Positions 1 through 64,000 of a stretch of 64,000 nucleotides of DNA are shown here, in pieces (position 1 is the stretch's first letter; the number at the start of each line of letters is the position of its first letter). This stretch comes from Pseudomonadales bacterium (GTDB lineage: Bacteria; Pseudomonadota; Gammaproteobacteria; Pseudomonadales; UBA7434): NCBI GenBank assembly GCA_965216795.1, contig OZ244196.1:1409044-1473043 (forward strand), in the 5' to 3' direction. The translations under genes and the position numbers were made by a program. Below the pieces are notes generated by a model. The model did no database searches. It was not told where the DNA came from and worked only from the letters and a program-made list of their open reading frames with translations.

Positions 1-769
1 GCAGCTGGGTTTCCTCAGAACCGGTGAGCGATACCCGAATGTTGGATTGTTCACCCTTGGCACCGGCCGACATCGTCTCGACAAACACCCTGAGCGGCCG
101 GGTCAGCGTCAGGCTAAGGCGATTGAGCGCGCCCACCAGCAGCAGTGCTACCGTCAGCAGGACAAAGATATTCCCCGCGATAATATTGTCGCGAGCGGCA
201 AACAACGGCTCTTTTGAAATCAGTACCCGTACCGAACCAATACGCTGCCGCTCAACCTGTTGCGCATCAATATCATCAAGACCGGGTTCGGTGTTCTCGG
301 CATAAACCGCGGCGACAAACTGCCAGTGCTGGCCGCTGTCCCGCTCAAGGCTGGCCGCAATGTCGTCTTCCTCCTGCAGCTGGGGAGGTGACTCCCAGCC
401 CATCGACCGACCACTTTGCGCAAGCGGGTTACCATCGAGCTCGTACACCGCCGCCTGCACGACGCTGGGAAAGGTGCTGGCAACGGCAATCGCCTGGCTG
501 GCCCCTTCAGGGCTGCCCAACAGCACCGGCAAAGCGCTTTCCACGGCCAGTACTCCGGTAACATTCTTGCCGTTCTGGATAAAATTTTGCGTCATCGACT
601 GGCTGATGATGATCGTCGTACCGACCGATACCGCCACCACCATTGCAAACATGCCGAGCGCAAGAATCAGGGTCAGCTGCGAACCCAGCCGCCATTGCGC
701 AATATGCGTGCGCAGGCTTTGCCACAGGCCCGGCCGCGAACCGGGTTTAGTCGATGCTCGATCGGCCAT
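1..769 (-). CDS. Membrane sensor protein, N-terminal part (TM, extracytoplasmic segment, TM, HAMP-like linker). The 3' end runs off the window start.
   Basis: Not in the ORF track because it has no stop inside the window. My own reverse translation from the ATG at complement 767-769 is open all the way to position 2. It reads MADRASTKPGSRPGLWQSLRTHIAQWRLGSQLTLILALGMFAMVVAVSVG..., then a second hydrophobic span NIFVLLTVALLLVGAL, then LTRPLRVFVETM (HAMP-like). The output domain (kinase or GGDEF) is not visible. Confidence 0.5.
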   Translation of the reverse strand, partial: MADRASTKPGSRPGLWQSLRTHIAQWRLGSQLTLILALGMFAMVVAVSVGTTIIISQSMTQNFIQNGKNVTGVLAVESALPVLLGSPEGASQAIAVASTFPSVVQAAVYELDGNPLAQSGRSMGWESPPQLQEEDDIAASLERDSGQHWQFVAAVYAENTEPGLDDIDAQQVERQRIGSVRVLISKEPLFAARDNIIAGNIFVLLTVALLLVGALNRLSLTLTRPLRVFVETMSAGAKGEQSNIRVSLTGSEETQL

Positions 770-792
770 AATCAGGCGGAACCGGCTGCCGC

Positions 793-1584
793 TTAGTTGT
801 CGCCGTCGAGCAGTCGTCCCACACCACCGAGCAGGGACCCTTCACCGCGATCCCGCCCGCCGATACTGGGCGCACTGGCAATCACGCGATCGGCCAGCCG
901 AGAGAACGGCAGGCTCTGCATCCATACCGTGCCCGTGCCCGATAACGTGGCCAGGCAAACGCCCTCGCCACCGAAAAACATACTCTTGAGGCCGCCGGCC
1001 AGTTGCACGTCATAGTCTATGCCGCTGGTAAACCCGACCACGCAACCGGTGTCGAGCCGAAGTACCTCGCCTTTGAGCTCGCGTCGTATCACCGTGCCTC
1101 CTGCATGCAGGAAAGCCAGGCCATCGCCGCGCAGGCGCTGCAGGATAAAACCCTCGCCACCAAAAAAACCGACACCAATGCGCTTGTTAAACGCGATACC
1201 AATTTCCGTACCCAGGGCAGCGGCCAGGAAGGAATCCTTCTGGCAAAGCACCTCTTCACCCACCTCGGCGAGGTTGATGGGCACGATGGCACCTGGAAAC
1301 GGCGCTGAGAAAGCAACCCGCTGCTTGCCACCACCGCGGTTGGTGAATCGCGTCATGAAAAGTGACTCACCGGTGACAAGTCGCTTGCCAACCCCGAGCA
1401 GTTTTCCGAGCATGCCGGAGGAGGCTTCTGAACCATCCCCCATGCGCGCTTCAAACTCGATACCCTGCTCCATGTAGTTCATCGCACCCGCCTCGGCAAC
1501 GACCGCCTCTTCTGGGTCCAGTTCGATTTCTACCAGCTGCATATCATGGCCGATAATTTCATAGTCGACTTCGTGGCAGCGCAT
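793..1584 (-). CDS. TIGR00266 / AIM24 (DUF124) family protein
   Basis: 263-aa ORF. Gly-rich repeats ([24 protein letters not shown]) and overall length match the AIM24/TIGR00266 family as I remember it. Confidence 0.75.
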
Positions 1585-1669
1585 AGTGTCACCTCATTGT
1601 GCTGTTTACAGGTTGAAGGTCGTAGAGAAATAATGTGCTTGCCAGGCGGGCGCGGCGGTTAATACAGAG

Positions 1670-1942
1670 CTAGCTGACGAACTCGAGGCCAATGCCATCG
1701 TCTTGCTCGTGAACAATACGCATGGGCACTGCGTTTTCATTCAGCGCACCCGTGTAGCGCTTGATAATCACCTGCACGATCGTACCGCAAGGTGGCAGGG
1801 CTGACACGCCTTTTTTGGCAAAAAAACCGCCCACCGATGCGTCCCGCGCCTGCAGCTGCATCTCGCCAAAGGCCGGATGGCGCAGCAGCAGCGTGGCACG
1901 CGATGCCGTCCTAGGGTAGCGCCTGCGCTCTTTGGGGCTCAT
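1670..1942 (-). CDS. PilZ domain protein (single-domain c-di-GMP receptor candidate)
   Basis: 90 aa. N-terminal RRRYPR (RxxxR) and DASVGG (DxSxxG), the two PilZ c-di-GMP-binding motifs at the usual spacing. Confidence 0.75.
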   Translation of the reverse strand: MSPKERRRYPRTASRATLLLRHPAFGEMQLQARDASVGGFFAKKGVSALPPCGTIVQVIIKRYTGALNENAVPMRIVHEQDDGIGLEFVS

Positions 1943-2735
1943 CGAGAGGCGTCAGCTGGCCGGGGATGGAAGGCTTGATGTCGAGCCAGTCGAAACCCGT
2001 GTCCTGCTCGGCCAGCACAATACGGTCGGGGTTGGGCCAGGCGCCGGCCATCGCTTCAAGCGCCAACTGCGGGGTATTGTTTTGCTGGCTGATGTGCGCA
2101 ATGACCAGCCACTGCAAGCGCTCGCAATCGCACTGCGCCAGCAGTTGTCCAGCCTGCCGGTTACTCAAGTGCCCCCAGTCGCCCAGCACCCGGCGCTTGA
2201 GTGACGCCGGATAGGGCCCGTCGCGCAGCATTTGCTCATCGTGATTACTTTCGAGCACCAGGGCATCGCAGGCATTGAAGGCATCAATCACATGCGGTGT
2301 ATAACTGCCAAGGTCGGTCAGCACGCCCAGCCGCACACCCGTGGCTGCATCACCGAACACGAACTGGCAGGGCTCGCGGGCATCGTGCGGCACCGCCACT
2401 GGCTCGACACAGAGCTCACCCAACTGCACCGGGGCAAAGTTCTCGAGCAGCCGCACTTGCGGCAACGCCAGGCAATCTGCGGCCATGGCCGTGCCGTAGG
2501 TCATGTAGGCAGGCATATCGCGCTTGCGCAGCAGCGTCTTGAGGCCCTTGATATGGTCGCTGTGCTCGTGGGTAATGAACACCGCGTCAAGCTCCGTGAG
2601 CGTCAATGCCAGGCGATCGAGCCCAGCATTGAGCTGTTTCAGGTTGATGCCGCAATCGAGCAGCACGCGGCTGCCACCGGCCTCAACGACCATTGCATTT
2701 CCGCGGCTACCACTACCAATCGACGCAACCCTCAT
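1911..2735 (-). CDS. MBL-fold metallo-hydrolase
   Basis: HEHSDH zinc motif. I trimmed the start to MRVASIGSGSRGNAMVVEAGG, the typical MBL N-terminus; the track ORF extends to 2804. The 3' end overlaps the PilZ start by 32 nt. Confidence 0.85.
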   Translation of the reverse strand: MRVASIGSGSRGNAMVVEAGGSRVLLDCGINLKQLNAGLDRLALTLTELDAVFITHEHSDHIKGLKTLLRKRDMPAYMTYGTAMAADCLALPQVRLLENFAPVQLGELCVEPVAVPHDAREPCQFVFGDAATGVRLGVLTDLGSYTPHVIDAFNACDALVLESNHDEQMLRDGPYPASLKRRVLGDWGHLSNRQAGQLLAQCDCERLQWLVIAHISQQNNTPQLALEAMAGAWPNPDRIVLAEQDTGFDWLDIKPSIPGQLTPLDEPQRAQALP

Positions 2736-2757
2736 CGTGGACGCCAGTTCACCTCTG

Positions 2758-3825
2758 TCAGGATAATTTATTCTGGATCCGGCGCAGCATGAAAGCCTGC
2801 TCATTGGGTTTGAGCGCGGGCGCCTGCTCCCGGCGAATCGTTATTCTCAGGGCTTCGCCATCGTGATCGGCCAGCACACGCATGGCATCTGCGGCCGGTA
2901 GCGCAGGCTCTTTATCATTGCCGGCACCAAACAGGCGCGCAAAAAAACCGGGCTTTTTGGCAGGCTTGCGATTGGGGTTGTAGTGGACAAAATAGGTGCC
3001 CGCACTGCGATCGAGGTCATTGACCTGGTACGAGGCCTTTTCAAGCGCAAGGCCCAACGACGCCCAACCCCGATCGAACGGCAACTGCAAACGCAGGAAG
3101 GGCTTGCCCGCGTCATCATATTCAAGGCTGACCTTGCTCGCTGAGCCAATGCCCTGCGCCAGCAGTGAATGGGAGGCATTCCCCGGCGAGTTCGCCAGGT
3201 GTTCAGCCAGCAGCGTGACCATATTGGTTTCACGCTCTGTACTCGCGCCGGGCGGGGCATCGCCAGCAGCCTGGAACTGGTGGTCGACAATAATCTCGGT
3301 GGTATTCGCCTGCACGCCGGGCCGCAACATAAACTGGTAGCGCTCGAGCTGGCTGCCTTTGTCCTCGCCCTGTGCCACGCCAGCGGCAAAACGCAGCCAG
3401 TCGGTCTCTATCGTGCCGGCCTGGCCATCACTGCTGGTCAGCGCCACTTCATTGCTGGCCAGGAATTGCCGCACCAGCGGCCAGATTTGCCCCGGCGCTG
3501 CGTTCACAAGGATCCATTGCTGATCGTTGAACCGCTGGATCCTGACACTCCCTTTATTCTCGACCGTATCGAGCGGATCGACGCGGGGCACGGTGAATTT
3601 GTCGGGCAACTGCTGCGCAACCTCGAGCTCCGGCACCGGGTAGTCATCATTGAGTACGACCTCGGACAAACCCTCGGGCAGTTCGAGCGGCGCGGAGACT
3701 TCGGTTTCCAGGTAGTCGTCTGAACGATCGGGGAATACGCCATCGGCGCCAAACAACCAGCTACATGCTGCCAACTGCAGCAAGCAGGCCATCAACAGGC
3801 AGCGTTTAGCAAATGCGATGAACAT
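2758..3825 (-). CDS. bamC: Outer membrane protein assembly factor BamC (NlpB) lipoprotein
   Basis: Lipobox LLQLAAC near the N-terminus, about 350 aa, and located immediately downstream of dapA (conserved dapA-bamC synteny). Architecture is similar to E. coli NlpB. Confidence 0.75.
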   Translation of the reverse strand: MFIAFAKRCLLMACLLQLAACSWLFGADGVFPDRSDDYLETEVSAPLELPEGLSEVVLNDDYPVPELEVAQQLPDKFTVPRVDPLDTVENKGSVRIQRFNDQQWILVNAAPGQIWPLVRQFLASNEVALTSSDGQAGTIETDWLRFAAGVAQGEDKGSQLERYQFMLRPGVQANTTEIIVDHQFQAAGDAPPGASTERETNMVTLLAEHLANSPGNASHSLLAQGIGSASKVSLEYDDAGKPFLRLQLPFDRGWASLGLALEKASYQVNDLDRSAGTYFVHYNPNRKPAKKPGFFARLFGAGNDKEPALPAADAMRVLADHDGEALRITIRREQAPALKPNEQAFMLRRIQNKLS

Positions 3826-4730
3826 CAGGCGGGCACATCAACAGCGATACCACAATCGCGCATCGCCCCCAGTAAAGCGTCATGATGGGCACCGTCCAGC
3901 GGTGTCAGCGGCAGCCGCAGGCCCGCGCCGATCCGGCCCATTTGCAGCAGCGCCCACTTGACCGGAATCGGGTTCGACTCGAGGAAGAGCTTTTCATGGA
4001 GCGAGGCCAGCGCCGCATTTTGCGCGCGCACCTGCTCCTGCCCGCTCGCCGACTTGGCCGCAGCGATAGCCGCGGCGCAAAGACTGGCCATCTCGGCGGG
4101 CACGACATTGGCCGTCACCGAAATATTGCCCTGCCCTCCCATCAGCATCAGCTCCACCGCGGTCTCATCGTCACCCGAGTAGACCGCCAGCTTGTCTCCG
4201 CAGCGGTCGAGCAGCTCTCGGCCGCGTTGCAAATCGCCCGTCGCATCCTTGATACCGATAATATTGGGAATATCGGCCAACCTGCAGGTGGTGGCAACAC
4301 TCATGTCAACCGCCGTTCGCCCGGGCACGTTATAGAGAATATTCGGCAGGTCTACCGCCTCGGCAATGGCGCGGTGATGTTGGTAGAGCCCCTCCTGGGT
4401 CGGCTTATTGTAGTAAGGAGTGACCTGCAGGCAGGCATCGGCTCCCTCCTGCAGCGCAACGCGAGTCAGCTCAATGGCTTCGTCTGTGGCGTTGGCACCG
4501 GTACCGGCTATGACCGGAATACGCCCCGCGGCCACCTTGACGGTGCGCGCGATCACGGCGCAGTGCTCATCGACATTCAGCGTTGCCGACTCACCGGTGG
4601 TACCCACGGCCACCACGGCAGCTGTGCCCGAGGCCACGTGCCACTCGACCAGCTGGTCGAGCACCTCAAAATCGATCGAGCCGTCGGTTCGCATGGGGGT
4701 TACCAGCGCGACGATGCTTCCGGTTATCAT
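3825..4730 (-). CDS. dapA: 4-hydroxy-tetrahydrodipicolinate synthase
   Basis: Start trimmed to MITGSIVALVTPM. Canonical DapA N-terminus and GTTGES motif; length about 301 aa. Confidence 0.95.
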   Translation of the reverse strand: MITGSIVALVTPMRTDGSIDFEVLDQLVEWHVASGTAAVVAVGTTGESATLNVDEHCAVIARTVKVAAGRIPVIAGTGANATDEAIELTRVALQEGADACLQVTPYYNKPTQEGLYQHHRAIAEAVDLPNILYNVPGRTAVDMSVATTCRLADIPNIIGIKDATGDLQRGRELLDRCGDKLAVYSGDDETAVELMLMGGQGNISVTANVVPAEMASLCAAAIAAAKSASGQEQVRAQNAALASLHEKLFLESNPIPVKWALLQMGRIGAGLRLPLTPLDGAHHDALLGAMRDCGIAVDVPA

Positions 4731-4837
4731 TAGATTGAATTTTCGCTCTCTTTCCGGGTCTATCACAGGCAGCTGTGATGCGTCGCAGCCATGGTAATGG
4801 CGGCACCCCATGAGTACAAGGGCAACTGTTACGCACT

Positions 4838-5362
4838 ATGAATACTGAACCCCGCACATCGACGCGCCGCGCGCCTGCGCGCATCAGCGACTGGTTTCGG
4901 CCCCGCTTGTATTGGCTGTGGCTGGCGGTTTGCGCGGCCACACTGCCTGCGCCCGCGCTCGCGATCGAAGAGCCGCTGGTGCTGGACTTTCGCCCCGCAG
5001 ACCAGCTCTACCTGGAGCAGGGCCAGCAGCGCATCAATGACCTGACCGAGCGTTACTTTGGCAGTTCCCTGAGTCGACAGGCGGCCATCGACCTGCCCCT
5101 GCTACAGCGCCTGCTCGATGAGGGCATCGTGCAAGCCGAACACAGCGAGCAACTCCAGGCGATGGGTATTGTGATGGGGCAATTGCTGGCCCAGGATATC
5201 GACCTGCGCTGGATTCGCTATGAAGACAATTACGGGGTCAGCCGCGCACTGCAGCATCGCAGCGGCCGGGTGCTGTTCCCGATCACGATGATAGCCAGGC
5301 GCCATGAGGTCGGCGCTGCGGTGGACGTCCAGGCGCTCTACGACCGCGCGCTCGCCAACTAA
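4838..5362 (+). CDS. Hypothetical exported protein
   Basis: 174-aa ORF with a basic N-region, then the hydrophobic LYWLWLAVCAATLPAPALA (signal-peptide-like). Coding-like composition. I am not confident of any family. Confidence 0.55.
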   Translation: MNTEPRTSTRRAPARISDWFRPRLYWLWLAVCAATLPAPALAIEEPLVLDFRPADQLYLEQGQQRINDLTERYFGSSLSRQAAIDLPLLQRLLDEGIVQAEHSEQLQAMGIVMGQLLAQDIDLRWIRYEDNYGVSRALQHRSGRVLFPITMIARRHEVGAAVDVQALYDRALAN

Positions 5363-5811
5363 CCTGCCGACCCGCGCCTGGCCTTGCGCCTGGCTGATCG
5401 CGCATCGCGCCCACCCGCTGGCAGGTGATTGGCCAGCTGCGCCGTTTCGAGCTCCCGCACCAGTGCCGCTGTCTGGCGATCCAGCGTATAGCTCTCGTTG
5501 ACCAGGTCAAGCGTTTCAAGCTGGCGGTTGAAATTGGCGAACACCCTGGCCAGCACTTTGGACAGCCGCGATGCGCTGACACCCGCCTCGCGAAGCTGCG
5601 CTGCACTGACCCCCTCCACCAGGAACTGGCGCGCAACCTGCTGGTTGTCAGCCGACATGCGCAAGTCGTGAATCGCCAGCTCGAACTGCGCACTGGTCAT
5701 AATGACCTTCATTGCCTCCATCACCGGTAACATTGCCTCCAGCGATCCCTGCCGCCGCAGTTGCAGGAAATTGTGATGTAAAAATCGAATGGTATCACCC
5801 GAAAGAACCAT
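5359..5811 (-). CDS. KorA/TrfB-like helix-turn-helix transcriptional repressor (candidate)
   Basis: Start set at MVLSGD, which follows a strong GGAGGGAG Shine-Dalgarno. The core SAQFELAIHDLRMSADNQQVARQFLVEGVSAAQLREAGVSASRLSKVLARVFANF parallels RK2 KorA SQFQEAIQGLEVGQQTIEIARGVLVDGKPQATFATSLGLTRGAVSQAVHRVWAAF (recalled from memory). Confidence 0.5.
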   Translation of the reverse strand: MVLSGDTIRFLHHNFLQLRRQGSLEAMLPVMEAMKVIMTSAQFELAIHDLRMSADNQQVARQFLVEGVSAAQLREAGVSASRLSKVLARVFANFNRQLETLDLVNESYTLDRQTAALVRELETAQLANHLPAGGRDARSARRKARRGSAG

Positions 5812-6107
5812 GTTTCTCCCTCCCCTGTGCGAATTGCACCGGACACAACCAGGCCCTTCCTGGGCGCACATGACGAACGCCATTCAGGGCATTGCCAGCA
5901 GCGGCATGCAGGCAATGCGCGGAATGGACGCCAGATTCTATTATATTATTTAAATAGGCGCGTCCGTGGAAACGGTTTTCCAGGACATAATGAAGGGTCG
6001 CTGCGCAGTGCGGTGACGCCGCCCCCCTGCATCTGCGCAGCGCGGCTACGCGCAGCCCGGTTAATGGTATTATTTTATATTTCCAGGCGCAGTGGCCGGC
6101 TGCGCCG

Positions 6108-6566
6108 CTACTCGGGAAAGTAACGGCTAATTGTGTCTATCACGCAGGCGGGTCGCTCGCTGCCCTCGATTTCCACTGACACCCTCACGACCGACTGGAT
6201 GGCGCCCTTGATTTCTTCGACGCTGACGATCTCTCCGGTCCCGCGCAAGCGCGAGCCAACCGGGACAGGCGCCGGAAATCGCGTTTTGTCACTGCCGACG
6301 TTGACGGCATGGGTAAACCCCTGCACATCGATCATTTGTGGCAGGAATAGATTCACCAGCGACAGGCTGAGGTAACCGTGCGCAATACAGGCACCGAATG
6401 GCCCGTCCTTGGCGCGCTCCGGATCGACGTGGATCCATTGATGGTCGCCCGTCGCATCGGCAAACAGGTTGATGCGATCCTGGGTGATCTCTAGCCATTC
6501 GCTGGCTTCCAGCTGGGTACCCACTGCATCCAGCAGTGCCATCGGCGTTGAAAAAACAGTTGCCAT
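6108..6566 (-). CDS. MaoC-like (R)-hydratase / hot-dog fold dehydratase
   Basis: 152 aa. FADATGDHQWIHVDPERA and CIAHGYL are typical MaoC dehydratase motifs. Confidence 0.85.
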   Translation of the reverse strand: MATVFSTPMALLDAVGTQLEASEWLEITQDRINLFADATGDHQWIHVDPERAKDGPFGACIAHGYLSLSLVNLFLPQMIDVQGFTHAVNVGSDKTRFPAPVPVGSRLRGTGEIVSVEEIKGAIQSVVRVSVEIEGSERPACVIDTISRYFPE

Positions 6567-6923
6567 TGGGGCTTAACCTCTCGTGAAAACGTGTCGGGTT
6601 GGCAATTCTATAGAAAATCACGGCACGCCGGTGATCCCAAACGGTGCCATCTGCGTAATTAACGGTCTTCTGTCTGTTTGGCAGGCAGGGCCGTAACACT
6701 TTGTTGCAAAGCGTATAAGCTTGTAAACATTGTATAACGAGTAACCAAACGGTAATTGCGGCACTAACGCAAATTGCTATGCTTAAAGCATTGAAATCGC
6801 GTATTGCAGCCCCAACTTTCCGGCGACATCGAGGCGACATGGACACCTCGACGAGCGGCTCACCTCGGCCAGGCAAACAGCCGTAGCCACCGATCCAGCA
6901 ACCCCAACAAGCGCCCATACCTG

Positions 6924-8267
6924 ATGCCCAGCCAGCGTTCCAGTTTTCTCTCAATCGTCCGCCCGGTGGCCATTTTGCTGGTGGCTGTCGCGGCTGCAAC
7001 GCTGCTGTACCTGAACAAGCCAGAACCGGAGCAACAGCTTTTCGAGCCAGCACCGATGCTGGTCGACGTGCTTGAGGTCTACAGTGAAGCGCTGCGCCTT
7101 GAGGTGCAGTCGCAGGGCACGGTTGAGCCTCGCACCGAAACGCAGCTCTCCTCGGAAGTGCGCGGCAAGGTCATCGAGGTGGCCGACAACTTCGTGGCTG
7201 GCGGCCAGGTCAGCCAGGGCGATGTGTTGATGCGCATCGATGACCTGGAGTATCGCACTGCGGTGCAGAAAGCCAGGGCCAGCCTCGCCAGCGCCAGAAC
7301 CCATCTCGCCCAGGAACGCGGGCGTGCAGAGGTCGCACTGAAAGAGTGGCGATCGCGCAGCAGCAATGCCAACCGCAGCGGCGAGGCCAAGGCGCTTGCC
7401 CTGCGCAAGCCCCAGATTGCAGAAGCCCAGGCCAATCTCGAAGCGGCTCAGGCAGAGTTGGCCCAGGCTGAAGAAAACCTGCGTCGCACTGCGATTACTG
7501 CCCCCTATGACGGCATGGTGACGGCGCGATCCGTCGACCTGGGCCAGCACGTGCAAATAGGCCAGGCGCTGGGCGTATGTTTTGCTACCGATGTCGCCGA
7601 GGTGCGACTCCCTGTGCCCGAGCACAAAATCGGTCTGCTGGATCTCGGCGCGAACAGCAACACACCGATCCAGCTGGCACTGACATTGAATGGCGCTACC
7701 GAGTACTACCCCGCCACGCTGGCACGTGTTGAAAACGTGCTCGACCAACGCAGTCGGGTACTGTATGTCGTCGCCGAGGTCATCGACCCCTACGGCCTTA
7801 GTGAAGCAGGCGAAAGCCAGTCACGTCGCGCGGCACCACTGCGCGTAGGCAGCTTTGTAGAAGCCACCATCGCCGGACAGCAGCGCAGCGGTTTGATCCG
7901 CATTCCCAACAATGTGGTGCAAACCGACGGCACCGTCTGGCTCATCGACGAGGCAGGGACTATTAATCCGCGCGCGGTGAACATCATTAACAGCGATCGC
8001 GCCTTCAGCTACGTGGCCGACGGCATCGACGACGGTGATCGCATCGCGATGGGCTATATCGACAACAGCGTGCCCGGCAGTGTTGCGACGATCGCTTCAT
8101 TGACGCGCTTGCCTCCACTGGGTGACCCGCTGTCTGAATCGACCAGCATCGCCAAGCAAAATCGTCCCGCTATCGCACCGGCCGATGCTGCCGAGGCCGA
8201 GGATTCGCCGATAGATCCGGCACCCGTGCAGGATGACCTGGTCGATGATGCCACCCGGGGTATCTAG
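6924..8267 (+). CDS. Efflux RND transporter periplasmic adaptor (membrane fusion protein)
   Basis: Start trimmed to MPSQRSSFLSIVRPVAILLVAV (TM anchor). Coiled-coil hairpin region (AQANLEAAQAELAQAEENLRRT) and ITAPYDGMV lipoyl-like motif. Directly abuts the RND pump. Confidence 0.85.
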   Translation: MPSQRSSFLSIVRPVAILLVAVAAATLLYLNKPEPEQQLFEPAPMLVDVLEVYSEALRLEVQSQGTVEPRTETQLSSEVRGKVIEVADNFVAGGQVSQGDVLMRIDDLEYRTAVQKARASLASARTHLAQERGRAEVALKEWRSRSSNANRSGEAKALALRKPQIAEAQANLEAAQAELAQAEENLRRTAITAPYDGMVTARSVDLGQHVQIGQALGVCFATDVAEVRLPVPEHKIGLLDLGANSNTPIQLALTLNGATEYYPATLARVENVLDQRSRVLYVVAEVIDPYGLSEAGESQSRRAAPLRVGSFVEATIAGQQRSGLIRIPNNVVQTDGTVWLIDEAGTINPRAVNIINSDRAFSYVADGIDDGDRIAMGYIDNSVPGSVATIASLTRLPPLGDPLSESTSIAKQNRPAIAPADAAEAEDSPIDPAPVQDDLVDDATRGI

Positions 8268-11200
8268 GTGGTCGCAGACAAACTTCCCACGCCCGATGTC
8301 AACACGGGCATCATTGCCTGGTTTGCAAGGAATCACGTCGCCGCCAACCTGTTGATGATTTTCATCCTCATGGTCGGCCTGCTCTCGCTCACGCAGGTGC
8401 GCCGCGAGCTCAACCCCGACCTGACCATCGACGTCATTCATATTTCGGCCGCCTACCCCGGCGCCTCACCCGAGGAAGTCGAGCGCGGTGTCACGACAAA
8501 GATCGAGCGCGCCATCAAGGACATCTCTGGCATCGAGGGCTTCGATTCCTATACCTACGAGAATGTCGTCTCTTTCTATATCGATGTGCTCGAAGGCTTC
8601 GACGTGGCACTGGTGCTTGACCAGGTCAAAAATCGCGTCGATGGCATATCCAACTTTCCCGACCTGATGGAAACACCGGTCATCGAACAGTTCGAGTTCG
8701 AGATCCCTGCCATCCAGCTCCAGGTCCATGGCAACATTACCGAGAAGCACCTGAGCGTACTGCTGCGCGATATCAAGCGCGAAGTGCTGGCGCTGCCCGA
8801 AATTTCCTCGGCAGAAATCTTCGGCATGCGCGACTATGAAGTGTCTGTCGAAGTGAGCGAAACCGCGTTGCGCAAGTACGGGCTGACCCTGCGTGACGTC
8901 GCCAATGCCATCAATCGTTCGTCGCTTGACCTCGCCGGCGGATCGATTCGCTCTGATACTGGCGACATCCTGCTGCGCACCAACGGCCAGGCATTCCACC
9001 AGGGAGATTTCGAGAAAATCGTGCTGCGCAGCTTTGGCGACGGCACCCGCATATTGCTTGGCGATGTTGCACTGGTCCGCGATGAATTCGTGCAGGGATC
9101 GGGCATGACACTGTTTGATCGCGAGTACGGTGCCGGGCTCATGGTGAGCGCCGTTGGCGACCAGGACGTGATTCGCACCACCGAGATCATCAAGGAATAC
9201 GCCGCCCAGCGCCAGCTGACCCTGCCCGAAGGCGTCAAGATCAGTCTCTGGCAGGACCTGAGCCACTATATTGGCGGCCGCATCGAGCTGATGGGTAAAA
9301 ACCTGGCGCTGGGTGCAACACTGGTACTGATCATCCTGCTGGTATTGCTCAACTTCAAGCTCGCGTTCTGGGTCATGGCCGGGCTGCCCGTGTGCTTCCT
9401 TGGCACCATTGCATTGATGCAGCTCGAAGGTATCAATGTCACCCTTAACATGGTCAGCCTGTTCGGCTTTATCACCGTGCTGGGCATCATGGTTGACGAC
9501 GCCATTATCATTGGCGAGAGCATTGACTCGGCGACGCGCGACCAGGGGCTCAGCGTAGACAACGTCATCAGCGGTGCCAAGCAGGTCGCCCTGCCCGCCA
9601 CGTTTGGCGTGTTGACCACGGTCGCGGCGTTTATACCCACGGTAACGCTCAGCGGCGTTTTTGCACCGATGCCCGCAGCACTGGGCTGGGTCGTCATTTT
9701 CTGCCTGTTGCTATCGCTGGTCGAGTCCAAGCTGATACTGCCCGCGCACATCGCCCACTCCCGACTCACCCGCATACCGCTGCTCGATTTTCTTTCGCGT
9801 CACTCAGACCGGGTGTCCGCAAAAACCAACCTCGCGCTCAAGCACTTCGTCGAGACGCACTACCTGCCCTTTTTGACCCGCTGCATAGAGCTGCGGTATA
9901 CCACCGTAGCAAGCTTTGTCGCCGCACTGATCCTCGCTGCCGGCGTTGTGCTTAGCGGCATCGTACTGCTCGTTGTCGTACCGGTTGTGCCCTCCGACTT
10001 CCTGACGGCACGAGTCGAAATGATTGAGGGAACCCCCGACAAAAAAACCTTTGAAGCCATTCACCAGCTCAATGCCAGCCTTTATAAAACCAATGAAGAC
10101 TACATTGATGAGTCAGGCGGTAAAGAAGGTTTTATTCGCCACGCATTTGTCTGGGGCCTGGGTGGCGATGCGGCTGAATTTACCGTAGAACTGACCAAGC
10201 ACGAAGATCGCGATATCGACAGCTACGAAATTATTCGCCGCTGGCGCGACCAGACGGGCAACGTTCCTGGCACGCGAAGCGTGACCTTTAAATCCGAAGA
10301 CGATTCCTTCGGCGACCCCGTCTCCATCAACCTGGTGAGCGACAACCAGGAGCACCTGGTCAACGCTGCACTGGAGCTGCGCGACAAGATCAGCCTCTAT
10401 GAGGGCGTCTATGACGCAGAGACAACGCTGAGCGACCAGCTCGATGAGCTGCAACTGCAGATCAAACCGGCCGCCGAGGCACTCGGCCTGAGCCTGAGCG
10501 ATCTGGGCGGGCAGGTGCGCGATGCCTTTTACGGCATCGAAGCCCAGCGCCTGCAGCGCGGCGATGACGAGGTCAAGGTCATGGTCAGATACCCGCGCGA
10601 TGAGCGAAAATCGCTGGCCGACCTGGAAGAAATGCGCATCCGTACCGCAGATGGCTCCGAAATTCCCTTTTATTCCGTCGCCCAGTTGAATCCAAGCCCA
10701 AGCTATGCGCGCATCTCTCGCATTGACGGTCAGCGCGCGGTCAACGTGTCTGCCAAGGTCGACAAGCTCAACTACAACCCCGATGCTATTGCCGCAGAAA
10801 TCATTGCGACCGAGCTTCCCAGGCTGCAGAAAAAGTACCCTGGCCTGAAGTTCGAAACCGACGGCGAAACCGAGCACTCCAACGAACTACTGGTCGGGCT
10901 CGCCAAGGGCTTTATGCTTGCGATCATTGCGGTGTACGCGCTGCTCGCCATTCCACTGAAGTCCTATACCCAGCCGCTGATCATCATGTCGGCGATTCCC
11001 TTCAGCCTGATTGGCGCGGTCATCGGGCACTGGGTGTTGGATACTGCATTTTCAATGATGTCATTTTTCGGCGTGATTGCACTGACCGGAGTCGTGGTCA
11101 ACGACAGCCTGATACTGACCGACGCGATTAACCAGCGCCTGCGCGCCAAAATGCCACTGATGGAGGCCATTCTCTCATCCTGTCAGCGCCGCTTCAGGGC

Positions 11201-11438
11201 TATTCTCATCACGTCGCTGACCACGTTTTTCGGCCTGTTCCCAATGCTGCTCGAGAAGAGCCTGCAGGCCCAGCAGATGCTGCCAATGGCTATCTCGCTG
11301 GCCTTCGGGATCGTATTCGCGACCTTCATTACCCTGCTGCTGATCCCCTGCCTGTTCGTCATCCTCCACGACCTGCAAAATCGCAGGCCCGGCACAATGC
11401 CTGAAGAGAGCATCCTCCCCGCGCAGGGCCAGGCCTGA
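8268..11438 (+). CDS. Efflux RND transporter permease (AcrB/AcrD/AcrF family)
   Basis: 1056 aa with a 12-TM two-fold repeat architecture. N-terminal IAWFARNHVAANLLM. GTG start follows the adaptor stop directly. Confidence 0.95.
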   Translation: MVADKLPTPDVNTGIIAWFARNHVAANLLMIFILMVGLLSLTQVRRELNPDLTIDVIHISAAYPGASPEEVERGVTTKIERAIKDISGIEGFDSYTYENVVSFYIDVLEGFDVALVLDQVKNRVDGISNFPDLMETPVIEQFEFEIPAIQLQVHGNITEKHLSVLLRDIKREVLALPEISSAEIFGMRDYEVSVEVSETALRKYGLTLRDVANAINRSSLDLAGGSIRSDTGDILLRTNGQAFHQGDFEKIVLRSFGDGTRILLGDVALVRDEFVQGSGMTLFDREYGAGLMVSAVGDQDVIRTTEIIKEYAAQRQLTLPEGVKISLWQDLSHYIGGRIELMGKNLALGATLVLIILLVLLNFKLAFWVMAGLPVCFLGTIALMQLEGINVTLNMVSLFGFITVLGIMVDDAIIIGESIDSATRDQGLSVDNVISGAKQVALPATFGVLTTVAAFIPTVTLSGVFAPMPAALGWVVIFCLLLSLVESKLILPAHIAHSRLTRIPLLDFLSRHSDRVSAKTNLALKHFVETHYLPFLTRCIELRYTTVASFVAALILAAGVVLSGIVLLVVVPVVPSDFLTARVEMIEGTPDKKTFEAIHQLNASLYKTNEDYIDESGGKEGFIRHAFVWGLGGDAAEFTVELTKHEDRDIDSYEIIRRWRDQTGNVPGTRSVTFKSEDDSFGDPVSINLVSDNQEHLVNAALELRDKISLYEGVYDAETTLSDQLDELQLQIKPAAEALGLSLSDLGGQVRDAFYGIEAQRLQRGDDEVKVMVRYPRDERKSLADLEEMRIRTADGSEIPFYSVAQLNPSPSYARISRIDGQRAVNVSAKVDKLNYNPDAIAAEIIATELPRLQKKYPGLKFETDGETEHSNELLVGLAKGFMLAIIAVYALLAIPLKSYTQPLIIMSAIPFSLIGAVIGHWVLDTAFSMMSFFGVIALTGVVVNDSLILTDAINQRLRAKMPLMEAILSSCQRRFRAILITSLTTFFGLFPMLLEKSLQAQQMLPMAISLAFGIVFATFITLLLIPCLFVILHDLQNRRPGTMPEESILPAQGQA

Positions 11439-11625
11439 CCCCGAGTCAAAGCCCGGGCCCGGGAATTACTGGCGCAATCAACGGATCCAAGGTGAAAAGC
11501 CGGGCAGATATGCCCGATTGGCGCTTTTCATCGGCATTTTAAGCCGCTACTATAGCGCCCCTGCTGGCCATCCCCAGCAAGCAAGCCCAACCATTGACGC
11601 AGGGCCCAGGAGCCCGGAGACCACG

Positions 11626-12048
11626 ATGGCGAGAACCCGTCACGCTGCAGCCGCTGAAGAAGAATCTGATATTGACCTGACGCCCATGCTGGACGTCGTC
11701 TTTATCATGCTGATCTTTTTTATTGTTACCGCATCCTTCGTCAAGGAATTCGGGCTTGAAATCAACCGACCCGACAAAGACCAGCCCGAGGTCGATATTC
11801 CGACCGAAAACCAGAACGTGCTCATCATGGTGAATGCTGCGAATGAAATTCGCATTGACCAGCGGCGCGTTGACATTCGCGCAGTGCGTTCGGTCATCCA
11901 GCGCAAACTTGCTGAAAACCCCGAGGGCAATGTCATTATCAGCGCCCATCCGGAGGCAAAAGCCCGCATCTACGCGGCAATAGCCGACGCAGCCCAGCAA
12001 GCTAAAGACGGAATTGGCGTGACGGTAATTACCAGCGAAAACCAGTAA
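11626..12048 (+). CDS. ExbD/TolR family biopolymer transport protein
   Basis: Start trimmed to MARTRH, after a GGAG. DLTPMLDVVFIMLIFFIVTASF is the canonical ExbD/TolR TM signature. Confidence 0.85.
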   Translation: MARTRHAAAAEEESDIDLTPMLDVVFIMLIFFIVTASFVKEFGLEINRPDKDQPEVDIPTENQNVLIMVNAANEIRIDQRRVDIRAVRSVIQRKLAENPEGNVIISAHPEAKARIYAAIADAAQQAKDGIGVTVITSENQ

Positions 12049-12152
12049 CCGGTAACCGGTGGCTTAGGGATTTCAATCGGCGCGGAAACGACAGCCGGCG
12101 CCCTCGCTACAGCCTGCAATATTGGCCTCAGGCCAGCTGCACAACCGCGGCT

Positions 12153-12698
12153 TTACGCACCTTCCACTGCAGCATCCAGCAGGTCGGCCTCGACGTCCAG
12201 CTCCGCGCTCGCATCGTCACTTTTATGTTCACCACTCTCCAGCCCTAGCAGCCATTTCCTGCGGGCAAAGGCATCGCCGGTACCGGTCGGCCGGCCATTG
12301 CTGCCAATCACGCGATGACAGGGCACCATCACCAATAGCGGGTTGTTGTTGACGGCATTGGCAACCGCGCGAGTGGCTTTGGGTTTCTTGAGGATGCGGG
12401 CGATATCGGCGTAACTGGCGGTTTCGCCATACGGCACGCAGGCAACGGTTTCGAGCACACGCGACTGGAAGTCGCCACCAGCCGGATTTAACCTGAGCGA
12501 GAATCGCTGGCGTTCGCCCGCGAAGTACTCCTTGAGTTGAACGATCGCGTTCACAAAAAACGCCGCATCGCGGCGCCAGTGCGGCTTGGGCAATACCGTT
12601 GACTCATCGACCAGGCTGATCTGGGACAGGCCCTGGAAATCGCCAACCAGCATGAGCTTGCCCAGCGGACACTCTGTATAACAGTAATGTATAGTCAT
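12153..12698 (-). CDS. ogt: Methylated-DNA--protein-cysteine methyltransferase
   Basis: PCHRVIG active-site motif and the YGETASYADIA helix. Start trimmed to MTIHYCY. Confidence 0.9.
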   Translation of the reverse strand: MTIHYCYTECPLGKLMLVGDFQGLSQISLVDESTVLPKPHWRRDAAFFVNAIVQLKEYFAGERQRFSLRLNPAGGDFQSRVLETVACVPYGETASYADIARILKKPKATRAVANAVNNNPLLVMVPCHRVIGSNGRPTGTGDAFARRKWLLGLESGEHKSDDASAELDVEADLLDAAVEGA

Positions 12699-12901
12699 TG
12701 ACCGTTCCCGCCAGATCAAATTTTGAACGTTTTCGCGTCATTGACGCGAGGTGGCACGGACACCGGGACAGACTACGGCATCTTCGTTCCTAGACTACGC
12801 CCTTCGATGGCGTGCTTGGAAGGCAAATATTGCGCAAAAGTGCGGGAGGCCTGCCAAAGCGCGAGCGCCATCACCCTGTGCGATCCGCACTGGACGCGCG
12901 C

Positions 12902-13090
12902 CTAGCTGCCGCGGACGCGCTCCTCGCCACAGCGCTTGCAGCGCTCGCGGGTGACCAGTTTGCCCTGCTGGCTATCAAATGGATTATTTTTGACCACCTC
13001 CCACTGGTGGTGGCCCTGTGCGCAGAGGCTGGAGCGCCGATTGCGAGCCCGGCGCGCCTGCGCCCCAAACTGTCCTTTAACCACGCCCAT
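12902..13090 (-). CDS. Small hypothetical protein with possible zinc-ribbon (C-x3-HH ... C-x2-C)
   Basis: 62-aa ORF. My hand codon read shows G/C at most third positions, unlike the overlapping frames, which read as Ala/Arg/Ser junk. No family recognised. Confidence 0.35.
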   Translation of the reverse strand: MGVVKGQFGAQARRARNRRSSLCAQGHHQWEVVKNNPFDSQQGKLVTRERCKRCGEERVRGS

Positions 13091-13232
13091 GCCGCCACCC
13101 CGGTGATCGGAAAAATCGTTTAATAATTAGGCATTTACCGGAGCGTGAGCAAAGCCACAAGTCGCGATATTTACGACGCGAGAATGTAAAAAACCAGCTA
13201 TACCTAAACACTAGCTTATTCATTTTTCGGCA

Positions 13233-15881
13233 GTGAAATCAACGGCTTCGATGTTTAGTCCAGGCAGCACTCACAACAATAACGGCCAGGTCAGTTTCGA
13301 TATCGAAACCACACCGCTGGCGGTGTGCCTGTTCGACCTGGCCACCATGCACGGCGTCTGTTCGCGGGCACTGTGCGAGTTGTTCCAGTTTCCGGCCAAC
13401 AGCAGCGCCGAACTGTTTACCGACCTGATTCATCCCGACGATCGCGAGCCTGCGCAAGCAGCAGCCGTACAAGCGATCGAAAACGGCTACCAGAAAGTCC
13501 AGTATCGCTCATACACATCGGATGGCCGGCTGCTGTGGGTCAACGCCGAGTACGTGCTGATTCGCAACGCCCAGGGCGAACCCACCCATATCGTCAATCA
13601 CGTCTGCGAAATCACCGACATCAAAGATAAAGTCGAATCGCTGTCCAACAGTGTGAAACTGCATGAGCTGCTGATGGACAAATGCCAGGACGCCATCTGG
13701 CGGGTCGCCCTTCGCGAGCCGATGGACCTGGACGCGCCTGTGGAAACGCAGGTCGAGCACATGCTCGAGAAGGCGTATATCGCCGAACACAATGACGCTT
13801 TTGTTGAAAGCATCAATGCGACAGAACAAAACCTTCGGGGTCAGTCACTGCAGGTGATGTCAGAAAACCCCGAGCAGGCGCGCGACAATATGCGCCTTTT
13901 TATCCAGGCCAACTTCAGCTATCCGGGCATTGAGAGCGAACGTAAATTCGGCGACCAGTCACTGCACCTGAAGATCTGGACCACCCCGATCATCGAGAAC
14001 AACCAGCTGCTGGGCTTCTGGGGCATGTTCGTCAACCTGACTGCACGCAAGAAATACGAGCAGGTGATTTTTGAAATATCGCAGGGGCTGGCCGCTAAAA
14101 CCGGCTGCGATTACTTCAACGCACTCAACCGCTTTATGGTTGAGGCCCTGCAGGCCAGTGGTGCCTATCTCGTTGAAACCGATGAGCTCACCGAGACCAG
14201 CATGGTGCGCTATGGCTTCAACCGGCAGGTGGGCAGCTACCAGGATCACCCGCTTCCCAACGCGATTGTGGCGCAATTCCAGCTAGAGTCGGTTGCTCAC
14301 AGCTCTAACGTCACCATTCGCCAACTCGATGCCAGCAAGAGACTGGCGGGAATGACCTCGCTGCACGGCTGGGACGATGAGGCCATGCGCTTTAAAAGCT
14401 ATGCTGTCAGCGCCCTGCATCACGGCGACCGGCAAACTACGGCATTTCTGGCACTGACCTTTGATACACCGCCAACCGAGCTTGAAAAGATCACCAGCCT
14501 GCTACAGATATTTAGTATTCGCGCTGCGTCAGAGCTACAACGTTCGCGTTATGAGCTGGCGCTTGAAAAGAGCCGCAGTGAAATGGAGCAGCTGGCGCGC
14601 TTCGACCCACTGACCGGGCTGGCCAACCGCCATCACTTCATCGAGTTATTGCAAAGCGCACTCACCGAGCAGGCCAGGCGGTCTGGGAAGGTTGCCCTGC
14701 TTTTGCTTGACCTTGACGGTTTCAAAGAGGTCAACGACACGCTGGGCCATCAGATGGGCGACGCACTACTGGTCACACTCGCCAAGCGCCTGGGCAACAT
14801 CCGCGGCGACTTCAACTACACGCTGGCAAGGCTCGGCGGCGATGAGTTTGCGTTTTTCATCGAAGGTGTGACTGCCGAGCAGATCACATTGTTCTCGGAG
14901 CGGCTGATGGAAAAAATCAGCGGCACGATCAAGCTTGAGAATATCCAGCTGCAGCTGAGCGGCAGCGTCGGCATTTCGGTGTATCCCGACACCGCCGTGA
15001 CAACATCGAAACTGCTGCGCTGTGCAGACATTGCAATGTACAACGCCAAACATGGCGGTCGCAATGTGCAGGTCTACGAGGCATCGATTGACCGGCACTC
15101 TCGCAAACGCCTGACGCTGATGAGCGACCTGAAGACCGCAATCAGCAACCGCGAACTGTTTATTCTCTACCAGCCGCTGATCGACCTGGCCGACCAGTCC
15201 ACCATCGGCTTCGAGGCCCTGCTGCGTTGGCAGCATCCCCACTATGGCCTGGTATCGCCGATGGAGTTTATTCCACTGGCAGAACTGAGTGACACCATTC
15301 ACACGGTCACCGACTGGCTCATCGAGCAGTGCACCCAGCAACTCAGGGACTGGCAGCTGCAGGGGCGCAACCATTTCATCACGATCAACCTGTCAGCCAA
15401 AAACCTGATTGACGTGAAGCTGGTGGAGCGCGTGGGTAAAGCGCTGCAGGAAAAACAGCTACCGCCTCACCTTCTCGAATTCGAGATTACCGAGAGTGCC
15501 TTGATGGGCGATATCGATCGCGCGACGCAGATCGTCAAAGACCTCAAGGCTATGGGTATCAACACCGCTATCGATGACTATGGTACTGGTTACTCGTCAC
15601 TGGCCTACCTGCAACGGTTACCGGTAGACAAACTGAAAATCGATCGCAGTTTTGTTGCCGACATGGTCGAAAATCCCCAGGACAGAATCATCGTCGAGTC
15701 GACAATCCAGTTGGCCCACAACCTCGGCAAGCGTGTGGTCGCCGAGGGCATCGAAGACCAGCAAACCCTGGCCGCGCTCGCCAAACTGGGCTGTGACCTT
15801 GCCCAGGGCTACTACTTTGGCAAACCCATGCCAGCGAGTCACTGGACCGGCAGCGACGACGAACAGCGCTGCGCCAGCTAG
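13233..15881 (+). CDS. Multidomain c-di-GMP turnover protein (PAS / GAF-like sensor, GGDEF, EAL)
   Basis: 882 aa. LGGDEFAF (GGDEF), EALLRWQHP and DDYGTGYSSL (EAL) motifs, plus a PAS-like N-terminus. The start could instead be the ATG at 13251. Confidence 0.9.
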   Translation: MKSTASMFSPGSTHNNNGQVSFDIETTPLAVCLFDLATMHGVCSRALCELFQFPANSSAELFTDLIHPDDREPAQAAAVQAIENGYQKVQYRSYTSDGRLLWVNAEYVLIRNAQGEPTHIVNHVCEITDIKDKVESLSNSVKLHELLMDKCQDAIWRVALREPMDLDAPVETQVEHMLEKAYIAEHNDAFVESINATEQNLRGQSLQVMSENPEQARDNMRLFIQANFSYPGIESERKFGDQSLHLKIWTTPIIENNQLLGFWGMFVNLTARKKYEQVIFEISQGLAAKTGCDYFNALNRFMVEALQASGAYLVETDELTETSMVRYGFNRQVGSYQDHPLPNAIVAQFQLESVAHSSNVTIRQLDASKRLAGMTSLHGWDDEAMRFKSYAVSALHHGDRQTTAFLALTFDTPPTELEKITSLLQIFSIRAASELQRSRYELALEKSRSEMEQLARFDPLTGLANRHHFIELLQSALTEQARRSGKVALLLLDLDGFKEVNDTLGHQMGDALLVTLAKRLGNIRGDFNYTLARLGGDEFAFFIEGVTAEQITLFSERLMEKISGTIKLENIQLQLSGSVGISVYPDTAVTTSKLLRCADIAMYNAKHGGRNVQVYEASIDRHSRKRLTLMSDLKTAISNRELFILYQPLIDLADQSTIGFEALLRWQHPHYGLVSPMEFIPLAELSDTIHTVTDWLIEQCTQQLRDWQLQGRNHFITINLSAKNLIDVKLVERVGKALQEKQLPPHLLEFEITESALMGDIDRATQIVKDLKAMGINTAIDDYGTGYSSLAYLQRLPVDKLKIDRSFVADMVENPQDRIIVESTIQLAHNLGKRVVAEGIEDQQTLAALAKLGCDLAQGYYFGKPMPASHWTGSDDEQRCAS

Positions 15882-16040
15882 CCGCTGCTGCCCCGCACCA
15901 GGCCCCGATCCTGACAGCTTTTTACATTCCAGCGCTGTTTATTCTGCAATGATGGCCGCATTTCCCGGTCTGTAGTACTGTCTGGGGCGGCGGCATCACC
16001 CGCCTGTATATATTTTGATCAGCTCTGCGAGGGTTGGGCG

Positions 16041-16727
16041 ATGCAGGAATACCAGTCGATTATTGAAATCATTGCGTTGAGCATGGGCGTCGCCTGGGCC
16101 AGCGGCATCAATCTCTATGCAGTGCTGCTGGTGCTGGGCATTGGCGGCGCCACCGGGAACATCGCCCTGCCAGAGAACCTGGAAGTGCTCGCCAACCCCA
16201 TGGTGATTAGCGCGGCCGGCCTGATGTACCTGGTTGAATTCGGTGTCGATAAGACGCCAGGGGCCGACAGCCTCTGGGATGGCCTGCACAGCTTCATTCG
16301 CCTCCCGGCGGGGGCCTTACTCGCCGCAGGTATGGTGGGCGAAGTCGAGCCCGCCATGATGCTGGCGGCCGCCATCGTCGGCGGCGGTGTCACCGCAACC
16401 TCACACTTCAGCAAGGCAGGATCGAGACTGCTCATCAACACCTCGCCTGAGCCGGTAAGCAACTGGGCAGCGTCGCTGGGTGAGGACGTCGCCGTGCTGG
16501 GCGGGCTATGGCTGGCACTGAATCACCCGCTGGTATTCCTCGCCGCGCTGGTCGTGTTCATCGGCCTTGCGATCTGGCTGTTGCCAAAACTGGCGAAGCT
16601 GATCGCACAATTGTTTACCCGGCTGAAAAACTTTCTCTCTGGCCAGCAGGGCCTGCGAGACACCAGTGACATAGAGCCCCCGACGACGCTCGATCCGAAC
16701 CTGATCGCCGATCGGCGAAGCCCCTGA
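16041..16727 (+). CDS. DUF4126 family integral membrane protein
   Basis: 228 aa, multi-TM. N-terminal AWASGINLYAVLLVLG and FGVDK motifs as I recall for DUF4126. GAGGG Shine-Dalgarno. Confidence 0.7.
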   Translation: MQEYQSIIEIIALSMGVAWASGINLYAVLLVLGIGGATGNIALPENLEVLANPMVISAAGLMYLVEFGVDKTPGADSLWDGLHSFIRLPAGALLAAGMVGEVEPAMMLAAAIVGGGVTATSHFSKAGSRLLINTSPEPVSNWAASLGEDVAVLGGLWLALNHPLVFLAALVVFIGLAIWLLPKLAKLIAQLFTRLKNFLSGQQGLRDTSDIEPPTTLDPNLIADRRSP

Positions 16728-16885
16728 CAGCGCCAGGCTGTTGGCCTTAGCAACCAGCGCCACGCCGGCTGAGAGCTATTGCCAGCCATTCGATATACCT
16801 TGCAAAATTGCATGCTAGCCGGGCGCTTTGTGGCCTAAAATGATCCATCACTCATCGATACCGCCGTAACACCGGAGCACTCCAC

Positions 16886-18256
16886 GTGGCAAAAATGTCA
16901 GCCGAATTGGCCTGGGAACAGGCGCAGGCACTCAACGAACAGCCCACCGGCGACATATCCCACATTCCCGGCCGCAGGGGCTGGCCTATCGTCGGCGACG
17001 CCTTCACCTTTTTCAACAACCCGCTGCCCTATATGCGGCGATGTATGGCCGAGTACGGGCCGGTGTTTCGCAACCGCATGGGGCCGATGGAAACCGTCAA
17101 CATAATCCACCCCGATGCCCAGCAATTGCTGACCCTCGATCCGGATCAACTGTTTTCCGCAGGCCGGGGTTATGGCACCTCGCTCGGTGAGTTCTTTCCA
17201 GACGGCCTGCTGCTGCGCGATTTCTCTGACCATCGCATGCACCGCCGCATCATGCAGACCTCATTTAAAAATGCCCAGCTCGATGCCTACATGCCAGAAA
17301 TCCACAGCGTTATTCGCAAGCACGTCAAACGCTGGCGCGAACAGGGCGACATAGCGTTTGTCCCTGCAATAAAAGCAGCGCTGCTTGAGGTTGGCTCTCG
17401 CGTTTTCCTGGGCATGGAGTTGGGCGAGGCCTCCGACAAGATCAACCGCAGCTTCATTGCGATGGCAGAGGGCAGTTCGACGCCGCTGCGCTTTGAGATC
17501 CCTGGCACGGTGTACTACCAGGGCAAACGCGGCTACGAATACACGACCCGGTATTTCCGCGAACAGATACCGGTCAAGCGCGCATCAGACGGCAATGACA
17601 TGTTCTCGCTGTTTAGCAAGGAAAAGGACAAGGACGGCAACTATTTCAGCGATGATGATCTCGTGCATCACGTGAACTTCCTGCTGTTTGCCGCGCACGA
17701 TACGACGACCAGCACACTGTCTTCGATGTTTTACGAATTGACGCAGCGGCCACAGTGGATGCAAACCTGTCGCGACGAGGTGAGCGCACTGTCACAGGAT
17801 CAATTGTGCTACGCCGACCTCGATCAACTCGAGCAAATCACTTATTGCTTCAAGGAAACGCTGCGCATGTACCCGCCGGTAGCGGGCTTCGCTCGCCGCA
17901 ATATGCGCGAATTCGAAATTATGGGCTACCGCATTCCAGAGAACTCAACCGTGTCGGTGTCGGTGGTCACCTCACATCGGCTCGAGGAGTTTTACAAAGA
18001 CCCGGACGAGTTTGACCCTACGCGCTTTGCACCAGGGCGCGAGGAGCACAAGGCCCATCCCTTTGCCTGGTTCCCGTTTGGTGGCGGTGCACACAAGTGT
18101 ATCGGTGTGCATTTTGCCGAGATGCTGGTCAAGGTCGCCCTGTTCGAAATGCTGCGCGAGTACGATTTCAAGGCGACCACGCCGCCTTCGCGGGTGCGCT
18201 TCGTTCCCTTCCCGAAACCTGTCAACGACCTGCCGCTGGCAGTCAGCGCGCTCTAA
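16886..18256 (+). CDS. Cytochrome P450
   Basis: Heme-thiolate loop FPFGGGAHKCIGVHFA, ExxR (ETLR) and AAHDTT I-helix motif. 456 aa. Confidence 0.92.
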   Translation: MAKMSAELAWEQAQALNEQPTGDISHIPGRRGWPIVGDAFTFFNNPLPYMRRCMAEYGPVFRNRMGPMETVNIIHPDAQQLLTLDPDQLFSAGRGYGTSLGEFFPDGLLLRDFSDHRMHRRIMQTSFKNAQLDAYMPEIHSVIRKHVKRWREQGDIAFVPAIKAALLEVGSRVFLGMELGEASDKINRSFIAMAEGSSTPLRFEIPGTVYYQGKRGYEYTTRYFREQIPVKRASDGNDMFSLFSKEKDKDGNYFSDDDLVHHVNFLLFAAHDTTTSTLSSMFYELTQRPQWMQTCRDEVSALSQDQLCYADLDQLEQITYCFKETLRMYPPVAGFARRNMREFEIMGYRIPENSTVSVSVVTSHRLEEFYKDPDEFDPTRFAPGREEHKAHPFAWFPFGGGAHKCIGVHFAEMLVKVALFEMLREYDFKATTPPSRVRFVPFPKPVNDLPLAVSAL

Positions 18257-18273
18257 GCGCGACTTACCAGGCA

Positions 18274-18849
18274 GTGAAGCAGGCCAACCCACAGGGTAAG
18301 GGGCTGGTACCCGTCCTCGATGACTGGGCAGCCCTGCAACCTTGCGCGCCACAGGACAAATCGCGGCAGCATATATTCAGCGACTATGTGACTTCATCGC
18401 TGGTACTCTCTGCGGAATTCAACTTCCGGCCGGTTGTGGGAACACGGTATCACCTGTACTACCGGCAGTCGGCGAATACAATCCGCTGGCGGCTGAGCCT
18501 GATAGAACCTGAACGCATGCTCGACGACAGGCTGGGCGAATATTTTGCGTGCGTCAGCCTGAATCGCGATATGACCTGGTCGCTGCACAGCGTCAGCGAT
18601 CGCTATGACGACCAGGTCGTCAACCGATTCCTGCAGGACTTCGCGGCCCACTGCGCGCAGTTCGATACGCTGGCAGACAGCCTGCCGGTGTTTGCCGAGC
18701 AACTGCCTTTTTACCGGCGCATGGCGGCCAGTGCATTGGCGAAGTCGCTGCGCCTGTCGATGACCAGGGCCGGACTCGAAGGGTTGCAGACCCGACAGTG
18801 GCTCGACGCACCGGACACTGATCTGGCCCTGCCGGGCCGACGTAACTGA
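18274..18849 (+). CDS. Hypothetical protein (start uncertain)
   Basis: The track ORF 18097-18849 overlaps the P450 3' end. The first in-frame start after the P450 stop is GTG at 18274. Coding-like sequence (GTRYHLYYRQSANTIRWRLSLIEPE). No family assigned. Confidence 0.5.
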   Translation: MKQANPQGKGLVPVLDDWAALQPCAPQDKSRQHIFSDYVTSSLVLSAEFNFRPVVGTRYHLYYRQSANTIRWRLSLIEPERMLDDRLGEYFACVSLNRDMTWSLHSVSDRYDDQVVNRFLQDFAAHCAQFDTLADSLPVFAEQLPFYRRMAASALAKSLRLSMTRAGLEGLQTRQWLDAPDTDLALPGRRN

Positions 18850-18880
18850 TGCCAATCAAGTCACCAATTCAAATGCAACC

Positions 18881-20611
18881 ATGAATAACACTGAGTCTAG
18901 CGGGTCACAACAACCCTTTGATGAAACCGTCGACCTGCTGGTGGCAGGCTCGGGTAATGGCGCCATGACGGCAGCCCTGTGCGCCAAACTGATGGGCGTA
19001 GAGTCGGTATTGATCACCGAAAAGGGCCCGACCCTGGGCGGCACCAGCGCGATGTCTGGCGGCGGCATATGGATCCCCTGCAGTCGCTATAGCAAGGCGC
19101 TGGGCGTGGACGACTCGCTGGCCGAGGCCAAAGCCTACCTGCAGGCAACGATACCCGAGCAGGTCTATCGGGAAGAGATGGTCGATGCCTACCTGGAAAA
19201 CGGCCCGCGCATGCTCGACTTCCTACACGAGCGCTCTACGGTCCGCTACGAATCGCTGGCTCGCTACCCCGACTACTATTCAGACCAACCGGGCGCGCGC
19301 AATGGCCATCGCTCACTGGAGCCCGCTCCCGTGATGGCCAACATACTGGGCGATGACTTCGCGCGATTAAAAGAGTCGGCAATGATCGTCTACGGCCGTT
19401 TTATGCTGACCCAGGTCGAAGGCCAGGTCATTACCAGCGGGGTGCGAGGCCGCTTCCAGGCTCTCGCGAAGCTTGTCATCAAGTACTGGCTCGATTTTCC
19501 CTGGCGCTTCAAGCACAAAATTACCCGCCGACTCACCTGCGGCATCGCCGGTATAGCCCGGCTCTACCTCTCGCTCAAGGCCCACGACGTCCCGATGTGG
19601 ACAGACAGCCCACTGCAATCACTGATTACCGACAGCGACAGCAATGGCCGCAAACGGGTGATTGGTGCGGTGGTTATGCGTGATGGCAGGCCCATCAGGG
19701 TCAGGGCTAACAAGGGAGTGATGCTGGCTGCCGGTGGTTTCGAACAAAACCAGGCAATGCGTGAACAGTACCTGCCGCAACCCACCAGCACCCGCTGGAG
19801 CGCGGGTATTCGCAGCAACACCGGCGATGCCATCGTCGCCGGGCAACAGGTGGGTGCTGCAACGGCACAAATGGACAGTGCCTGGTGGTGCAGCACGGTG
19901 ACCGTGCCCGGCAGGGAATACCCGTTCCTGAGTATCGTCACCAAATCGATGCCTGGCACTTTCGTCGTCAGCCAAAGCGGCAAGCGCTACGGCAATGAAT
20001 CACAGAACTATATGTCATGGAGCCTCGAGCTGTTCAAGGTCCACGGCGAAGGCCACAACTGCGTGCCATCGTTCATGATTTTCGATGCTTACTTCAAGCG
20101 CAAGTACGCAGCGTTCCCGCTGACGGGGCCTGACTGGCTGCTGCCGAAGGCCTATTTCGAATCGGGCCTGGTCTACAAGGCCGACAGCATCCGGGAACTG
20201 GGCGAAAAAGCCGGTATCGATCCTGAACAACTGGAACGCACTGTCAGCACCTTCAACGAGTACGCTCGCACAGGCAGGGATCTTGATTTCCAGCGCGGTG
20301 ATGCTGCCTACGACCGATACTATGGCGACCCGGACGTCGAGCCAAACCCCTGCCTGGCCGCAGTGACGCAGCCGCCGTTTTACGCCATGCGCACCGATGC
20401 CGGCGACTTCGGTACCCATGGCGGGCTGGTGACCAATCCCGATGCCCAGGTGCTCGATGATGCTGGCCAGCCGATTGCCGGCCTGTACGCAACCGGCAAC
20501 TGCAGCGCGGCCGTATTACCGACCTATCCTGGGCCAGGTGCAACCCTTGGCCCGGCTATGACCTTCGCCTACCAGGCCGCCAAACATATAAGCGGATACC
20601 GCGATGACTGA
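18881..20611 (+). CDS. FAD-dependent oxidoreductase, 3-ketosteroid-delta1-dehydrogenase (KstD)/fumarate-reductase-like
   Basis: N-terminal Rossmann DLLVAGSGNGAMTAAL, 576 aa, and a C-terminal GLYATGNCSA flavoprotein motif. Confidence 0.8.
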   Translation: MNNTESSGSQQPFDETVDLLVAGSGNGAMTAALCAKLMGVESVLITEKGPTLGGTSAMSGGGIWIPCSRYSKALGVDDSLAEAKAYLQATIPEQVYREEMVDAYLENGPRMLDFLHERSTVRYESLARYPDYYSDQPGARNGHRSLEPAPVMANILGDDFARLKESAMIVYGRFMLTQVEGQVITSGVRGRFQALAKLVIKYWLDFPWRFKHKITRRLTCGIAGIARLYLSLKAHDVPMWTDSPLQSLITDSDSNGRKRVIGAVVMRDGRPIRVRANKGVMLAAGGFEQNQAMREQYLPQPTSTRWSAGIRSNTGDAIVAGQQVGAATAQMDSAWWCSTVTVPGREYPFLSIVTKSMPGTFVVSQSGKRYGNESQNYMSWSLELFKVHGEGHNCVPSFMIFDAYFKRKYAAFPLTGPDWLLPKAYFESGLVYKADSIRELGEKAGIDPEQLERTVSTFNEYARTGRDLDFQRGDAAYDRYYGDPDVEPNPCLAAVTQPPFYAMRTDAGDFGTHGGLVTNPDAQVLDDAGQPIAGLYATGNCSAAVLPTYPGPGATLGPAMTFAYQAAKHISGYRDD

Positions 20612-21623
20612 ACTGTCCCCCTACGAACAGGACGCTGGCAGCTTTGAGCACCAGCAGCTGCAGGTCAATGGTATTGAAATGCACTGCGCTGCCGCGGGTG
20701 ATGGCCCGCTCGTACTGTTCTGCCATGGCTTCCCCGGACTGTGGTATAGCTGGCGTCACCAGCTGCGCGCTGTTGCCGATGCCGGCTTCCGGGCGATGGC
20801 GCTGGACATGCGTGGCTATGGAAAAAGCTCACGGCCAGCGGAATTTGCCGACTACCACGTAGAACGGCAGGCTGCCGACCTGCTGGGCGTACTCGATGCA
20901 TTGGACCGGCAGCGCGCAGTCCTTGTCGGGCATGACTTTGGCGCCAACCTGGCCTGGAGCATGGCGGTGCGACACCCAGAGCGCATTGCTGGCGTTGCAG
21001 GCATCAGCGTACCCTTTGGTTACGCACTCGGAGACCCGGACACCAAACCCAGCGCGCTGTATGCAAGCATTGCCGAGCATCACTTTTTCCACATGCACTA
21101 TTTCCAGCAGGTGGGGCCCGCCGACCGCGAACTGAGTACCGACAGCAAACTGTTTTTGACTCGCCTGTTCTGGGCGCTGAGTGCGCGCGGCAACCTGCTG
21201 GACTGGACGAATTTTCCCGCCGAAGGCACCGGCTACCTGGATGTACTGGCCGAACCGGATATCCCGCTGCCCTGGGACTGGATGAGCGTGGCAGATATGG
21301 ACTACTACGTCGGCGAGTATGAACGAACGGGCGTCGCATCAGCCTTCAGCGGTGGCCTGAGCTCTTACCGCGTATCGGACATCAACTGGGAACTGGAAAA
21401 GCCCTACCGCGAGCGCGACGTCGACGTACCCGCACTGTTTATTAGCGGCAGTGAAGACCCGGTGCTGAAACTCATGGCAAACGATGCACTGGCTGTCATG
21501 CGCGAACGGGTGCACGACCTGCGCGGCCTGCACCTGATCGAGGGTGCAGGTCACTTCGTCCAGCAGGAACGCAGTGACGCATTTAATGACGCCTTGCTGG
21601 CGTTCCTGCAAACACTGGACTAG
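20604..21623 (+). CDS. Alpha/beta hydrolase, epoxide-hydrolase-like
   Basis: HGFPGLWYSWRHQ (HGxP oxyanion motif plus W) and GHDFGA (Asp nucleophile elbow) are typical of epoxide/haloalkane hydrolase-type enzymes. Overlaps the upstream gene by 8 nt. Confidence 0.8.
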   Translation: MTELSPYEQDAGSFEHQQLQVNGIEMHCAAAGDGPLVLFCHGFPGLWYSWRHQLRAVADAGFRAMALDMRGYGKSSRPAEFADYHVERQAADLLGVLDALDRQRAVLVGHDFGANLAWSMAVRHPERIAGVAGISVPFGYALGDPDTKPSALYASIAEHHFFHMHYFQQVGPADRELSTDSKLFLTRLFWALSARGNLLDWTNFPAEGTGYLDVLAEPDIPLPWDWMSVADMDYYVGEYERTGVASAFSGGLSSYRVSDINWELEKPYRERDVDVPALFISGSEDPVLKLMANDALAVMRERVHDLRGLHLIEGAGHFVQQERSDAFNDALLAFLQTLD

Positions 21624-21632
21624 GGCTAGCCC

Positions 21633-22403
21633 TCAGGAACAGGGCGCTCCGGGCCTGCGCATCCCGGTAAACCAGCCACCATCGGCAACGAACTCCGAAC
21701 CTGTACTGTAGGTTGCCTCATCCGAGGCCAGGAACAGGCTGACGTAGGCCACTTCTTCGGGCTGGCCAACGCGCGGGATCGGAAATTCACTGTATACGGT
21801 TTCGTTGAGCTGCTCTGGCGTCATGAAATCCGCACCGCCCATGCTGGTGTAAATACCGCCGGGATGCACGCTATTGACGCGGATACCGTACTGGCCCAAC
21901 TCTATCGCAGCATTTTTCGTCAGCCCCCTCACCGCCCATTTGCTCGATGAATACGCGGACAAACCCGCTGCTGAATGCAGGCCATCAATCGACGACACAT
22001 TGATGATCGAACCGCAGCCGGCCGCCTTCATTGGTGCAATGGCACTGCGGATGCCCAGGAAAGTCCCCAGCTGGTTGATGCGTATCACGCGCAGGTAGTC
22101 ATCGGGCGTGGTATCGGTGATCGACTGGTAGAGCAACACCGCAGCATTGTTCACCAACACGTTGTAGGTGCCCATCGACTGGGCAGCGGCAACCGCCGCC
22201 TCCCAATCCTGCTCCTGGCTGACGTCAAGCCGAACAAAGCGGGCGGCATCACCAAGCTCCTCGGCAAGCTGCTGGCCCGCCTCCTCCTGCACATCACCAA
22301 TCACCACATTGGCGCCGTGCTCGACAAACAGCCTGACCGTTGCCGCTCCCATACCGTTTGCACCACCGGTGACGATGGCGGTTTTACCTGCTAGTCGGCT
22401 CAT
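21633..22403 (-). CDS. SDR family oxidoreductase (3-alpha/20-beta-hydroxysteroid dehydrogenase-like)
   Basis: Start trimmed to MSRLAGKTAIVTGGANGMG (TGxxxGxG). NNAAV motif and YSSSK catalytic motif (YxxxK). Confidence 0.9.
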   Translation of the reverse strand: MSRLAGKTAIVTGGANGMGAATVRLFVEHGANVVIGDVQEEAGQQLAEELGDAARFVRLDVSQEQDWEAAVAAAQSMGTYNVLVNNAAVLLYQSITDTTPDDYLRVIRINQLGTFLGIRSAIAPMKAAGCGSIINVSSIDGLHSAAGLSAYSSSKWAVRGLTKNAAIELGQYGIRVNSVHPGGIYTSMGGADFMTPEQLNETVYSEFPIPRVGQPEEVAYVSLFLASDEATYSTGSEFVADGGWFTGMRRPGAPCS

Positions 22404-22480
22404 TGTCCGCTCCCGTGTTTGATGAGGTTTCACAAGCTGGCTGCCGTAGCCAGGGGCACATTTTAAGCGGCTGCGCAGGC

Positions 22481-23461
22481 TCAGGCAGTGGCCACAACTA
22501 TCGCTCGGCGTGGCGCCGGGTATCCCTCAACCGTTTTGGTCATATCCTGCGGGTCGAGGAAGTCGGGCAGCGACTGGAAACGCATCCAGTCCGTACTGCG
22601 CTGCTCCTCCGGCGTTGTGACCGAGACGTCTACCAGCCGCGGGTCGCTAAACCTGAGCTTGCGCAACCAACCGAGCAGCGTCGCCGGCGTGGGGATGAAC
22701 CAGACATTACCCATTTTGCTGTAACGGCCCTCCGGCACCAGCACCTCGCCGTCGTTACCTTCAACAACCAGCGTTTCAAGTACCAGCTGCCCGCCCGGAC
22801 GCAGCGCCTGGCGCAGCTCGAGCAAATGATCCATTGGTGAACGGCGGTGGTAAAGAATGCCCATTGAGAACACGGTATCAAAAGCTTCGAGTTTTTCAGG
22901 CAATGCCTCAATGCCCAGTGGCAATACCCAGGCACCGGGTTGCTGCAGGTACTTTTGCAGCGCCCAGAACTGCAGCACGAACAAAGGCGTCGGGTCGATG
23001 CCAAGCACCAGCCGCGCATCATCGCCCAGCATGCGCCAGCAGTGATAACCACTTCCGCAACCCACATCGAGCACCAGCCGGTCATGGAGCGGCTCTATCG
23101 CACTGCGCAAGCGCTGCCATTTTTTATCCGAGCGCCACTCGGTATCGATATCGACGCCTGCAATCGAGAAAGGCCCCTTGCGCCAGGGGTGCAGGCCCTG
23201 CAGGGCATCGTGCAGCTGCTGCCGGGTCGTCTTGTCTGCATCGGCCTCGATGCCGACGCGAACACAGTTGGAGGCCAGGTCAATACTCGACGGCTTGATG
23301 TCGGGCAGCTGCTCGAGCGCGGCAAGCCATCGGGGGATATCGCCATAGCGTGCAACGTCAAGCCCTTGCTCAATTTGCGCCGGTAGCCGCTCAGCCCAGG
23401 GCTGCAGGGCTTCAGGAAGTTGCGCGTAAAGCGCAGAGTAATCGAGGAATTTCATGGGCAA
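22481..23461 (-). CDS. cmoB: tRNA U34 carboxymethyltransferase CmoB
   Basis: Near-collinear with E. coli CmoB as recalled: PWRKGPF, DTEWRSD, LDVGCGSGYH, FDTVFSMG(I/V)LYHRRSP, VEGYPAP. Confidence 0.9.
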   Translation of the reverse strand: MPMKFLDYSALYAQLPEALQPWAERLPAQIEQGLDVARYGDIPRWLAALEQLPDIKPSSIDLASNCVRVGIEADADKTTRQQLHDALQGLHPWRKGPFSIAGVDIDTEWRSDKKWQRLRSAIEPLHDRLVLDVGCGSGYHCWRMLGDDARLVLGIDPTPLFVLQFWALQKYLQQPGAWVLPLGIEALPEKLEAFDTVFSMGILYHRRSPMDHLLELRQALRPGGQLVLETLVVEGNDGEVLVPEGRYSKMGNVWFIPTPATLLGWLRKLRFSDPRLVDVSVTTPEEQRSTDWMRFQSLPDFLDPQDMTKTVEGYPAPRRAIVVATA

Positions 23462-23499
23462 GAATGCTATTCGGTACCGGGCTATGCAATACTGGGTCT

Positions 23500-24216
23500 A
23501 TGGCCAACTTGCAGGACAACACTGCACACGATCGCTCACTCCCCGACGCTGAGATCTACCAGCTCAGCGAGAGCGCAATTGTACTGCGTGCCCGGCGGGA
23601 GTACAGCGCCGCGAACCCAGCGCTCGATGTCCAACAACGGATCTGGGCGCTCGACCAGTTCCTGCGGGCCACGTCGCTGCCGCGCATAGACATCATTCCC
23701 GGCCTGCACAATATCACCGTGACCTTCGACGGCCCGGCAGCGTTGGCGGCACTTTGGCGCAATACACTTGAGGCAGGCTGGAGCGAATCGACCCACAGCG
23801 CCAGCCAGCCTCGTGCCGGTGGCCGCCAGGTCGAACTCGAGGTCTATTATGGCGGCGACTACGGGCCTGACCTCGAGGCGGTATGCAAGCACTGCGCGCT
23901 GGACCCGGCGAGCGTTATCACACTGCACAGCGAAGCCCGTTACACGGTGGCGTTTATTGGCTTCCAGCCGGGCTTCCCCTACCTGCTCGGGCTTCCCGAG
24001 CCGCTGTTCTGCCCGCGCAAGCCCAGGCCCGTCCAGCAACTGGCAGCCGGGTCGGTCGCCATCGGGGGCCAGCAAACCGGCATTTACCCGGCCAGTTCGC
24101 CAGGCGGCTGGCAGGTCATTGGGCGACTCGCCAACCCCGCTGAGCTGTTCAGCATCGAGCGCGAGGAACCGGCGCTGCTGCAGGCCGCCGACCAGCTCAG
24201 GTTTATTCCCCGATGA
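23500..24216 (+). CDS. pxpB: 5-oxoprolinase subunit B (KipI / allophanate hydrolase subunit 1 family)
   Basis: Start trimmed to MANLQD. FIGFQPGFPYL and GGWQVIGR motifs. ATGA overlap with the next gene. Confidence 0.85.
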   Translation: MANLQDNTAHDRSLPDAEIYQLSESAIVLRARREYSAANPALDVQQRIWALDQFLRATSLPRIDIIPGLHNITVTFDGPAALAALWRNTLEAGWSESTHSASQPRAGGRQVELEVYYGGDYGPDLEAVCKHCALDPASVITLHSEARYTVAFIGFQPGFPYLLGLPEPLFCPRKPRPVQQLAAGSVAIGGQQTGIYPASSPGGWQVIGRLANPAELFSIEREEPALLQAADQLRFIPR

Positions 24217-25196
24217 TTGAAGTATTGCGCCCCGGCATACAAAGCACCGTGCAGGACCTGGGCCGCCCTGGCCTGCGGGATCGCGGCATCGCCCTGGCCG
24301 GCGCCCTGGACACGCAGGCCCTGCAGTACGCCAATCTGCTCGCCGGTAATCCACCGGGCCACGCCGCACTCGAAATCGCGCTGGGGCCGGTTGAACTGCG
24401 CTTCACAGGCGCTACCCACATTGCCCTTGCCGGCATGCCAATGCGGGCAACACTGACAGCTAGCGGCAGCAGGCGCCAGCTCCAGCCCGGCAGCCTCTGC
24501 ACAGTCGGGGCCGGTGACGTATTGGCACTGGAAAATCAGTACGTGGGCGGGCGCTGTTACCTCGCAGTCTGCGGTGGCATTGCGGTGCCGCCACTTATGG
24601 GTTCGCGCGCGACAGACCTTTACGGTGGTTTCGGGGGGCTGCAGGGGCGCAGTATTATCAGCGGGGATACGCTTGTCGCCGGGAAGGCGCAGCAACCGTT
24701 GAGCCAGGCACAGGCCGGGCGCTCGTTTATACGCGCGCGAAGCCCGGGGCACATTGTGCGTGCACTGCCCGGCCAGGATGAAACCCTGTTTGACACCGCA
24801 ACCCTCGAGCGCTTTTGGTCCAGCGACTGGCAGCTTTCGCCGGCGAGTAATCGTATGGCCTGTCGCCTGCAGAACACCGACTGGCAAACATTCTGTGCAA
24901 ACGAACGGGATAGCAATGACGCGCACGATATGCTGTCGCACGCTGTTATGCCTGGCTGTGTGCAACTGACACCGTCAGGCGAGGCTATCGTTTTGCTTGC
25001 TGACGCACAAACCAGCGGTGGCTATCCAAAAATCGCACAGGTCATTGAAGCTGACCTGTGGCGACTGGCGCAAATGGACCAGCGCAGCCTGTTTCGACTG
25101 GTTCGATGTACAATACCGGAGGCCGTACATGCGCGGCAAAGGCAGCGCGCCGACATCTTCCGGTTTTCGCTTGCCAGCCGCTCGCTCTATGATTGA
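24213..25196 (+). CDS. pxpC: 5-oxoprolinase subunit C (KipA / allophanate hydrolase subunit 2 family)
   Basis: MIEVLRPGIQSTVQDLGRPG N-terminus and a SGGYPKIA motif. 327 aa. Confidence 0.85.
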   Translation: MIEVLRPGIQSTVQDLGRPGLRDRGIALAGALDTQALQYANLLAGNPPGHAALEIALGPVELRFTGATHIALAGMPMRATLTASGSRRQLQPGSLCTVGAGDVLALENQYVGGRCYLAVCGGIAVPPLMGSRATDLYGGFGGLQGRSIISGDTLVAGKAQQPLSQAQAGRSFIRARSPGHIVRALPGQDETLFDTATLERFWSSDWQLSPASNRMACRLQNTDWQTFCANERDSNDAHDMLSHAVMPGCVQLTPSGEAIVLLADAQTSGGYPKIAQVIEADLWRLAQMDQRSLFRLVRCTIPEAVHARQRQRADIFRFSLASRSLYD

Positions 25197-25233
25197 TAAC
25201 ACTGGGCACAGGGCCTGACAGGGAACCCACTTC

Positions 25234-25989
25234 GTGTTTTTGAACGCTGATATTGGCGAAGGCTATGATGATCGCAGGCTGCTGCGCTATGTGGATGCGG
25301 TCAACATAGCCTGTGGTGGCCATACCGGCGATGCGGACAGCATCACCACTGCCCTGCAGCAGGTCAGGGACGCGCTCGACACCGGCCGCCCCTGCGCTGT
25401 GGGTGCACACCCCTCCTACCCCGATCGCCGTGGATTTGGTCGCACCGCACAGTCACTGAGCGATGATGCACTGCAAACCACATTGCATGAGCAACTGTCA
25501 CTGTTCGCCCGCATTGCTCGCCAGCTGGATATCGAGGTAAGCCACGTCAAGGCGCATGGTGCGCTCTACCATCGCATTGCCAGCGACCATCACACGGCTC
25601 AACTCTTTGCCCGGTGTTGCGCCGATGTTTTTCCGGCCGCCGGCATTGTCACACTGGCAGGCAGCAGCACGCTGGGGGCCCTGGGCACACTGGCCCCGGC
25701 CGTATTTCGCGAAGCTTTTGCCGACCGGCGGTACCAAAGCGATGGCCAGTTAGTGCCGCGAACGGCAGCCAATGCCGTTTATGAGCACAGCGAACTGGCG
25801 CTGCAACAGGCAATCCAGTTGATGTCGCAGCGCAGTGTCACCAGTGTTGACGGGCAAGTCATCACCATCGATGCTGACACCCTTTGCATTCATGGTGACA
25901 GCGACATAGCGCTACAATTGGCGAGCGATATCGCGCAGGCCGCAACGATCCGTCGAAACACCGTACCGCAGGACCCCGAACAGCCATGA
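25234..25989 (+). CDS. pxpA: 5-oxoprolinase subunit A (LamB/YcsF family)
   Basis: LNADIGEG and NIACGGHTGD motifs. 251 aa, GTG start. Confidence 0.85.
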   Translation: MFLNADIGEGYDDRRLLRYVDAVNIACGGHTGDADSITTALQQVRDALDTGRPCAVGAHPSYPDRRGFGRTAQSLSDDALQTTLHEQLSLFARIARQLDIEVSHVKAHGALYHRIASDHHTAQLFARCCADVFPAAGIVTLAGSSTLGALGTLAPAVFREAFADRRYQSDGQLVPRTAANAVYEHSELALQQAIQLMSQRSVTSVDGQVITIDADTLCIHGDSDIALQLASDIAQAATIRRNTVPQDPEQP

Positions 25990-27518
25990 GTAACGAGTAT
26001 CTCGATCTTTCAGCCGCGCTTCGCTCTAACTTCCCGATACTGGTCATAGAAACGCACGACGAGGAACGGGCAACCCGGCTGCTGAAGAAATCGATCGCAG
26101 GCGATTCAAAACTGGGCGAACTCAAACTCTGGAGCCCTGCGGGCGGCCTTGAGCAGGGCAAAGCCTTTTCCGCTCGCGACTTGAAGATCGAAGGCATCGA
26201 TTACCCCGCGCATGACCGTAGCGCAGACCTCAGCGATCCCGAAGCGATGCTGGTGCATGTAAAAGACAAGGTCGAAGACAGCATAGTCGTCCTGCCCGAC
26301 TTTCACGCCTACCTCAGCAATCCGACCATTCTTCGCCTGGTCAAGGAAATCGCCCAGCAATACTACGTCAGGAACAACACACTGGTGCTGGTCAGCCATG
26401 CCATCGACATCCCCTCAGAGATATCGAGGCTCTGCACTCACTATGAGCTCGAGCTGCCCTCGCCCACCGAAATCGAGCAGATCATTCTCGATGAGGTGCG
26501 TAGCTGGCAAGCACGCAATTCCGAGCGTTGCGATGTCGATCGCAAGGCAATACAGATGCTGGCGCAGAACCTGGTTGGCCTGACCTATAGCGATACCCGG
26601 CGACTGGCACGCAATGCCATCCAGGACGACGGCGCTATCACCCATAGCGACCTGAACGAAGTCATGGAAGCGAAGTATCGGATGATGTCGAGCGATGGCG
26701 CTCTGAGCTATGAATTCGACACTGCCTCATTCGCCCAGGTCGGTGGCTTTGGCAAACTCAAGTCATGGCTTGAAGTTCGCAAACCCTTTTTCCTTGGCCA
26801 GACCGGTGCCAGCGAACTCGATATACCCAAGGGCATGCTGTTACTCGGCGTGCAGGGCTGCGGAAAGAGCCTGGCCGCAAAAGCGGTCGCCGGCAGCTGG
26901 GGAGTACCGCTGCTGCGGCTGGACGTCGGTGCGCTTTACAACAAGTACATTGGCGAGTCGGAAAAAAACCTGCGCGATGCCATCAAGTCGGCCGAAACAC
27001 TGCAGCCCTGTGTGCTATGGCTCGATGAGATCGAAAAGGCGATCCAGGGCTCCGGGGACGACACAGGCACCTCAAACCGCCTGCTGGGTACCCTGCTGAC
27101 CTGGATGGCAGAGAACAAGGCAAGAGTGTTCATCGTTGCCACATCAAACGATATCGACAAGCTACCGCCGGAACTCATGCGCAAGGGCAGGCTCGACGAA
27201 ATTTTCTTTGTCGATCTTCCCGCAGACGGTGCCCGCAGGGCAATCATCGGGCTGCACCTGAAGCGCCGCGAGTACCCACCCGAAACCTTCGATATCGAGC
27301 GACTGGCAGCGTTGGGTGAAGGATTTTCCGGCGCTGAACTGGAACAGGCCATCATTGCCGCACGCTACCAGGCACATGCCGAACAGCAGGCACTGTCGAC
27401 ACGGCATATCGAATCGGAGCTACAGGCAACCCAGCCCCTGTCAGTCGTCAGGGCCACCCAGGTCCAGGCGCTGCGCGACTGGGCGAAGGGCCGCACGGTA
27501 CCCGTCGATCAGGAGTGA
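25986..27518 (+). CDS. AAA+ ATPase, Ycf46-like (degenerate N-terminal domain plus one classical AAA module)
   Basis: Walker A GVQGCGKSLAAKA, Walker B VLWLDEIEK, second region of homology ATSNDIDKLPPELMRKGRLDE. The N-terminal FPILVIETHDEERA resembles the Ycf46-family N-domain. ATGA overlap with the pxpA stop. Confidence 0.85.
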   Translation: MSNEYLDLSAALRSNFPILVIETHDEERATRLLKKSIAGDSKLGELKLWSPAGGLEQGKAFSARDLKIEGIDYPAHDRSADLSDPEAMLVHVKDKVEDSIVVLPDFHAYLSNPTILRLVKEIAQQYYVRNNTLVLVSHAIDIPSEISRLCTHYELELPSPTEIEQIILDEVRSWQARNSERCDVDRKAIQMLAQNLVGLTYSDTRRLARNAIQDDGAITHSDLNEVMEAKYRMMSSDGALSYEFDTASFAQVGGFGKLKSWLEVRKPFFLGQTGASELDIPKGMLLLGVQGCGKSLAAKAVAGSWGVPLLRLDVGALYNKYIGESEKNLRDAIKSAETLQPCVLWLDEIEKAIQGSGDDTGTSNRLLGTLLTWMAENKARVFIVATSNDIDKLPPELMRKGRLDEIFFVDLPADGARRAIIGLHLKRREYPPETFDIERLAALGEGFSGAELEQAIIAARYQAHAEQQALSTRHIESELQATQPLSVVRATQVQALRDWAKGRTVPVDQE

Positions 27519-28522
27519 GCCCGGCCTCTTCGCAGGTGCCAGCACACCACGCAGTACCGCCACAGGGTTTTCACACTATCGAGGTTCGTCAACAGGCCAG
27601 GCAAGCCAAGCTGCCAGTCGGCTCTGCGCTTGTGTAGCTCGACCAGCAGCGGTCGCGCTTCGTCGACGTTCAGTTTGCTGACTTCACGAACAGCCTGGTT
27701 GAGCGTGCGCACCTGTAAACCGGTATACGCACGGCGTTGACCGGGGCTGCTCACATGTCGACCCAGAGCCTCAATGCTGTCGAGCCAGTGGAGATAACCG
27801 CCCTTGCGATACTTGCTGCCGGTGGAACCATCTCCGCGCAGCTGGTACTCATAGACACAGACCGGCACCAGCAACAGGCTTTGCGCTCTGGCCAGCACCC
27901 CCGCAATAAACTGCAGGTCCTGGGCCATGCGCACATTGGCCGGAAACCGTAGCTCGCCAATGACGTCGCGTCGAAACAGTTTCCCCCAGGGATGGCCACG
28001 AATATAGCGATGCATGAACAGTGCTTCGAGGATTTGCTCACCCTGCAAGGCCCTAACCCGGTCGGTGTTGTAGCCAGCCGGATGGCTACCCTTCGCGCTG
28101 CAGATATCATTGTTGCCCTTGACGACATCCGCGCCGGACTGTTCTGCGTAGCGCAGCAGCTCGGCAAAGGCATTCGCAGGCACCCGATCATCGGGATCGA
28201 CAAAAGCAACGTACCGCCCGCAGGCCAGTTCGAGCCCGGTATTGCGCGCGACCGACACACCCGCGTTTTCAGCCAGTCGATGGTAGTGGACGCCCGGCTC
28301 GCGCGCGGCATAGGCTGCGCACAGCTCACCACCTGCGTCGGTGCTGGCATCATCAACGAGGATTATCTCGAGCCGAACAGCGCCGCGCTGCGTCAGCAGT
28401 GAGTCCAGGCAATCTGCCAGGTACTGCTCGACGTTGAACACCGGCAGGATAACGCTGATATCGATATTGGATGGGGCCGGTGTAGCACTCACAGATCGAC
28501 TCTCGGTTTGGCTGGCGCTCAC
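27509..28522 (-). CDS. Glycosyltransferase family 2
   Basis: ISVILPVFNVEQYL ... LEIILVDDASTD ... DPDD, the GT-A/GT2 signature. 337 aa. Confidence 0.85.
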   Translation of the reverse strand: MSASQTESRSVSATPAPSNIDISVILPVFNVEQYLADCLDSLLTQRGAVRLEIILVDDASTDAGGELCAAYAAREPGVHYHRLAENAGVSVARNTGLELACGRYVAFVDPDDRVPANAFAELLRYAEQSGADVVKGNNDICSAKGSHPAGYNTDRVRALQGEQILEALFMHRYIRGHPWGKLFRRDVIGELRFPANVRMAQDLQFIAGVLARAQSLLLVPVCVYEYQLRGDGSTGSKYRKGGYLHWLDSIEALGRHVSSPGQRRAYTGLQVRTLNQAVREVSKLNVDEARPLLVELHKRRADWQLGLPGLLTNLDSVKTLWRYCVVCWHLRRGRAHS

Positions 28523-28605
28523 AGGGCAGCACGGCCGTTGACCACAACGGGCGCCCCTGTTACTTTGCTCGCCACTAGCGCCCGCATTATAAGGTCACAA
28601 TAACG

Positions 28606-29817
28606 ATGATCAACGCACCTGTCGCCGCCGCCGATCGCATTGAGTCGCTCGATGTCTTGCGAGGCTTCGCAATACTCGGCATCCTGGTGCTGAATATCCA
28701 GTCTTTCGCCATGCCCGGCGCCGCCTATACCAACCCGCTGGCCTACGGCGACCTGCAGGGCGCGAATTTTGTGGTTTGGTACCTCAGCCAGCTGCTGTTC
28801 GACATGAAGTTCAACACGATTTTCGCGACCCTGTATGGCGCGGGTATTGCCCTGCTAACGCTACGCAGCGCCGACCTGCAAGCCAGCCGCAACCGCTTCC
28901 TGCAGCGTTCTTTCTGGTTGTTTATCATCGGCATGGCGCATGCATACCTGCTCTGGTATGGCGACATCCTGGTCAACTACGCGATAACTGGCGTGCTGGT
29001 ACTGGGAGCCCGGAACTGGCGCGTGAAGACCCTGCTGTACTGCGGCATCGCGCTGTTATTCGTCAGCCTCATGGTGACCACGGCGGCCGGGCTGTCACTG
29101 CCCTACTGGAGCGAGGCCGACCGGCTCGACGTGGCAAACTACTGGTCACCCTCTGCCGTCGAGATACAGGCCGAGATCGACGGCTACCTGGGCAGCATCG
29201 GCGCCCAGTTTGAAACGCGATTACCGGCTACGATCATGATGCAGACCCAGGGCTACCTGATGCTATTCCTGTGGCGCACCACGGGCCTGATGCTGATTGG
29301 CATGGCCCTGGTCAAATCCGGCTTCCTGTCGGCGCGCCTTTCTAACCGGACCTATCTGCTGTGCATGCTGCCGGGGCTGTTGATTGCACTGCCGCTGATC
29401 GCATGGGGTATCTCGCAAAATCTCGCCGCCGAGTTCAGCTACGAGTATTCAATGTTTCACGGCATGCTACCCAACCATGCAGGCAGCTTCATGCTGTCAC
29501 TGTGTTACATCAGTGGGCTGATTTTATTGTGCAAGGCCGGGCTGGCCTCGGGACTGCTCAACAGCTTCGCTGCCATTGGGCGCACAGCGCTGAGCTGCTA
29601 CCTGCTGCAAACGATCATCTGCACCAGTTTGTTTTACGGCTTCGGGCTGGGCTGGTTCGGCAGTGTGGAGCGCACCGGGCAGGCCGGTATTGTACTGGCC
29701 GTGTGGATCAGCCTGGTCGTCTTTGCACGGCTTTGGCTGCGCCGCTTCAGGGTAGGGCCTTTCGAGTGGCTCTGGCGATCACTCACCTATCGCAGCCGCC
29801 AGCCCCTGCTGCGTTAA
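28606..29817 (+). CDS. DUF418 (YeiB-like) integral membrane protein
   Basis: RIESLDVLRGFAILGILVLN N-terminus, about 10 TM, and a C-terminal GPFEWLWRSLTY motif typical of DUF418. Confidence 0.8.
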   Translation: MINAPVAAADRIESLDVLRGFAILGILVLNIQSFAMPGAAYTNPLAYGDLQGANFVVWYLSQLLFDMKFNTIFATLYGAGIALLTLRSADLQASRNRFLQRSFWLFIIGMAHAYLLWYGDILVNYAITGVLVLGARNWRVKTLLYCGIALLFVSLMVTTAAGLSLPYWSEADRLDVANYWSPSAVEIQAEIDGYLGSIGAQFETRLPATIMMQTQGYLMLFLWRTTGLMLIGMALVKSGFLSARLSNRTYLLCMLPGLLIALPLIAWGISQNLAAEFSYEYSMFHGMLPNHAGSFMLSLCYISGLILLCKAGLASGLLNSFAAIGRTALSCYLLQTIICTSLFYGFGLGWFGSVERTGQAGIVLAVWISLVVFARLWLRRFRVGPFEWLWRSLTYRSRQPLLR

Positions 29818-29819
29818 CA

Positions 29820-30683
29820 TCAGGCCGACAGCGCCGGCACCAGCTTTGACCACTGCTCAATCATCGGCATAACGATGTCGGGCTTATCCCAGTTTTCCAT
29901 ACCGACACCGATATTGACGCGCGCAATACCCATATCCTGGTAGCGCTTGAGCAGGTCGGCAGTAATTTCTCCCATCGCGACCATGGTGATTTCTACATCA
30001 TCGGGGTTGCGACCAAATTCACTGACCTTGGCGCGAAAATCTTTCACGCCCTGTTCCACATCGGGCATCGCCACATCGACCGGCATCCAGCCATCGGCCC
30101 ACTGCGCTGCATGTCGCACACCCAGTGGCCCCATCACACCCAGGATCACCGGTGGGCCACCGGCCTGACGAGGCTTTGGCTCAAACCAGACGGGATCAAA
30201 ATCGATAAGCTCACCATGGTACTCAGGCTCTGCGGCAACAAACAGCTCGCGCTGGGCCAGCACCGTTTCTTTCAACGCCAGATAGCGTCGGTCCCAGGGC
30301 AGGTGCGTGGCGTTGTTGAACTCCTCTTCATTCCAGCCCACACCGGTGCCAATCAGGACCCGGCCATTGCTGTAACGATCAAGCGTAGCAATCGTTTTGG
30401 CCTGCGAAAACAACTCGCGCTCGAGCAACAGGGCAATGCCGGTGCCCAGCTTTAGCGTCGAGGTCGCCTCTGCCGCGACCATGAGCGACAGGTAGGGATC
30501 CATCATCTTCTTGTACGGTTCAGGCATTTCGCCGCCAGGTGGGTACGGGGTTTTGCGAGCGCAGGGGATATGACTGTGCTCGCCGTACCATAGCGATTCG
30601 AAACCCGCCTCTTCCAGCGTCTTTGCAAGCAACGCAGGATGCGGATCGTTCTCGTTATTCATCGAGCTGAAACCTAGATGCAT
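29820..30683 (-). CDS. Luciferase-like monooxygenase (LLM) family oxidoreductase
   Basis: GFESLWYGEHSHIP and TIM-barrel LLM-like sequence. 287 aa. Confidence 0.75.
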   Translation of the reverse strand: MHLGFSSMNNENDPHPALLAKTLEEAGFESLWYGEHSHIPCARKTPYPPGGEMPEPYKKMMDPYLSLMVAAEATSTLKLGTGIALLLERELFSQAKTIATLDRYSNGRVLIGTGVGWNEEEFNNATHLPWDRRYLALKETVLAQRELFVAAEPEYHGELIDFDPVWFEPKPRQAGGPPVILGVMGPLGVRHAAQWADGWMPVDVAMPDVEQGVKDFRAKVSEFGRNPDDVEITMVAMGEITADLLKRYQDMGIARVNIGVGMENWDKPDIVMPMIEQWSKLVPALSA

Positions 30684-30783
30684 GGAGTGCCCCCGAAAAG
30701 TAGTCGCCAGCGTGTCGGCGTCGTCCGTATAACCTGATCGCAGGTTAACTCATCGCTGCACGCGGGTGAGTCACAAATGCGGT

Positions 30784-31221
30784 CTAACTGCCCTGCCCGG
30801 GCCGCTGCCCACCGCACAGCACCTCGGTCACCCGTTCGGTATCCAGGTACTCCCTGAGGCTGATTATCTTGTTATCGCGCAGCCGAAACAGGAAATGCAG
30901 GTTGTTCTCGTAAAAGGTGCCACTGCTGTGCATGCCTGCCACACTGGCTTCTACCGCCACACAATCGGCCTCGGCAACCATCGTGTGGACGGTGTAGTTG
31001 AGCCCCTGCGGGAACGCCTCGAGTATCCCGCCGGCAAAGGCCTCAATATCGGCGCGTTCGTAGACGCCCGATATCAGCGTTGCACCCATGGTCTGGATCG
31101 TCGCCTCGTCGTGATAGGCATCGAGGATGGCCGCCACATCCTGCCGCCCCAATGCCGCTATAAAACCCGCCACGGCGCGACGGTTCGCTGCGACTGAACT
31201 ATTATCGGTATTCGCGTTCAT
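30784..31221 (-). CDS. SnoaL-like / NTF2 (ketosteroid-isomerase-like) family protein
   Basis: Start trimmed to MNANTDN. NRRAVAGFIAALGRQDVAAILDAYHDEA is a typical SnoaL/NTF2-like opening. About 145 aa. Confidence 0.7.
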   Translation of the reverse strand: MNANTDNSSVAANRRAVAGFIAALGRQDVAAILDAYHDEATIQTMGATLISGVYERADIEAFAGGILEAFPQGLNYTVHTMVAEADCVAVEASVAGMHSSGTFYENNLHFLFRLRDNKIISLREYLDTERVTEVLCGGQRPGQGS

Positions 31222-31343
31222 AGTGCTTGCCCCCTGCTGGGCTAACGGATGGCCGCCGGGCCCAACAATGCTATAATTACCGGCGCTTTTCAGCATCCAA
31301 TGCTAGCATATCAATAATCAACAGGTCGTTTCGGGACTACGCA

Positions 31344-31868
31344 GTGGACTTTCAGACTCTCCGGTTTATCGTTTTAGCTTCAGTGCTTTATGGGTTGTTT
31401 CACTTCGGTTACCACAAAATTCCCGACGACGTGCTGCGCACCCAGATCTACCCCAATGTGATTGGTCATGCCGCTGCAGCGACCATCAATACCATCACGC
31501 CCGATCGCGAGGTCTGGGTCCAGGACCATGCAATCATTTCACCCAAGGCGCGGCTCAACATCGTTCGCGGCTGTGACGGCTCGGGCGTGCTGTTCATGCT
31601 ATGCGCTGCGATTCTCGGCTTTGGCGCCAATGTCCGGCAAACGCTGGTTGGCCTGGTCACCGGCATCCTGACGGTGTACCTGATTAACCAGGTGCGTATC
31701 GTCGGGCTCTACTATGTCGTCGAGCACAACCGCTTGTGGTTTCCTCCTGTGCACACCTACTACGCGCCAACGCTCATCATCCTGCTTATCGCGGCATTCT
31801 TCCTGGCCTGGACGCGCTGGGTGACCCAGCAGGAGCAGGCTGCGGCGACACCGGAGACAGGCCAATGA
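31344..31868 (+). CDS. Exosortase/archaeosortase family protein, short form (XrtH-like?)
   Basis: The Cys-Arg-His triad sits at exosortase-like spacing in TM helices: IVRGCDGSGVLF, then NQVRIVG 41 residues later, then EH/PPVH. Start uncertain; I chose GTG at 31344, while the track uses TTG at 31227. Confidence 0.6.
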   Translation: MDFQTLRFIVLASVLYGLFHFGYHKIPDDVLRTQIYPNVIGHAAAATINTITPDREVWVQDHAIISPKARLNIVRGCDGSGVLFMLCAAILGFGANVRQTLVGLVTGILTVYLINQVRIVGLYYVVEHNRLWFPPVHTYYAPTLIILLIAAFFLAWTRWVTQQEQAAATPETGQ

Positions 31869-32470
31869 ACAATGCCAACCTGCTGCCGCTGGCCTTCAAG
31901 GCGCTGGCCATCTGGCTAGTGCTGTCACTGGCGGGGTTTTTCTGGGGGCAGAAGCTCGTTGAGACGCTTATCCCCTTCTATGAAACCGTCGCCGAATCAG
32001 CGTCGACCGGTTACCAGGCACGAATGTACATTGAAGAGGCGCATGAAACCAAAATCGTTATGGCAGCGACGGCACTGCAGGCACAGCCCATATCGCCGAA
32101 GCGATCTGTCCCTGCCGGCACCACCCTGGAATCGAAGATCACTGTCCTGCACGCGCTCGTGCCACTGGTCATTTTGCTAACGGTGATGTTTAGCTGGCCA
32201 TTGAAGCAAGGCCGGCAGTGGTTGATGCTCGCGATACTGGCGATACCTGCCCTGCTATTTGTCTCGGCCGCAACGGCGCCCCTGCAACTGCTCGGCTGGC
32301 ATGAGATCGCCTTTATCGAAGCCTCTGCCCGCGACGGCCACAGCCGGCCGGAGCCCTGGGTCGTCAGCTGGATGAAATTGACTGAGGGTGGTGGACGCTG
32401 GCTGCTGCCCGTCCTCACTGGCGTTGCCTGTGCAGCCGTGGCACAGCGCCTGGGTGCGACTCGCAGCTAG
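31865..32470 (+). CDS. Exosortase-associated integral membrane protein (candidate)
   Basis: Start trimmed to MNNANLLPLAFKALAIWLVLSLAGFFWG. ATGA overlap with the exosortase-family gene stop. About 4 TM, 201 aa. Confidence 0.55.
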   Translation: MNNANLLPLAFKALAIWLVLSLAGFFWGQKLVETLIPFYETVAESASTGYQARMYIEEAHETKIVMAATALQAQPISPKRSVPAGTTLESKITVLHALVPLVILLTVMFSWPLKQGRQWLMLAILAIPALLFVSAATAPLQLLGWHEIAFIEASARDGHSRPEPWVVSWMKLTEGGGRWLLPVLTGVACAAVAQRLGATRS

Positions 32471-32874
32471 CGCCCGGACTCGCTATCGCCCGGGTCGACG
32501 TCTTCGATGTCACGACGATTCTCGACTTTGATGTCACCGCTGACAACCTGCCAGAAGTTGCCGATTTGCTTGGCCAGATCCAGACCCATTGATCGTCGCG
32601 CGCTATTGCCCTCTGCGGGAAAGAACTCCTTGACGTTGATATCCAGGATTTTCTCGTACTTGCGGATCGTGCGCTTGCTGTGGACCAGTAGCAGCACCTT
32701 CCAGCCGAAGTGATAGCCGATCATCAGCATGCCGATCGCCTTCTCGAGCTCTTCGAGAGAACCGGAGAAACGGGCAACCGCCTGCCCTGCCTTGTCAAAG
32801 GCAGCGACCTTCTCTTCGTCACTGAGATCCGCCAGGGCTTCCAGGTTGCGCTGTAAGCGACTATCGTCGGTCAT
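32467..32874 (-). CDS. Hypothetical protein
   Basis: 135-aa ORF with coding-like composition and no recognised motif. The 3' end overlaps the convergent gene by 4 nt. Confidence 0.5.
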   Translation of the reverse strand: MTDDSRLQRNLEALADLSDEEKVAAFDKAGQAVARFSGSLEELEKAIGMLMIGYHFGWKVLLLVHSKRTIRKYEKILDINVKEFFPAEGNSARRSMGLDLAKQIGNFWQVVSGDIKVENRRDIEDVDPGDSESGR

Positions 32875-33064
32875 TCCAATCCCGATCTGTCTGGATGAAT
32901 TTTAATCACTCAAAAAGCCTGGCAGGGTAGCTGGCATCATGCCCCTCACGGGGCCCCAAACTATTGATTATAGCTGCGTATAATGCCGATGCGACCACCG
33001 CGAGCGGCGCATGGAGCGCACGGTACGCGACTTTCTTTCTCCATCGAGACGAGGCTCGGCCAAC

Positions 33065-33568
33065 ATGGCAACAAAAAAATCCAAAGCTGCACTGAGCGAA
33101 CGCGCTGGTGATTTCGCGCGCAACATCTGGCTGGCGGGGCTGGGCGCCTACGGTGAGGCCTATGACGATATGGCCAACCCGCCGAAGTCGCTCAAGGAAC
33201 TGCCGCAATTGTTCAAGGACCTGGTAGACAAAGGTGCCGGCCTTGAGTCGGGCGGGGGCAAAACCAGCAAAGCTGCGCGCAAGCGCTCCGCCCTGGCCGA
33301 CAGTGAAAACATCGAGCAACGCATTCGCCGAATGCGCGAGAACCTGTCGCTCAGTTGGACCGGGCAGTCATCCGCAGACGTCGACAGGCTCGAGCAGAAA
33401 ATCGACGCCCTCAGCGAGCAGGTTGGCCAGTTGCAACAACAGCTGGACAAGCTGGGCGCCACCAAACCCCGAAAAAAAGCCGCGGCGAAGAAAACAGCGG
33501 GCACCACCAAAAAGCGGGTCGCCGGCGCGAAGAAACGGGTCGCCAGGGCCGCTAGCAAAAAACGCTGA
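33065..33568 (+). CDS. Polyhydroxyalkanoate granule-associated phasin, PhaF-like (Lys/Ala-rich histone-like tail)
   Basis: Start trimmed to MATKKSKAAL. ARNIWLAGLGAYGEAYD phasin motif, coiled-coil LEQKIDALSEQVGQLQQQLDKL, and a C-terminal KKAAAKKTAGTTKKRVAGAKKRVARAASKKR tail. Confidence 0.8.
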   Translation: MATKKSKAALSERAGDFARNIWLAGLGAYGEAYDDMANPPKSLKELPQLFKDLVDKGAGLESGGGKTSKAARKRSALADSENIEQRIRRMRENLSLSWTGQSSADVDRLEQKIDALSEQVGQLQQQLDKLGATKPRKKAAAKKTAGTTKKRVAGAKKRVARAASKKR

Positions 33569-33588
33569 AACCTGCCTCTCACACCACG

Positions 33589-34239
33589 ATGAAAACCAGG
33601 GATCGTATCCTGCTCACCAGCCTGACCCTGTTCAACGAACTGGGCGAGGCCAATGTCACGACCGTCGACATTGCGATCGAGATGGAAATTAGCCCTGGCA
33701 ACCTGTACTACCACTTCAAGGGCAAAGAGGCGATTATCGAACAGCTCTACACGCTGATGGAGTCTGAACTGCTGGCGGTACTGGATGCCGGGCTGGAGGA
33801 CGAAATCGACGTCGAGAACGCCTGGTTCTATCTCTACGTCGTGTTCGAGCAAATCTACAAATATCGCTATTTCTATCGCAACATCGCCGACCTGCTGGCA
33901 CGCTATCCGGCATTGCAAAAACGCTTTGCGAAAGTACTCGGTAAAAAGCGAAAAACCGCGCTCGCGACCTTGCAGCTGCTGGCCGATGCCGAAGTGGTCG
34001 AAATCAGCAGCGAGTTACAGCACCAGCACCTGGCCGACAACATCGTGATGTTACTCACGTACTGGTTGAACTTCAGCGAGCTTGAGCAACGCTCCCAGGC
34101 AAACCCGGTGCTGTCAATTCACCGCGGTGTCTTCCAGGTCATGTCGCTGATCGCACCCTATTTACGCGCGGAATACGCCGAGTTTTATCGCGAATGCGAA
34201 GCGCTTTTCGCTGGCCTGAGTAAAGAACTCGGCGGCTAA
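33589..34239 (+). CDS. TetR/AcrR family transcriptional regulator (PhaD-like position)
   Basis: N-terminal HTH RDRILLTSLTLFNELGEANVTTVDIAIEMEISPGNLYYHFKGKEAI. Confidence 0.9.
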   Translation: MKTRDRILLTSLTLFNELGEANVTTVDIAIEMEISPGNLYYHFKGKEAIIEQLYTLMESELLAVLDAGLEDEIDVENAWFYLYVVFEQIYKYRYFYRNIADLLARYPALQKRFAKVLGKKRKTALATLQLLADAEVVEISSELQHQHLADNIVMLLTYWLNFSELEQRSQANPVLSIHRGVFQVMSLIAPYLRAEYAEFYRECEALFAGLSKELGG

Positions 34240-34364
34240 ACCCGCCCGGTAAAATCACCAAATTGCCCGGCTGGCGGGAGCCTCCCTTCTGCTATTATTG
34301 CCAGCGAATTAATTATCGCGCCGGACACAGGTGCGGCCTGCCAAGCCAAAGAGAGGTTTTACCG

Positions 34365-34589
34365 ATGGATGCCATGTCTTCGTTCCTGCTGGTCAGTGGT
34401 GGAATTTTGCTGGTCGGCAGCTGGCTGACCATGATCTTTGCGGCGAGCAGTGAAGACTTCACATGGGGGCTTTGCGCGGTATTCCTGCCCCCCCTGGCCT
34501 ATCTGTACGGATTGTTCCAGTGGGAGAAAGCCGGCGACGCGATCAAGATGGCTGTCCTTGGCCTGGTGCTGGTGGGCATCGGGCTCTAG
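34365..34589 (+). CDS. Small two-TM membrane protein
   Basis: Start trimmed to MDAMSSFLLVSGGILLVGSWL, after a GAGAGG Shine-Dalgarno. 74 aa with two hydrophobic helices. Confidence 0.5.
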   Translation: MDAMSSFLLVSGGILLVGSWLTMIFAASSEDFTWGLCAVFLPPLAYLYGLFQWEKAGDAIKMAVLGLVLVGIGL

Positions 34590-34894
34590 GACAAGCTGGT
34601 CATTTTTTAACCGCTCTTGATGGCCGATCCCCTCCCTGTGCTGGCCTCTGAGCCGGTTGCTCGCGCTGGCAAGCTGCAACAGGCCAGAACTGGCCGCGAT
34701 GACCATCCGGGGGAGGCGCACTTTGGCCCCTGCCTTGCCGAGGCGAGCTGCGCGCCCTTCTCCAACGACGTTCAAGCCTTCGCCGAGGTAAGCCCTACCC
34801 ATGGCCCCAGCGCCCCCCTGGCGCTGCAACAGCCCATCAGGGACCTGACTGCACCGACACCTGCGAAGGGCCAGCAGCGCCGCCGCGGGCGTCG

Positions 34895-36001
34895 CTAGCC
34901 GGGGTACAGGTAACTCTCGCGCAGGGCTTCCAGTTCGGCCTCGCCAAGCCCGATCTGCGATCGCAGGTAGTTCTCGATCCCACCGGATTGCGCGTCAATC
35001 TCGGCCACCGCGGCCTGCAGGTAACTGGCCTTGACACCCAGAATCACCGCCAATGCCTGGCGATCGAACCGCATTGGGCCCGAACCCCCTTGCTGGCCAG
35101 CCCAGGCGCTGGTATCCGCCCCCTCATAATCGCGCGTCCAGCGCGCGACTTCGTGCTCGACGTCGACAAAGCGATTGGTGAGCAGGTAGTCCACCAGGCA
35201 GTCTGCGACCGGCACGCCGAGCGCCGTGAGGACCAACAGACCACCGAAACCAGTGCGATCCTTGCCCGCAGAGCAGTGGATGATCGACGCCTGTTCACGG
35301 GCATCGAGCAGTTCATCAAACATGCGCCGATAGCTGGCGGTATGATTGGCAGCAAGATCCCGGTTGATGTCCTGCATAAAGCGGTCGATCGTCGCCTCCT
35401 CCACCCCCTCGCTGAGCGTGGCAGAAAACAGGTCCATCGAACTGCCGGGCGATATCACGATGGATGTCGGTGCCAGGCCCTCTGGTAGCCGGCTGGGCCT
35501 GTGGGCGGCCTCCTCTTCGCGGCGAAAATCACAAACCCGGACGATACCCAGGCGCTCAATCGCCTCGACATCGGCATCACTCAGGTCACCCATATGACCT
35601 GTCCGGAACAGCTTGCCCCAGGCAACCTGGCGGCCGGCCGCCGTGCGATAGCCGCCGTAATCGCGAAAATTGGCTGCCGCAGACATCGGCACCTGGCGCG
35701 GCGCCAGGTGAAAAAGTCGCTGTTCGCCTGCATTGAGCGACAGCACGGGGTGGGCGTAGCGATCAACGGGCTGACCCAGTGCCGCCGAAAGCGTTTCAAA
35801 GCTCAGGAGCGCACCGTCCTCCCCCTGCCAATCGAGCGGTATCGCCACAGGCTTTGCGCCGGCTATGCGCTCGCATCGCCACTGCAGGGGCACTGCCTGC
35901 GACTGCCAGTGCGATTCGCTCCCCGGCTGGTATTGCAATCGCCAGCCACCGTCTTCGGGGCTGAGGTCGGGCAGCGGCAGCGAGGCCGGGTGCGTGCTCA
36001 T
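34895..36001 (-). CDS. Tyrosine-protein phosphatase (Y_phosphatase3-like) with an about 100-aa N-terminal extension
   Basis: CX5R P-loop HCSAGKDRTG. 368 aa. Confidence 0.85.
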   Translation of the reverse strand: MSTHPASLPLPDLSPEDGGWRLQYQPGSESHWQSQAVPLQWRCERIAGAKPVAIPLDWQGEDGALLSFETLSAALGQPVDRYAHPVLSLNAGEQRLFHLAPRQVPMSAAANFRDYGGYRTAAGRQVAWGKLFRTGHMGDLSDADVEAIERLGIVRVCDFRREEEAAHRPSRLPEGLAPTSIVISPGSSMDLFSATLSEGVEEATIDRFMQDINRDLAANHTASYRRMFDELLDAREQASIIHCSAGKDRTGFGGLLVLTALGVPVADCLVDYLLTNRFVDVEHEVARWTRDYEGADTSAWAGQQGGSGPMRFDRQALAVILGVKASYLQAAVAEIDAQSGGIENYLRSQIGLGEAELEALRESYLYPG

Positions 36002-36112
36002 GGGCTATTCCTGACTGGGGTGAAGCATGCGATGTTAAGCAGCGGCGGCGCTGCTCACAAGATCATTTCCCGCCAATCAGGGGCGGCGCCTGCGGCGGAA
36101 AAACAGGTAGGC

Positions 36113-36148
36113 ATAAAAAACGCGCCGTACCACTGGATCGGCGCGTTT
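36113..36148 (-). terminator. Rho-independent terminator
   Basis: On the minus strand: ACGCGCCG, an 11-nt loop, CGGCGCGT, then TTTTTT (plus-strand A-run 36115-36120). It lies about 230 nt downstream of the ssb stop. Confidence 0.6.
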
Positions 36149-36379
36149 AGCACTTGCGGTCACTTCCTGTGCTTGCATAGCCAGAACGGCAAGCTCTGCG
36201 GGTACATCCGGCACCCCTCCCACCCTGGAGACTGCGTTGCAGAGACTTATCTGGACGGTGCGTACTATTGACTGTAGTTGAGGCCGTGCCGGGCGGCAAA
36301 CCGAATGGTGTTATTTGGCGCCAGGGCGGGGGCTCGTGGCGCGACTGGTGAACCGCTTCACAGATCGGGCGGAACGGGG

Positions 36380-36826
36380 CTAGAACGGGATATCGTCATC
36401 CCAGTCATCGGCCGCCATGGCAGGCTCAGGCGCAGCCTGTGGCTGGGCAGGCGCCTTCTGGAACGACTGGTCACCGCCACCCGCGCTGCCACGCGAGTCC
36501 AGCATCTGCATTTCGCCGGCAACGATTTCGGTGGTGTAGCGGTCCTGCCCGCTCTTGTCCTGCCATTTGCGGGTTCGCAGTGAGCCCTCGACATAGACCT
36601 TGGAGCCCTTCTTCAGGTACTCACCGGCGATTTCAGCGAGCCGGTTAAAGAATACGACGCGGTGCCACTCGGTGCGCTCCTGGGGCTGGCCCGTCTGCTT
36701 GTCCTTCCAGGTCTCGCTGGTTGCGATGCTGATATTGGTAATGGCAGCGCCAGAGGCAGCAAACCGCGTTTCGGGATCCTGACCGCAATTGCCTACCAGA
36801 ATGACTTTGTTGATACCTCTAGCCAT
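36380..36826 (-). CDS. ssb: Single-stranded DNA-binding protein
   Basis: Start trimmed to [21 protein letters not shown]-fold core and the C-terminal acidic tip DDDIPF. Confidence 0.95.
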
Positions 36827-37023
36827 CGTTCTCTCCAGCCTACCATCATTGTTTGGACAAAGGCCGCCGTCATGGGGCCTGCACAGGAGTTGCAATATAT
36901 ACGATTGCCGGCCCAAGCTCCAGCAGCGCACCCTCAAAAAGCGGTTTGATTTTGCTATCGGCGGAGCCGCTACTTTATACTATCCAGTTCGCCACGCATT
37001 TTGTGTTTCCCTGTGAAGTAAAG

Positions 37024-39885
37024 ATGGACAAGATTGCAATCCGCGGTGCCCGCACCCACAACCTGAAAAACATCGACCTCGACCTGCCCCGCGATAGCCT
37101 GATCGTCATCACTGGCCTGTCGGGCTCGGGCAAATCATCACTTGCCTTTGACACACTCTACGCTGAGGGCCAGCGCCGCTATGTCGAGTCGCTTTCGACC
37201 TATGCGCGGCAGTTCCTGTCGCTGATGGAAAAACCCGACGTCGATCATATTGAGGGACTCTCCCCGGCCATTTCCATCGAGCAGAAATCGACATCACACA
37301 ACCCGCGCTCCACCGTTGGCACCATCACCGAAATCTATGACTACCTGCGCCTGCTGTTCGCTCGCGCCGGCACGCCACAATGCCCCGAACACGGAATTGC
37401 CCTGGAAGCCCAAACGGTCAGCCAGATGGTCGACGCCATTCTTGCCCTCCCCGAGGGCAGCAAGCTGATGCTGCTGGCGCCGATCATCAAAGACCGTAAA
37501 GGCGAGCATCTCAAGCTCTTTGATAAACTCAAACAGGAAGGTTATGTCAGGGTACGGGTCGACGGAGAGGTCTACGATATCGACGAAATACCCGCGCTGA
37601 AAAAGAACAACAAACACAGCATCGATGTCGTTATTGACCGCTTCAAGGTGCGCGCGGACCTCAAGCAGCGCATTGCCGATTCACTCGAGACTACGCTCGA
37701 GCTGGCCGAGGGCGTCGCCTGCCTGGCCTTTATCGATGGCGAGCAGGATGACCTGCTGTTCTCGGCCAACTACGCCTGCCCGACCTGTGGCTACAACCTC
37801 AGCGAACTGGAACCTCGCCTGTTTTCATTCAACAACCCGGCTGGTGCCTGTGAAGTCTGCGACGGGCTGGGTATCAAGCAGTATTTCGATATCGACCGCA
37901 TTTTGCTGTACCCCGACTCCAGCTTGTCGGAGGGCGCGATTCGCGGCTGGGACAAGCGCAGCGTCTACTACTTCCATATGCTGACCTCGCTGGCCGACCA
38001 CTACGGTTTCGATATCGACAAGCCGTTCAACAAGCTCAGCAAGAAGCACCGCGAAATCATCCTCTATGGCAGTGATGAAAACATTGTCTTCTCTTACATC
38101 AACGATCGCGGCGATGTTTACAAACGCACCCATCCCTTCGAGGGCATCATCCCGAACATGGAGCGCCGTTATCGCGATACCCAGTCGCAAATGGTGCGCG
38201 ACGAGCTGACCAAATTCATCAGCACCCAGCCGTGCACGCAGTGCGAAGGCTCCCGATTGAAAGAGAGCGCCCGCCATGTGTTCGTCGACAGCAAAAACCT
38301 GCCGTCGCTGACCTGCCTGCCCATTGGCGAGGCGCACGACTACTTCAGTGCGCTAAATCTACCCGGGCGCCGCGGCAAGATCGCCGAGAAGATCGTGAAA
38401 GAAATCTGCGAGCGGCTGGAGTTCCTGGTCGATGTGGGCCTGAACTACCTGACGCTCGATCGCAATGCCGACAGCCTGTCGGGTGGCGAGGCCCAGCGCA
38501 TCCGGCTGGCCAGCCAGATAGGCGCCGGACTGGTAGGCGTGATGTATATTCTCGATGAACCCTCCATTGGTTTGCACCAGCGCGACAACGCGCGGCTATT
38601 GAAAACGCTGAACAAGCTGCGCGACCTGGGCAACACCGTCATCGTCGTAGAGCATGACGAGGATGCGATCCGCAGCGCCGACTATATTGTCGACATCGGC
38701 CCGGGCGCTGGCGTGCACGGCGGCCAGATCGTTGCCAAGGGCTCGTTGAACCAGATCACCCGCGCCAGCAAATCGGTCACCGGCCAGTACCTGTCGGGCA
38801 AGCAATGTATTGCCGTTCCCCAGAGGCGCCACGACATCGAGCCAGACCGGCAGATCGTGTTGCACGGCGCAACCGGCAACAACCTGCGCGATGTCGATAT
38901 CGCCATTCCACTGGGCCTGCTGACCTGTGTGACCGGCGTATCGGGCTCTGGCAAGTCCACGCTGATCAACAATACGCTCTACCCGGCGGCGGCCATCGCA
39001 CTCAATGGCGCCACCACGCTAAAGCCCGCTGCCTATGCCTCGATCGAGGGGCTGGACCAGCTCGACAAGTGTATCGACATCGACCAGAGCCCGATTGGCC
39101 GCACCCCTCGCTCCAACCCGGCCACCTACACCGGCATCTTTACACCGGTCCGTGAACTGTTTGCCGGCACACAGGAGGCGCGGGCTCGCGGTTATGCGCC
39201 CGGCCGCTTCAGTTTTAACGTGAAAGGCGGGCGCTGCGAGGCCTGCCAGGGCGATGGCGTCACCAAAGTAGAAATGCACTTTTTGCCAGATATCTATGTG
39301 CCCTGCGATGTCTGTAAGGGCAAACGCTATAACCGGGAGACGCTCGAGATTACCTACAAGGGAAAGAATATTTCAGAAGTTCTCGAGATGACGGCCGAAG
39401 ATGCGCTGCAGTTTTTCTCGGCGATTCCCAGTGTGGCGAAGAAGCTGCAAACGCTCATGGATGTTGGCCTGAGCTATATTCGACTCGGCCAAGCGGCGAC
39501 AACCCTGTCGGGCGGCGAGGCACAGCGGGTCAAACTGGCCAAAGAACTGTCGAAACGCGATACTGGCCGCACCCTGTACATTCTCGATGAACCAACCACA
39601 GGCCTGCACTTTGCCGATATCGCCCAGCTACTGAGCGTGCTACATCAACTGCGCGATCGCGGTAATACCATTGTGATCATCGAACACAATCTCGACGTCA
39701 TCAAAACTGCTGACTGGATCATCGACCTGGGCCCGGAAGGTGGCAGTGGTGGCGGCCAGATTATTGCCGAGGGGACGCCCGAGGCGGTCGCCAAGATCAA
39801 GGCCTCACATACGGGCCGGTTTTTGAAACCCATGCTGGCCACACCGAAAAAAGCCAAACGTCGCGCCAGGGCTGAAACCGCCTAG
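37024..39885 (+). CDS. uvrA: Excinuclease ABC subunit A
   Basis: Start trimmed to [24 protein letters not shown]. Two ABC modules ([18 protein letters not shown]) and zinc-finger CxxC pairs. Divergent from ssb, as in many gammaproteobacteria. Confidence 0.97.
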
Positions 39886-39942
39886 CGATATCAAGGCTTG
39901 CGGCCGGCCGCGCTGAAACCGGCCTGCCGATGTGCCAATCAC

Positions 39943-40950
39943 TCAGTTCCCGCCCCATACGAAAGCGTCGATCGAGTAGTAGGGCTCCTGGTTATAGCCA
40001 CGCCACATGTGCTTGGTGTAGCCTTTCCAGTCATTGTACCCCTGCGGCTCCCAGTAAAAGACGCCCAGGCCTCCGCGAGCGCGTGTCTGGTTCAAGGTTT
40101 CAAGCAGCGCATCGTAGGCGTACTGGACCGGCTCTGCATTCATACCAAACTCCACCAGCATGACATCCTTATTGTATTTTTGCTTGAGATAGCTAAGGTT
40201 GTCGGCATAGCTTGCGACGCCGTGGCCCCAATCCTGGTACGGATAGAGAGACAAGCCGATAATATCAAATATCGCGCCCTGACTTGCCAGGCCATCCAGA
40301 TTGGTCTCTAGTAATGCGCGATGGTCCCCACGCGGCAGGTGTACGATCGTCTTCACATCGGGGAATATCTCTTTTGCTCCCCGCCCTGCCTCGGTAATAA
40401 TTTTGGCGTAGTTGTAGTAGCCATTGACAGATACCTGGCCAATCGGCCAGAGCAGCCCATCGCTGGTTTCGTTACCAATCTGTACCCAGGTGGGCGTAAC
40501 GCCAGCATTGGCCAGGTGCGCAAGCGTTGCCCTGACATGCCATTTGGCAAGCAACCACACGGAGGATCCCCAGGCTTCCCAGCCCGCCGGCGGTGTCTGC
40601 TTTGCAGGGTCGGCAAATGAATCGCTGAAATGGAAGGCTATCATGACCTGCATGCCGGCATCTCGCGCATAGCTCGCCTTGGTAACCACATCAGCGATGT
40701 TGCTCCAGCCGTCAGACGGATTCACAAACACGCGCAGTCGCACAGCGTTCATCGAATGGTCTTTCAGGATATCGTGCAATGGCTTTGTATAGCCGTAGTC
40801 ATCCTTCCAGCTATAACCGGCTGCCTCCTGCTCGGTTTGCCAGCTGACGTCAGCACCCTTGATAAAGCCCTGCGATACAGCTGGCATCGATAGTGGAAGA
40901 ACGACCACCGCCACCAGTACAACAAAAACCTGCTTTAATAAACTGCCCAT
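39943..40950 (-). CDS. Arabinogalactan endo-beta-1,4-galactanase (GH53), secreted
   Basis: Start trimmed to MGSLLKQVFVVLVAVVVLPLSMPAVSQG (signal peptide). KGADVSW, NAVRLRVF, acid/base WVQIGNE, nucleophile VMLVEFG. Confidence 0.8.
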   Translation of the reverse strand: MGSLLKQVFVVLVAVVVLPLSMPAVSQGFIKGADVSWQTEQEAAGYSWKDDYGYTKPLHDILKDHSMNAVRLRVFVNPSDGWSNIADVVTKASYARDAGMQVMIAFHFSDSFADPAKQTPPAGWEAWGSSVWLLAKWHVRATLAHLANAGVTPTWVQIGNETSDGLLWPIGQVSVNGYYNYAKIITEAGRGAKEIFPDVKTIVHLPRGDHRALLETNLDGLASQGAIFDIIGLSLYPYQDWGHGVASYADNLSYLKQKYNKDVMLVEFGMNAEPVQYAYDALLETLNQTRARGGLGVFYWEPQGYNDWKGYTKHMWRGYNQEPYYSIDAFVWGGN

Positions 40951-41073
40951 GTCGTTCACGCTAACCTCTCTCGAGCGTTCGCACCGCGCGAATATCGGCG
41001 CCCAGCCCTCCACAATACTTCGACTCTGTTTTTATAGCTTCTATACTATATTTTTTTCAAGCAAACCAAAGAC

Positions 41074-42504
41074 CTATCGCTTCTTCAACGCCTTGACTTG
41101 TTTCTGCAATTCTGCAATCTGCGCGGCCTGGGTATCGAGCTGGTCTTGCTGACTCATCGTGTACAGGAAAAGCTCCTCGATCTTGGTCAAAAATGCTACG
41201 AACAGATCGGGCAGGTTGACGCCTTTCAGGCTCTGCACATCAGCCTCGGATGGAACGCCTGGCAAATGCTTGTTCTTCTTCACAAACGCTTCGACTTCAG
41301 CGAGGCTTTGCAACTTATAGTCAGGCTCAAAGACCTTATCGGCCCACTCGGTGATACCGACCAGCACGATATCCTCGGTAACAATGCCTCTCTCGACCCA
41401 TAGCAGGTAGTCGGCTATCGCCTCACTGTAATCAAACGCATGCAGCTGGCCATCTCGAGGACCGATGTGCATTGATCCACCGAGGGTCAACGTCACGTCA
41501 TCGACTTTGGTATCGGTATTGATGGACATCTGGATCGGGCCGGAATTTTCGTTTATCGTCACGTCATTGGCCGATAACCGAATCGTTGTATCTGAAGCCG
41601 AGCTTGCACTGAGCTGCGAGTTCGAAAAACCGAACGACAGATACTCGTGGCTCTGCGGGGAAAAGGCGAAGGGATTGGCATAATCGGGCTGCCATACGGT
41701 CGCGATCGCGTAGGTAGCAGGCATATTCTCGTGTGACCTGAAACTTGTACCGTATACGGGCGCATCGACTGTCGGCATATCGACCGCATAGGCAAAGGCA
41801 TCACCGGCGCCGTCACTGGCGGAGGAGATCTCAAAATCGTGGTCAGTTATTTGCGTGCCGATTGCCAGGTACCCGTCGATGGCGACCGCGTCACCAAATA
41901 CATGCCGACCGTCAACATCGTTGCCATCCCTGTCCGCAATGTTGTAGCCATAGGAATTATCTGACTGGTAGCCTCCCGATGTTTGCCCCCAGAAGACGAT
42001 CTCGTCTGAAATGGATAGTTTTGCGGCGTTGCTGTGCCCACCAAACAGATTCAGGTCACCCTTCACATCAACTTCAACCTTGCCATAACCATATGTGGGA
42101 AACCAGAAATGACCCGGCGCAGGGTAAATATCAATGACCGGAAACTTTTCGCAGTTATCGCCCGTCAACTTTGTCGCGTCCAATTTTCTGGACTCGGAAG
42201 AAGAATACTCGAAATCACAATCAGAAGCCGTATTGTAAAGACCTATTGAAACATCGGCCTGCGTGGAACTTGGCTGATAATCAGAAAAGTTATGCGGACC
42301 ATACAAGTGGGAGGAATGCCGACCCGCGAAATAGGGATTAAATATATCAAACTCATAGGTAGACGCATTGGAAGATACCTGTGCGTTCGCTGCAGCTGCA
42401 GCGCAATACAGGGAAACTCCCAGCAGAGAAGCCCCCATGGGCTTCCTCCACCTGGCGCCAGTCAACGCACTTGCAATACTGTATGTACTGTATGAATATT
42501 TCAT
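41074..42504 (-). CDS. Secreted hypothetical protein with a Tyr/Gly/Asp-rich beta-rich body and a C-terminal conserved module plus coiled coil
   Basis: I chose the start at 42504 (GAGG Shine-Dalgarno 8 nt upstream); the track ORF extends to 42585. Signal peptide ...MGASLLGVSLYCAAAAANA/QV. C-terminus WADKVFEPDYKLQSLAEVEAFVKKNKHLPGVPSEADV...KIEELFLYTMSQQDQLDTQAAQIAELQKQVKALKKR. Confidence 0.7.
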   Translation of the reverse strand: MKYSYSTYSIASALTGARWRKPMGASLLGVSLYCAAAAANAQVSSNASTYEFDIFNPYFAGRHSSHLYGPHNFSDYQPSSTQADVSIGLYNTASDCDFEYSSSESRKLDATKLTGDNCEKFPVIDIYPAPGHFWFPTYGYGKVEVDVKGDLNLFGGHSNAAKLSISDEIVFWGQTSGGYQSDNSYGYNIADRDGNDVDGRHVFGDAVAIDGYLAIGTQITDHDFEISSASDGAGDAFAYAVDMPTVDAPVYGTSFRSHENMPATYAIATVWQPDYANPFAFSPQSHEYLSFGFSNSQLSASSASDTTIRLSANDVTINENSGPIQMSINTDTKVDDVTLTLGGSMHIGPRDGQLHAFDYSEAIADYLLWVERGIVTEDIVLVGITEWADKVFEPDYKLQSLAEVEAFVKKNKHLPGVPSEADVQSLKGVNLPDLFVAFLTKIEELFLYTMSQQDQLDTQAAQIAELQKQVKALKKR

Positions 42505-42694
42505 AACAAGAACCTCATTTTTACGCGTCAGCTCGCGCACCGAACAATCGGGCACTGACGGATCTTTACAGGTGTATTTTTTCATGTAAGTACCATGGAC
42601 CTTCTGCCGTAATCGTTCACAAACCCGGCAAACCTTTTCAGTAATACTTTGCTAAAGCAGCCGCATTCTTCAGTTGACAAGCCTGTGCACACAC

Positions 42695-45600
42695 TCAAAG
42701 CCCATTGCCGCTGGAGAAGACAGCTCGCGTTGCGATCTCAACCTCTGAGGAGGTCCAATCTGCAACGTTGTAGGCCGTCAGTATGCCCGCGCTTCCGGCA
42801 TTAACGCCGTAGTTGGACACATCGACAATGAGCTTCCTGCCTGTATTCAGGTCAGCCCAGAACTGCATGCGACGCTTTTCATCATCAGACATCAGTCTCA
42901 GTAGTATTTCCTGGTCGAGCGGTTCGGCGTTACCGGCAAACGCACCACCGACAGGATCGAAGAATGCCTCCATATCGTAGAAAGCCTTGATGTTGGTACG
43001 TACACGGTAGGCCTCCGTGTCTGTGAGAGAGACCCAGGGCAGACGCAGGGTCCACTCTTCATTGATCACCGGCGCAACCCTGAAACCCGACGGATCATTC
43101 ATCGGGTCAGGAAACCGTTGCGATTGCGCAAACGCCATATCAAGCGCAGCGATAACGCCAGGGTCGGTCACGCCCGCAGTCGCTATCACCTGGTTTGCCA
43201 TCACATCTGACGGATAGGGCGTTTCCGAGTAGTGACGTATCCAGTACGAGGGCATCCAGCTGCTGGCAATACCGTTTGCACCCTGCGCCTGGTTCGATAG
43301 AAATTGTGTAACCACTGCGTCCTGGGCCACCGGCACCGTGTTGCCTGTCGTTGGATCCTCCATATCCCAACGATATTGCCCCGAATAGTTTTGAGAGGCC
43401 TCAAACCGATTGATGAGGTTCACGCCATTCGCAGCGGGCGGATCAGCCCTTAACCCATCGATGTACGTGTATTTGCTGAAGACGTCGACAACCTCATAGG
43501 CACGCAGGTTGGTGTTCGCACCGACACCCAACCAGGCTCTCTCCTCTGCCGTAAGATCAGACACCTCGATCAAGCCTTCACAAACATCACAACCGGCGTT
43601 CCTAACGCTCACCCGATAGAACATCTGCGAAGTATCTCGATAGGTCACCCTGAGTTCATAGTCGCCCGGTACGTCCCAGGTATACTCGAAGTTGTTACCC
43701 CATGCAGTGTGATCGGGTGTCGTCACAGGCGTACCGCTTGTCGCGATCCTGTAGACTTCAAACTTCAGGTCCTGCACCTGTTCGTCATAATCGACGCGCT
43801 TCGCCTGCAATCGCTCTGAGATGTACCACTCGGTACCGTCGTGCACGAACGTGTGAGGGTCGCTATCCAGCACGCCCCAATTGGTCTGGTCACCTGTGCG
43901 GAAGACATACTCGCGGACGTACCGAGATGCGTGTCGACCAGACCGCGCAAAGGTCTGGATGTCTTGAGGCCGGCTATCAAAGTAGTCGTTCAGGTAAATA
44001 TACGCACCATCGCCGCGGCCCTCCGAGAGAATATTGTTTTCACCTATAAAGCGAACACTGACGTCGAGAATCTCCTTTCCGGCGACGGGGATCCATTCAT
44101 TCGCAGCATTTTGGTAATAGGCAGTCAGGTCATAGTAGCCCCAGCCCTTAAAGTCGAATTCGGCAGAAAAATCTCCGGTAAAACTTTCTGCAGATACAAT
44201 ACCGTCGGGCATTTCCACTACGGTGCGCTCGATAACACCCAGGTGGTTCTCGTAAACGAGCTCCAGCTTGTACGGGTAATGGCCTTGCTCATTGAAAGGC
44301 ACGCCATGCAGCGTGTAGGTCACGTCTTCTTCATACAACGCTATGTGGTCCGGGCCACTGATGCTGCCGTAGAAACCCAGGCTGTTTTCCAGCCTGGGCT
44401 CCGCAGATATGGCCAGGTCCAGCACCCGAGAGCCCTGGGTGATCGTGATTTGGCCTGGCACGGCAGTCCAACCACTATCTGTGCCCGTCGGACTCATCGG
44501 GCCGACACCAAGTGCCTGGTACTCGTACCCCCTGTAAAGAGGAACATTGGTGGTGCCAAAATCCGCCCAGGAACGATGGGCCTGGTATGCGGAGATCATC
44601 TCATTGAGTGATGATTCACCCTCGGCGCCCGGCACATCTTTCCAGACCTCATAACCGTCACTCAACCTGAACTTCAATACCCCGCCACTACTTGTCGGAA
44701 TCGTAACCAGTTCGTCCGGATCCAGGCCCGCGATATACCTGGGTGTGGGGTTAGAACCAGCGCCGCCGTAGACGTAGGTATCACCGTAATTGCTGGCAAA
44801 TCCGTTTAGCAGGCTCCAATTTCGCCAGTTATGCAACAGCTCCATATTCAAACCCTCTCGCTGGCTATTGCGCTGGGTATTGGTTGCTGTGACCAGCTGC
44901 GGATGGTCACAGGGGTTGTAACCGAGATTGCGCAAGTTGCCGTCACGAAATTTTGTCTTGCACCAGGCGTACAAAGGGCCCGCGTCAGCGGTAGCGCGCA
45001 TCGGCAACTTCGGCACCCACGTCACCTCAACATGATTGGCGCCAGACTGCTCCAACTCCGGATAGCGCGGCTGCCAACCATTCCCGGTCGGCCAGGGCCG
45101 GATAACCGTCCCATGGACCTGGGAATCAAACCCCAGGAAAGGCGTATACCCACCAAAATCGATACTGGGGTTGACATGATAGAAGGACTCACCGGCAAAC
45201 CGCTGTATCGTCAGGTCGTGCAATCCGGAGATAGATAAATTTTCGCCAGGAACGTCGGTGGTCGCGATACGCACTGTCAAGGGCTCGCCCACGGGAATAC
45301 GTAAGCCCGAAAGGTCTTTTTCAAGATCACTGCTCTCCTGGTAAGAGATATGCCTGATAGTGTGCCCGCCACTGAGCAGGGTAACGCTGGTGTCCGGCGT
45401 GCCGACAATGCCCGCATCGGAACTTGTTATCACGCCAACACCAGGAATGTGTGCTTCTATGAAAGTTGCATCAGTAATCGCTATTTCTACGGTTACCGGT
45501 ATGATAAGGTCGTCTCGGTCAAGCCTGTCGCAGTAAAATTCATGCCAGAATTCGTCTTGATACTGTTCGCAGTTTCGACCAAAAACAGTGCACTCGCGTC

Positions 45601-46390
45601 TCGCCAGCCCCTCGGGCGAATGCGGGTAATCGGGGTCGAGATTACTGCTGCGGAAAATATCTATGGCGATGTTACCGAGGTATTTCCCCCAGTTTAGAAG
45701 CCCAAAAGCTACACGATTGTAGAAGTGACTGCAGTATTCGCTAACCTCTTCTGAATAGTTCAGGTCGGTCGTAACACCACCATTTTCGGCCCAGCCCACA
45801 CTGTTGTCGGTGTGTAAATTCAACGCCCACCTACCCCTCCATTTTTGCTGCGGGGTGTCAAAGTTGTACCAGTTCATCAGCTGCTTGGTTTCTCTTGAAT
45901 CCACATTGACATGACCCGTCAGAAAGGAGGGAACGGCACCCAGATCGAAATCACTGGTACCGGTGGCCTGGAACCAGGTCTGTGAAAGCATGTAACCTTG
46001 CTGCTCCGGCTCACTGGCCTCATGATCCAGGTAAGCCCAGTACAAAATGCGCTGCCGATTATCCTCAAACCCCTCGGCCGCTGCGGTATATACCCTCACA
46101 TCGATACGCGACACCCCTGGATTCCAGAAATTCAGCCCTACTATCCCGGGATTCATAAAATCAGTCAGCAATTCGGATGCGTTCACACTCCTATTAAGAC
46201 GGTAGTGCTCATCTGCGTTGATCTGCCCGGGAATTGGATTGATGATACCGTTGTTTATCTGCCCTGGAACTGGATTGACGAGACCGACACTCGAAACCGC
46301 CGAAGCCCCCACTGGCGGCAACAAAAAGGCAAGGGCAACCACCAGGGATATCGTCAAATGGTACAGTGAATACTGATATGTCTTATTCAT
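42695..46390 (-). CDS. Large secreted hypothetical protein (1231 aa), no recognisable family
   Basis: A single uninterrupted 3.7-kb ORF. Signal peptide MNKTYQYSLYHLTISLVVALAFLLPPVGASA/VS. Trp/Tyr/Asp/Asn-rich. A few beta-sandwich-like strands (YTWDVPGDYELRVTYRD). Confidence 0.8.
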   Translation of the reverse strand: MNKTYQYSLYHLTISLVVALAFLLPPVGASAVSSVGLVNPVPGQINNGIINPIPGQINADEHYRLNRSVNASELLTDFMNPGIVGLNFWNPGVSRIDVRVYTAAAEGFEDNRQRILYWAYLDHEASEPEQQGYMLSQTWFQATGTSDFDLGAVPSFLTGHVNVDSRETKQLMNWYNFDTPQQKWRGRWALNLHTDNSVGWAENGGVTTDLNYSEEVSEYCSHFYNRVAFGLLNWGKYLGNIAIDIFRSSNLDPDYPHSPEGLARRECTVFGRNCEQYQDEFWHEFYCDRLDRDDLIIPVTVEIAITDATFIEAHIPGVGVITSSDAGIVGTPDTSVTLLSGGHTIRHISYQESSDLEKDLSGLRIPVGEPLTVRIATTDVPGENLSISGLHDLTIQRFAGESFYHVNPSIDFGGYTPFLGFDSQVHGTVIRPWPTGNGWQPRYPELEQSGANHVEVTWVPKLPMRATADAGPLYAWCKTKFRDGNLRNLGYNPCDHPQLVTATNTQRNSQREGLNMELLHNWRNWSLLNGFASNYGDTYVYGGAGSNPTPRYIAGLDPDELVTIPTSSGGVLKFRLSDGYEVWKDVPGAEGESSLNEMISAYQAHRSWADFGTTNVPLYRGYEYQALGVGPMSPTGTDSGWTAVPGQITITQGSRVLDLAISAEPRLENSLGFYGSISGPDHIALYEEDVTYTLHGVPFNEQGHYPYKLELVYENHLGVIERTVVEMPDGIVSAESFTGDFSAEFDFKGWGYYDLTAYYQNAANEWIPVAGKEILDVSVRFIGENNILSEGRGDGAYIYLNDYFDSRPQDIQTFARSGRHASRYVREYVFRTGDQTNWGVLDSDPHTFVHDGTEWYISERLQAKRVDYDEQVQDLKFEVYRIATSGTPVTTPDHTAWGNNFEYTWDVPGDYELRVTYRDTSQMFYRVSVRNAGCDVCEGLIEVSDLTAEERAWLGVGANTNLRAYEVVDVFSKYTYIDGLRADPPAANGVNLINRFEASQNYSGQYRWDMEDPTTGNTVPVAQDAVVTQFLSNQAQGANGIASSWMPSYWIRHYSETPYPSDVMANQVIATAGVTDPGVIAALDMAFAQSQRFPDPMNDPSGFRVAPVINEEWTLRLPWVSLTDTEAYRVRTNIKAFYDMEAFFDPVGGAFAGNAEPLDQEILLRLMSDDEKRRMQFWADLNTGRKLIVDVSNYGVNAGSAGILTAYNVADWTSSEVEIATRAVFSSGNGL
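46211..46282 (-). repeat. Tandem 36-nt (12-aa) duplication inside the 1231-aa gene
   Basis: Read directly from the DNA: LVNPVPGQINNG followed by IINPIPGQINAD, immediately after the signal peptide. Confidence 0.8.
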
Positions 46391-46933
46391 GGATCTACCA
46401 CCCAGATCTCAGTCACGCCAGCCTGCAGTAGCGCGAACAACGTTGATCAAACGACGCCGGTCACCCGGCTCGAAACACCCGACTACAACCCAAGGAGCCG
46501 CAGCCACCCAAACTTCACATAATCAATAGACAGGCCGTCTTTTCTAGAGAAGCAATCAAGCGGAACCGGATGCCGGACTCACACCAGAAGCTTCAACAAC
46601 GGCGGAAAAAAGTACACTTCAATTAGCTAGTTGCAGATTCATACACGCCCGGTTTAGTCGTACGGATATTTTTAGATTATTAGCTTCCGTTATCGGTGCG
46701 AGGCCATGAAGGTTAACCGGGTCTCACCGACATCCACTACCAATATGCCGTCTAGCAAAATCGTGGGCACCTACATCCGTGTAGAATCTATCTGGATACT
46801 GCATTTCTTTTTATGATATATAATATTTATAGAAAAGCAACCATTTTTTTGTGTTCTCGATCCTTGAAAGTAGTTAAGGGTGGTTCACGAGCTGAAAGCG
46901 CAGCCAGCGGCGTACTCCCCGCGACCGTGGCTC

Positions 46934-47833
46934 TCAGCCTGCACGCAGCACGTCTATGAGTGCGCGCACGGCCAATGGCGCAAGATCGCCATAAGCATGG
47001 ACCGCACAAACCGCCGTCGTCCGTGGCGCGTAGCGGGGCAGCAGCAGCACCAGCTCACCATCATCCACCCTCGATTGCACGTAATGAGGCGGGACTGTCG
47101 CAAACCCCACGTCGGTCCACATCAGGGTCTCAACGGCACCCATCGTATTCGCGACCGCGGCAGGCTTCAGCGTGATTGTTCTACGCTCACCACCCGGCCC
47201 ATGCAGCAGGTAAGAGGCGTCGGGCAGCTCCCAGGCATGCGCAACATAGGGCCAACTGGCCACCTCGTCGACGTCGTGAATGCTGGCCTCACTCGCGCCC
47301 TGGCTGGCGAGAAACGCAGGTGTCGCATAAAAAAACCCGGCGACTTCACCCACCCGCACGGCTTGATAACCGCCGTATTTGACGGGCGCCACGCACAGCG
47401 CGATGTCGATCTGGTGCTCGATCAGGTCCACCTGCTCATCGTCGACAATGATTTCCGGCTGCAGTAATGGGTAGCGCTTCAACAGTTGCGCCAGTGCCGG
47501 CGCGACCAGCTCGTCGAACACGGCCTGCGGCGCCAATACCCGCAGAATACCCGCTGGCGTTGCAAGCTGCTCACTGACTTCTTCCAACGCAATGGTCGAT
47601 AAATCACGCAGGGAAACACAGCGCATGAAGAACTGCTCACCCACAGGTGTCAGGCTCTGGCGACGGGTTGATCGTGCAAGCAATCGGGTACCCAGGTCGG
47701 CCTCAAGCCCACGCAAATGCTCACCAACGACCGAACGCCCTACCCCCAGCGCTTCGGCCGCCGCTGTTATCGATCCCGCCTCAACCACGGCAATAAATGC
47801 CTTGATACGCGTTGCCAGTAATTCGATTTGCAC
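46934..47833 (-). CDS. LysR family transcriptional regulator
   Basis: N-terminal wHTH FIAVVEAGSITAAAEALGVGRSVVGEHLRGLE. 299 aa. Divergent from the hydrolase gene at 48027. Confidence 0.9.
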   Translation of the reverse strand: MQIELLATRIKAFIAVVEAGSITAAAEALGVGRSVVGEHLRGLEADLGTRLLARSTRRQSLTPVGEQFFMRCVSLRDLSTIALEEVSEQLATPAGILRVLAPQAVFDELVAPALAQLLKRYPLLQPEIIVDDEQVDLIEHQIDIALCVAPVKYGGYQAVRVGEVAGFFYATPAFLASQGASEASIHDVDEVASWPYVAHAWELPDASYLLHGPGGERRTITLKPAAVANTMGAVETLMWTDVGFATVPPHYVQSRVDDGELVLLLPRYAPRTTAVCAVHAYGDLAPLAVRALIDVLRAG

Positions 47834-48026
47834 GGTTTTCCCCTACAAGCCTAACGCTTGCACCCCATTGATCATATCAATAGGAGCTGAGACCATAATC
47901 ACAGCAGGAATTCCATTGAGTATGCGTCGGCGCCGCTCGCCAGCAGTACGCCTGCGTTGAGGCCGCGCTGCGCAAACCCATGATTTTGATAAGGAAGCGT
48001 CTGCCAACGAACCAGAGGCTCACACC

Positions 48027-48818
48027 ATGAATACGGCATTACACAACGGTAAACATTTCACGCTGGTACACGCGAGCTGGATGGCCGCCTGGGAATGGCA
48101 AGCGGTTGCCAGTTCACTGCACGCTGCAGGCCATCGCTGCCTTGCGGTCGATTTGCCGGGGCGCGGCAGCAACCCCGCGAGCATCCCACAGGGGCAGCTC
48201 GCACTCGATGACTACGTCGACAGTATCGCCAGGCAATTGCTGCCGCTGGGCGAAAAGACCATTGTGGTTGCCCACGGCGGTAGCGGTATTGTGGCCTCCC
48301 AGCTCGCCGAGCACTGCCCCGAGCGCATCGAAGCAGCGGTTTACCTGGCCGGCCTGATGCTGGGAGACGGTGCTTCACTCGCCGCCACCTGCAGTGGCAT
48401 TACGACCTCGGCGGTGGTCAATAACCTGCGTTTTTCAGGTGATGGCCTGACGGTCGAACTGGATCGCGGTATCGCTCACCAGGCATTCGCAGCCGATGTC
48501 GATAAGGCGCACTTTGAAAAACTGACTCACGAGCTCACGGCCGAGCCCACGGCATTGATGAAAACAACGCTGTCGCTCAGCGATTCGCGCTATGGCACAG
48601 TGCCCCGCTACTACATTGAGTGCACCCGCGACAACGTGGTGCCCATTGGGTTCCAGCAGGCGATGGCCATGGCACAGACGCTTGAAGCGTACTACACAAT
48701 GGATTCAAGCCACGCACCCATGCTTTCGCAACCTGATGAGCTCTGCGATATTCTCGAAGATATTGCCAAGCACCGGTCGCATTCTGGCACTGCCGACAAC
48801 CGCCGCACGGCGCGCTAA
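48027..48818 (+). CDS. Alpha/beta fold hydrolase (esterase-like)
   Basis: HFTLVHASWMAAWEWQ opening, as in methylesterase-type alpha/beta hydrolases. Nucleophile-elbow-like VVAHGGSGIV. 263 aa. Confidence 0.75.
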   Translation: MNTALHNGKHFTLVHASWMAAWEWQAVASSLHAAGHRCLAVDLPGRGSNPASIPQGQLALDDYVDSIARQLLPLGEKTIVVAHGGSGIVASQLAEHCPERIEAAVYLAGLMLGDGASLAATCSGITTSAVVNNLRFSGDGLTVELDRGIAHQAFAADVDKAHFEKLTHELTAEPTALMKTTLSLSDSRYGTVPRYYIECTRDNVVPIGFQQAMAMAQTLEAYYTMDSSHAPMLSQPDELCDILEDIAKHRSHSGTADNRRTAR

Positions 48819-48867
48819 GCTTGCACGGACCTCGACCGCCACCGGCGGCCAGGAGCCTTTCGGGCAT

Positions 48868-48897
48868 AAAAAAACCGGGCATGAATGCCCGGTTTTT
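48868..48897. terminator. Bidirectional rho-independent terminator between the hydrolase gene and rplQ
   Basis: AAAAAAA, CCGGGCAT, GA, ATGCCCGG, TTTTT: an 8-bp perfect stem flanked by an A-run and a T-run. Confidence 0.75.
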
Positions 48898-48926
48898 CGT
48901 ATTTGCAGCGCGTCTGGCGCCGAGAG

Positions 48927-49340
48927 TTAATCCTCGTCATCAAAATCATCGAAATCATCATCGAAATCGAAGCTATCAGCCTGCGGACGATCGACCAGCT
49001 CGACGTAGGCCATAGGCGCCTTGTCGCCGGTGCGATAGCCGCACTTGAGTATGCGCACATAGCCGCCAGGGCGCGACTCATAGCGAGGGCCAATTTCGCT
49101 AAACAGCTTGCCAACGGCAGCCTTGTCGCGCATGCGCGAAAAGGCGAGCCGGCGGTTGGCGACGCTGTCCTGCTTGGCCAGCGTAATCAACGGCTCGGCG
49201 TGACGACGGAGCTCTTTTGCTTTTGGCAGCGTGGTGCGAATGAGTTCGTGCTCGATCAACGAGCAGGTCATATTGCGAAACATCGCCTTGCGGTGCGATG
49301 AGTTGCGGTTTAGCTGTCTGCCACTGTGACGATGGCGCAT
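48927..49340 (-). CDS. rplQ: 50S ribosomal protein L17 (with an acidic Asp/Phe C-terminal tail)
   Basis: [24 protein letters not shown] is the canonical L17 opening. Last gene of the alpha operon. Confidence 0.97.
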
Positions 49341-49385
49341 GGTTCTATCCTGCTATGTATAAGTTGTTGTCTATGTGTACGGGCG

Positions 49386-50387
49386 CTAGGCGAGGATCTT
49401 GTCGTCGCTGCGCAGGCTGGCCGGCGGCCAGTTATCCAGTCGCAGACCCAGTGACAGCCCACGTGAGGCCAGCACATCCTTGATTTCGGTCAGCGACTTC
49501 TTGCCCAGGTTTGGCGTCTTGAGCAGCTCGACTTCGGTTCGCTGCACCAGGTCGCCAATGTAGTAAATGTTCTCTGCCTTCAGGCAGTTTGCCGAACGCA
49601 CGGTCAGCTCCAGATCGTCAACCGGGCGCAGCAGAATCGGGTCGATCTCCTCTTCCTGCTTGGCTGGCTCCAGCTCTTTCTCGCCTTCAAGGTCGACAAA
49701 CACGGCCAGCTGCTGCTGCAGAATCGTCGCGGCGCGACGGATCGCCTCCTCAGAGTCCAGCGTACCGTTGGTCTCCAGGTCGATCACCAGCTTGTCGAGG
49801 TCGGTGCGCTGCTCTACCCGCGCACTATCGACAACATAGGATACGCGACGAACCGGGCTGTAAGAGGCATCGAGCTGTAAGCGGCCGATCGCCTTGGTTT
49901 CTTCTTCATCGGTCTCACGCGCGTCGACAGGCTGGTAGCCGCGACCGGTTGAGACAGTCAGCTTCATCGACAGCTGGCCAGCATCGTTCAAATGCGCAAT
50001 CACGTGCTCGGGGTTCTTGATCTCCACCTCGTGATCAGTCTGGATATCGCCCGCAGTGACCACACCTGGGCCCTGCTTGCTCAACGTCAGCACTGTCGAC
50101 TCACGGTCATTCAGCACAATCGCCACGCCCTTCAGGTTGAGCAGGATCTCAATAACGTCTTCCTGCACACCCTCAATCGCGCTGTACTCGTGCAGCACGC
50201 CATCAATTTCTACTTCGCTGATCGCTGCGCCTGGCATGGAAGAGAGCAGGATCCGACGCAGGGCATTGCCCAGCGTGTGGCCAAAACCGCGCTCCAATGG
50301 CTCGAGCGTAATTTTGGCTCGCGTTTCGCTTACTTCATCAACTTCGATTAAACGGGGAGTGAGAAATTCGCTGCCTGCATTAAGCAT
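49386..50387 (-). CDS. rpoA: DNA-directed RNA polymerase subunit alpha
   Basis: 333 aa. [23 protein letters not shown]. Confidence 0.98.
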
Positions 50388-50496
50388 ATCGTTACCTGTC
50401 GTTGATAAACTGGATCCGGCCGCGTCGGCCGGCGGTAAACTGCTCGCAAGACAATCCGGCCCAGCCCGGCTGTCCTGCGGCGGCTAATATCGTCTG

Positions 50497-51117
50497 TTAC
50501 TTCGAGTACAGCTCGACAATCAAACTTTCGTTGATCTCTGAGGGGAGATCTGCCCTTTCCGGAACCGCCTTGAACGTCCCTTCGAATTTCGACTCATTCA
50601 CATCGATCCAGTCGACGTAGCCGCGCTGCGCTGCCAGCGACATAGCCGCCTGGACCCGCAGCTGCTTGCGCGCTTTTTCACGCACTGTGATCACATCGCC
50701 CGCCTGCACCTGGTAGGAGGCAATGTTCACAACCTGGTCATTGACCATGATCGAGCGATGCGAGACCAGCTGGCGAGCTTCGGCACGCGTAGCACCGAAG
50801 CCAATGCGGTATACGACGTTGTCGAGGCGGCTTTCAAGCATCTGCAGCAGGTTCTCACCCGTTGCACCCTTCTGGCGAGCGGCCTTCTTGTAGTAGTTGC
50901 GAAACTGCTTCTCGAGCACACCGTAGATGCGGCGGACTTTCTGCTTTTCACGCAGCTGTACGCCGTAGTCAGACAGGCGGCCTCGTCGGGCGCCATGCAC
51001 ACCGGGTGCTGCTTCGGGCTTGCATTTGCTGTCCAGCGCGCGCACACCACTTTTGAGGAACAGGTCAGTGCCTTCACGACGAGCCAGCTTACAGGTTGGG
51101 CCTAGATAACGAGCCAT
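50497..51117 (-). CDS. rpsD: 30S ribosomal protein S4
   Basis: [24 protein letters not shown]. Confidence 0.98.
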
Positions 51118-51148
51118 ATTTGCTTACCTTGAGTTCTCTTTGGGCGAC

Positions 51149-51541
51149 TTATACGCGACGCTTTTTGGGTGGACGGCAACCGTTGTGTGGAATCGGCGTC
51201 ACATCCGTAATACTGTTAATGTTGTAGCCACAGGCATGCAATGCACGCACCGCCGACTCACGACCGGGCCCCGGGCCCTTGACTTCTACATCGAGATTTT
51301 GCAGCCCGTATTCCTTGGCAGCATTGCCGGCGCGCTCGGAAGCGACCTGCGCGGCAAATGGCGTACTCTTGCGCGAGCCACGAAAACCCGACCCACCCGC
51401 GGTGGCCCAGGCAAGCGCATTGCCCTGGCGATCGGTGATCGTAATAATCGTGTTGTTAAACGAAGCGTGGATATGCGCCACGCCATCAGCGACAGTCTTT
51501 TTGACTTTCTTGCGAGAAGACTGTGATGAAGGTTTTGCCAT
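51149..51541 (-). CDS. rpsK: 30S ribosomal protein S11
   Basis: [24 protein letters not shown]. Confidence 0.98.
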
Positions 51542-51579
51542 GGTATTTAACCTGTTGTATGCCTGCTTGGTATTCCGAC

Positions 51580-51936
51580 TTACTTACGAATTGGCTTGCG
51601 AGGGCCCTTGCGCGTGCGCGCGTTGGTCTTGGTTCGCTGGCCGCGCACCGGCAAATTTTTGCGATGGCGCAGGCCGCGGTAGCAACCCAGGTCGAGCAAA
51701 CGCTTGATATTCATCGACGTCTCGCGGCGCAGGTCACCCTCAACCGTCAGCTTTGAGACTTCATTACGCAGGCTATCGACCTCAGCTTCGGTCAGGCTGC
51801 TGATCTTGGTGGCAGGGTCGATACCCACCGCGTCACAAAGCTGTTGCGCGCGCGTGCGGCCCACACCATAGATGTAGGTCAGCGCAATTACCGCGTGCTT
51901 GTTATCAGGAATATTGATACCTGCGATACGAGCCAT
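51580..51936 (-). CDS. rpsM: 30S ribosomal protein S13
   Basis: [26 protein letters not shown]. Confidence 0.98.
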
Positions 51937-52107
51937 ATGTTCTCCAGCGCCTCAGCGCCCTCTTTTGTCTTGCTTTAGCTACGCTATCTTGCTTTATCCG
52001 AAGCAGGTGATAGCTGGTCATTATTTGACCATCTTGTATTCAAACAGGCAAAAAGCCGGCCAGAATACTGTCTGGTCAACAAAAAATCAATTTCGCCAGC
52101 GCGAGCC

Positions 52108-52224
52108 CTAGCCCTGTCGCTGCTTGTGCCGCGGCTCAGCACTGCAGATAACCCGAACCGAACCGTTGCGGCGGATAATCTTGCAGTTGCGGCATATTTT
52201 CTTTACGGATGCTCTTACTTTCAT
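52108..52224 (-). CDS. rpmJ: 50S ribosomal protein L36
   Basis: Below the ORF-track size cutoff. My reverse translation gives [38 protein letters not shown] followed by a stop. Confidence 0.95.
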
Positions 52225-52252
52225 CGTCTTTCTCTCCTGGCAGAATCCGCTG

Positions 52253-53587
52253 CTAGCGCGGGCTCAGGCCACTGCCTCCAAAATTCTTGAGATTGGCCTT
52301 CTTCATCACCGAGTCGTACTGATGCGACATCAGATGCGACTGGATCTGGGCCATGAAATCCATCACTACGACCACCACAATGAGCAGTGACGTCCCGCCG
52401 AGGTAAAACGGCACATTCGCGAAGACCTGCAAAAACTGTGGTAACAGGCATATACCTGCCATGTAGATCGAACCGAACATCGTCAAACGCGTCAACACGC
52501 CGTCGATATATTCGGCCGATTGCTTGCCCGGGCGAATACCCGGGATGAACGCCCCGGAACGCTTCAGGTTTTCTGCCACTTCATCGGGGTTAAACATCAA
52601 CGCTGTGTAGAAGAAGCAAAAGAAAATGATAAACACGGTGAACAGCAGTACGTTCAGCGGCTGGCCAGGGCTGATATACAGCGCGAGTTCCTGAAGCCAT
52701 TCACTGCCGCCCGATGACTGCCCGAACCACTGGGCGATAGAGGCGGGAAACAGCAGGATACTCGAGGCAAAAATCGCGGGAATAACACCCGCCATGTTCA
52801 CCTTCAGTGGCAAATGGCTGCTCTGGGCAGCAAACACTTTGCGGCCCTGCTGGCGTTTGGCATAGTTGACCGTAATTCGACGCTGGCCCCGCTCGATGCG
52901 AACGATGAAGAACACCAGAGCCACAGCCAGCAGCAAAATGCCGAACAGCAAAAGTGGGTTCATGGTGCCCTCGCGCGCCTGCTCCAGCGAGGTACCAATT
53001 GCCGAAGGCAAGCCTGCCACAATACCGGCGAAAATCAGCAAGCTAATGCCGTTACCAACGCCACGCTCAGTCACCTGCTCGCCCAGCCACATCAGGAACA
53101 CTGCACCGGTAACCAGCGATACGATCGCGGGAAGATAAAAGGCGATGCCGCTGGCGTAAGAAAGGCCCTGGTTCGCCAGGCCCGCTGACATACCCACCGA
53201 CTGCAGCAGCGCCAGTGCGACCGTCAGGTAACGCGTGTACTGGGTAATCTTGCGACGGCCCGACTCGCCCTCTTTTTTCAGCGCCTCCAGATAGGTGCTA
53301 ACCGAACTCATCAGCTGCATGATGATCGAGGCCGAAATATAGGGCATGATGCCCAGCGCCAGGATGCTCATGCGCTCGAGTGCACCACCGGAGAACATGT
53401 TGAACATACCCAGGATCGTACCCTGGTTCTGGTTAAACAGCTCAGCAAGGCGGTCGGGGTTAATCCCGGGCACAGGGATATGCGTCCCGATGCGGTAGAT
53501 CAGGATCGCCAACAGCACAAATCTCAGTCGAGCCCAAAGCTCACTGAGACCTGTTTGCCTGTTTGGTAGTAGACCTGGCTGCGCCAT
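52253..53587 (-). CDS. secY: Preprotein translocase subunit SecY
   Basis: 444 aa, 10 [17 protein letters not shown]. Confidence 0.98.
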
Positions 53588-53620
53588 GGTTTAACTCGAT
53601 ACCGTTACGTTAAATGTTGC

Positions 53621-54076
53621 TTACTCGGGAACAGCTTCGACGCTGCCACCCGCTGCTTCGATTGCCGCTCGCGCGCCTTTTGACACACGCAAGCCCTCAA
53701 CCTTCACAGCCTTGTTCAATTCACCCTGCAGGAATACCTTCGCCTGCAGGCTGCGTGCGCCAATCAGGCCCGCTGCCTTCAGCGTTTCCAGGTTGACGAC
53801 ATCACCATCTACCAAACCCAGGGAGCCAGTGCGAACCTGCGCAGAAAATCGACCAATGCGCGATGTAAAACCGTATTTTGGCAGGCGCTTCTGCAGGGGC
53901 ATCTGGCCGCCCTCGAAACCCGGGCGAACACGGCCACCCGAACGCGACTTCTGGCCCTTGTGGCCGCGGCCACAGGTCTTGCCCAAACCGCTGCCAATAC
54001 CGCGACCGACGCGCTTGGCGCGGCTACGCTGGCCTTCGCCGGCGGCAATCGTATTGAGGCGCATTTTTTCGCTCAT
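53621..54076 (-). CDS. rplO: 50S ribosomal protein L15
   Basis: [11 protein letters not shown]...[13 protein letters not shown]. The start may be the second ATG at 54064. Confidence 0.95.
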
Positions 54077-54081
54077 GATGT

Positions 54082-54267
54082 CTATTCCTCGATGCTCACC
54101 AGGTAATTGACGCGGTTAATCATGCCGCGCACGCTGGGCGTATCTTCTACTTCAACCACATGGCCAATTCGACGCAGTCCAAGACCACGCAAACAGGCTT
54201 TATGCGACTTCAGGCGACCCGAACTACTGCGAGTCTGCTTGACCTTGATGGTTTTATCAGCCGCCAT
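54082..54267 (-). CDS. rpmD: 50S ribosomal protein L30
   Basis: 61 aa. [30 protein letters not shown]. Confidence 0.97.
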
Positions 54268-54318
54268 GATGTTGTAACTCCAGTTTCAATCTGTCTTCAA
54301 TCAGCCTGTACAGGGGCG

Positions 54319-54828
54319 CTAGGCGCGAACCTCTGCAACAGATTTGCCACGCTTGGCCGCGATGTCTTCGGGCGAACGCATCTCGGCAAGGCCCTTGATC
54401 GTCGCGCGAACCACATTAACGGGGTTAGTTGAGCCGTAACACTTGGCCAGTACATTGTGAACGCCTGCGACTTCGAGTACCGCACGCATGGCGCCGCCAG
54501 CGATAACACCCGTACCTTCAGATGCAGGCTGCATGTAGACCTTGGATGCGCCATGCACTGCACGTACCGGGTACTGCAAGGTGCCGTCCGCAAGCTCTAC
54601 GCTGACCATATTGCGACGCGCTGCTTCCATCGCTTTCTGGATAGCGACCGGCACTTCACGCGCTTTTCCACGACCGAAGCCCACTTTGCCGTTACCGTCG
54701 CCAACGACAGTCAGCGCCGTGAAACCGAAAATGCGGCCACCCTTCACTACCTTCGCAACGCGATTGACCTGCACAAGCTTCTCTTGCAGGCCTTCTTCGT
54801 TATCTCTGTTTTGATCGTTAAACGCCAT
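54319..54828 (-). CDS. rpsE: 30S ribosomal protein S5
   Basis: [29 protein letters not shown]. Confidence 0.98.
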
Positions 54829-54869
54829 TTTCCAGCTACCTTAGAACAGCTATCTCATTAACAGCCAAT

Positions 54870-55220
54870 TTAAAATTGCAGGCCTGCTTCGCGCGCGGCA
54901 TCTGCCAGCGCCTTTACCCGGCCATGAAACTTGTAACCGCTGCGATCGAAAGACACATTTTCGACGCCAGCCGCCTTTGCACGCTCGGCAATCAGCGCGC
55001 CTACTTTTTGCGCCGCCTCAACGTTACCAGTCGCGCCTTCACGGATCGACTTATCCAGAGTTGAAGCCGATGCCAAAACGCGATCGCCCGCCGCAGAAAT
55101 CACCTGCGCGTAGATGTGGCGCGGTGTGCGGTTAACAGTGAGACGCTCGCTGCCCAGCTCGCGAATCTTGACGCGGCTGCGTTTTGCTCGTCGCAATCGT
55201 GCCTGTTTCTTGTCGCTCAT
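54870..55220 (-). CDS. rplR: 50S ribosomal protein L18
   Basis: [16 protein letters not shown] ... [21 protein letters not shown]. Confidence 0.98.
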
Positions 55221-55280
55221 CGTTAAAACCTGCTGTCTTTTACCAATCTATAAAATAGGGCTATCCAGAACCTGGCTAAC

Positions 55281-55814
55281 CTACTTTTTCTTCGCCTCTT
55301 TGCGGCGAACATACTCGTCAGCGTATCGTACGCCCTTGCCTTTATAGGGCTCGGGCGGCCGAAATGCGCGAATCTCTGCTGCCGCCTGGCCAACTTGCTG
55401 CTTGTCGATACCCTTCAGCACGATTTCGGTTTGACTAGGCGTCTCTGCTGTCACGCCTTCTGGCAACTCGTAATCGATAGGGTGCGAGAAGCCCAGCGTC
55501 AGGTTAAGCGACTTACCAGAGGCCTTGGCCCTGTAGCCAACGCCATTAAGTTCGAGTTTCTTCTCGAAACCGTCAACCACGCCAGTCACCATATTGTTAA
55601 CCAGCGAGCGGAAAGTGCCTGAAAGCGCCAGCGACTGCTTGCTCTTGTCGCGCGCCGCGAACTTCAGCTCACCATCGTCGAGGCTGACCTCAACGAGCCG
55701 GTGCACATCAAGCTCCAGAGTGCCTTTCCCGCCCTTAACCGCAAGATGCTGCCCATCGATTTTGACTTCAACGCCCGATGGGACTGCTACTGGATTATTT
55801 GCTATTCGAGACAT
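55281..55814 (-). CDS. rplF: 50S ribosomal protein L6
   Basis: [22 protein letters not shown]. Confidence 0.98.
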
Positions 55815-55885
55815 ATCTAATCTCTCAACAACCTTAAAAACTTCTACCTAACGACTTAACTTGCAAAAACCGGCCTTGGCCAGGA

Positions 55886-56281
55886 TTAAAAAACCGTGCA
55901 GAGTACTTCGCCACCTACACCCGCTTCGCGAGCCTGCTTGTCGGTCATAACCCCTTTATTTGTCGATACGACTGCAACGCCGAGGCCGCCGCGCACACGC
56001 GGAAGATCGTCCTTGCCCGCATAGGCACGCAAGCCAGGCCGGCTGGCGCGATGCAGCTCCTCAATGACTGGACGCCCATCGAAGTACTTCAGGTCAATCG
56101 AGAGTTCGGGCTTACCGTCGTTGTCATCGACGCGAACCGACTCCACGAAGCCTTCCTGAGCCAGCACATTGGCAATTGCGACCTTGGTCTTTGACGAAGG
56201 CATCGACACCGAGACTTTCTCGGCCATCTGCGCATTGCGAATGCGTGCCAGCATATCGGCGATGGGATCCTGCATGCTCAT
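55886..56281 (-). CDS. rpsH: 30S ribosomal protein S8
   Basis: [20 protein letters not shown]. Confidence 0.98.
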
Positions 56282-56338
56282 AGGCGTTCTCTTCTACGTA
56301 TCTCTTCTATTCTGCTAGTTCAGTTTCTATTGCGGCAC

Positions 56339-56644
56339 TTACCAGCTGGCCTTAACCAGCCCAGGGACCTCGCCCTTCATTGCCGCTTCGCGAAGCTTGT
56401 TACGGCACAGGCCAAATTTGCGATAGACGCCGTGCGGACGACCAGTAATCTGGCACCGTCGCTGCTGGCGGCATCGGCTGGCATTGCGGGGCTGCTTTTG
56501 CAGCGCCATCTGGGCTTCCCACTTCTCTTCTTCGCTAGAATTGGGATCCAGAATTGTCTTCTTCAAAGCGGCTCGCTTTTCAGCGAACTTTGCTACGACC
56601 CTGGCGCGCTTCTTCTCACGCTCTATCATTGATCGCTTTGCCAT
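56339..56644 (-). CDS. rpsN: 30S ribosomal protein S14
   Basis: [14 protein letters not shown] ... [18 protein letters not shown]. Confidence 0.98.
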
Positions 56645-56664
56645 CGTTTAAGCCTCAGTACCTG

Positions 56665-57204
56665 TTAACCTTTAAAAGGAAAGTTGAACGCAGAAAGCAG
56701 CGCCCTGCCTTCTTCGTCGGTTCGCGCTGTCGTCGTAATCGCGATATCCAGCCCCCTGATAGTGTCGATCTTGTCGTAATCGATTTCGGGGAAAATAATC
56801 TGCTCGTTCACACCCATAGAAAAGTTGCCGCGGCCATCGAACGATTTGTTGCTGATGCCACGGAAATCGCGGATGCGCGGGATCGCTATCGACACCAGGC
56901 GATCAAGAAACTCATACATGCGCTCACGACGCAGGGTAACTTTGCAGCCAATAGGCCAGCCTTCACGCACCTTGAAGCCCGCAATCGATTTGCGAGCGCG
57001 GGTCACAACCACCTTCTGGCCCGCAATCTGCTCAAGGTTAGCCACAGCGTTCTCGAGAACCTTTTTGTCGCCCAGCGCCTCACCCACACCCATATTCAGG
57101 GTGATCTTGGTAATGCGTGGAACCTCCATACTGTTCTGGATACCAAGCTCCTGCTGAAGCTTGCCCGCCAGTTCGCTGTTGTAAAGTTCTTTTAACCTTG
57201 CCAT
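56665..57204 (-). CDS. rplE: 50S ribosomal protein L5
   Basis: [21 protein letters not shown] ... [10 protein letters not shown]. Confidence 0.98.
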
Positions 57205-57254
57205 CGTCTTGTTCCAGTCGTATCTGCTATTACCGGCCCCGGGCCAGTTGGGAG

Positions 57255-57563
57255 CTAGACTTCAGCTCCATTTGACTTGAAATATCGCACTTTCTTGCCG
57301 TCTTCTTCACGGATACCAACGCGGCCGCCCTTGCCGGTCTCGGCGTTGTACAGCGCTACGTTAGAAATCTGCAGCGGCGCCTCCTGCTCAATAATGCCTC
57401 CTGGCTGGCCCGCCTGCGGGTTAGCCTTGGTGTGGCGTTTGACCATATTGACGCCAGACACGATAACGCGATTGGCGCCCACCAACTGCTGCACCTTGCC
57501 GCGCTTGCCTTTGTCTTTGCCGGCAATCACGATAACTTCGTCGTCGCTCTTGATCTTTTTCAT
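57255..57563 (-). CDS. rplX: 50S ribosomal protein L24
   Basis: [24 protein letters not shown]. Confidence 0.98.
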
Positions 57564-57627
57564 AACTTGCTGCTCGTAGGCAATCTTGTGTTTAGTTCTT
57601 TCCAGCCAGCTGAAATTGCCAGCCCCC

Positions 57628-57996
57628 TCAAAGCACCTCTGGCGCCAGGGAAATAATCTTCATAAAACGCTCGCTACGCAGTTCACGCGTAACAGGCCCA
57701 AAAATACGTGTGCCAACCGGCGCCATTGACTGGTTAAGCAGCACGGCTGCGTTGTCATCGAAGCGGATCAGCGAACCGTCAGAGCGACGCACGCCCTTTT
57801 TGGTACGCACAACAACCGCATTCATAACCTGGCCTTTCTTGACCTTGCCGCGCGGAATCGCTTCTTTGACGGTGACCTTGATAATGTCGCCGACGCGGGC
57901 GTACCGTCGGTGAGAGCCTCCCAACACCTTGATACACATTACCCTTCTTGCCCCGCTGTTATCGGCGACTTCAAGGTAGCTTTGCGTTTGAATCAT
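57628..57996 (-). CDS. rplN: 50S ribosomal protein L14
   Basis: [28 protein letters not shown]. Confidence 0.98.
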
Positions 57997-58092
57997 TGCC
58001 TTACTCCGAAACCCACTGCCTGTGCGACGTTAATATGCCAGCCACTAATGCCTGAATTCTTGCCCAAGAGACCCTGGTGCCGCCTGTGCGAC

Positions 58093-58359
58093 CTAGACCT
58101 CAACCGCTCGTTCCAAAATTTGCTCCAGCACCCAGGTCTTGGTTTTTGACAAGGGGCGAGACTCGCTGATTGCGACCGTGTCGCCAATGTTGCAGCTATT
58201 AGCCTCATCATGGGCATGCAACTTGGTCGAGCGCGTCATGTATTTGCCATAAAGCGCGTGCTTTACCCTGCGCTCAACCAGCACGGTAATAGTCTTGTCC
58301 ATCTTGTTACTGACAACTTTGCCAGTAATCTTGCGTACGACTTTTTCTTGGTCCGCCAT
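58093..58359 (-). CDS. rpsQ: 30S ribosomal protein S17
   Basis: [28 protein letters not shown]. Confidence 0.98.
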
Positions 58360-58379
58360 CGTCTAGTAGCCTTTGATAG

Positions 58380-58574
58380 TTACGCTTTCGCCTGCTGCTC
58401 ATTGAGCACAGTTTTCACCCGCGCGATATCGCGCTGGGTCGCCTGCAACAGATGCGTCTGGCCCAACTGGCCAGTCGCCTTTTGCGTTCGCAGCCTGAAT
58501 TGCTCTTCGAGCAACTCGTGCAGCATCTTGGTTAGCTCTTCGCCGGATTTGTCGCGCAGTTCTGCCGCTTTCAT
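58380..58574 (-). CDS. rpmC: 50S ribosomal protein L29
   Basis: [29 protein letters not shown]. Confidence 0.97.
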
Positions 58575-58987
58575 TACATCACCGTCCGCTTAACAAACGT
58601 CGTTGGCAATGGCAGCTTGGCCGCCGCCAGTGCAAATGCTTCGCGTGCCAGCTCTTCAGGCACACCCTCTACTTCGTACAGCACTTTGCCAGGGCAAACC
58701 TGGGCTACCCAGTACTCCACGTTACCCTTACCTTTGCCCTGACGAACTTCCAGCGGCTTCTCGGTAATTGGCTTATCAGGAAACACGCGGATCCAGATTT
58801 TGCCACCACGCTTGATGTGGCGCGTCATCGCACGACGCGCAGCCTCGATCTGGCGTGCTGTGATACGGCCGCGGCCAGTACATTTGAGGCCGTACTCGCC
58901 GAAGCTGACCTTACTGCCGCGATGCGCAAGACCACGGTTGCGGCCCTTCTGCACTTTGCGAAACTTGGTACGTTTTGGTTGTAACAT
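58574..58987 (-). CDS. rplP: 50S ribosomal protein L16
   Basis: [21 protein letters not shown]. Confidence 0.98.
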
Positions 58988-59064
58988 GAAACCAGACTCT
59001 CAATTACCTGTTCCAGCCCTTCGCGGTCAAGCCCGCGACCGGGCAGTTAATCAATCCTGTAAAA

Positions 59065-59733
59065 CTAGCTTGCTGCGCCACCGGCGGCTGGTTCAGCTAC
59101 GCCCTCTTCGAGGACCTCGCCCTTGAAGATCCAGACCTTGATGCCCAGGATGCCGTACGTTGTTAAAGCTTCATGCGTCGCATAATCAATGTCAGCACGC
59201 AATGTATGCAGCGGTACACGTCCTTCGCGATACCACTCTGAACGCGCGATCTCGGCGCCGCCCAGTCGACCGCCAACCTGTACCTTGATACCTTCAGCGC
59301 CCGCACGCATGGCGTTTTGAACAACGCGTTTCATCGCACGGCGAAACATAACGCGGCGCTCAAGCTGTCCCGCAATGTTTTGCGCTACCAGCTTGGCATC
59401 GAGATCGGGCTTGCGGATCTCTTCAATATTGATGTGCACGGGCACACCCATCTTCGCGACCAGCTGCTGGCGCAGTTTTTCAACGTCTTCACCCTTTTTG
59501 CCGATAACGATACCCGGGCGAGCGGTGTGAATTGTGACGCGTGCAGTTTGCGCTGGACGCTCAATAACGACCTTGCTCACAGAAGCCCGTGACAGCTGCT
59601 TTTCGACGAACTCGCGCACCTGCATGTCGCTAATAAGGCGCTCAGCGTAGTTCTTGCTGTCGGCATACCAGATCGACGAGTGCTGCTTGGTAATGCCCAG
59701 TCGAATACCTGTCGGGTGAACTTTCTGACCCAT
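59065..59733 (-). CDS. rpsC: 30S ribosomal protein S3
   Basis: [24 protein letters not shown]. Confidence 0.98.
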
Positions 59734-59755
59734 GTGGTTCTCCTAACGTGCCGCT

Positions 59756-60085
59756 TTAGTCGGCGACTTTTACGGTTATATGGCAGTATCGCTTGAGGAT
59801 ACGGTCAGCTCGGCCCTTTGCACGTGGGCGGAGTCGCTTCAATGTTCTTCCTTCGTTGACGAACACGGTCGAAACGCGCAGCTCGTCAACATCAGCAGCT
59901 TCATTGTGCTCGGCATTCGCGATCGCCGAGTTCAGAACCTTCAGGATAATTCCGGCAGCCTTTTTGTTGCTGAACGTCAGGATGTCGATAGCATCCTCGG
60001 CGCTTTTGCCGCGAATCATATCGGCAACAAGTCGCGCCTTCTGGGCTGAGATAGCTGCCCCTGATAATGTCGCTTGTACTTCCAT
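59756..60085 (-). CDS. rplV: 50S ribosomal protein L22
   Basis: [28 protein letters not shown]. Confidence 0.98.
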
Positions 60086-60106
60086 CGCTGCTATAAACCT
60101 CGTTTT

Positions 60107-60382
60107 CTAACGCTTGGCCTTTTTATCGGCCGCATGACCGCGATACGTGCGAGTTGGCGAAAACTCACCGAGCTTGTGGCCAACCATATCTTCAGTGACG
60201 AAAACCGGCACGTGCTGTCGCCCGTTGTGCACCGCGATGGTCAAACCCACCATATCGGGTGAAACCATCGAACGCCGAGACCAGGTCTTGATTGGGCGCT
60301 TGTCACTCTTCTCAACCGCATCTTCTACTTTCTTCAGCAGGTGCAGGTCTATAAATGGGCCTTTTTTCAACGAACGCGGCAC
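60107..60382 (-). CDS. rpsS: 30S ribosomal protein S19
   Basis: [20 protein letters not shown]. Confidence 0.98.
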
Positions 60383-60445
60383 GCTTAATGTCCTCTCGTT
60401 TCTCGTCTTGTCTTTTAAATCTTGCTAGTACGCTACCAACCGCAT

Positions 60446-61273
60446 CTATCGCGCTTTGCGACGTCGTACGATCAACCCATCGGTTCGCTTGTTCTTGCGG
60501 GTCTTGTAACCCTTGGTGGGCACGCCCCATGGGCTGACCGGATGCCGACCCCCTGAGGTACGGCCTTCACCACCACCATGGGGGTGATCCACCGGGTTCA
60601 TTGCAACACCACGAACCGTAGGTCGGATGCCGCGCCAGCGCGAGGCACCGGCTTTACCCAGCGAGCGCAGGTTGTGCTCGCTGTTGGATACTTCGCCCAA
60701 AGTAGCTCGACACTCCGCCAGCACCTTGCGCATTTCACCTGAGCGCAGTCGCAGCGTGACATAGCCACCGTCGCGCGCCACCAGCTGGCAGCTACCGCCG
60801 GCGCTGCGCACCATTTGCGCGCCCTTGCCTGGCTTGAGCTCTACACAGTGAATCTGGCTACCCACCGGGATGTTGCGCAGCGGCAGGGTATTACCCGCCT
60901 TGATCGGGGCTGCATCACCCGAGACGAGCTCATCGCCTGCTTTCACACCCTTGGGTGCAATAATGTAACTGCGCTGGCCGTCGCTGTAGACCAGCAGCGC
61001 CAGGTGGGCGCTGCGGTTAGGGTCATATTCGAGGCGCTCTACCTTCGCTGGAATACCATCGCGGTTGCGCTTGAAATCCACAATGCGGTAGTGCTGCTTG
61101 TGGCCACCACCACGATGACGGGTAGTAATGCGGCCCGCATTGTTGCGTCCACCACTCTTGGTCTTTTTCGCCAGCAACGGCTTGTGCGGGCCACCCTTGT
61201 GCAGATCCGGATTGACGACGCGAACAACAAATCGGCGACCCGGTGAGGTTGGCTTACTTTTTACGACCGGCAT
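60446..61273 (-). CDS. rplB: 50S ribosomal protein L2
   Basis: [17 protein letters not shown] ... [13 protein letters not shown]. Confidence 0.98.
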
Positions 61274-61301
61274 TCTTCAGGCTCCAGTAATCAGTTGACC
61301 G

Positions 61302-61598
61302 CTATTCTGCAGTCGCAAAATCGATGTCATGACCAGCGGCAAGCTTGACGTAGGCTTTCTTCCAGCCTGGCTTGCGAGACAGGCCAAAGCGGTTTTGCTT
61401 GACCTTGCCCTTGACGTTGCTGACCTGGACTTTCTCGACTTTGACTTTAAACAGTGTTTCTACCGCGCGACGGATCTCCAGCTTGCTGGCATCCGGCAGC
61501 ACGCGAAATACAACCGCGTTTGAGCTGTCGGCCGCGAGCGCTGCCTTTTCAGAGATATGCGGCGCGACAAGCACTTTTAACAAGCGTTCTTTGTTCAC
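61302..61598 (-). CDS. rplW: 50S ribosomal protein L23
   Basis: [20 protein letters not shown]. Confidence 0.98.
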
Positions 61599-62212
61599 CC
61601 GAGCACCTCTTCAAATTTTTTCAATGCCGCCACTGTAATCAGCACCTTCTCAAACGCGACCAGGCTCACAGGGTCAGCGCCATTCACATCGCGGACATCA
61701 ACGTGGTGCAGGTTGCGCGCGGAAAGGTACAGGTTTTCATCGCCTGTCTCGGTGATGATCAGTACATCACTGAGGTTGTACTCGGCGAGCTTGCCCACCA
61801 ATGCCTTGGTCTTTGGCTCACTCAGCGAAAAATCTTCAACAACGATCAAACGCTCGGAGCGCGCCAGCTCGGACAGGATGGTGCGCAGCGCAGCGCGGTA
61901 CATCTTGCGATTGAGCTTTTGCGAATGATCCTGCGGCTTGGCGGCGAACGCCTTACCACCGGAACGCCAGATCGGGCTGCGGATGGTGCCGGCACGGGCG
62001 CGACCCGTTCCCTTTTGACGCCATGGCTTGGCGCCACCACCGCGAACTTCCGAACGCGTTTTCTGGGCGCGAGTCCCCTGGCGTGCGCCAGCCAGATAGG
62101 CGACGACGACCTGGTGAACCAGCGCTTCGTTATATTCTTTGCCAAATGCCATATCCGACACTTCAAGTGTGTCGGCATTGGCATTACCTGGAGCAGCAAG
62201 TGCTAACTGCAT
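61595..62212 (-). CDS. rplD: 50S ribosomal protein L4
   Basis: [29 protein letters not shown]. Confidence 0.98.
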
Positions 62213-62234
62213 TGTCTAAAACCCCCTCCAGTAC

Positions 62235-62876
62235 CTAGTTCTTGGCCTTGACGGCAGGCTTGATGAGAACATCGCCGCCGGGCGCACCGGGAATCGCACC
62301 CTTGATCAGGATCAGGTTGCGTTCGGCGTCAACGCGAACCACTTCGAGGTTCTGCGTGGTGACTTGTGCAGCACCCATGTGGCCGGACATCTTTTTGCCT
62401 TTGAAGACACGTCCAGGCGTTTGGCACTGGCCAATAGAACCGTTGGCACGGTGTGAAATCGAGTTACCGTGGGTGGCGTCCTGCATGCTGAAGTTCCAGC
62501 GCTTAACGCCGCCCTGGAAACCTTTACCCTTGGACTGGCCGGTGACATCGATTTTTTGCCCGGCTTCGAAGCTCTCTACGGTCAGCTCGCTGCCCACAGT
62601 CAACTCTTCGCTAGCCTCGGGCAGGCGCATTTCCCACAGTCCACGACCGGCGCCTGTCTCAGCCTTCGCAAAATGACCCGCCTGCGGCTTGGCTACGCGG
62701 CTGGCACGGCGGGTACCCACGGTGACCTGTACGGCGTCATAGCCGTCGGTATCAACGGTTTTAACCTGGGTGATGCGATTAGGCTCGACTTCGACCACGC
62801 TGACCGGGATCGAATCGCCATCTTCGGTGAAAATACGCGTCATGCCGCTTTTGCGGCCGACCAGACCAATTGCCAT
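62235..62876 (-). CDS. rplC: 50S ribosomal protein L3
   Basis: [20 protein letters not shown]. Confidence 0.98.
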
Positions 62877-63012
62877 GTTGTTAACCTCACAGTGTACGGG
62901 GCTGCTTACCCGCTATGGCCGCCTTCAGCCAGATGGCTACAGGCATTACACGTCAGTTCGCCGAATTAACGCAGGCGCGCCGCCTCGACGTGTTCTTCCC
63001 GGGATGCTTGCG

Positions 63013-63533
<521 letters not shown>

Positions 63534-63583
63534 ACGGTTTCGACGGGTAATTCGCCCAGCGCGGCGCGGCCCGCGCCAGCTGG

Positions 63584-64000
63584 CTACATCGCCTGAAGCA
63601 GGTGCCGGCTGAGATCCCCAAAAAGCCGGGAATCGATCCTTCGCCGGTCAAAAAACCAGCAATTCTCGACCTTGTGGAAGCTGTCCTCGTAGCGGACACC
63701 GATGATGGGTTGCATCGGGAAATCCTCGAGCGACTGGAACACCACGGCATAGCTCCTGGCGGAGGCTCGCTCGCCGCTGTCGTCTACCTTCACGACGACA
63801 TTGCTGGTGTGGTGCAGGGTATGGGGGGTGCCCGTATCCGGGTAAAGCCGGGTAAAGCGCTGGTACATCTCACGAACGGCATCGACGCCGGTGTTCACCG
63901 CCTCACTGCCATCGCTGGCGACTCCCACGATACTGCCATGGCGGAACAGGTCGGCGACGGCATCGAGATCGCCGTCATCAAGGCTATGGGCATACTGATA
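63584..64000 (-). CDS. SnoaL_4 / NTF2-like family protein. The 5' end runs off the window end.
   Basis: The track ORF 63584-63928 starts at an internal GTG. The frame stays open to 64000 and reads YQYAHSLDDGDLDAVADLFRHGSIVGVASDG..., the typical SnoaL_4 opening helix. Confidence 0.6.
   Translation of the reverse strand, partial: YQYAHSLDDGDLDAVADLFRHGSIVGVASDGSEAVNTGVDAVREMYQRFTRLYPDTGTPHTLHHTSNVVVKVDDSGERASARSYAVVFQSLEDFPMQPIIGVRYEDSFHKVENCWFFDRRRIDSRLFGDLSRHLLQAM

What the first reader, a model, noticed from the sequence alone, without database searches (positions are those of the whole stretch)
39886..46933. Low-G+C block of three secreted-protein genes (GH53 plus two orphans) inserted between uvrA and a LysR gene
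Three co-directional minus-strand genes (42695-46390, 41074-42504, 39943-40950) each carry a Sec-type signal peptide and are separated by 190 and 123 nt. A 543-nt AT-rich gene-free stretch precedes them. Only the last gene is recognisable, as a GH53 endo-beta-1,4-galactanase. I cannot place the 1231-aa and 476-aa proteins in any characterised family. Composition shifts visibly. My hand counts on single 60-nt lines give 32/60 (41701-41760) and 28/60 (44101-44160) G+C inside the block. Outside it the counts are 35/60 in uvrA (38401-38460), 33/60 in the LysR gene (47401-47460) and 42/60 in pxpC (24301-24360). A/T-ending codons are common in the block. This pattern suggests horizontal acquisition of an extracellular module. 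It might be a novel glycan (galactan/pectin side-chain) binding and degrading apparatus or a surface fibre apparatus. No integrase, tRNA or IS marks the borders.
Basis: partly seen in the sequence, partly recalled or inferred. Interest (0 to 1): 0.7.

Follow-up and report, generated by a model that had tools for sequence, protein, structure and literature searches.

The report
Acquired three-gene secreted galactanase module
A marine gammaproteobacterium carries a foreign three-gene block, a known galactan-cutting enzyme (GH53) plus two proteins from unnamed families. The same trio recurs, sometimes fused into one protein, in sugar-degrading gene clusters of Bacteroidota and in one cluster beside a type II secretion system. 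It is therefore an undescribed accessory system for extracellular glycan breakdown.

Summary
Three intact minus-strand genes with Sec-type leaders lie at 39943-46390, behind a 543-nt AT-rich spacer. The block has 52.8% G+C against 58.6% for the rest of the window, a modest but real drop.

The block sits in the uvrA|rplQ gap. That gap is about 115 nt in the nearest relative, and uvrA-to-rpoA spans 0.6-5.4 kb in 21 other proteobacterial loci against 9.5 kb here.

The last gene is a complete GH53 endo-beta-1,4-galactanase. The "orphans" have relatives but no name.
- The 1231-aa protein belongs to a rare family ("F1231") of about 100 clusters. Most members are Bacteroidota T9SS cargo, and 19 of 101 are fused to GH53.
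- The 476-aa protein shares only its C-terminal ~150 aa ("CTD476") with more than 750 clusters, those named being Bacteroidota.
- In 10 of 12 metagenomic F1231 loci a CTD476 gene lies next to the F1231 gene (directly abutting it in 9), often inside SusC/SusD loci with GH2 or galK/galT/galE.
- One locus (L104) has a T2SS cluster, then partner, F1231, a separate GH53, GH2 and galactose catabolism genes.

The trio is therefore a conserved functional module acquired horizontally. The window copies lack T9SS tails. The molecular roles of the two accessory proteins remain inferred: a beta-sandwich scaffold and a fibre-like partner.

The parts
42695..46390 (-). orf1231: a secreted 1231-aa protein and member of an unnamed family, called 'F1231' here. 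It has no T9SS C-terminal domain.
   Evidence: ORF and translation. No Pfam, NCBIfam or PDB sequence hit. The word-indexed search found only the protein itself. The exhaustive HMMER search found 102 representative clusters, 62 of them at E<=1e-30, at 30-37% identity.
46298..46390 (-). Predicted Sec signal peptide of orf1231 (residues 1-31, cleavage motif ASA|VS).
   Evidence: Read from the translation. No predictor was run.
42791..45523 (-). Conserved F1231 core (residues ~290-1200). It consists of several beta-sandwich domains plus alpha/beta regions. The most conserved polar residues are D422, H426, Q506, R507, Q510, D557, D559, E560, E623 and D626.
   Evidence: Alignments A2 and A3. AlphaFold2 model with pLDDT 82.8 and pTM 0.85. 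Foldseek returns only generic multi-Ig/macroglobulin-domain arrays at TM ~0.1.
41074..42504 (-). orf476: a secreted 476-aa partner protein. Residues 1-330 have no detectable relatives.
   Evidence: The leader ends in ANA|QV.
41077..41517 (-). Conserved C-terminal domain, called 'CTD476' here (residues ~330-476). It carries the motif YLLWVE.GIVTED...W.D.VF..DY.L.SL.EVE.F...N.HLPG.PS...G......KIEEL.LY and then a heptad-rich tail.
   Evidence: Alignments A1 and A4. 750 clusters matched at E<=1e-3. No Pfam, NCBIfam or PDB hit.
39943..40950 (-). GH53 endo-beta-1,4-galactanase, 335 aa including its leader, with no T9SS C-terminal domain.
   Evidence: PF07745 at E=1.5e-66. Full-length match to 6GP5/6GPA (deposited as arabinogalactan endo-beta-1,4-galactanase) at E=1e-59, with both Glu motifs aligned (GNET; VEFGM against CEIGM). 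The nearest relatives are 53-59% identical.
46391..46933 (.). A 543-nt AT-rich non-coding stretch upstream of orf1231, which presumably holds the promoter or regulatory region.
   Evidence: 48.6% G+C. Sequence. The consensus scan found no sigma-70 site here, so the promoter is inferred rather than located.
39886..39942 (.). A 57-nt gap between the convergent uvrA and GH53 genes; this is the left border of the block.
37024..39885 (+). uvrA, the left flank and a conserved anchor gene.
   Evidence: Translation. Its relatives are 63-86% identical.
46934..48818 (.). A LysR regulator gene (46934-47833, minus strand) and a divergent alpha/beta-hydrolase gene (48027-48818, plus strand). Both have host-like G+C (~0.60). 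Both are absent from this site in relatives, so they probably arrived in a separate, older insertion.
   Evidence: Pfam hits, composition, tblastn against 80 loci.
48927..49340 (-). rplQ, the right-hand conserved anchor gene, followed by rpoA at 49386-50387.
   Evidence: Pfam hits and synteny.

Best explanation
The block is a horizontally acquired, self-contained extracellular module for attacking beta-1,4-galactan. It landed in the variable uvrA|rplQ gap of a Cellvibrionales-like marine gammaproteobacterium.

Proposed working, with each step marked:
1. All three proteins are exported by Sec (leaders seen in the sequence). They probably cross the outer membrane by a type II secretion system (inferred).
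2. GH53 cuts galactan endo-wise into oligosaccharides. This is the established activity of the family, and both catalytic Glu motifs are kept.
3. orf1231 is a large multi-beta-sandwich protein that works physically together with the hydrolase. I infer this because relatives carry GH53 covalently attached in 19 of 101 clusters, and others carry GH30, GDPD, a metallophosphoesterase or a SASA esterase domain (GH30 and metallophosphoesterase downstream of the core like GH53, GDPD further downstream, SASA upstream). Its likeliest role is a substrate-binding or enzyme-presenting scaffold.
4. orf476 is its dedicated partner. Its conserved C-terminal domain, which ends in a heptad-rich helix, probably oligomerises. 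It may tether or assemble the scaffold at the cell surface (inferred from the tight gene pairing).

The module is commonest in Bacteroidota, where the scaffold and the GH53 carry T9SS sorting domains. The window copies lack these domains, as do the scaffold copies of a tail-less sub-lineage with higher-G+C-type composition (L103, L104; GH53 checked only in L104).
For: Synteny.
- In L001 (uvrA 86% identical) uvrA and rplQ are about 115 nt apart, separated by a shared terminator.
- In 21 loci the uvrA-to-rpoA distance is 0.57-5.4 kb; here it is 9.5 kb.
- No block gene was found in any of the 80 loci.

Composition. The block has 52.8% G+C against 58.6% for the rest of the window.

Phyletic pattern.
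- The nearest GH53 relatives by NJ tree are three tail-less proteins of unassigned origin; the sister clade is T9SS-tailed Bacteroidota proteins such as that of Reichenbachiella.
- 55 of 101 F1231 relatives carry a T9SS C-terminal domain.
- The named CTD476 relatives are Bacteroidota.

Co-occurrence.
- 10 of 12 metagenomic F1231 loci have a CTD476 ORF in the same gene run as the F1231 gene, with 0-70 nt between ORFs in most; it directly abuts the F1231 gene in 9 and lies about 0.5 kb upstream in L098. Two of the rest are short or cut contigs; in L097 nothing abuts the upstream side and the contig ends inside the F1231 gene.
- Four of the 12 encode F1231-GH53 fusions.
- The same holds in L103 and L104.

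Context. Neighbours include SusC/SusD/SusE, a hybrid two-component regulator, GH2, GH16, GH43, GH123, and LacI with galK/galT/galE. L104 has a T2SS cluster, then partner, F1231, a separate GH53, GH2 and DGOK.

Integrity.
- The window orf1231 keeps all invariant and near-invariant family positions.
- The GH53 catalytic motifs are intact.

Structure. The confident AF2 model is mainly beta-sandwich arrays, and no catalytic fold was recognised.
Against: - No biochemical or expression evidence exists.
- The 64-kb window holds no sugar transporter, beta-galactosidase or T2SS gene among those annotated, so downstream use of the products is unseen.
- The window GH53 is only 22-35% identical to the GH53 domains fused to F1231 relatives. 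The pairing here is therefore an independent recruitment, not simple inheritance of a split fusion.
- Many invariant acidic, His and Arg residues in the F1231 core would also fit an enzyme.
- The direction of transfer and the immediate donor are unresolved. The NJ trees are star-like, and the best relatives are only 34-59% identical.
- Codon usage is only mildly atypical.
- Operon status is unknown; the spacers are 190 and 123 nt.
Confidence: 0.75

Rival explanations
1. orf1231 is itself a new catalytic carbohydrate-active enzyme (a new GH, PL or CE family) that acts beside GH53 on a composite substrate, rather than a non-catalytic scaffold.
For: Invariant or near-invariant polar residues are concentrated in one well-modelled alpha/beta region of ~220 residues: D422, H426, Q506, R507, Q510, D557, D559, E560, E623 and D626. 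Multi-catalytic fusions are common among CAZymes (general knowledge). Fusion partners include several different hydrolases.
Confidence: 0.25
2. The block encodes a surface fibre or adhesin apparatus unrelated to glycan catabolism, and GH53 is merely a neighbour.
For: CTD476 also ends 459-1741-aa proteins without signal peptides on IMG/VR contigs; these look like phage tail fibres. Several CTD476 relatives carry fibre-type repeats. The F1231 model is an array of Ig-like domains, as in adhesins.
Against: GH53 is covalently fused to F1231 in 19 of 101 clusters, and once it is inserted inside the F1231 region. Loci sit in SusC/SusD PULs with GH2, GH16, GH43 and Leloir-pathway genes. No GenBank phage carries CTD476, and no IMG/VR contig carries F1231.
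Confidence: 0.1
3. The block is native to this lineage, and its lower G+C only reflects the amino-acid composition or expression level of secreted proteins. Alternatively, it is an assembly chimera.
For: GC3 and codon-likelihood z-scores lie within the window range for GH53 and are only mildly low for the other two genes. Ribosomal-protein genes in the same window also have lower GC3. No mobility genes or repeats mark the borders.
Against: The block is absent from the syntenic gap in all 80 loci examined. Relatives are almost all Bacteroidota T9SS cargo. The intergenic spacers are also AT-rich, at 46-49% G+C. The three proteins are recorded on one 3.4-Mb contig in NCBI and ENA. Their G+C is intermediate, and the T9SS tails are missing, which is not what a pasted-in Bacteroidota fragment would show.
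Confidence: 0.05

Closest known systems
Galactan utilisation system of Bacteroides thetaiotaomicron (BT4667-BT4673: GH2, the GH53 enzyme BT4668, a surface glycan-binding protein, SusD, SusC and a hybrid two-component regulator). The locus composition, and the identification of PDB 6GP5/6GPA as BT4668, are from my own knowledge.
   Same: Both use a GH53 endo-galactanase of the same subtype; the window enzyme matches 6GP5 at E=1e-59 over its full length. Bacteroidota relatives of the module sit in SusC/SusD loci with GH2.
   Different: The window has no SusC/SusD, no lipoprotein glycan-binding protein and no regulator of that type. Instead it has two unnamed proteins (F1231 and the CTD476 partner). 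As far as I recall, neither protein type is part of the described Bacteroides locus; I did not test this.
T9SS type-A cargo enzymes of Bacteroidota (multi-domain secreted CAZymes ending in the Por_Secre_tail domain PF18962/TIGR04183).
   Same: 55 of 101 F1231 relatives and the sister clade of GH53 relatives carry this sorting domain.
   Different: None of the three window proteins has it, and the host is a gammaproteobacterium. In locus L104 the same triad lies beside a T2SS gene cluster.
Cohesin-dockerin style enzyme display (cellulosomes) and other scaffold-plus-anchor systems. This is a functional analogy only.
   Same: A large non-catalytic-looking scaffold carries or accompanies interchangeable catalytic domains and is encoded next to a dedicated partner.
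   Different: There is no sequence or fold similarity to cohesin, dockerin or SLH modules. No interaction has been shown.
C-terminal trimerisation / intramolecular-chaperone domains of phage tail fibres and tailspikes (for example Pfam Peptidase_S74, PF13884).
   Same: CTD476 sits at the extreme C-terminus and ends in a heptad-rich helix. It also closes proteins that look like phage tail fibres on IMG/VR contigs.
   Different: There is no Pfam match to PF13884 or any other family at E<=1 and no PDB match. The Ser in the 'W-S-D' position is Ala in the window protein, so self-cleavage is not expected there.
Alpha-2-macroglobulin / complement-type arrays of macroglobulin domains.
   Same: These are the top Foldseek matches (CD109, the Salmonella and E. 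coli alpha-2-macroglobulins, C3/C4/C5) at E~1e-9 over ~800 aligned columns.
   Different: TM-scores are ~0.1, so only the beta-sandwich repeats match. No helical thioester domain appears in the model. No CxEQ thioester motif exists: the Cys residues are at 220, 267, 274, 287, 477, 494, 934 and 937.

Membership tests
Glycoside hydrolase family 53 (39943-40950) | Sequence match to the family model above the curated threshold. | tested here: met
   PF07745 scores 225 bits against a cut-off of 24, E=1.5e-66.
Glycoside hydrolase family 53 (39943-40950) | Full-length similarity to a solved GH53 (beta/alpha)8 barrel. | tested here: met
   6GP5/6GPA at E=1e-59, with query residues 26-330 aligned to chain residues 40-349.
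Glycoside hydrolase family 53 (39943-40950) | Two catalytic glutamates of clan GH-A: the acid/base in the 'NE' motif and the nucleophile near the end of strand 7. | tested here: met
   WVQIGNET aligns with WVQVGNET, and VMLVEFGM aligns with VMICEIGM of 6GP5. Assigning the catalytic roles to these motifs rests on general knowledge of GH53.
Glycoside hydrolase family 53 (39943-40950) | Endo-beta-1,4-galactanase activity. | not testable with these tools
   Needs an enzyme assay.
Horizontally acquired genomic island | Absent from the syntenic site in related genomes. | tested here: met
   uvrA and rplQ are about 115 nt apart in L001. The block is absent from all 80 loci. Spacing is 0.57-5.4 kb elsewhere and 9.5 kb here.
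Horizontally acquired genomic island | Composition departs from the host's. | tested here: met
   52.8% against 58.6% G+C. Gene G+C z-scores run from -1.75 to -3.17. GC3 and codon bias are only mildly atypical.
Horizontally acquired genomic island | Nearest relatives lie in a different phylum. | tested here: inconclusive
   Most relatives are Bacteroidota, marked by T9SS tails and SusC/SusD neighbours. But the very nearest GH53 relatives in the NJ tree are three tail-less proteins of unassigned origin, and a tail-less F1231 sub-lineage also exists. The immediate donor is therefore unresolved.
Horizontally acquired genomic island | Mobility hallmarks: integrase, IS element, tRNA target or flanking direct repeats. 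| tested here: not met
   No tRNA and no border repeats. No integrase or transposase ORF is apparent between uvrA and rplQ; of the genes in that gap, Pfam was run only on the three block genes, LysR and the hydrolase.
Bacteroidota polysaccharide utilisation locus (PUL) | An adjacent SusC-like/SusD-like gene pair. | tested here: not met
   None was seen among the window genes annotated. The pair is present next to relatives in L090, L094, L095 and L096.
T9SS type-A cargo | C-terminal sorting domain (PF18962 / TIGR04183). | tested here: not met
   Absent from all three window proteins. Present in 55 of 101 F1231 relatives and in the GH53 sister clade.
Tail-fibre intramolecular chaperone (Peptidase_S74) | Match to PF13884 and the catalytic Ser-Lys dyad. 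| tested here: not met
   No Pfam hit at E<=1 for orf476, or at E<=0.1 for 10 relatives. The candidate Ser position is Ala in the window protein.
Alpha-2-macroglobulin / thioester proteins | Thioester domain with a CxEQ motif, plus global fold similarity. | tested here: not met
   TM ~0.1. No CxEQ motif in the sequence.

The most novel reading that the evidence does not exclude
F1231 and its CTD476 partner form a previously unrecognised two-protein system for holding or displaying secreted hydrolases (GH53, GH30, GDPD, phosphoesterases, esterases) outside the cell. The system is conserved across Bacteroidota, where it is T9SS-dependent, and in tail-less copies (one beside a T2SS cluster, one in this gammaproteobacterium) that have swapped the secretion route. 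Alternatively, the F1231 core is the founding member of a new CAZyme or carbohydrate-binding family.
Probability: 0.35. Interest if true: 0.8.

Novelty: new variant of a known kind. Interest (0 to 1): 0.62.

Why it matters
GH53 galactanases and PULs are well studied. This work shows that a large protein family of ~900 conserved residues, and a very widespread C-terminal domain, are missing from Pfam, NCBIfam and the PDB sequence set.

Both are genetically welded to GH53 and to other secreted hydrolases. The link shows as adjacency in 10 of 12 loci and as covalent fusion in 19 of 101 clusters.

- This gives CAZyme biochemists two concrete, testable targets. The confident AF2 model and the conserved residues offer a starting point for experiments.
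- It suggests a new way in which Bacteroidota organise T9SS cargo at the surface.
- It may be a natural example of one extracellular module moving between phyla while exchanging its secretion signal: T9SS tail present in most Bacteroidota-type copies, absent in the tail-less copies (one beside a T2SS cluster) and in the window; the direction of transfer is unresolved.

Tried and rejected
- Single-sequence AlphaFold2 of mature orf1231 failed (pLDDT 28). The alignment-based run succeeded.
- The word-indexed homology search wrongly suggested that orf1231 is unique. The exhaustive HMMER search corrected this.
- Looking up contigs for P0001 returned nothing.
- A cryptic GH53-like region inside F1231 was considered because of a secondary HMM hit. 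I rejected it: i-E values were 28-37, and only noise appeared across 70 core sequences.
- No internal repeats in orf1231, and no similarity between orf1231 and orf476.
- No plasmid copy of F1231. No GenBank phage carries CTD476. No IMG/VR contig carries F1231.
- Profile searches of the PDB with F1231 hit only the T9SS tails of relatives. Searches with CTD476 gave only coiled-coil noise at E>0.5.
- Literature searches found no description of either family.


Full report
**Observation.** The window holds three intact, co-directional minus-strand ORFs at 42695-46390 (1231 aa), 41074-42504 (476 aa) and 39943-40950 (335 aa). They are separated by 190 and 123 nt and preceded by a 543-nt non-coding stretch. 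Each product begins with a basic n-region, a hydrophobic core of 13-17 residues and a small-residue cleavage motif (ASA|VS, ANA|QV, AVS|QG). I read these from the sequence; no predictor was available.

The block has 52.8% G+C against 58.6% for the rest of the window, and its spacers have 46-49%. Against 53 other window genes the gene G+C z-scores are -1.75, -3.17 and -2.05. GC3 (-0.65, -1.87, -1.28) and synonymous-codon likelihood (-0.56, -1.60, -1.34) are only mildly low. The compositional signal is real but modest, as expected for an old or partly adapted acquisition. There is no tRNA, Rfam element or border repeat.

**Host and insertion site.** Flanking genes are uvrA (37024-39885, plus strand) on one side. 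On the other side lie a LysR gene (46934-47833), a divergent alpha/beta-hydrolase gene (48027-48818), and then rplQ-rpoA-rpsD...secY. The rpoA protein falls in a 90%-identity cluster whose named members are Cellvibrionales/"Pseudomonadales" MAGs. The host is therefore a marine gammaproteobacterium of that group; the block proteins are recorded on a 3.4-Mb contig.

A scan of species-representative genomes with uvrA returned 80 loci.
- In the nearest (L001, 86% identical) uvrA and rplQ are about 115 nt apart and share a terminator.
- In 21 loci uvrA is followed by rpoA within 0.57-5.4 kb, against 9.5 kb here.
- None of the 80 loci contains a relative of any block gene, and none has the LysR or hydrolase gene at this site.
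- A further relative (L099) has unrelated genes after rplQ.

The uvrA|rplQ gap is thus an insertion hotspot. The low-G+C block (39886-46933) is one insertion. The LysR/hydrolase pair, with host-like G+C, is probably a separate one.

**GH53.** The last gene is a complete GH53 (PF07745, E=1.5e-66). It aligns end to end with 6GP5/6GPA, deposited as an arabinogalactan endo-beta-1,4-galactanase (Bacteroides thetaiotaomicron BT4668, from my own knowledge; E=1e-59), and keeps both catalytic Glu motifs. Its best relatives are 53-59% identical. They form a small clade of Bacteroidota enzymes with T9SS sorting domains (for example Reichenbachiella agariperforans, which sits in a SusC/SusD/SusE-GH53 locus) plus a few copies without the tail.

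**The 1231-aa protein is not an orphan.** It has no Pfam, NCBIfam or PDB sequence hit, and a word-indexed search found only the protein itself. An exhaustive HMMER scan of 1.84 billion representatives found 102 clusters, 62 of them at E<=1e-30. They are 30-37% identical over residues ~290-1200. I call this family F1231.
- Of 101 relatives, 55 end in a T9SS sorting domain and 19 carry a GH53 domain. In 18 the GH53 lies just C-terminal to the F1231 core, and in one (P0247) it is inserted within it.
- Other members carry GH30_2, GDPD, a metallophosphoesterase or a SASA esterase domain.
- The window protein keeps every invariant and near-invariant family position. It has the most high-G+C-type amino-acid composition of the family. 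Its first ~300 residues are unique.

With a 38-sequence alignment AlphaFold2 gave a confident model (pLDDT 82.8, pTM 0.85). The model consists of several beta-sandwich domains plus alpha/beta regions. Foldseek against the PDB and BFVD returned only multi-Ig/macroglobulin-type arrays at TM ~0.1. A profile search of PDB sequences hit only the T9SS tails of relatives. The conserved polar residues (D422, H426, Q506, R507, Q510, D557, D559, E560, E623, D626) cluster in one alpha/beta region (model residues ~120-350). That region is a candidate ligand-binding or active site.

**The 476-aa protein.** Only its C-terminal ~150 residues have relatives. There are 750 clusters at E<=1e-3, and those that carry an organism name are Bacteroidota. 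They are either unannotated or mislabelled as "TMF family" or "bZIP" because of the terminal heptad-rich helix. This domain, which I call CTD476, has no Pfam, NCBIfam or PDB match. It sits at the extreme C-terminus of proteins with highly variable N-termini, some of them with fibre-type repeats. On IMG/VR contigs it also ends 459-1741-aa proteins without leaders that look like phage tail fibres. No GenBank phage has it.

**The trio is a conserved module.** A metagenome scan with the F1231 alignment returned 12 loci. I searched them with HMMs built here and mapped their genes.
- A CTD476 ORF lies in the same gene run as the F1231 gene in 10 loci, with 0-70 nt between ORFs in most. It directly abuts the F1231 gene in 9 and lies about 0.5 kb upstream in L098. 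It is upstream in 8 loci and downstream in 2.
- Two of the other loci are short or cut contigs. In L097 the upstream side has no CTD476 gene and the contig ends inside the F1231 gene.
- In 4 loci GH53 is fused to F1231.
- These loci have 31-49% G+C. They contain SusC/SusD/SusE, a hybrid two-component regulator, GH2, GH16, GH43, GH123 and, in L092, LacI plus galK/galT/galE.

Two members of a clade without T9SS tails gave further loci. L103 has a CTD476 fragment followed by F1231. L104 has 54% G+C and this gene order: T2SS gspE/F/G/H/.../K, CTD476 partner (552 aa), F1231, a separate GH53, GH2, GntR, a gluconolactonase-family (SGL) gene, a solute symporter, a short-chain dehydrogenase and DGOK.

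That is the window's triad in a galactose-catabolic, T2SS-adjacent setting. CTD476 genes elsewhere also abut T9SS cargo genes, namely the GDPD loci L081, L082 and L100, and L101. The window GH53 is only 22-35% identical to the fused GH53 domains. GH53 has therefore been coupled to F1231 more than once, which strengthens the functional link.

**Interpretation.**
- Shown: the genes are intact, the block is inserted relative to relatives, its composition is atypical, GH53 is complete, and the three components are linked across many lineages by adjacency and fusion.
- Inferred: the block is a horizontally acquired extracellular galactan-attacking module. GH53 is the catalytic part. orf1231 is a large scaffold or binding protein that works in cis or in complex with the hydrolase. 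orf476 is a dedicated, probably oligomeric, fibre-like partner. Export beyond the periplasm is probably by T2SS.

The module appears to be most diverse in Bacteroidota. The immediate donor is unresolved: it could be a tail-less lineage like that of L104, whose G+C resembles the block's. The main rival is that the F1231 core is itself a new enzyme.

**Limits.** Only a 64-kb window was available, so the rest of the genome (T2SS, galactose uptake and catabolism) was not examined. The trees are neighbour-joining only. The adjacency statistics rest on 14 loci from about 8 independent lineages. No structure was obtained for orf476. There are no domain-level fold searches, no expression data and no biochemical data.

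Noticed in passing
window 41077-41517; loci L081, L082, L100, L101, L108, L113, L117, L119, L127: The CTD476 domain is widespread (750 clusters matched) yet absent from Pfam, NCBIfam and the PDB sequence set. Its genes typically lie 4-50 nt from genes for T9SS-tailed secreted proteins, not only F1231 but also GDPD-locus proteins. It may be a general partner of T9SS cargo.
   Followed up: partly
L122-L126, L129-L133 (IMG/VR contigs): The core of CTD476 also ends 459-1741-aa proteins without signal peptides on low-G+C viral contigs; these look like tail fibres. No match exists in 50,697 GenBank phage records. The viral nature of these contigs was not verified.
   Followed up: partly
L104 1-19894 (ENA ERZ25069412 ctg849688): A locus of proteobacterial type: a complete T2SS gene cluster lies directly beside the CTD476 partner, F1231, a separate GH53 and GH2, followed by GntR, SGL, SSF and DGOK genes. 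It suggests a T2SS-linked version of the module.
   Followed up: partly
P0277, P0291, P0256, P0258, P0282, P0333: F1231 family members are also fused to GH30_2, GDPD, a metallophosphoesterase and a SASA esterase. P0282 is a 4457-aa protein with SASA, F1231, GH53 and GDPD in that order. The GH53-plus-GDPD combination hints at a substrate that contains both galactan and glycerophosphate.
   Followed up: no
window 39886-48926: The uvrA|rplQ gap is an insertion hotspot across Proteobacteria: uvrA-to-rpoA spacing is 0.57-5.4 kb in 21 loci and 9.5 kb here. The LysR gene (46934-47833) and the divergent alpha/beta-hydrolase gene (48027-48818) have host-like G+C, yet they are also absent from this site in all 80 loci.
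   Followed up: yes
window 42439-42504: The public annotation of the 476-aa protein (P0002, 454 aa) starts 22 codons downstream of the ATG at 42504. That ATG has a GAGG 8 nt upstream and gives a better n-region for the signal peptide. A further in-frame ATG at 42585 (503 aa) lacks an obvious ribosome-binding site.
   Followed up: partly
window 54000-64000: The ribosomal-protein operon genes have lower G+C (0.53-0.58) and lower GC3 (0.57-0.65) than the window average. Low GC3 alone is therefore not diagnostic of foreign DNA here.
   Followed up: no
L084 7623-11005 and L085: The closest GH53 relatives without a T9SS tail (P0126, 56% identical) occur as two GH53 genes flanking a 209-aa protein with a hydrophobic C-terminal anchor-like tail. 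The contig has 43% G+C and a TonB-dependent receptor lacking the CarboxypepD_reg domain seen in the SusC-like receptors here, and no F1231 or CTD476.
   Followed up: no
L102 308-7566: P0005 carries two CTD476 domains in tandem. It follows an 1886-aa protein with no Pfam hit; this may be another cargo-partner pair of unknown type.
   Followed up: no

Follow-up and report, generated by a model that had tools for sequence, protein, structure and literature searches.

The window analysed here is a stretch of 64,000 nucleotides from a Pseudomonadales bacterium (GCA_965216795.1 OZ244196.1:1409044-1473043), in which all the features discussed below lie on the minus strand. Its accessory part contains an island of three genes, the first of which is an ORF for a protein of 1231 aa with an ATG start (42695..46390), identical to the sequence of a singleton cluster. 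We call it the core protein, after the conserved unit that it carries. The ORF is followed by a partner gene recognised by synteny (41074..42585), listed as 503 aa, with the true start probably at an internal Met; its product has a signal peptide and is unique in its N-terminal part. The last gene of this putative operon encodes a GH53 endo-β-1,4-galactanase (39943..41013; Pfam PF07745, E 1.5e-66), with its likely start at Met22, nt 40950. All three products have signal peptides and all three genes have a GC3 below that of the flanking genes; the partner and GH53 genes are intact and stand in operon-like order with the core gene. An AT-rich intergenic region of 543 bp (46391..46933) separates the ORF from a LysR-family gene and presumably holds the promoter; a search of this strand gave no sigma-70 consensus site. 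Neither this region nor the island has a match in Rfam, and no repeats or mobile-element signatures were found in the island.

The 1231-aa protein begins with a standard Sec signal peptide, read directly from the sequence (residues 1-31, 46298..46390), having Lys3, a hydrophobic core and a predicted cleavage after A-S-A: MNKTYQYSLYHLTISLVVALAFLLPPVGASA, followed by VS in the mature protein. The site is of SPI type, with no lipobox Cys. Sequence comparison then identifies a tandem duplication of 12 residues, LVNPVPGQINNG and IINPIPGQINAD (residues 37-60, 46211..46282), the copies of which are identical at 7 of 12 positions in protein and 27 of 36 in DNA and have low pLDDT in the AlphaFold model. 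The first-pass annotation had reported the ORF, its signal peptide and this duplication, all of which are present as it described. The NP[VI]PGQIN motif is unique to the 1231-aa protein, being absent from every homologue; in the closest of these (L001), NPTPP stands once at the corresponding position. The following region, residues 61-294 (45509..46210), is left unaligned by homologues apart from a weak alignment of 23% to the N-terminus of L001 only, and is modelled with pLDDT <50. The conserved unit is thus confined to residues ~295-1196, and the first ~260 residues, duplicated motif included, are lineage-specific. In composition, the protein has 5.3% Y, 2.6% W, 12.7% D+E and 1.5% K, with eight Cys at residues 220, 267, 274, 287, 477, 494, 934 and 937; self-BLAST detects no internal repeats. 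It ends with VFSSGNGL, 35 residues past the core and without a sorting domain, in line with the earlier remark that no cell-anchoring C-terminus is present. Since Por_Secre_tail (PF18962) has no Pfam match in it, the protein does not qualify as type A cargo of the type IX secretion system (T9SS). Autotransporter, RTX or cadherin identity, for which the same annotation had seen no hallmarks, can be rejected too, given zero such Pfam matches.

Searches of Pfam, NCBIfam, PHROGs and PDB sequences return nothing significant for the 1231-aa protein. Its best Pfam match is PKD_4 at residues 895-922 (E 0.063; 13.8 bits, cut-off 27), which coincides exactly with a strand that the first-pass annotation had flagged; weak PKD matches recur in six homologues, and the match here stays below the gathering threshold. 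The initial impression of a protein without recognisable family thus holds for curated libraries and fails in a broader sense, for the protein is not an orphan: a full HMMER scan collects 102 proteins including the query, i.e. 101 other cluster representatives. Sixty-two of the matches have E<1e-30 and align over query residues ~295-1196, the region over which homologues are about 30-37% identical to the query. Most members come from Bacteroidota and bear a type IX secretion tail, PF18962 being present in 19 of 30 homologues, and tail-less forms occur also among other gammaproteobacterial and some Bacteroidota homologues. The distribution of homologues, which the first-pass annotation had proposed to survey, consequently reveals a family that is mainly Bacteroidota T9SS cargo, of which the 1231-aa copy lacks the tail. 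Scans of GTDB genomes and JGI metagenomes contain no close relatives, and word-index homology searches, one with the protein and one with alignment A1, recovered only the query itself, probably through an excess of candidate words from the T9SS tail and GH53 regions. IMG/VR viral contigs do not contain the core family, and the idea of a phage-encoded protein is rejected. We found no paper in the literature describing the core family or the domain of its partner. The 1231-aa protein is a member of a rare, unstudied family of large secreted proteins.

The conserved core (residues ~295-1196, 42803..45508), defined from the 101 representatives and the AlphaFold model, is predicted with pLDDT mostly of 85-95, the full model having a pTM of 0.74. 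According to DSSP analysis of the model, it starts with an Ig-like region of beta-strands (residues 296-407, 45170..45505) that leads into an irregular alpha+beta domain (residues 408-646, 44453..45169; alignments A1, A5, A7; sub-model pLDDT 83.5). Next come an Ig-like beta-sandwich with VTYTLHGVPF...KLELVYEN (residues 647-784, 44039..44452), for which Foldseek retrieves antibody V domains, fn3 and superoxide reductase at probability 1.0, and a PKD-like beta-sandwich (residues 813-931, 43598..43954) that contains YTWDVPGDYELRVTYRD and corresponds to the sub-threshold PKD_4 match. A C-terminal alpha/beta domain (residues 940-1196, 42803..43573), seen in both model and alignments, completes the core. 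The earlier guess of PKD/Ig-type sandwiches is therefore backed by the AlphaFold model and by Foldseek, with probability 1.0 to Ig V, fn3 and MG folds. In searches with the full model and a 384-residue sub-model against PDB and BFVD, the matches listed are all generic Ig/fn3/MG arrays, with no catalytic or CBM fold among them; the best 50 PDB matches of the sub-model are all Ig-type, of ~105-170 columns, and fit the beta-sandwich half only. Profile searches of PDB with both non-Ig domains (408-646 and 940-1196) yielded no match, and otherwise such searches matched only the T9SS tails of homologues. The structural modelling that the first-pass annotation had suggested has located the Ig/PKD sandwiches and left two non-Ig domains without match; the model is confident over the core and shows Ig/PKD-like beta-sandwiches combined with these two domains.

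Conservation is concentrated in polar residues. The domain of residues 408-646 carries an invariant polar cluster distributed over PFLGFDSQVHG, QRNxQxEGLNM, GxDxDE and GYEIQD, while the C-terminal alpha/beta domain has the motifs DGxRA, NRF, RHYS, EPWQxRLPW, RTNIK and GAFSG. The motif set of the family, which includes also PFLGFDSxVHG, QRNNQxEGLNM and DxDPHTF, is found in the 1231-aa protein. Invariance across phyla extends to around 20 residues with charged or polar side chains (H, D, E, R, Q), and the conserved polar positions are the same in members fused to GH53, in those within a GH123 context and in gammaproteobacterial ones. The 1231-aa protein keeps 26 of 27 conserved positions checked; the exception is D626A (44513..44515), where the alignments show GYEIQD changed to GYEYQA at a position occupied by Asp in almost all homologues.

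How is this family connected with the galactanase encoded beside it? PF07745 does not match the 1231-aa protein even at E<=10, the domain residing in the separate gene at 39943-41013. In 19 of the 101 representatives, instead, GH53 is fused to the core, and the proportion is about a quarter (18 of 71) for those of at least 1000 aa; the fused domain is C-terminal of the core in most and N-terminal in P0008. Other fused domains are GDPD (five cases), SASA esterase, GH30_2 and Laminin_G_3 (two cases each), and these non-GH53 partners are all glycan- or ester-acting domains. The protein P0043 has the layout SASA-core-GH53-GDPD. Further homologue loci have separate GH53 genes nearby. The neighbours of homologues encompass SusC/SusD, GH123, GH53, GH2, GH20, galactokinase, an SSF transporter, SGL and a dehydratase of the IlvD/EDD family, together with domains of HTCS-type regulators (Reg_prop, HisKA, AraC HTH); these loci are PUL-like or galactose-utilisation clusters. 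In one locus (L016), partner and core follow directly after SusD. Minimal PULs such as SusC-SusD-unknown-GH123-core-partner contain no known endo-enzyme, and none is recognisable in the GH123-type loci L015 and L021, which leaves room for the core in an endo-acting role. The functional tie to GH53 that the first-pass annotation had considered plausible is strongly supported by the combination of fusions, nearby GH53 genes and PUL-like or galactose loci. Its view of the protein itself as a CAZyme or lectin scaffold is a candidate reading, so that its interpretation as a whole has partial support.

The gene lying between the core ORF and GH53 is conserved, and neighbours the core more frequently than GH53 does. 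Its product ends with a domain plus coiled coil (residues ~352-503, 41077..41532; alignment A3) that is encoded next to the core gene, in the same orientation, in 14 of 19 loci from genomes and 10 of 14 from metagenomes, an arrangement shared by the copy at 41074-42585. This C-terminal domain has 2487 database matches, which at present go under the mistaken names of bZIP, TMF, SlyX or cell wall anchor. Since unrelated T9SS cargo is paired with it as well, the partner domain is not specific for the core. The N-termini of partner homologues match phage tail-fibre PHROGs, while PHROGs gave no match for the proteins of the window themselves; the C-terminal domain is found in long tail-fibre-like ORFs on IMG/VR contigs, and has no match in 50,697 deposited phage genomes. 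The resemblance with phage tail-fibre or receptor-binding proteins concerns therefore the partner and not the core ORF, and differs in that the bacterial copies of the partner lie in chromosomal loci, paired there with genes for secreted cargo.

Known systems share some of these features. The multimodular T9SS-secreted CAZymes of Bacteroidota join a catalytic module to accessory beta-sandwich modules and a Por_Secre_tail. Most homologues have the same layout, a signal peptide being followed by an extensive accessory region, by GH53 (alone or together with GDPD, SASA or GH30) and by the PF18962 tail, and are encoded in PUL-like loci, whereas the gammaproteobacterial 1231-aa protein has neither catalytic module nor T9SS tail. 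Moreover, the accessory region of the family, in contrast with known CBM, PKD and fn3 modules, is a single conserved unit of ~900 aa that matches nothing in Pfam, NCBIfam or PDB. As regards CAZy catalytic and CBM families, such as the galactan-binding CBM61 of GH53 enzymes, the Pfam and PDB profile searches gave nothing. Surface glycan-binding proteins of PULs (SGBPs, SusE/SusF-like), such as that of the galactan PUL of Bacteroides thetaiotaomicron, are likewise Ig-like multi-domain secreted proteins beside SusC/SusD and PUL enzymes. SGBPs are fast-evolving lipoproteins, in contrast with a family that has SPI-type signals, no lipobox and an unusually strict conservation of polar residues across phyla; with no Pfam match for a SusE domain in the 1231-aa protein and homologues also of SPI type, the identity as lipoprotein SGBP is rejected. 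The best Foldseek matches (4ziq, 7q5z, 9fx3) are to the long arrays of fn3/MG-like sandwiches of alpha-2-macroglobulin and complement, at E about 1e-8 and probability 0.98-1.0, but with TM-scores of only 0.07-0.10 and rmsd >30 A. As the core has no A2M/MG Pfam domains, no large all-helical (thioester) domain in its model and no conserved CxEQ that we could see, homology with alpha-2-macroglobulin is discarded (TM about 0.08), and the likeness of the model to MG arrays is generic.

We interpret the 1231-aa protein as a member, acquired horizontally by a gammaproteobacterium, of a glycan-utilisation family that is uncharacterised and cooperates with GH53. The explanation that we favour, with a probability of roughly 0.45, is that the core is a non-catalytic platform engaging the substrate. 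This Sec-exported protein of ~130 kDa would be the first product of a horizontally acquired unit of three genes (core, fibre-like partner and GH53 galactanase) and would capture the polymer and hold it in position for cleavage by GH53 and other enzymes, probably while docked to a trimeric fibre-like partner. Its target may be a galactose-rich, possibly decorated glycan, which the endo-β-1,4-galactanase would attack jointly. The core is a compact assembly in which the Ig/PKD-like sandwiches surround the two non-Ig domains, and these hold the strictly conserved polar cluster.

The same conserved residues give substance to a competing explanation, which we consider possible though doubtful: the core itself would be a carbohydrate-active enzyme of new fold, from a family not yet described, be it glycoside hydrolase, lyase or esterase, acting upon the same decorated galactan as GH53, with an active site built from the two non-Ig domains and the Ig-like domains serving only as scaffolding. 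Residues H426, Q506, R507, Q510, D557, D559, E623, D842, H1053 and R1131 are invariant in all genomic contexts, and E512 and E560 nearly so; the invariance of about 20 charged or polar residues is a trait more of enzymes than of binding proteins built as Ig arrays. The core is also the constant part of multi-enzyme fusions such as P0043, the minimal PULs lack a known endo-enzyme, and non-Ig domains without PDB relatives are what an undiscovered family would present, so a new catalytic fold is possible from the model. Against this, neither Pfam, NCBIfam nor Foldseek discloses a catalytic fold or motif that is known, a structural role as Ca2+ sites would suit several DxD-type motifs equally well, and Ala replaces the near-invariant Asp626 in the 1231-aa copy, a loss amid otherwise retained positions that agrees better with binding or scaffolding than with a residue of an active site. 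An extension of the enzyme proposal, which strikes us as rather unlikely, joins such a core, founding a new CAZy family, with a trimeric fibre resembling phage receptor-binding proteins in a two-protein device for capture and depolymerisation of glycans. Here the partner would recognise a surface polysaccharide, and the associations with SASA, GDPD, GH123 and GH20 suggest as targets decorated polymers of galactose/GalNAc, acetylated or glycerophosphorylated, which could stem from bacterial cell walls or from algae; the T9SS cargo of Bacteroidota would be the source from which the module reached Gammaproteobacteria and Verrucomicrobiota.

It is considerably less probable that core and partner form a surface adhesin or fibre complex for algal, plant or bacterial surfaces, with GH53 having the secondary task of clearing the matrix locally. 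The tail-fibre affinities of partner N-termini in homologues and of the C-terminal domain, the largely Ig-like array of the core, reminiscent of many adhesins, and the frequency of T9SS cargo among homologues are consistent with such a function. However, the core family does not occur in viral contigs, its loci serve the acquisition of nutrients, as clusters that include transporters and catabolic genes, and the core is compact (pTM 0.74), without internal repeats or an extended repeat stalk. Finally, the low GC3 of the island, the singleton status without close relatives and the loss of Asp626 and of the T9SS tail present in most homologues might suggest a decaying remnant of horizontal transfer, but this is very improbable, and a pseudogene is rejected, because the frame is intact over 3.7 kb, 26/27 conserved positions and the signal peptide are preserved, the partner and GH53 genes remain intact in operon-like order, and the tail is missing also from other gammaproteobacterial and some Bacteroidota members.

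Loci containing GH53 or GH123 are commonly taken to be fully described when their known enzymes, regulators and SusC/SusD have been assigned. A conserved module of ~900 residues, usually beside an equally unannotated fibre-like partner, nevertheless escapes every curated library searched, and the partner domain, with about 2,500 database matches, constitutes a sizeable annotation gap of its own. The family probably adds a new component to the means by which bacteria harvest sugar polymers. If the core is the binding platform that we favour, it would represent a new class of substrate capture common to T9SS-bearing Bacteroidota and T9SS-less Gammaproteobacteria; if catalytic, it would define a new enzyme family for galactan-type glycans. 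Either way, it offers a defined target with cultured hosts, namely Sphingobacterium deserti, Pseudarcicella hirudinis and Parabacteroides segnis.

The 1231-aa core protein, encoded on the minus strand by an ORF with an ATG start (42695..46390), is Lys-poor and of aromatic and acidic make-up, with eight Cys residues and no internal repeats found. Its N-terminus, MNKTYQYSLYHLTISLVVALAFLLPPVGASA followed by VS, reads as a standard Sec signal that lacks a lipobox and has A-S-A as its cleavage site, and secretion of the protein is firmly supported. Residues 37-60 form a tandem 12-residue duplication, LVNPVPGQINNG / IINPIPGQINAD, the DNA copies of which (nt 46211-46282, minus strand) are identical at 27 of 36 nucleotides. 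The first-pass annotation had described the ORF, signal peptide, duplicated motif and composition accurately. Its statement that the protein has no recognisable family holds for the curated collections, since NCBIfam, PHROGs and PDB sequence searches gave no match and the sole Pfam match, PKD_4 at residues 895-922, is below threshold (it coincides with a strand already flagged as PKD/Ig-type), but not for an exhaustive HMMER search across 1.84 billion representatives, which matched 102 proteins, 101 of them homologues other than the query, with E<1e-30 in 62.

The existence of a family is thus firmly supported, while the protein lies outside every family described. The word-index homology search returned the query only, as a singleton, and GTDB genomes and metagenomes scanned for close relatives yielded none. 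Family members are 1100-4457 aa long and 27-37% identical to the query over residues ~295-1196; the first ~260 mature residues, duplicated motif included, are not common to them. The closest homologue, at locus L001 of a Gammaproteobacteria MAG, shows 42% identity across the core and is the only one with a faint N-terminal alignment, in which one NPTPP aligns with the duplicated motif. Ten sampled members are all singletons at 90% identity, and the one with a source name is called 'hypothetical protein'. The 20 GTDB loci, 19 of which hold a full-length relative (the other, L020, is a 629-bp fragment), belong mainly to Bacteroidota (Cyclobacteriaceae, Flavicella, Alistipes, Parabacteroides segnis, Pseudarcicella hirudinis, Sphingobacterium deserti and Marinoscillum), plus three Gammaproteobacteria MAGs and one Opitutales MAG; the family is absent from viral contigs. 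Several loci have peculiarities of their own. Upstream of the closest homologue, a gene (L001 1-510) ends in PKD-like repeats and a GGGGS...hydrophobic...RR tail resembling a GlyGly-CTERM/rhombosortase-type sorting signal. Two gammaproteobacterial MAG homologues (L002 8684-12610 and L005 9014-12844) carry a ~400-aa N-terminal domain, lacking in the window protein, with a long Gly/Ala-rich hydrophobic segment that is possibly membrane-embedded. In the Opitutales MAG (L009 8645-16917), core-homologous sequence is spread over at least two of three successive same-strand ORFs, which could reflect a pseudogene, frameshifts or assembly errors.

The AlphaFold2 model, built from a 45-sequence alignment, has a pTM of 0.74 and a pLDDT mostly of 85-95 over mature residues 265-1165; for the unique N-terminal 263 residues it is unreliable. 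By DSSP assignment the core runs from a region of beta-strands (residues 296-407) through an irregular alpha+beta domain (408-646) and two sandwiches, one Ig-like (647-784) and one PKD-like (813-931), to an alpha/beta domain (940-1196), which supports the earlier guess of PKD/Ig-type beta-sandwiches. The Foldseek comparison, also suggested at that stage, matched alpha-2-macroglobulin, complement, CD109 and Ig/fn3 arrays in PDB, with matches of the same kind in BFVD. Despite E ~1e-8, the likeness is generic between beta-sandwich arrays, because TM is 0.07-0.10 and rmsd >30 A. No known catalytic or CBM fold was detectable in the modelled core, its non-Ig domains included, against either database.

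On the minus strand of the window, a LysR-family regulator gene (46934-47833) is followed by an AT-rich gap of 543 bp, the core gene, the 503-aa partner gene (41074-42585) and the GH53 gene (39943-41013); this unit converges on uvrA (36853-39885), with ribosomal-protein, rpoA and secY genes a few kb beyond. The core, partner and GH53 proteins all have signal peptides, and an operon is plausible because neither intergenic gap contains a terminator-like site on that strand. The GH53 ORF as listed begins at GTG, but its true start is probably nt 40950, since Met22 is the first residue of the signal peptide (MGSLLKQVFVVLVAVVVLPLSMPAVSQG). GC3 is 0.58-0.66 in the three genes versus 0.66-0.74 in their neighbours, the lowest of which are the adjacent LysR and alpha/beta-hydrolase genes, and the GC of the unit is 0.51-0.55. 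The lower GC3 fits horizontal acquisition, and the unit is probably an acquired islet between uvrA and the LysR regulator. Its borders show no repeats, tRNA-type junctions, Rfam elements or detectable mobile-element scars, and the 64-kb window holds no other glycan-related genes. Names in the 90% cluster of rpoA put the organism with uncultured Cellvibrionales/Pseudomonadales-like Gammaproteobacteria.

For the partner, which probably starts at an internal Met (residue 28 or residue 50), Pfam, NCBIfam and PDB searches gave no match. Its C-terminal ~150 residues (41077-41532, minus strand) carry the motif W[SA]DxVFxxDYxLxSLEEVExFIxxNxHLPG[VI]PS...LLxKIEELTLYxIxQ, then a coiled coil and a basic tail, and belong to a very large unannotated family: a profile search returned 2487 proteins, nearly all unnamed, apart from a few misnamed as bZIP, TMF, SlyX or cell wall anchor. 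The N-termini of the partner proteins range from ~100 to 1700 aa, and in some homologues they match phage tail-fibre PHROGs. Long, tail-fibre-like ORFs inside one-directional gene arrays of 25 IMG/VR contigs contain the domain as well; it was not found in deposited phage genomes. In 14 of 19 GTDB loci, and in 10 of 14 from metagenomes, the core gene has as an immediate neighbour a same-strand gene with this domain, synteny that supports a link of the core family with a fibre-like partner. The pairing recurs in L021 (SusC-SusD-unknown-GH123-core-partner) and L025 (partner, then a core-GH53-CTD fusion), while in L023 and L024 the domain accompanies unrelated T9SS-tail proteins. In a Cyclobacteriaceae MAG (L004 8273-18436) the whole pair is duplicated in tandem, flanked by T9SS proteins with the same Bacteroidota-type N-terminal domain as the core.

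Among 30 aligned homologues, 19 have a T9SS C-terminal sorting domain and six a fused GH53; GH53 is carried by 19 of 101 family representatives (18 of the 71 with >=1000 aa), mostly C-terminal to the core, although N-terminal in homologue P0008. These Rosetta-stone fusions, with synteny, firmly support the functional link to GH53 proposed in the first-pass annotation. The 25 longer homologues contain GH53 (16), GDPD (5), SASA acetylesterase (2), GH30_2 (2), Laminin_G_3 (2), metallophosphoesterase (1) and F5/8C (1); fusions other than GH53 and F5/8C, in P0043 and others, hint at an acetylated and/or glycerophosphorylated target glycan. Pfam and clustering of 62 adjoining genes gave SusC-like (6), SusD (5), separate GH53 (3), GH2 (2-3), GH123 (6-7, in four loci without GH53), galactokinase (2), HTCS-type regulator domains (3), SSF transporters (2) and SGL (4); extra look-ups found GH20 and a SusE-like protein as well as, in gammaproteobacterial loci, an IlvD/EDD-family dehydratase, which with SGL and a short-chain dehydrogenase there would indicate a De Ley-Doudoroff-type galactose route. 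Overall, these loci serve glycan utilisation, with galactose and GalNAc at the centre. Where GH53 is missing (L014, L015, L016, L019, L021/L060), GH123 accompanies the core and partner, with GH20 also at L015 and SusC/SusD adjoining in L015, L016, L019 and L021, which suggests that the system has a variant related to GalNAc.

What does the core itself contribute? Its invariant or near-invariant residues are unusually polar (P417, H426, Q506, R507, Q510, E512, D557, D559, E560, E623, D626, Y674, E773, Y828, D842, D844, Y917, R981, R995, W1008, H1053, W1113, R1129, R1131 and N1133) and identical across GH53-fused, GH123-context and gammaproteobacterial members, so that their role is family-wide rather than tied to one substrate. 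The window protein keeps 26 of 27 positions checked, with Ala626 (44513-44515, minus strand; GYEIQD to GYEYQA) in place of the Asp of nearly all homologues. We favour, at a probability of about 0.45, a non-catalytic platform that would engage the substrate, act together with GH53 and dock to the fibre-like partner, because all folds that can be recognised are Ig-like, a catalytic fold is not among them, and the window copy tolerates the loss of Asp626. The last two points weigh against the main rival, an enzyme of new fold, which the strictly invariant polar residues, the constancy of the core in multi-enzyme fusions and the minimal GH123 loci without any known endo-enzyme keep a serious if less probable contender. 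It is doubtful that the system combines a capture device derived from phage fibres with a new CAZy family targeting decorated galactans; an adhesin or fibre complex of core and partner is unlikelier still, and decay of the core gene in this genome very improbable. By its context, the protein is a new type of module in secreted polysaccharide-utilisation machinery, itself a known kind of system.
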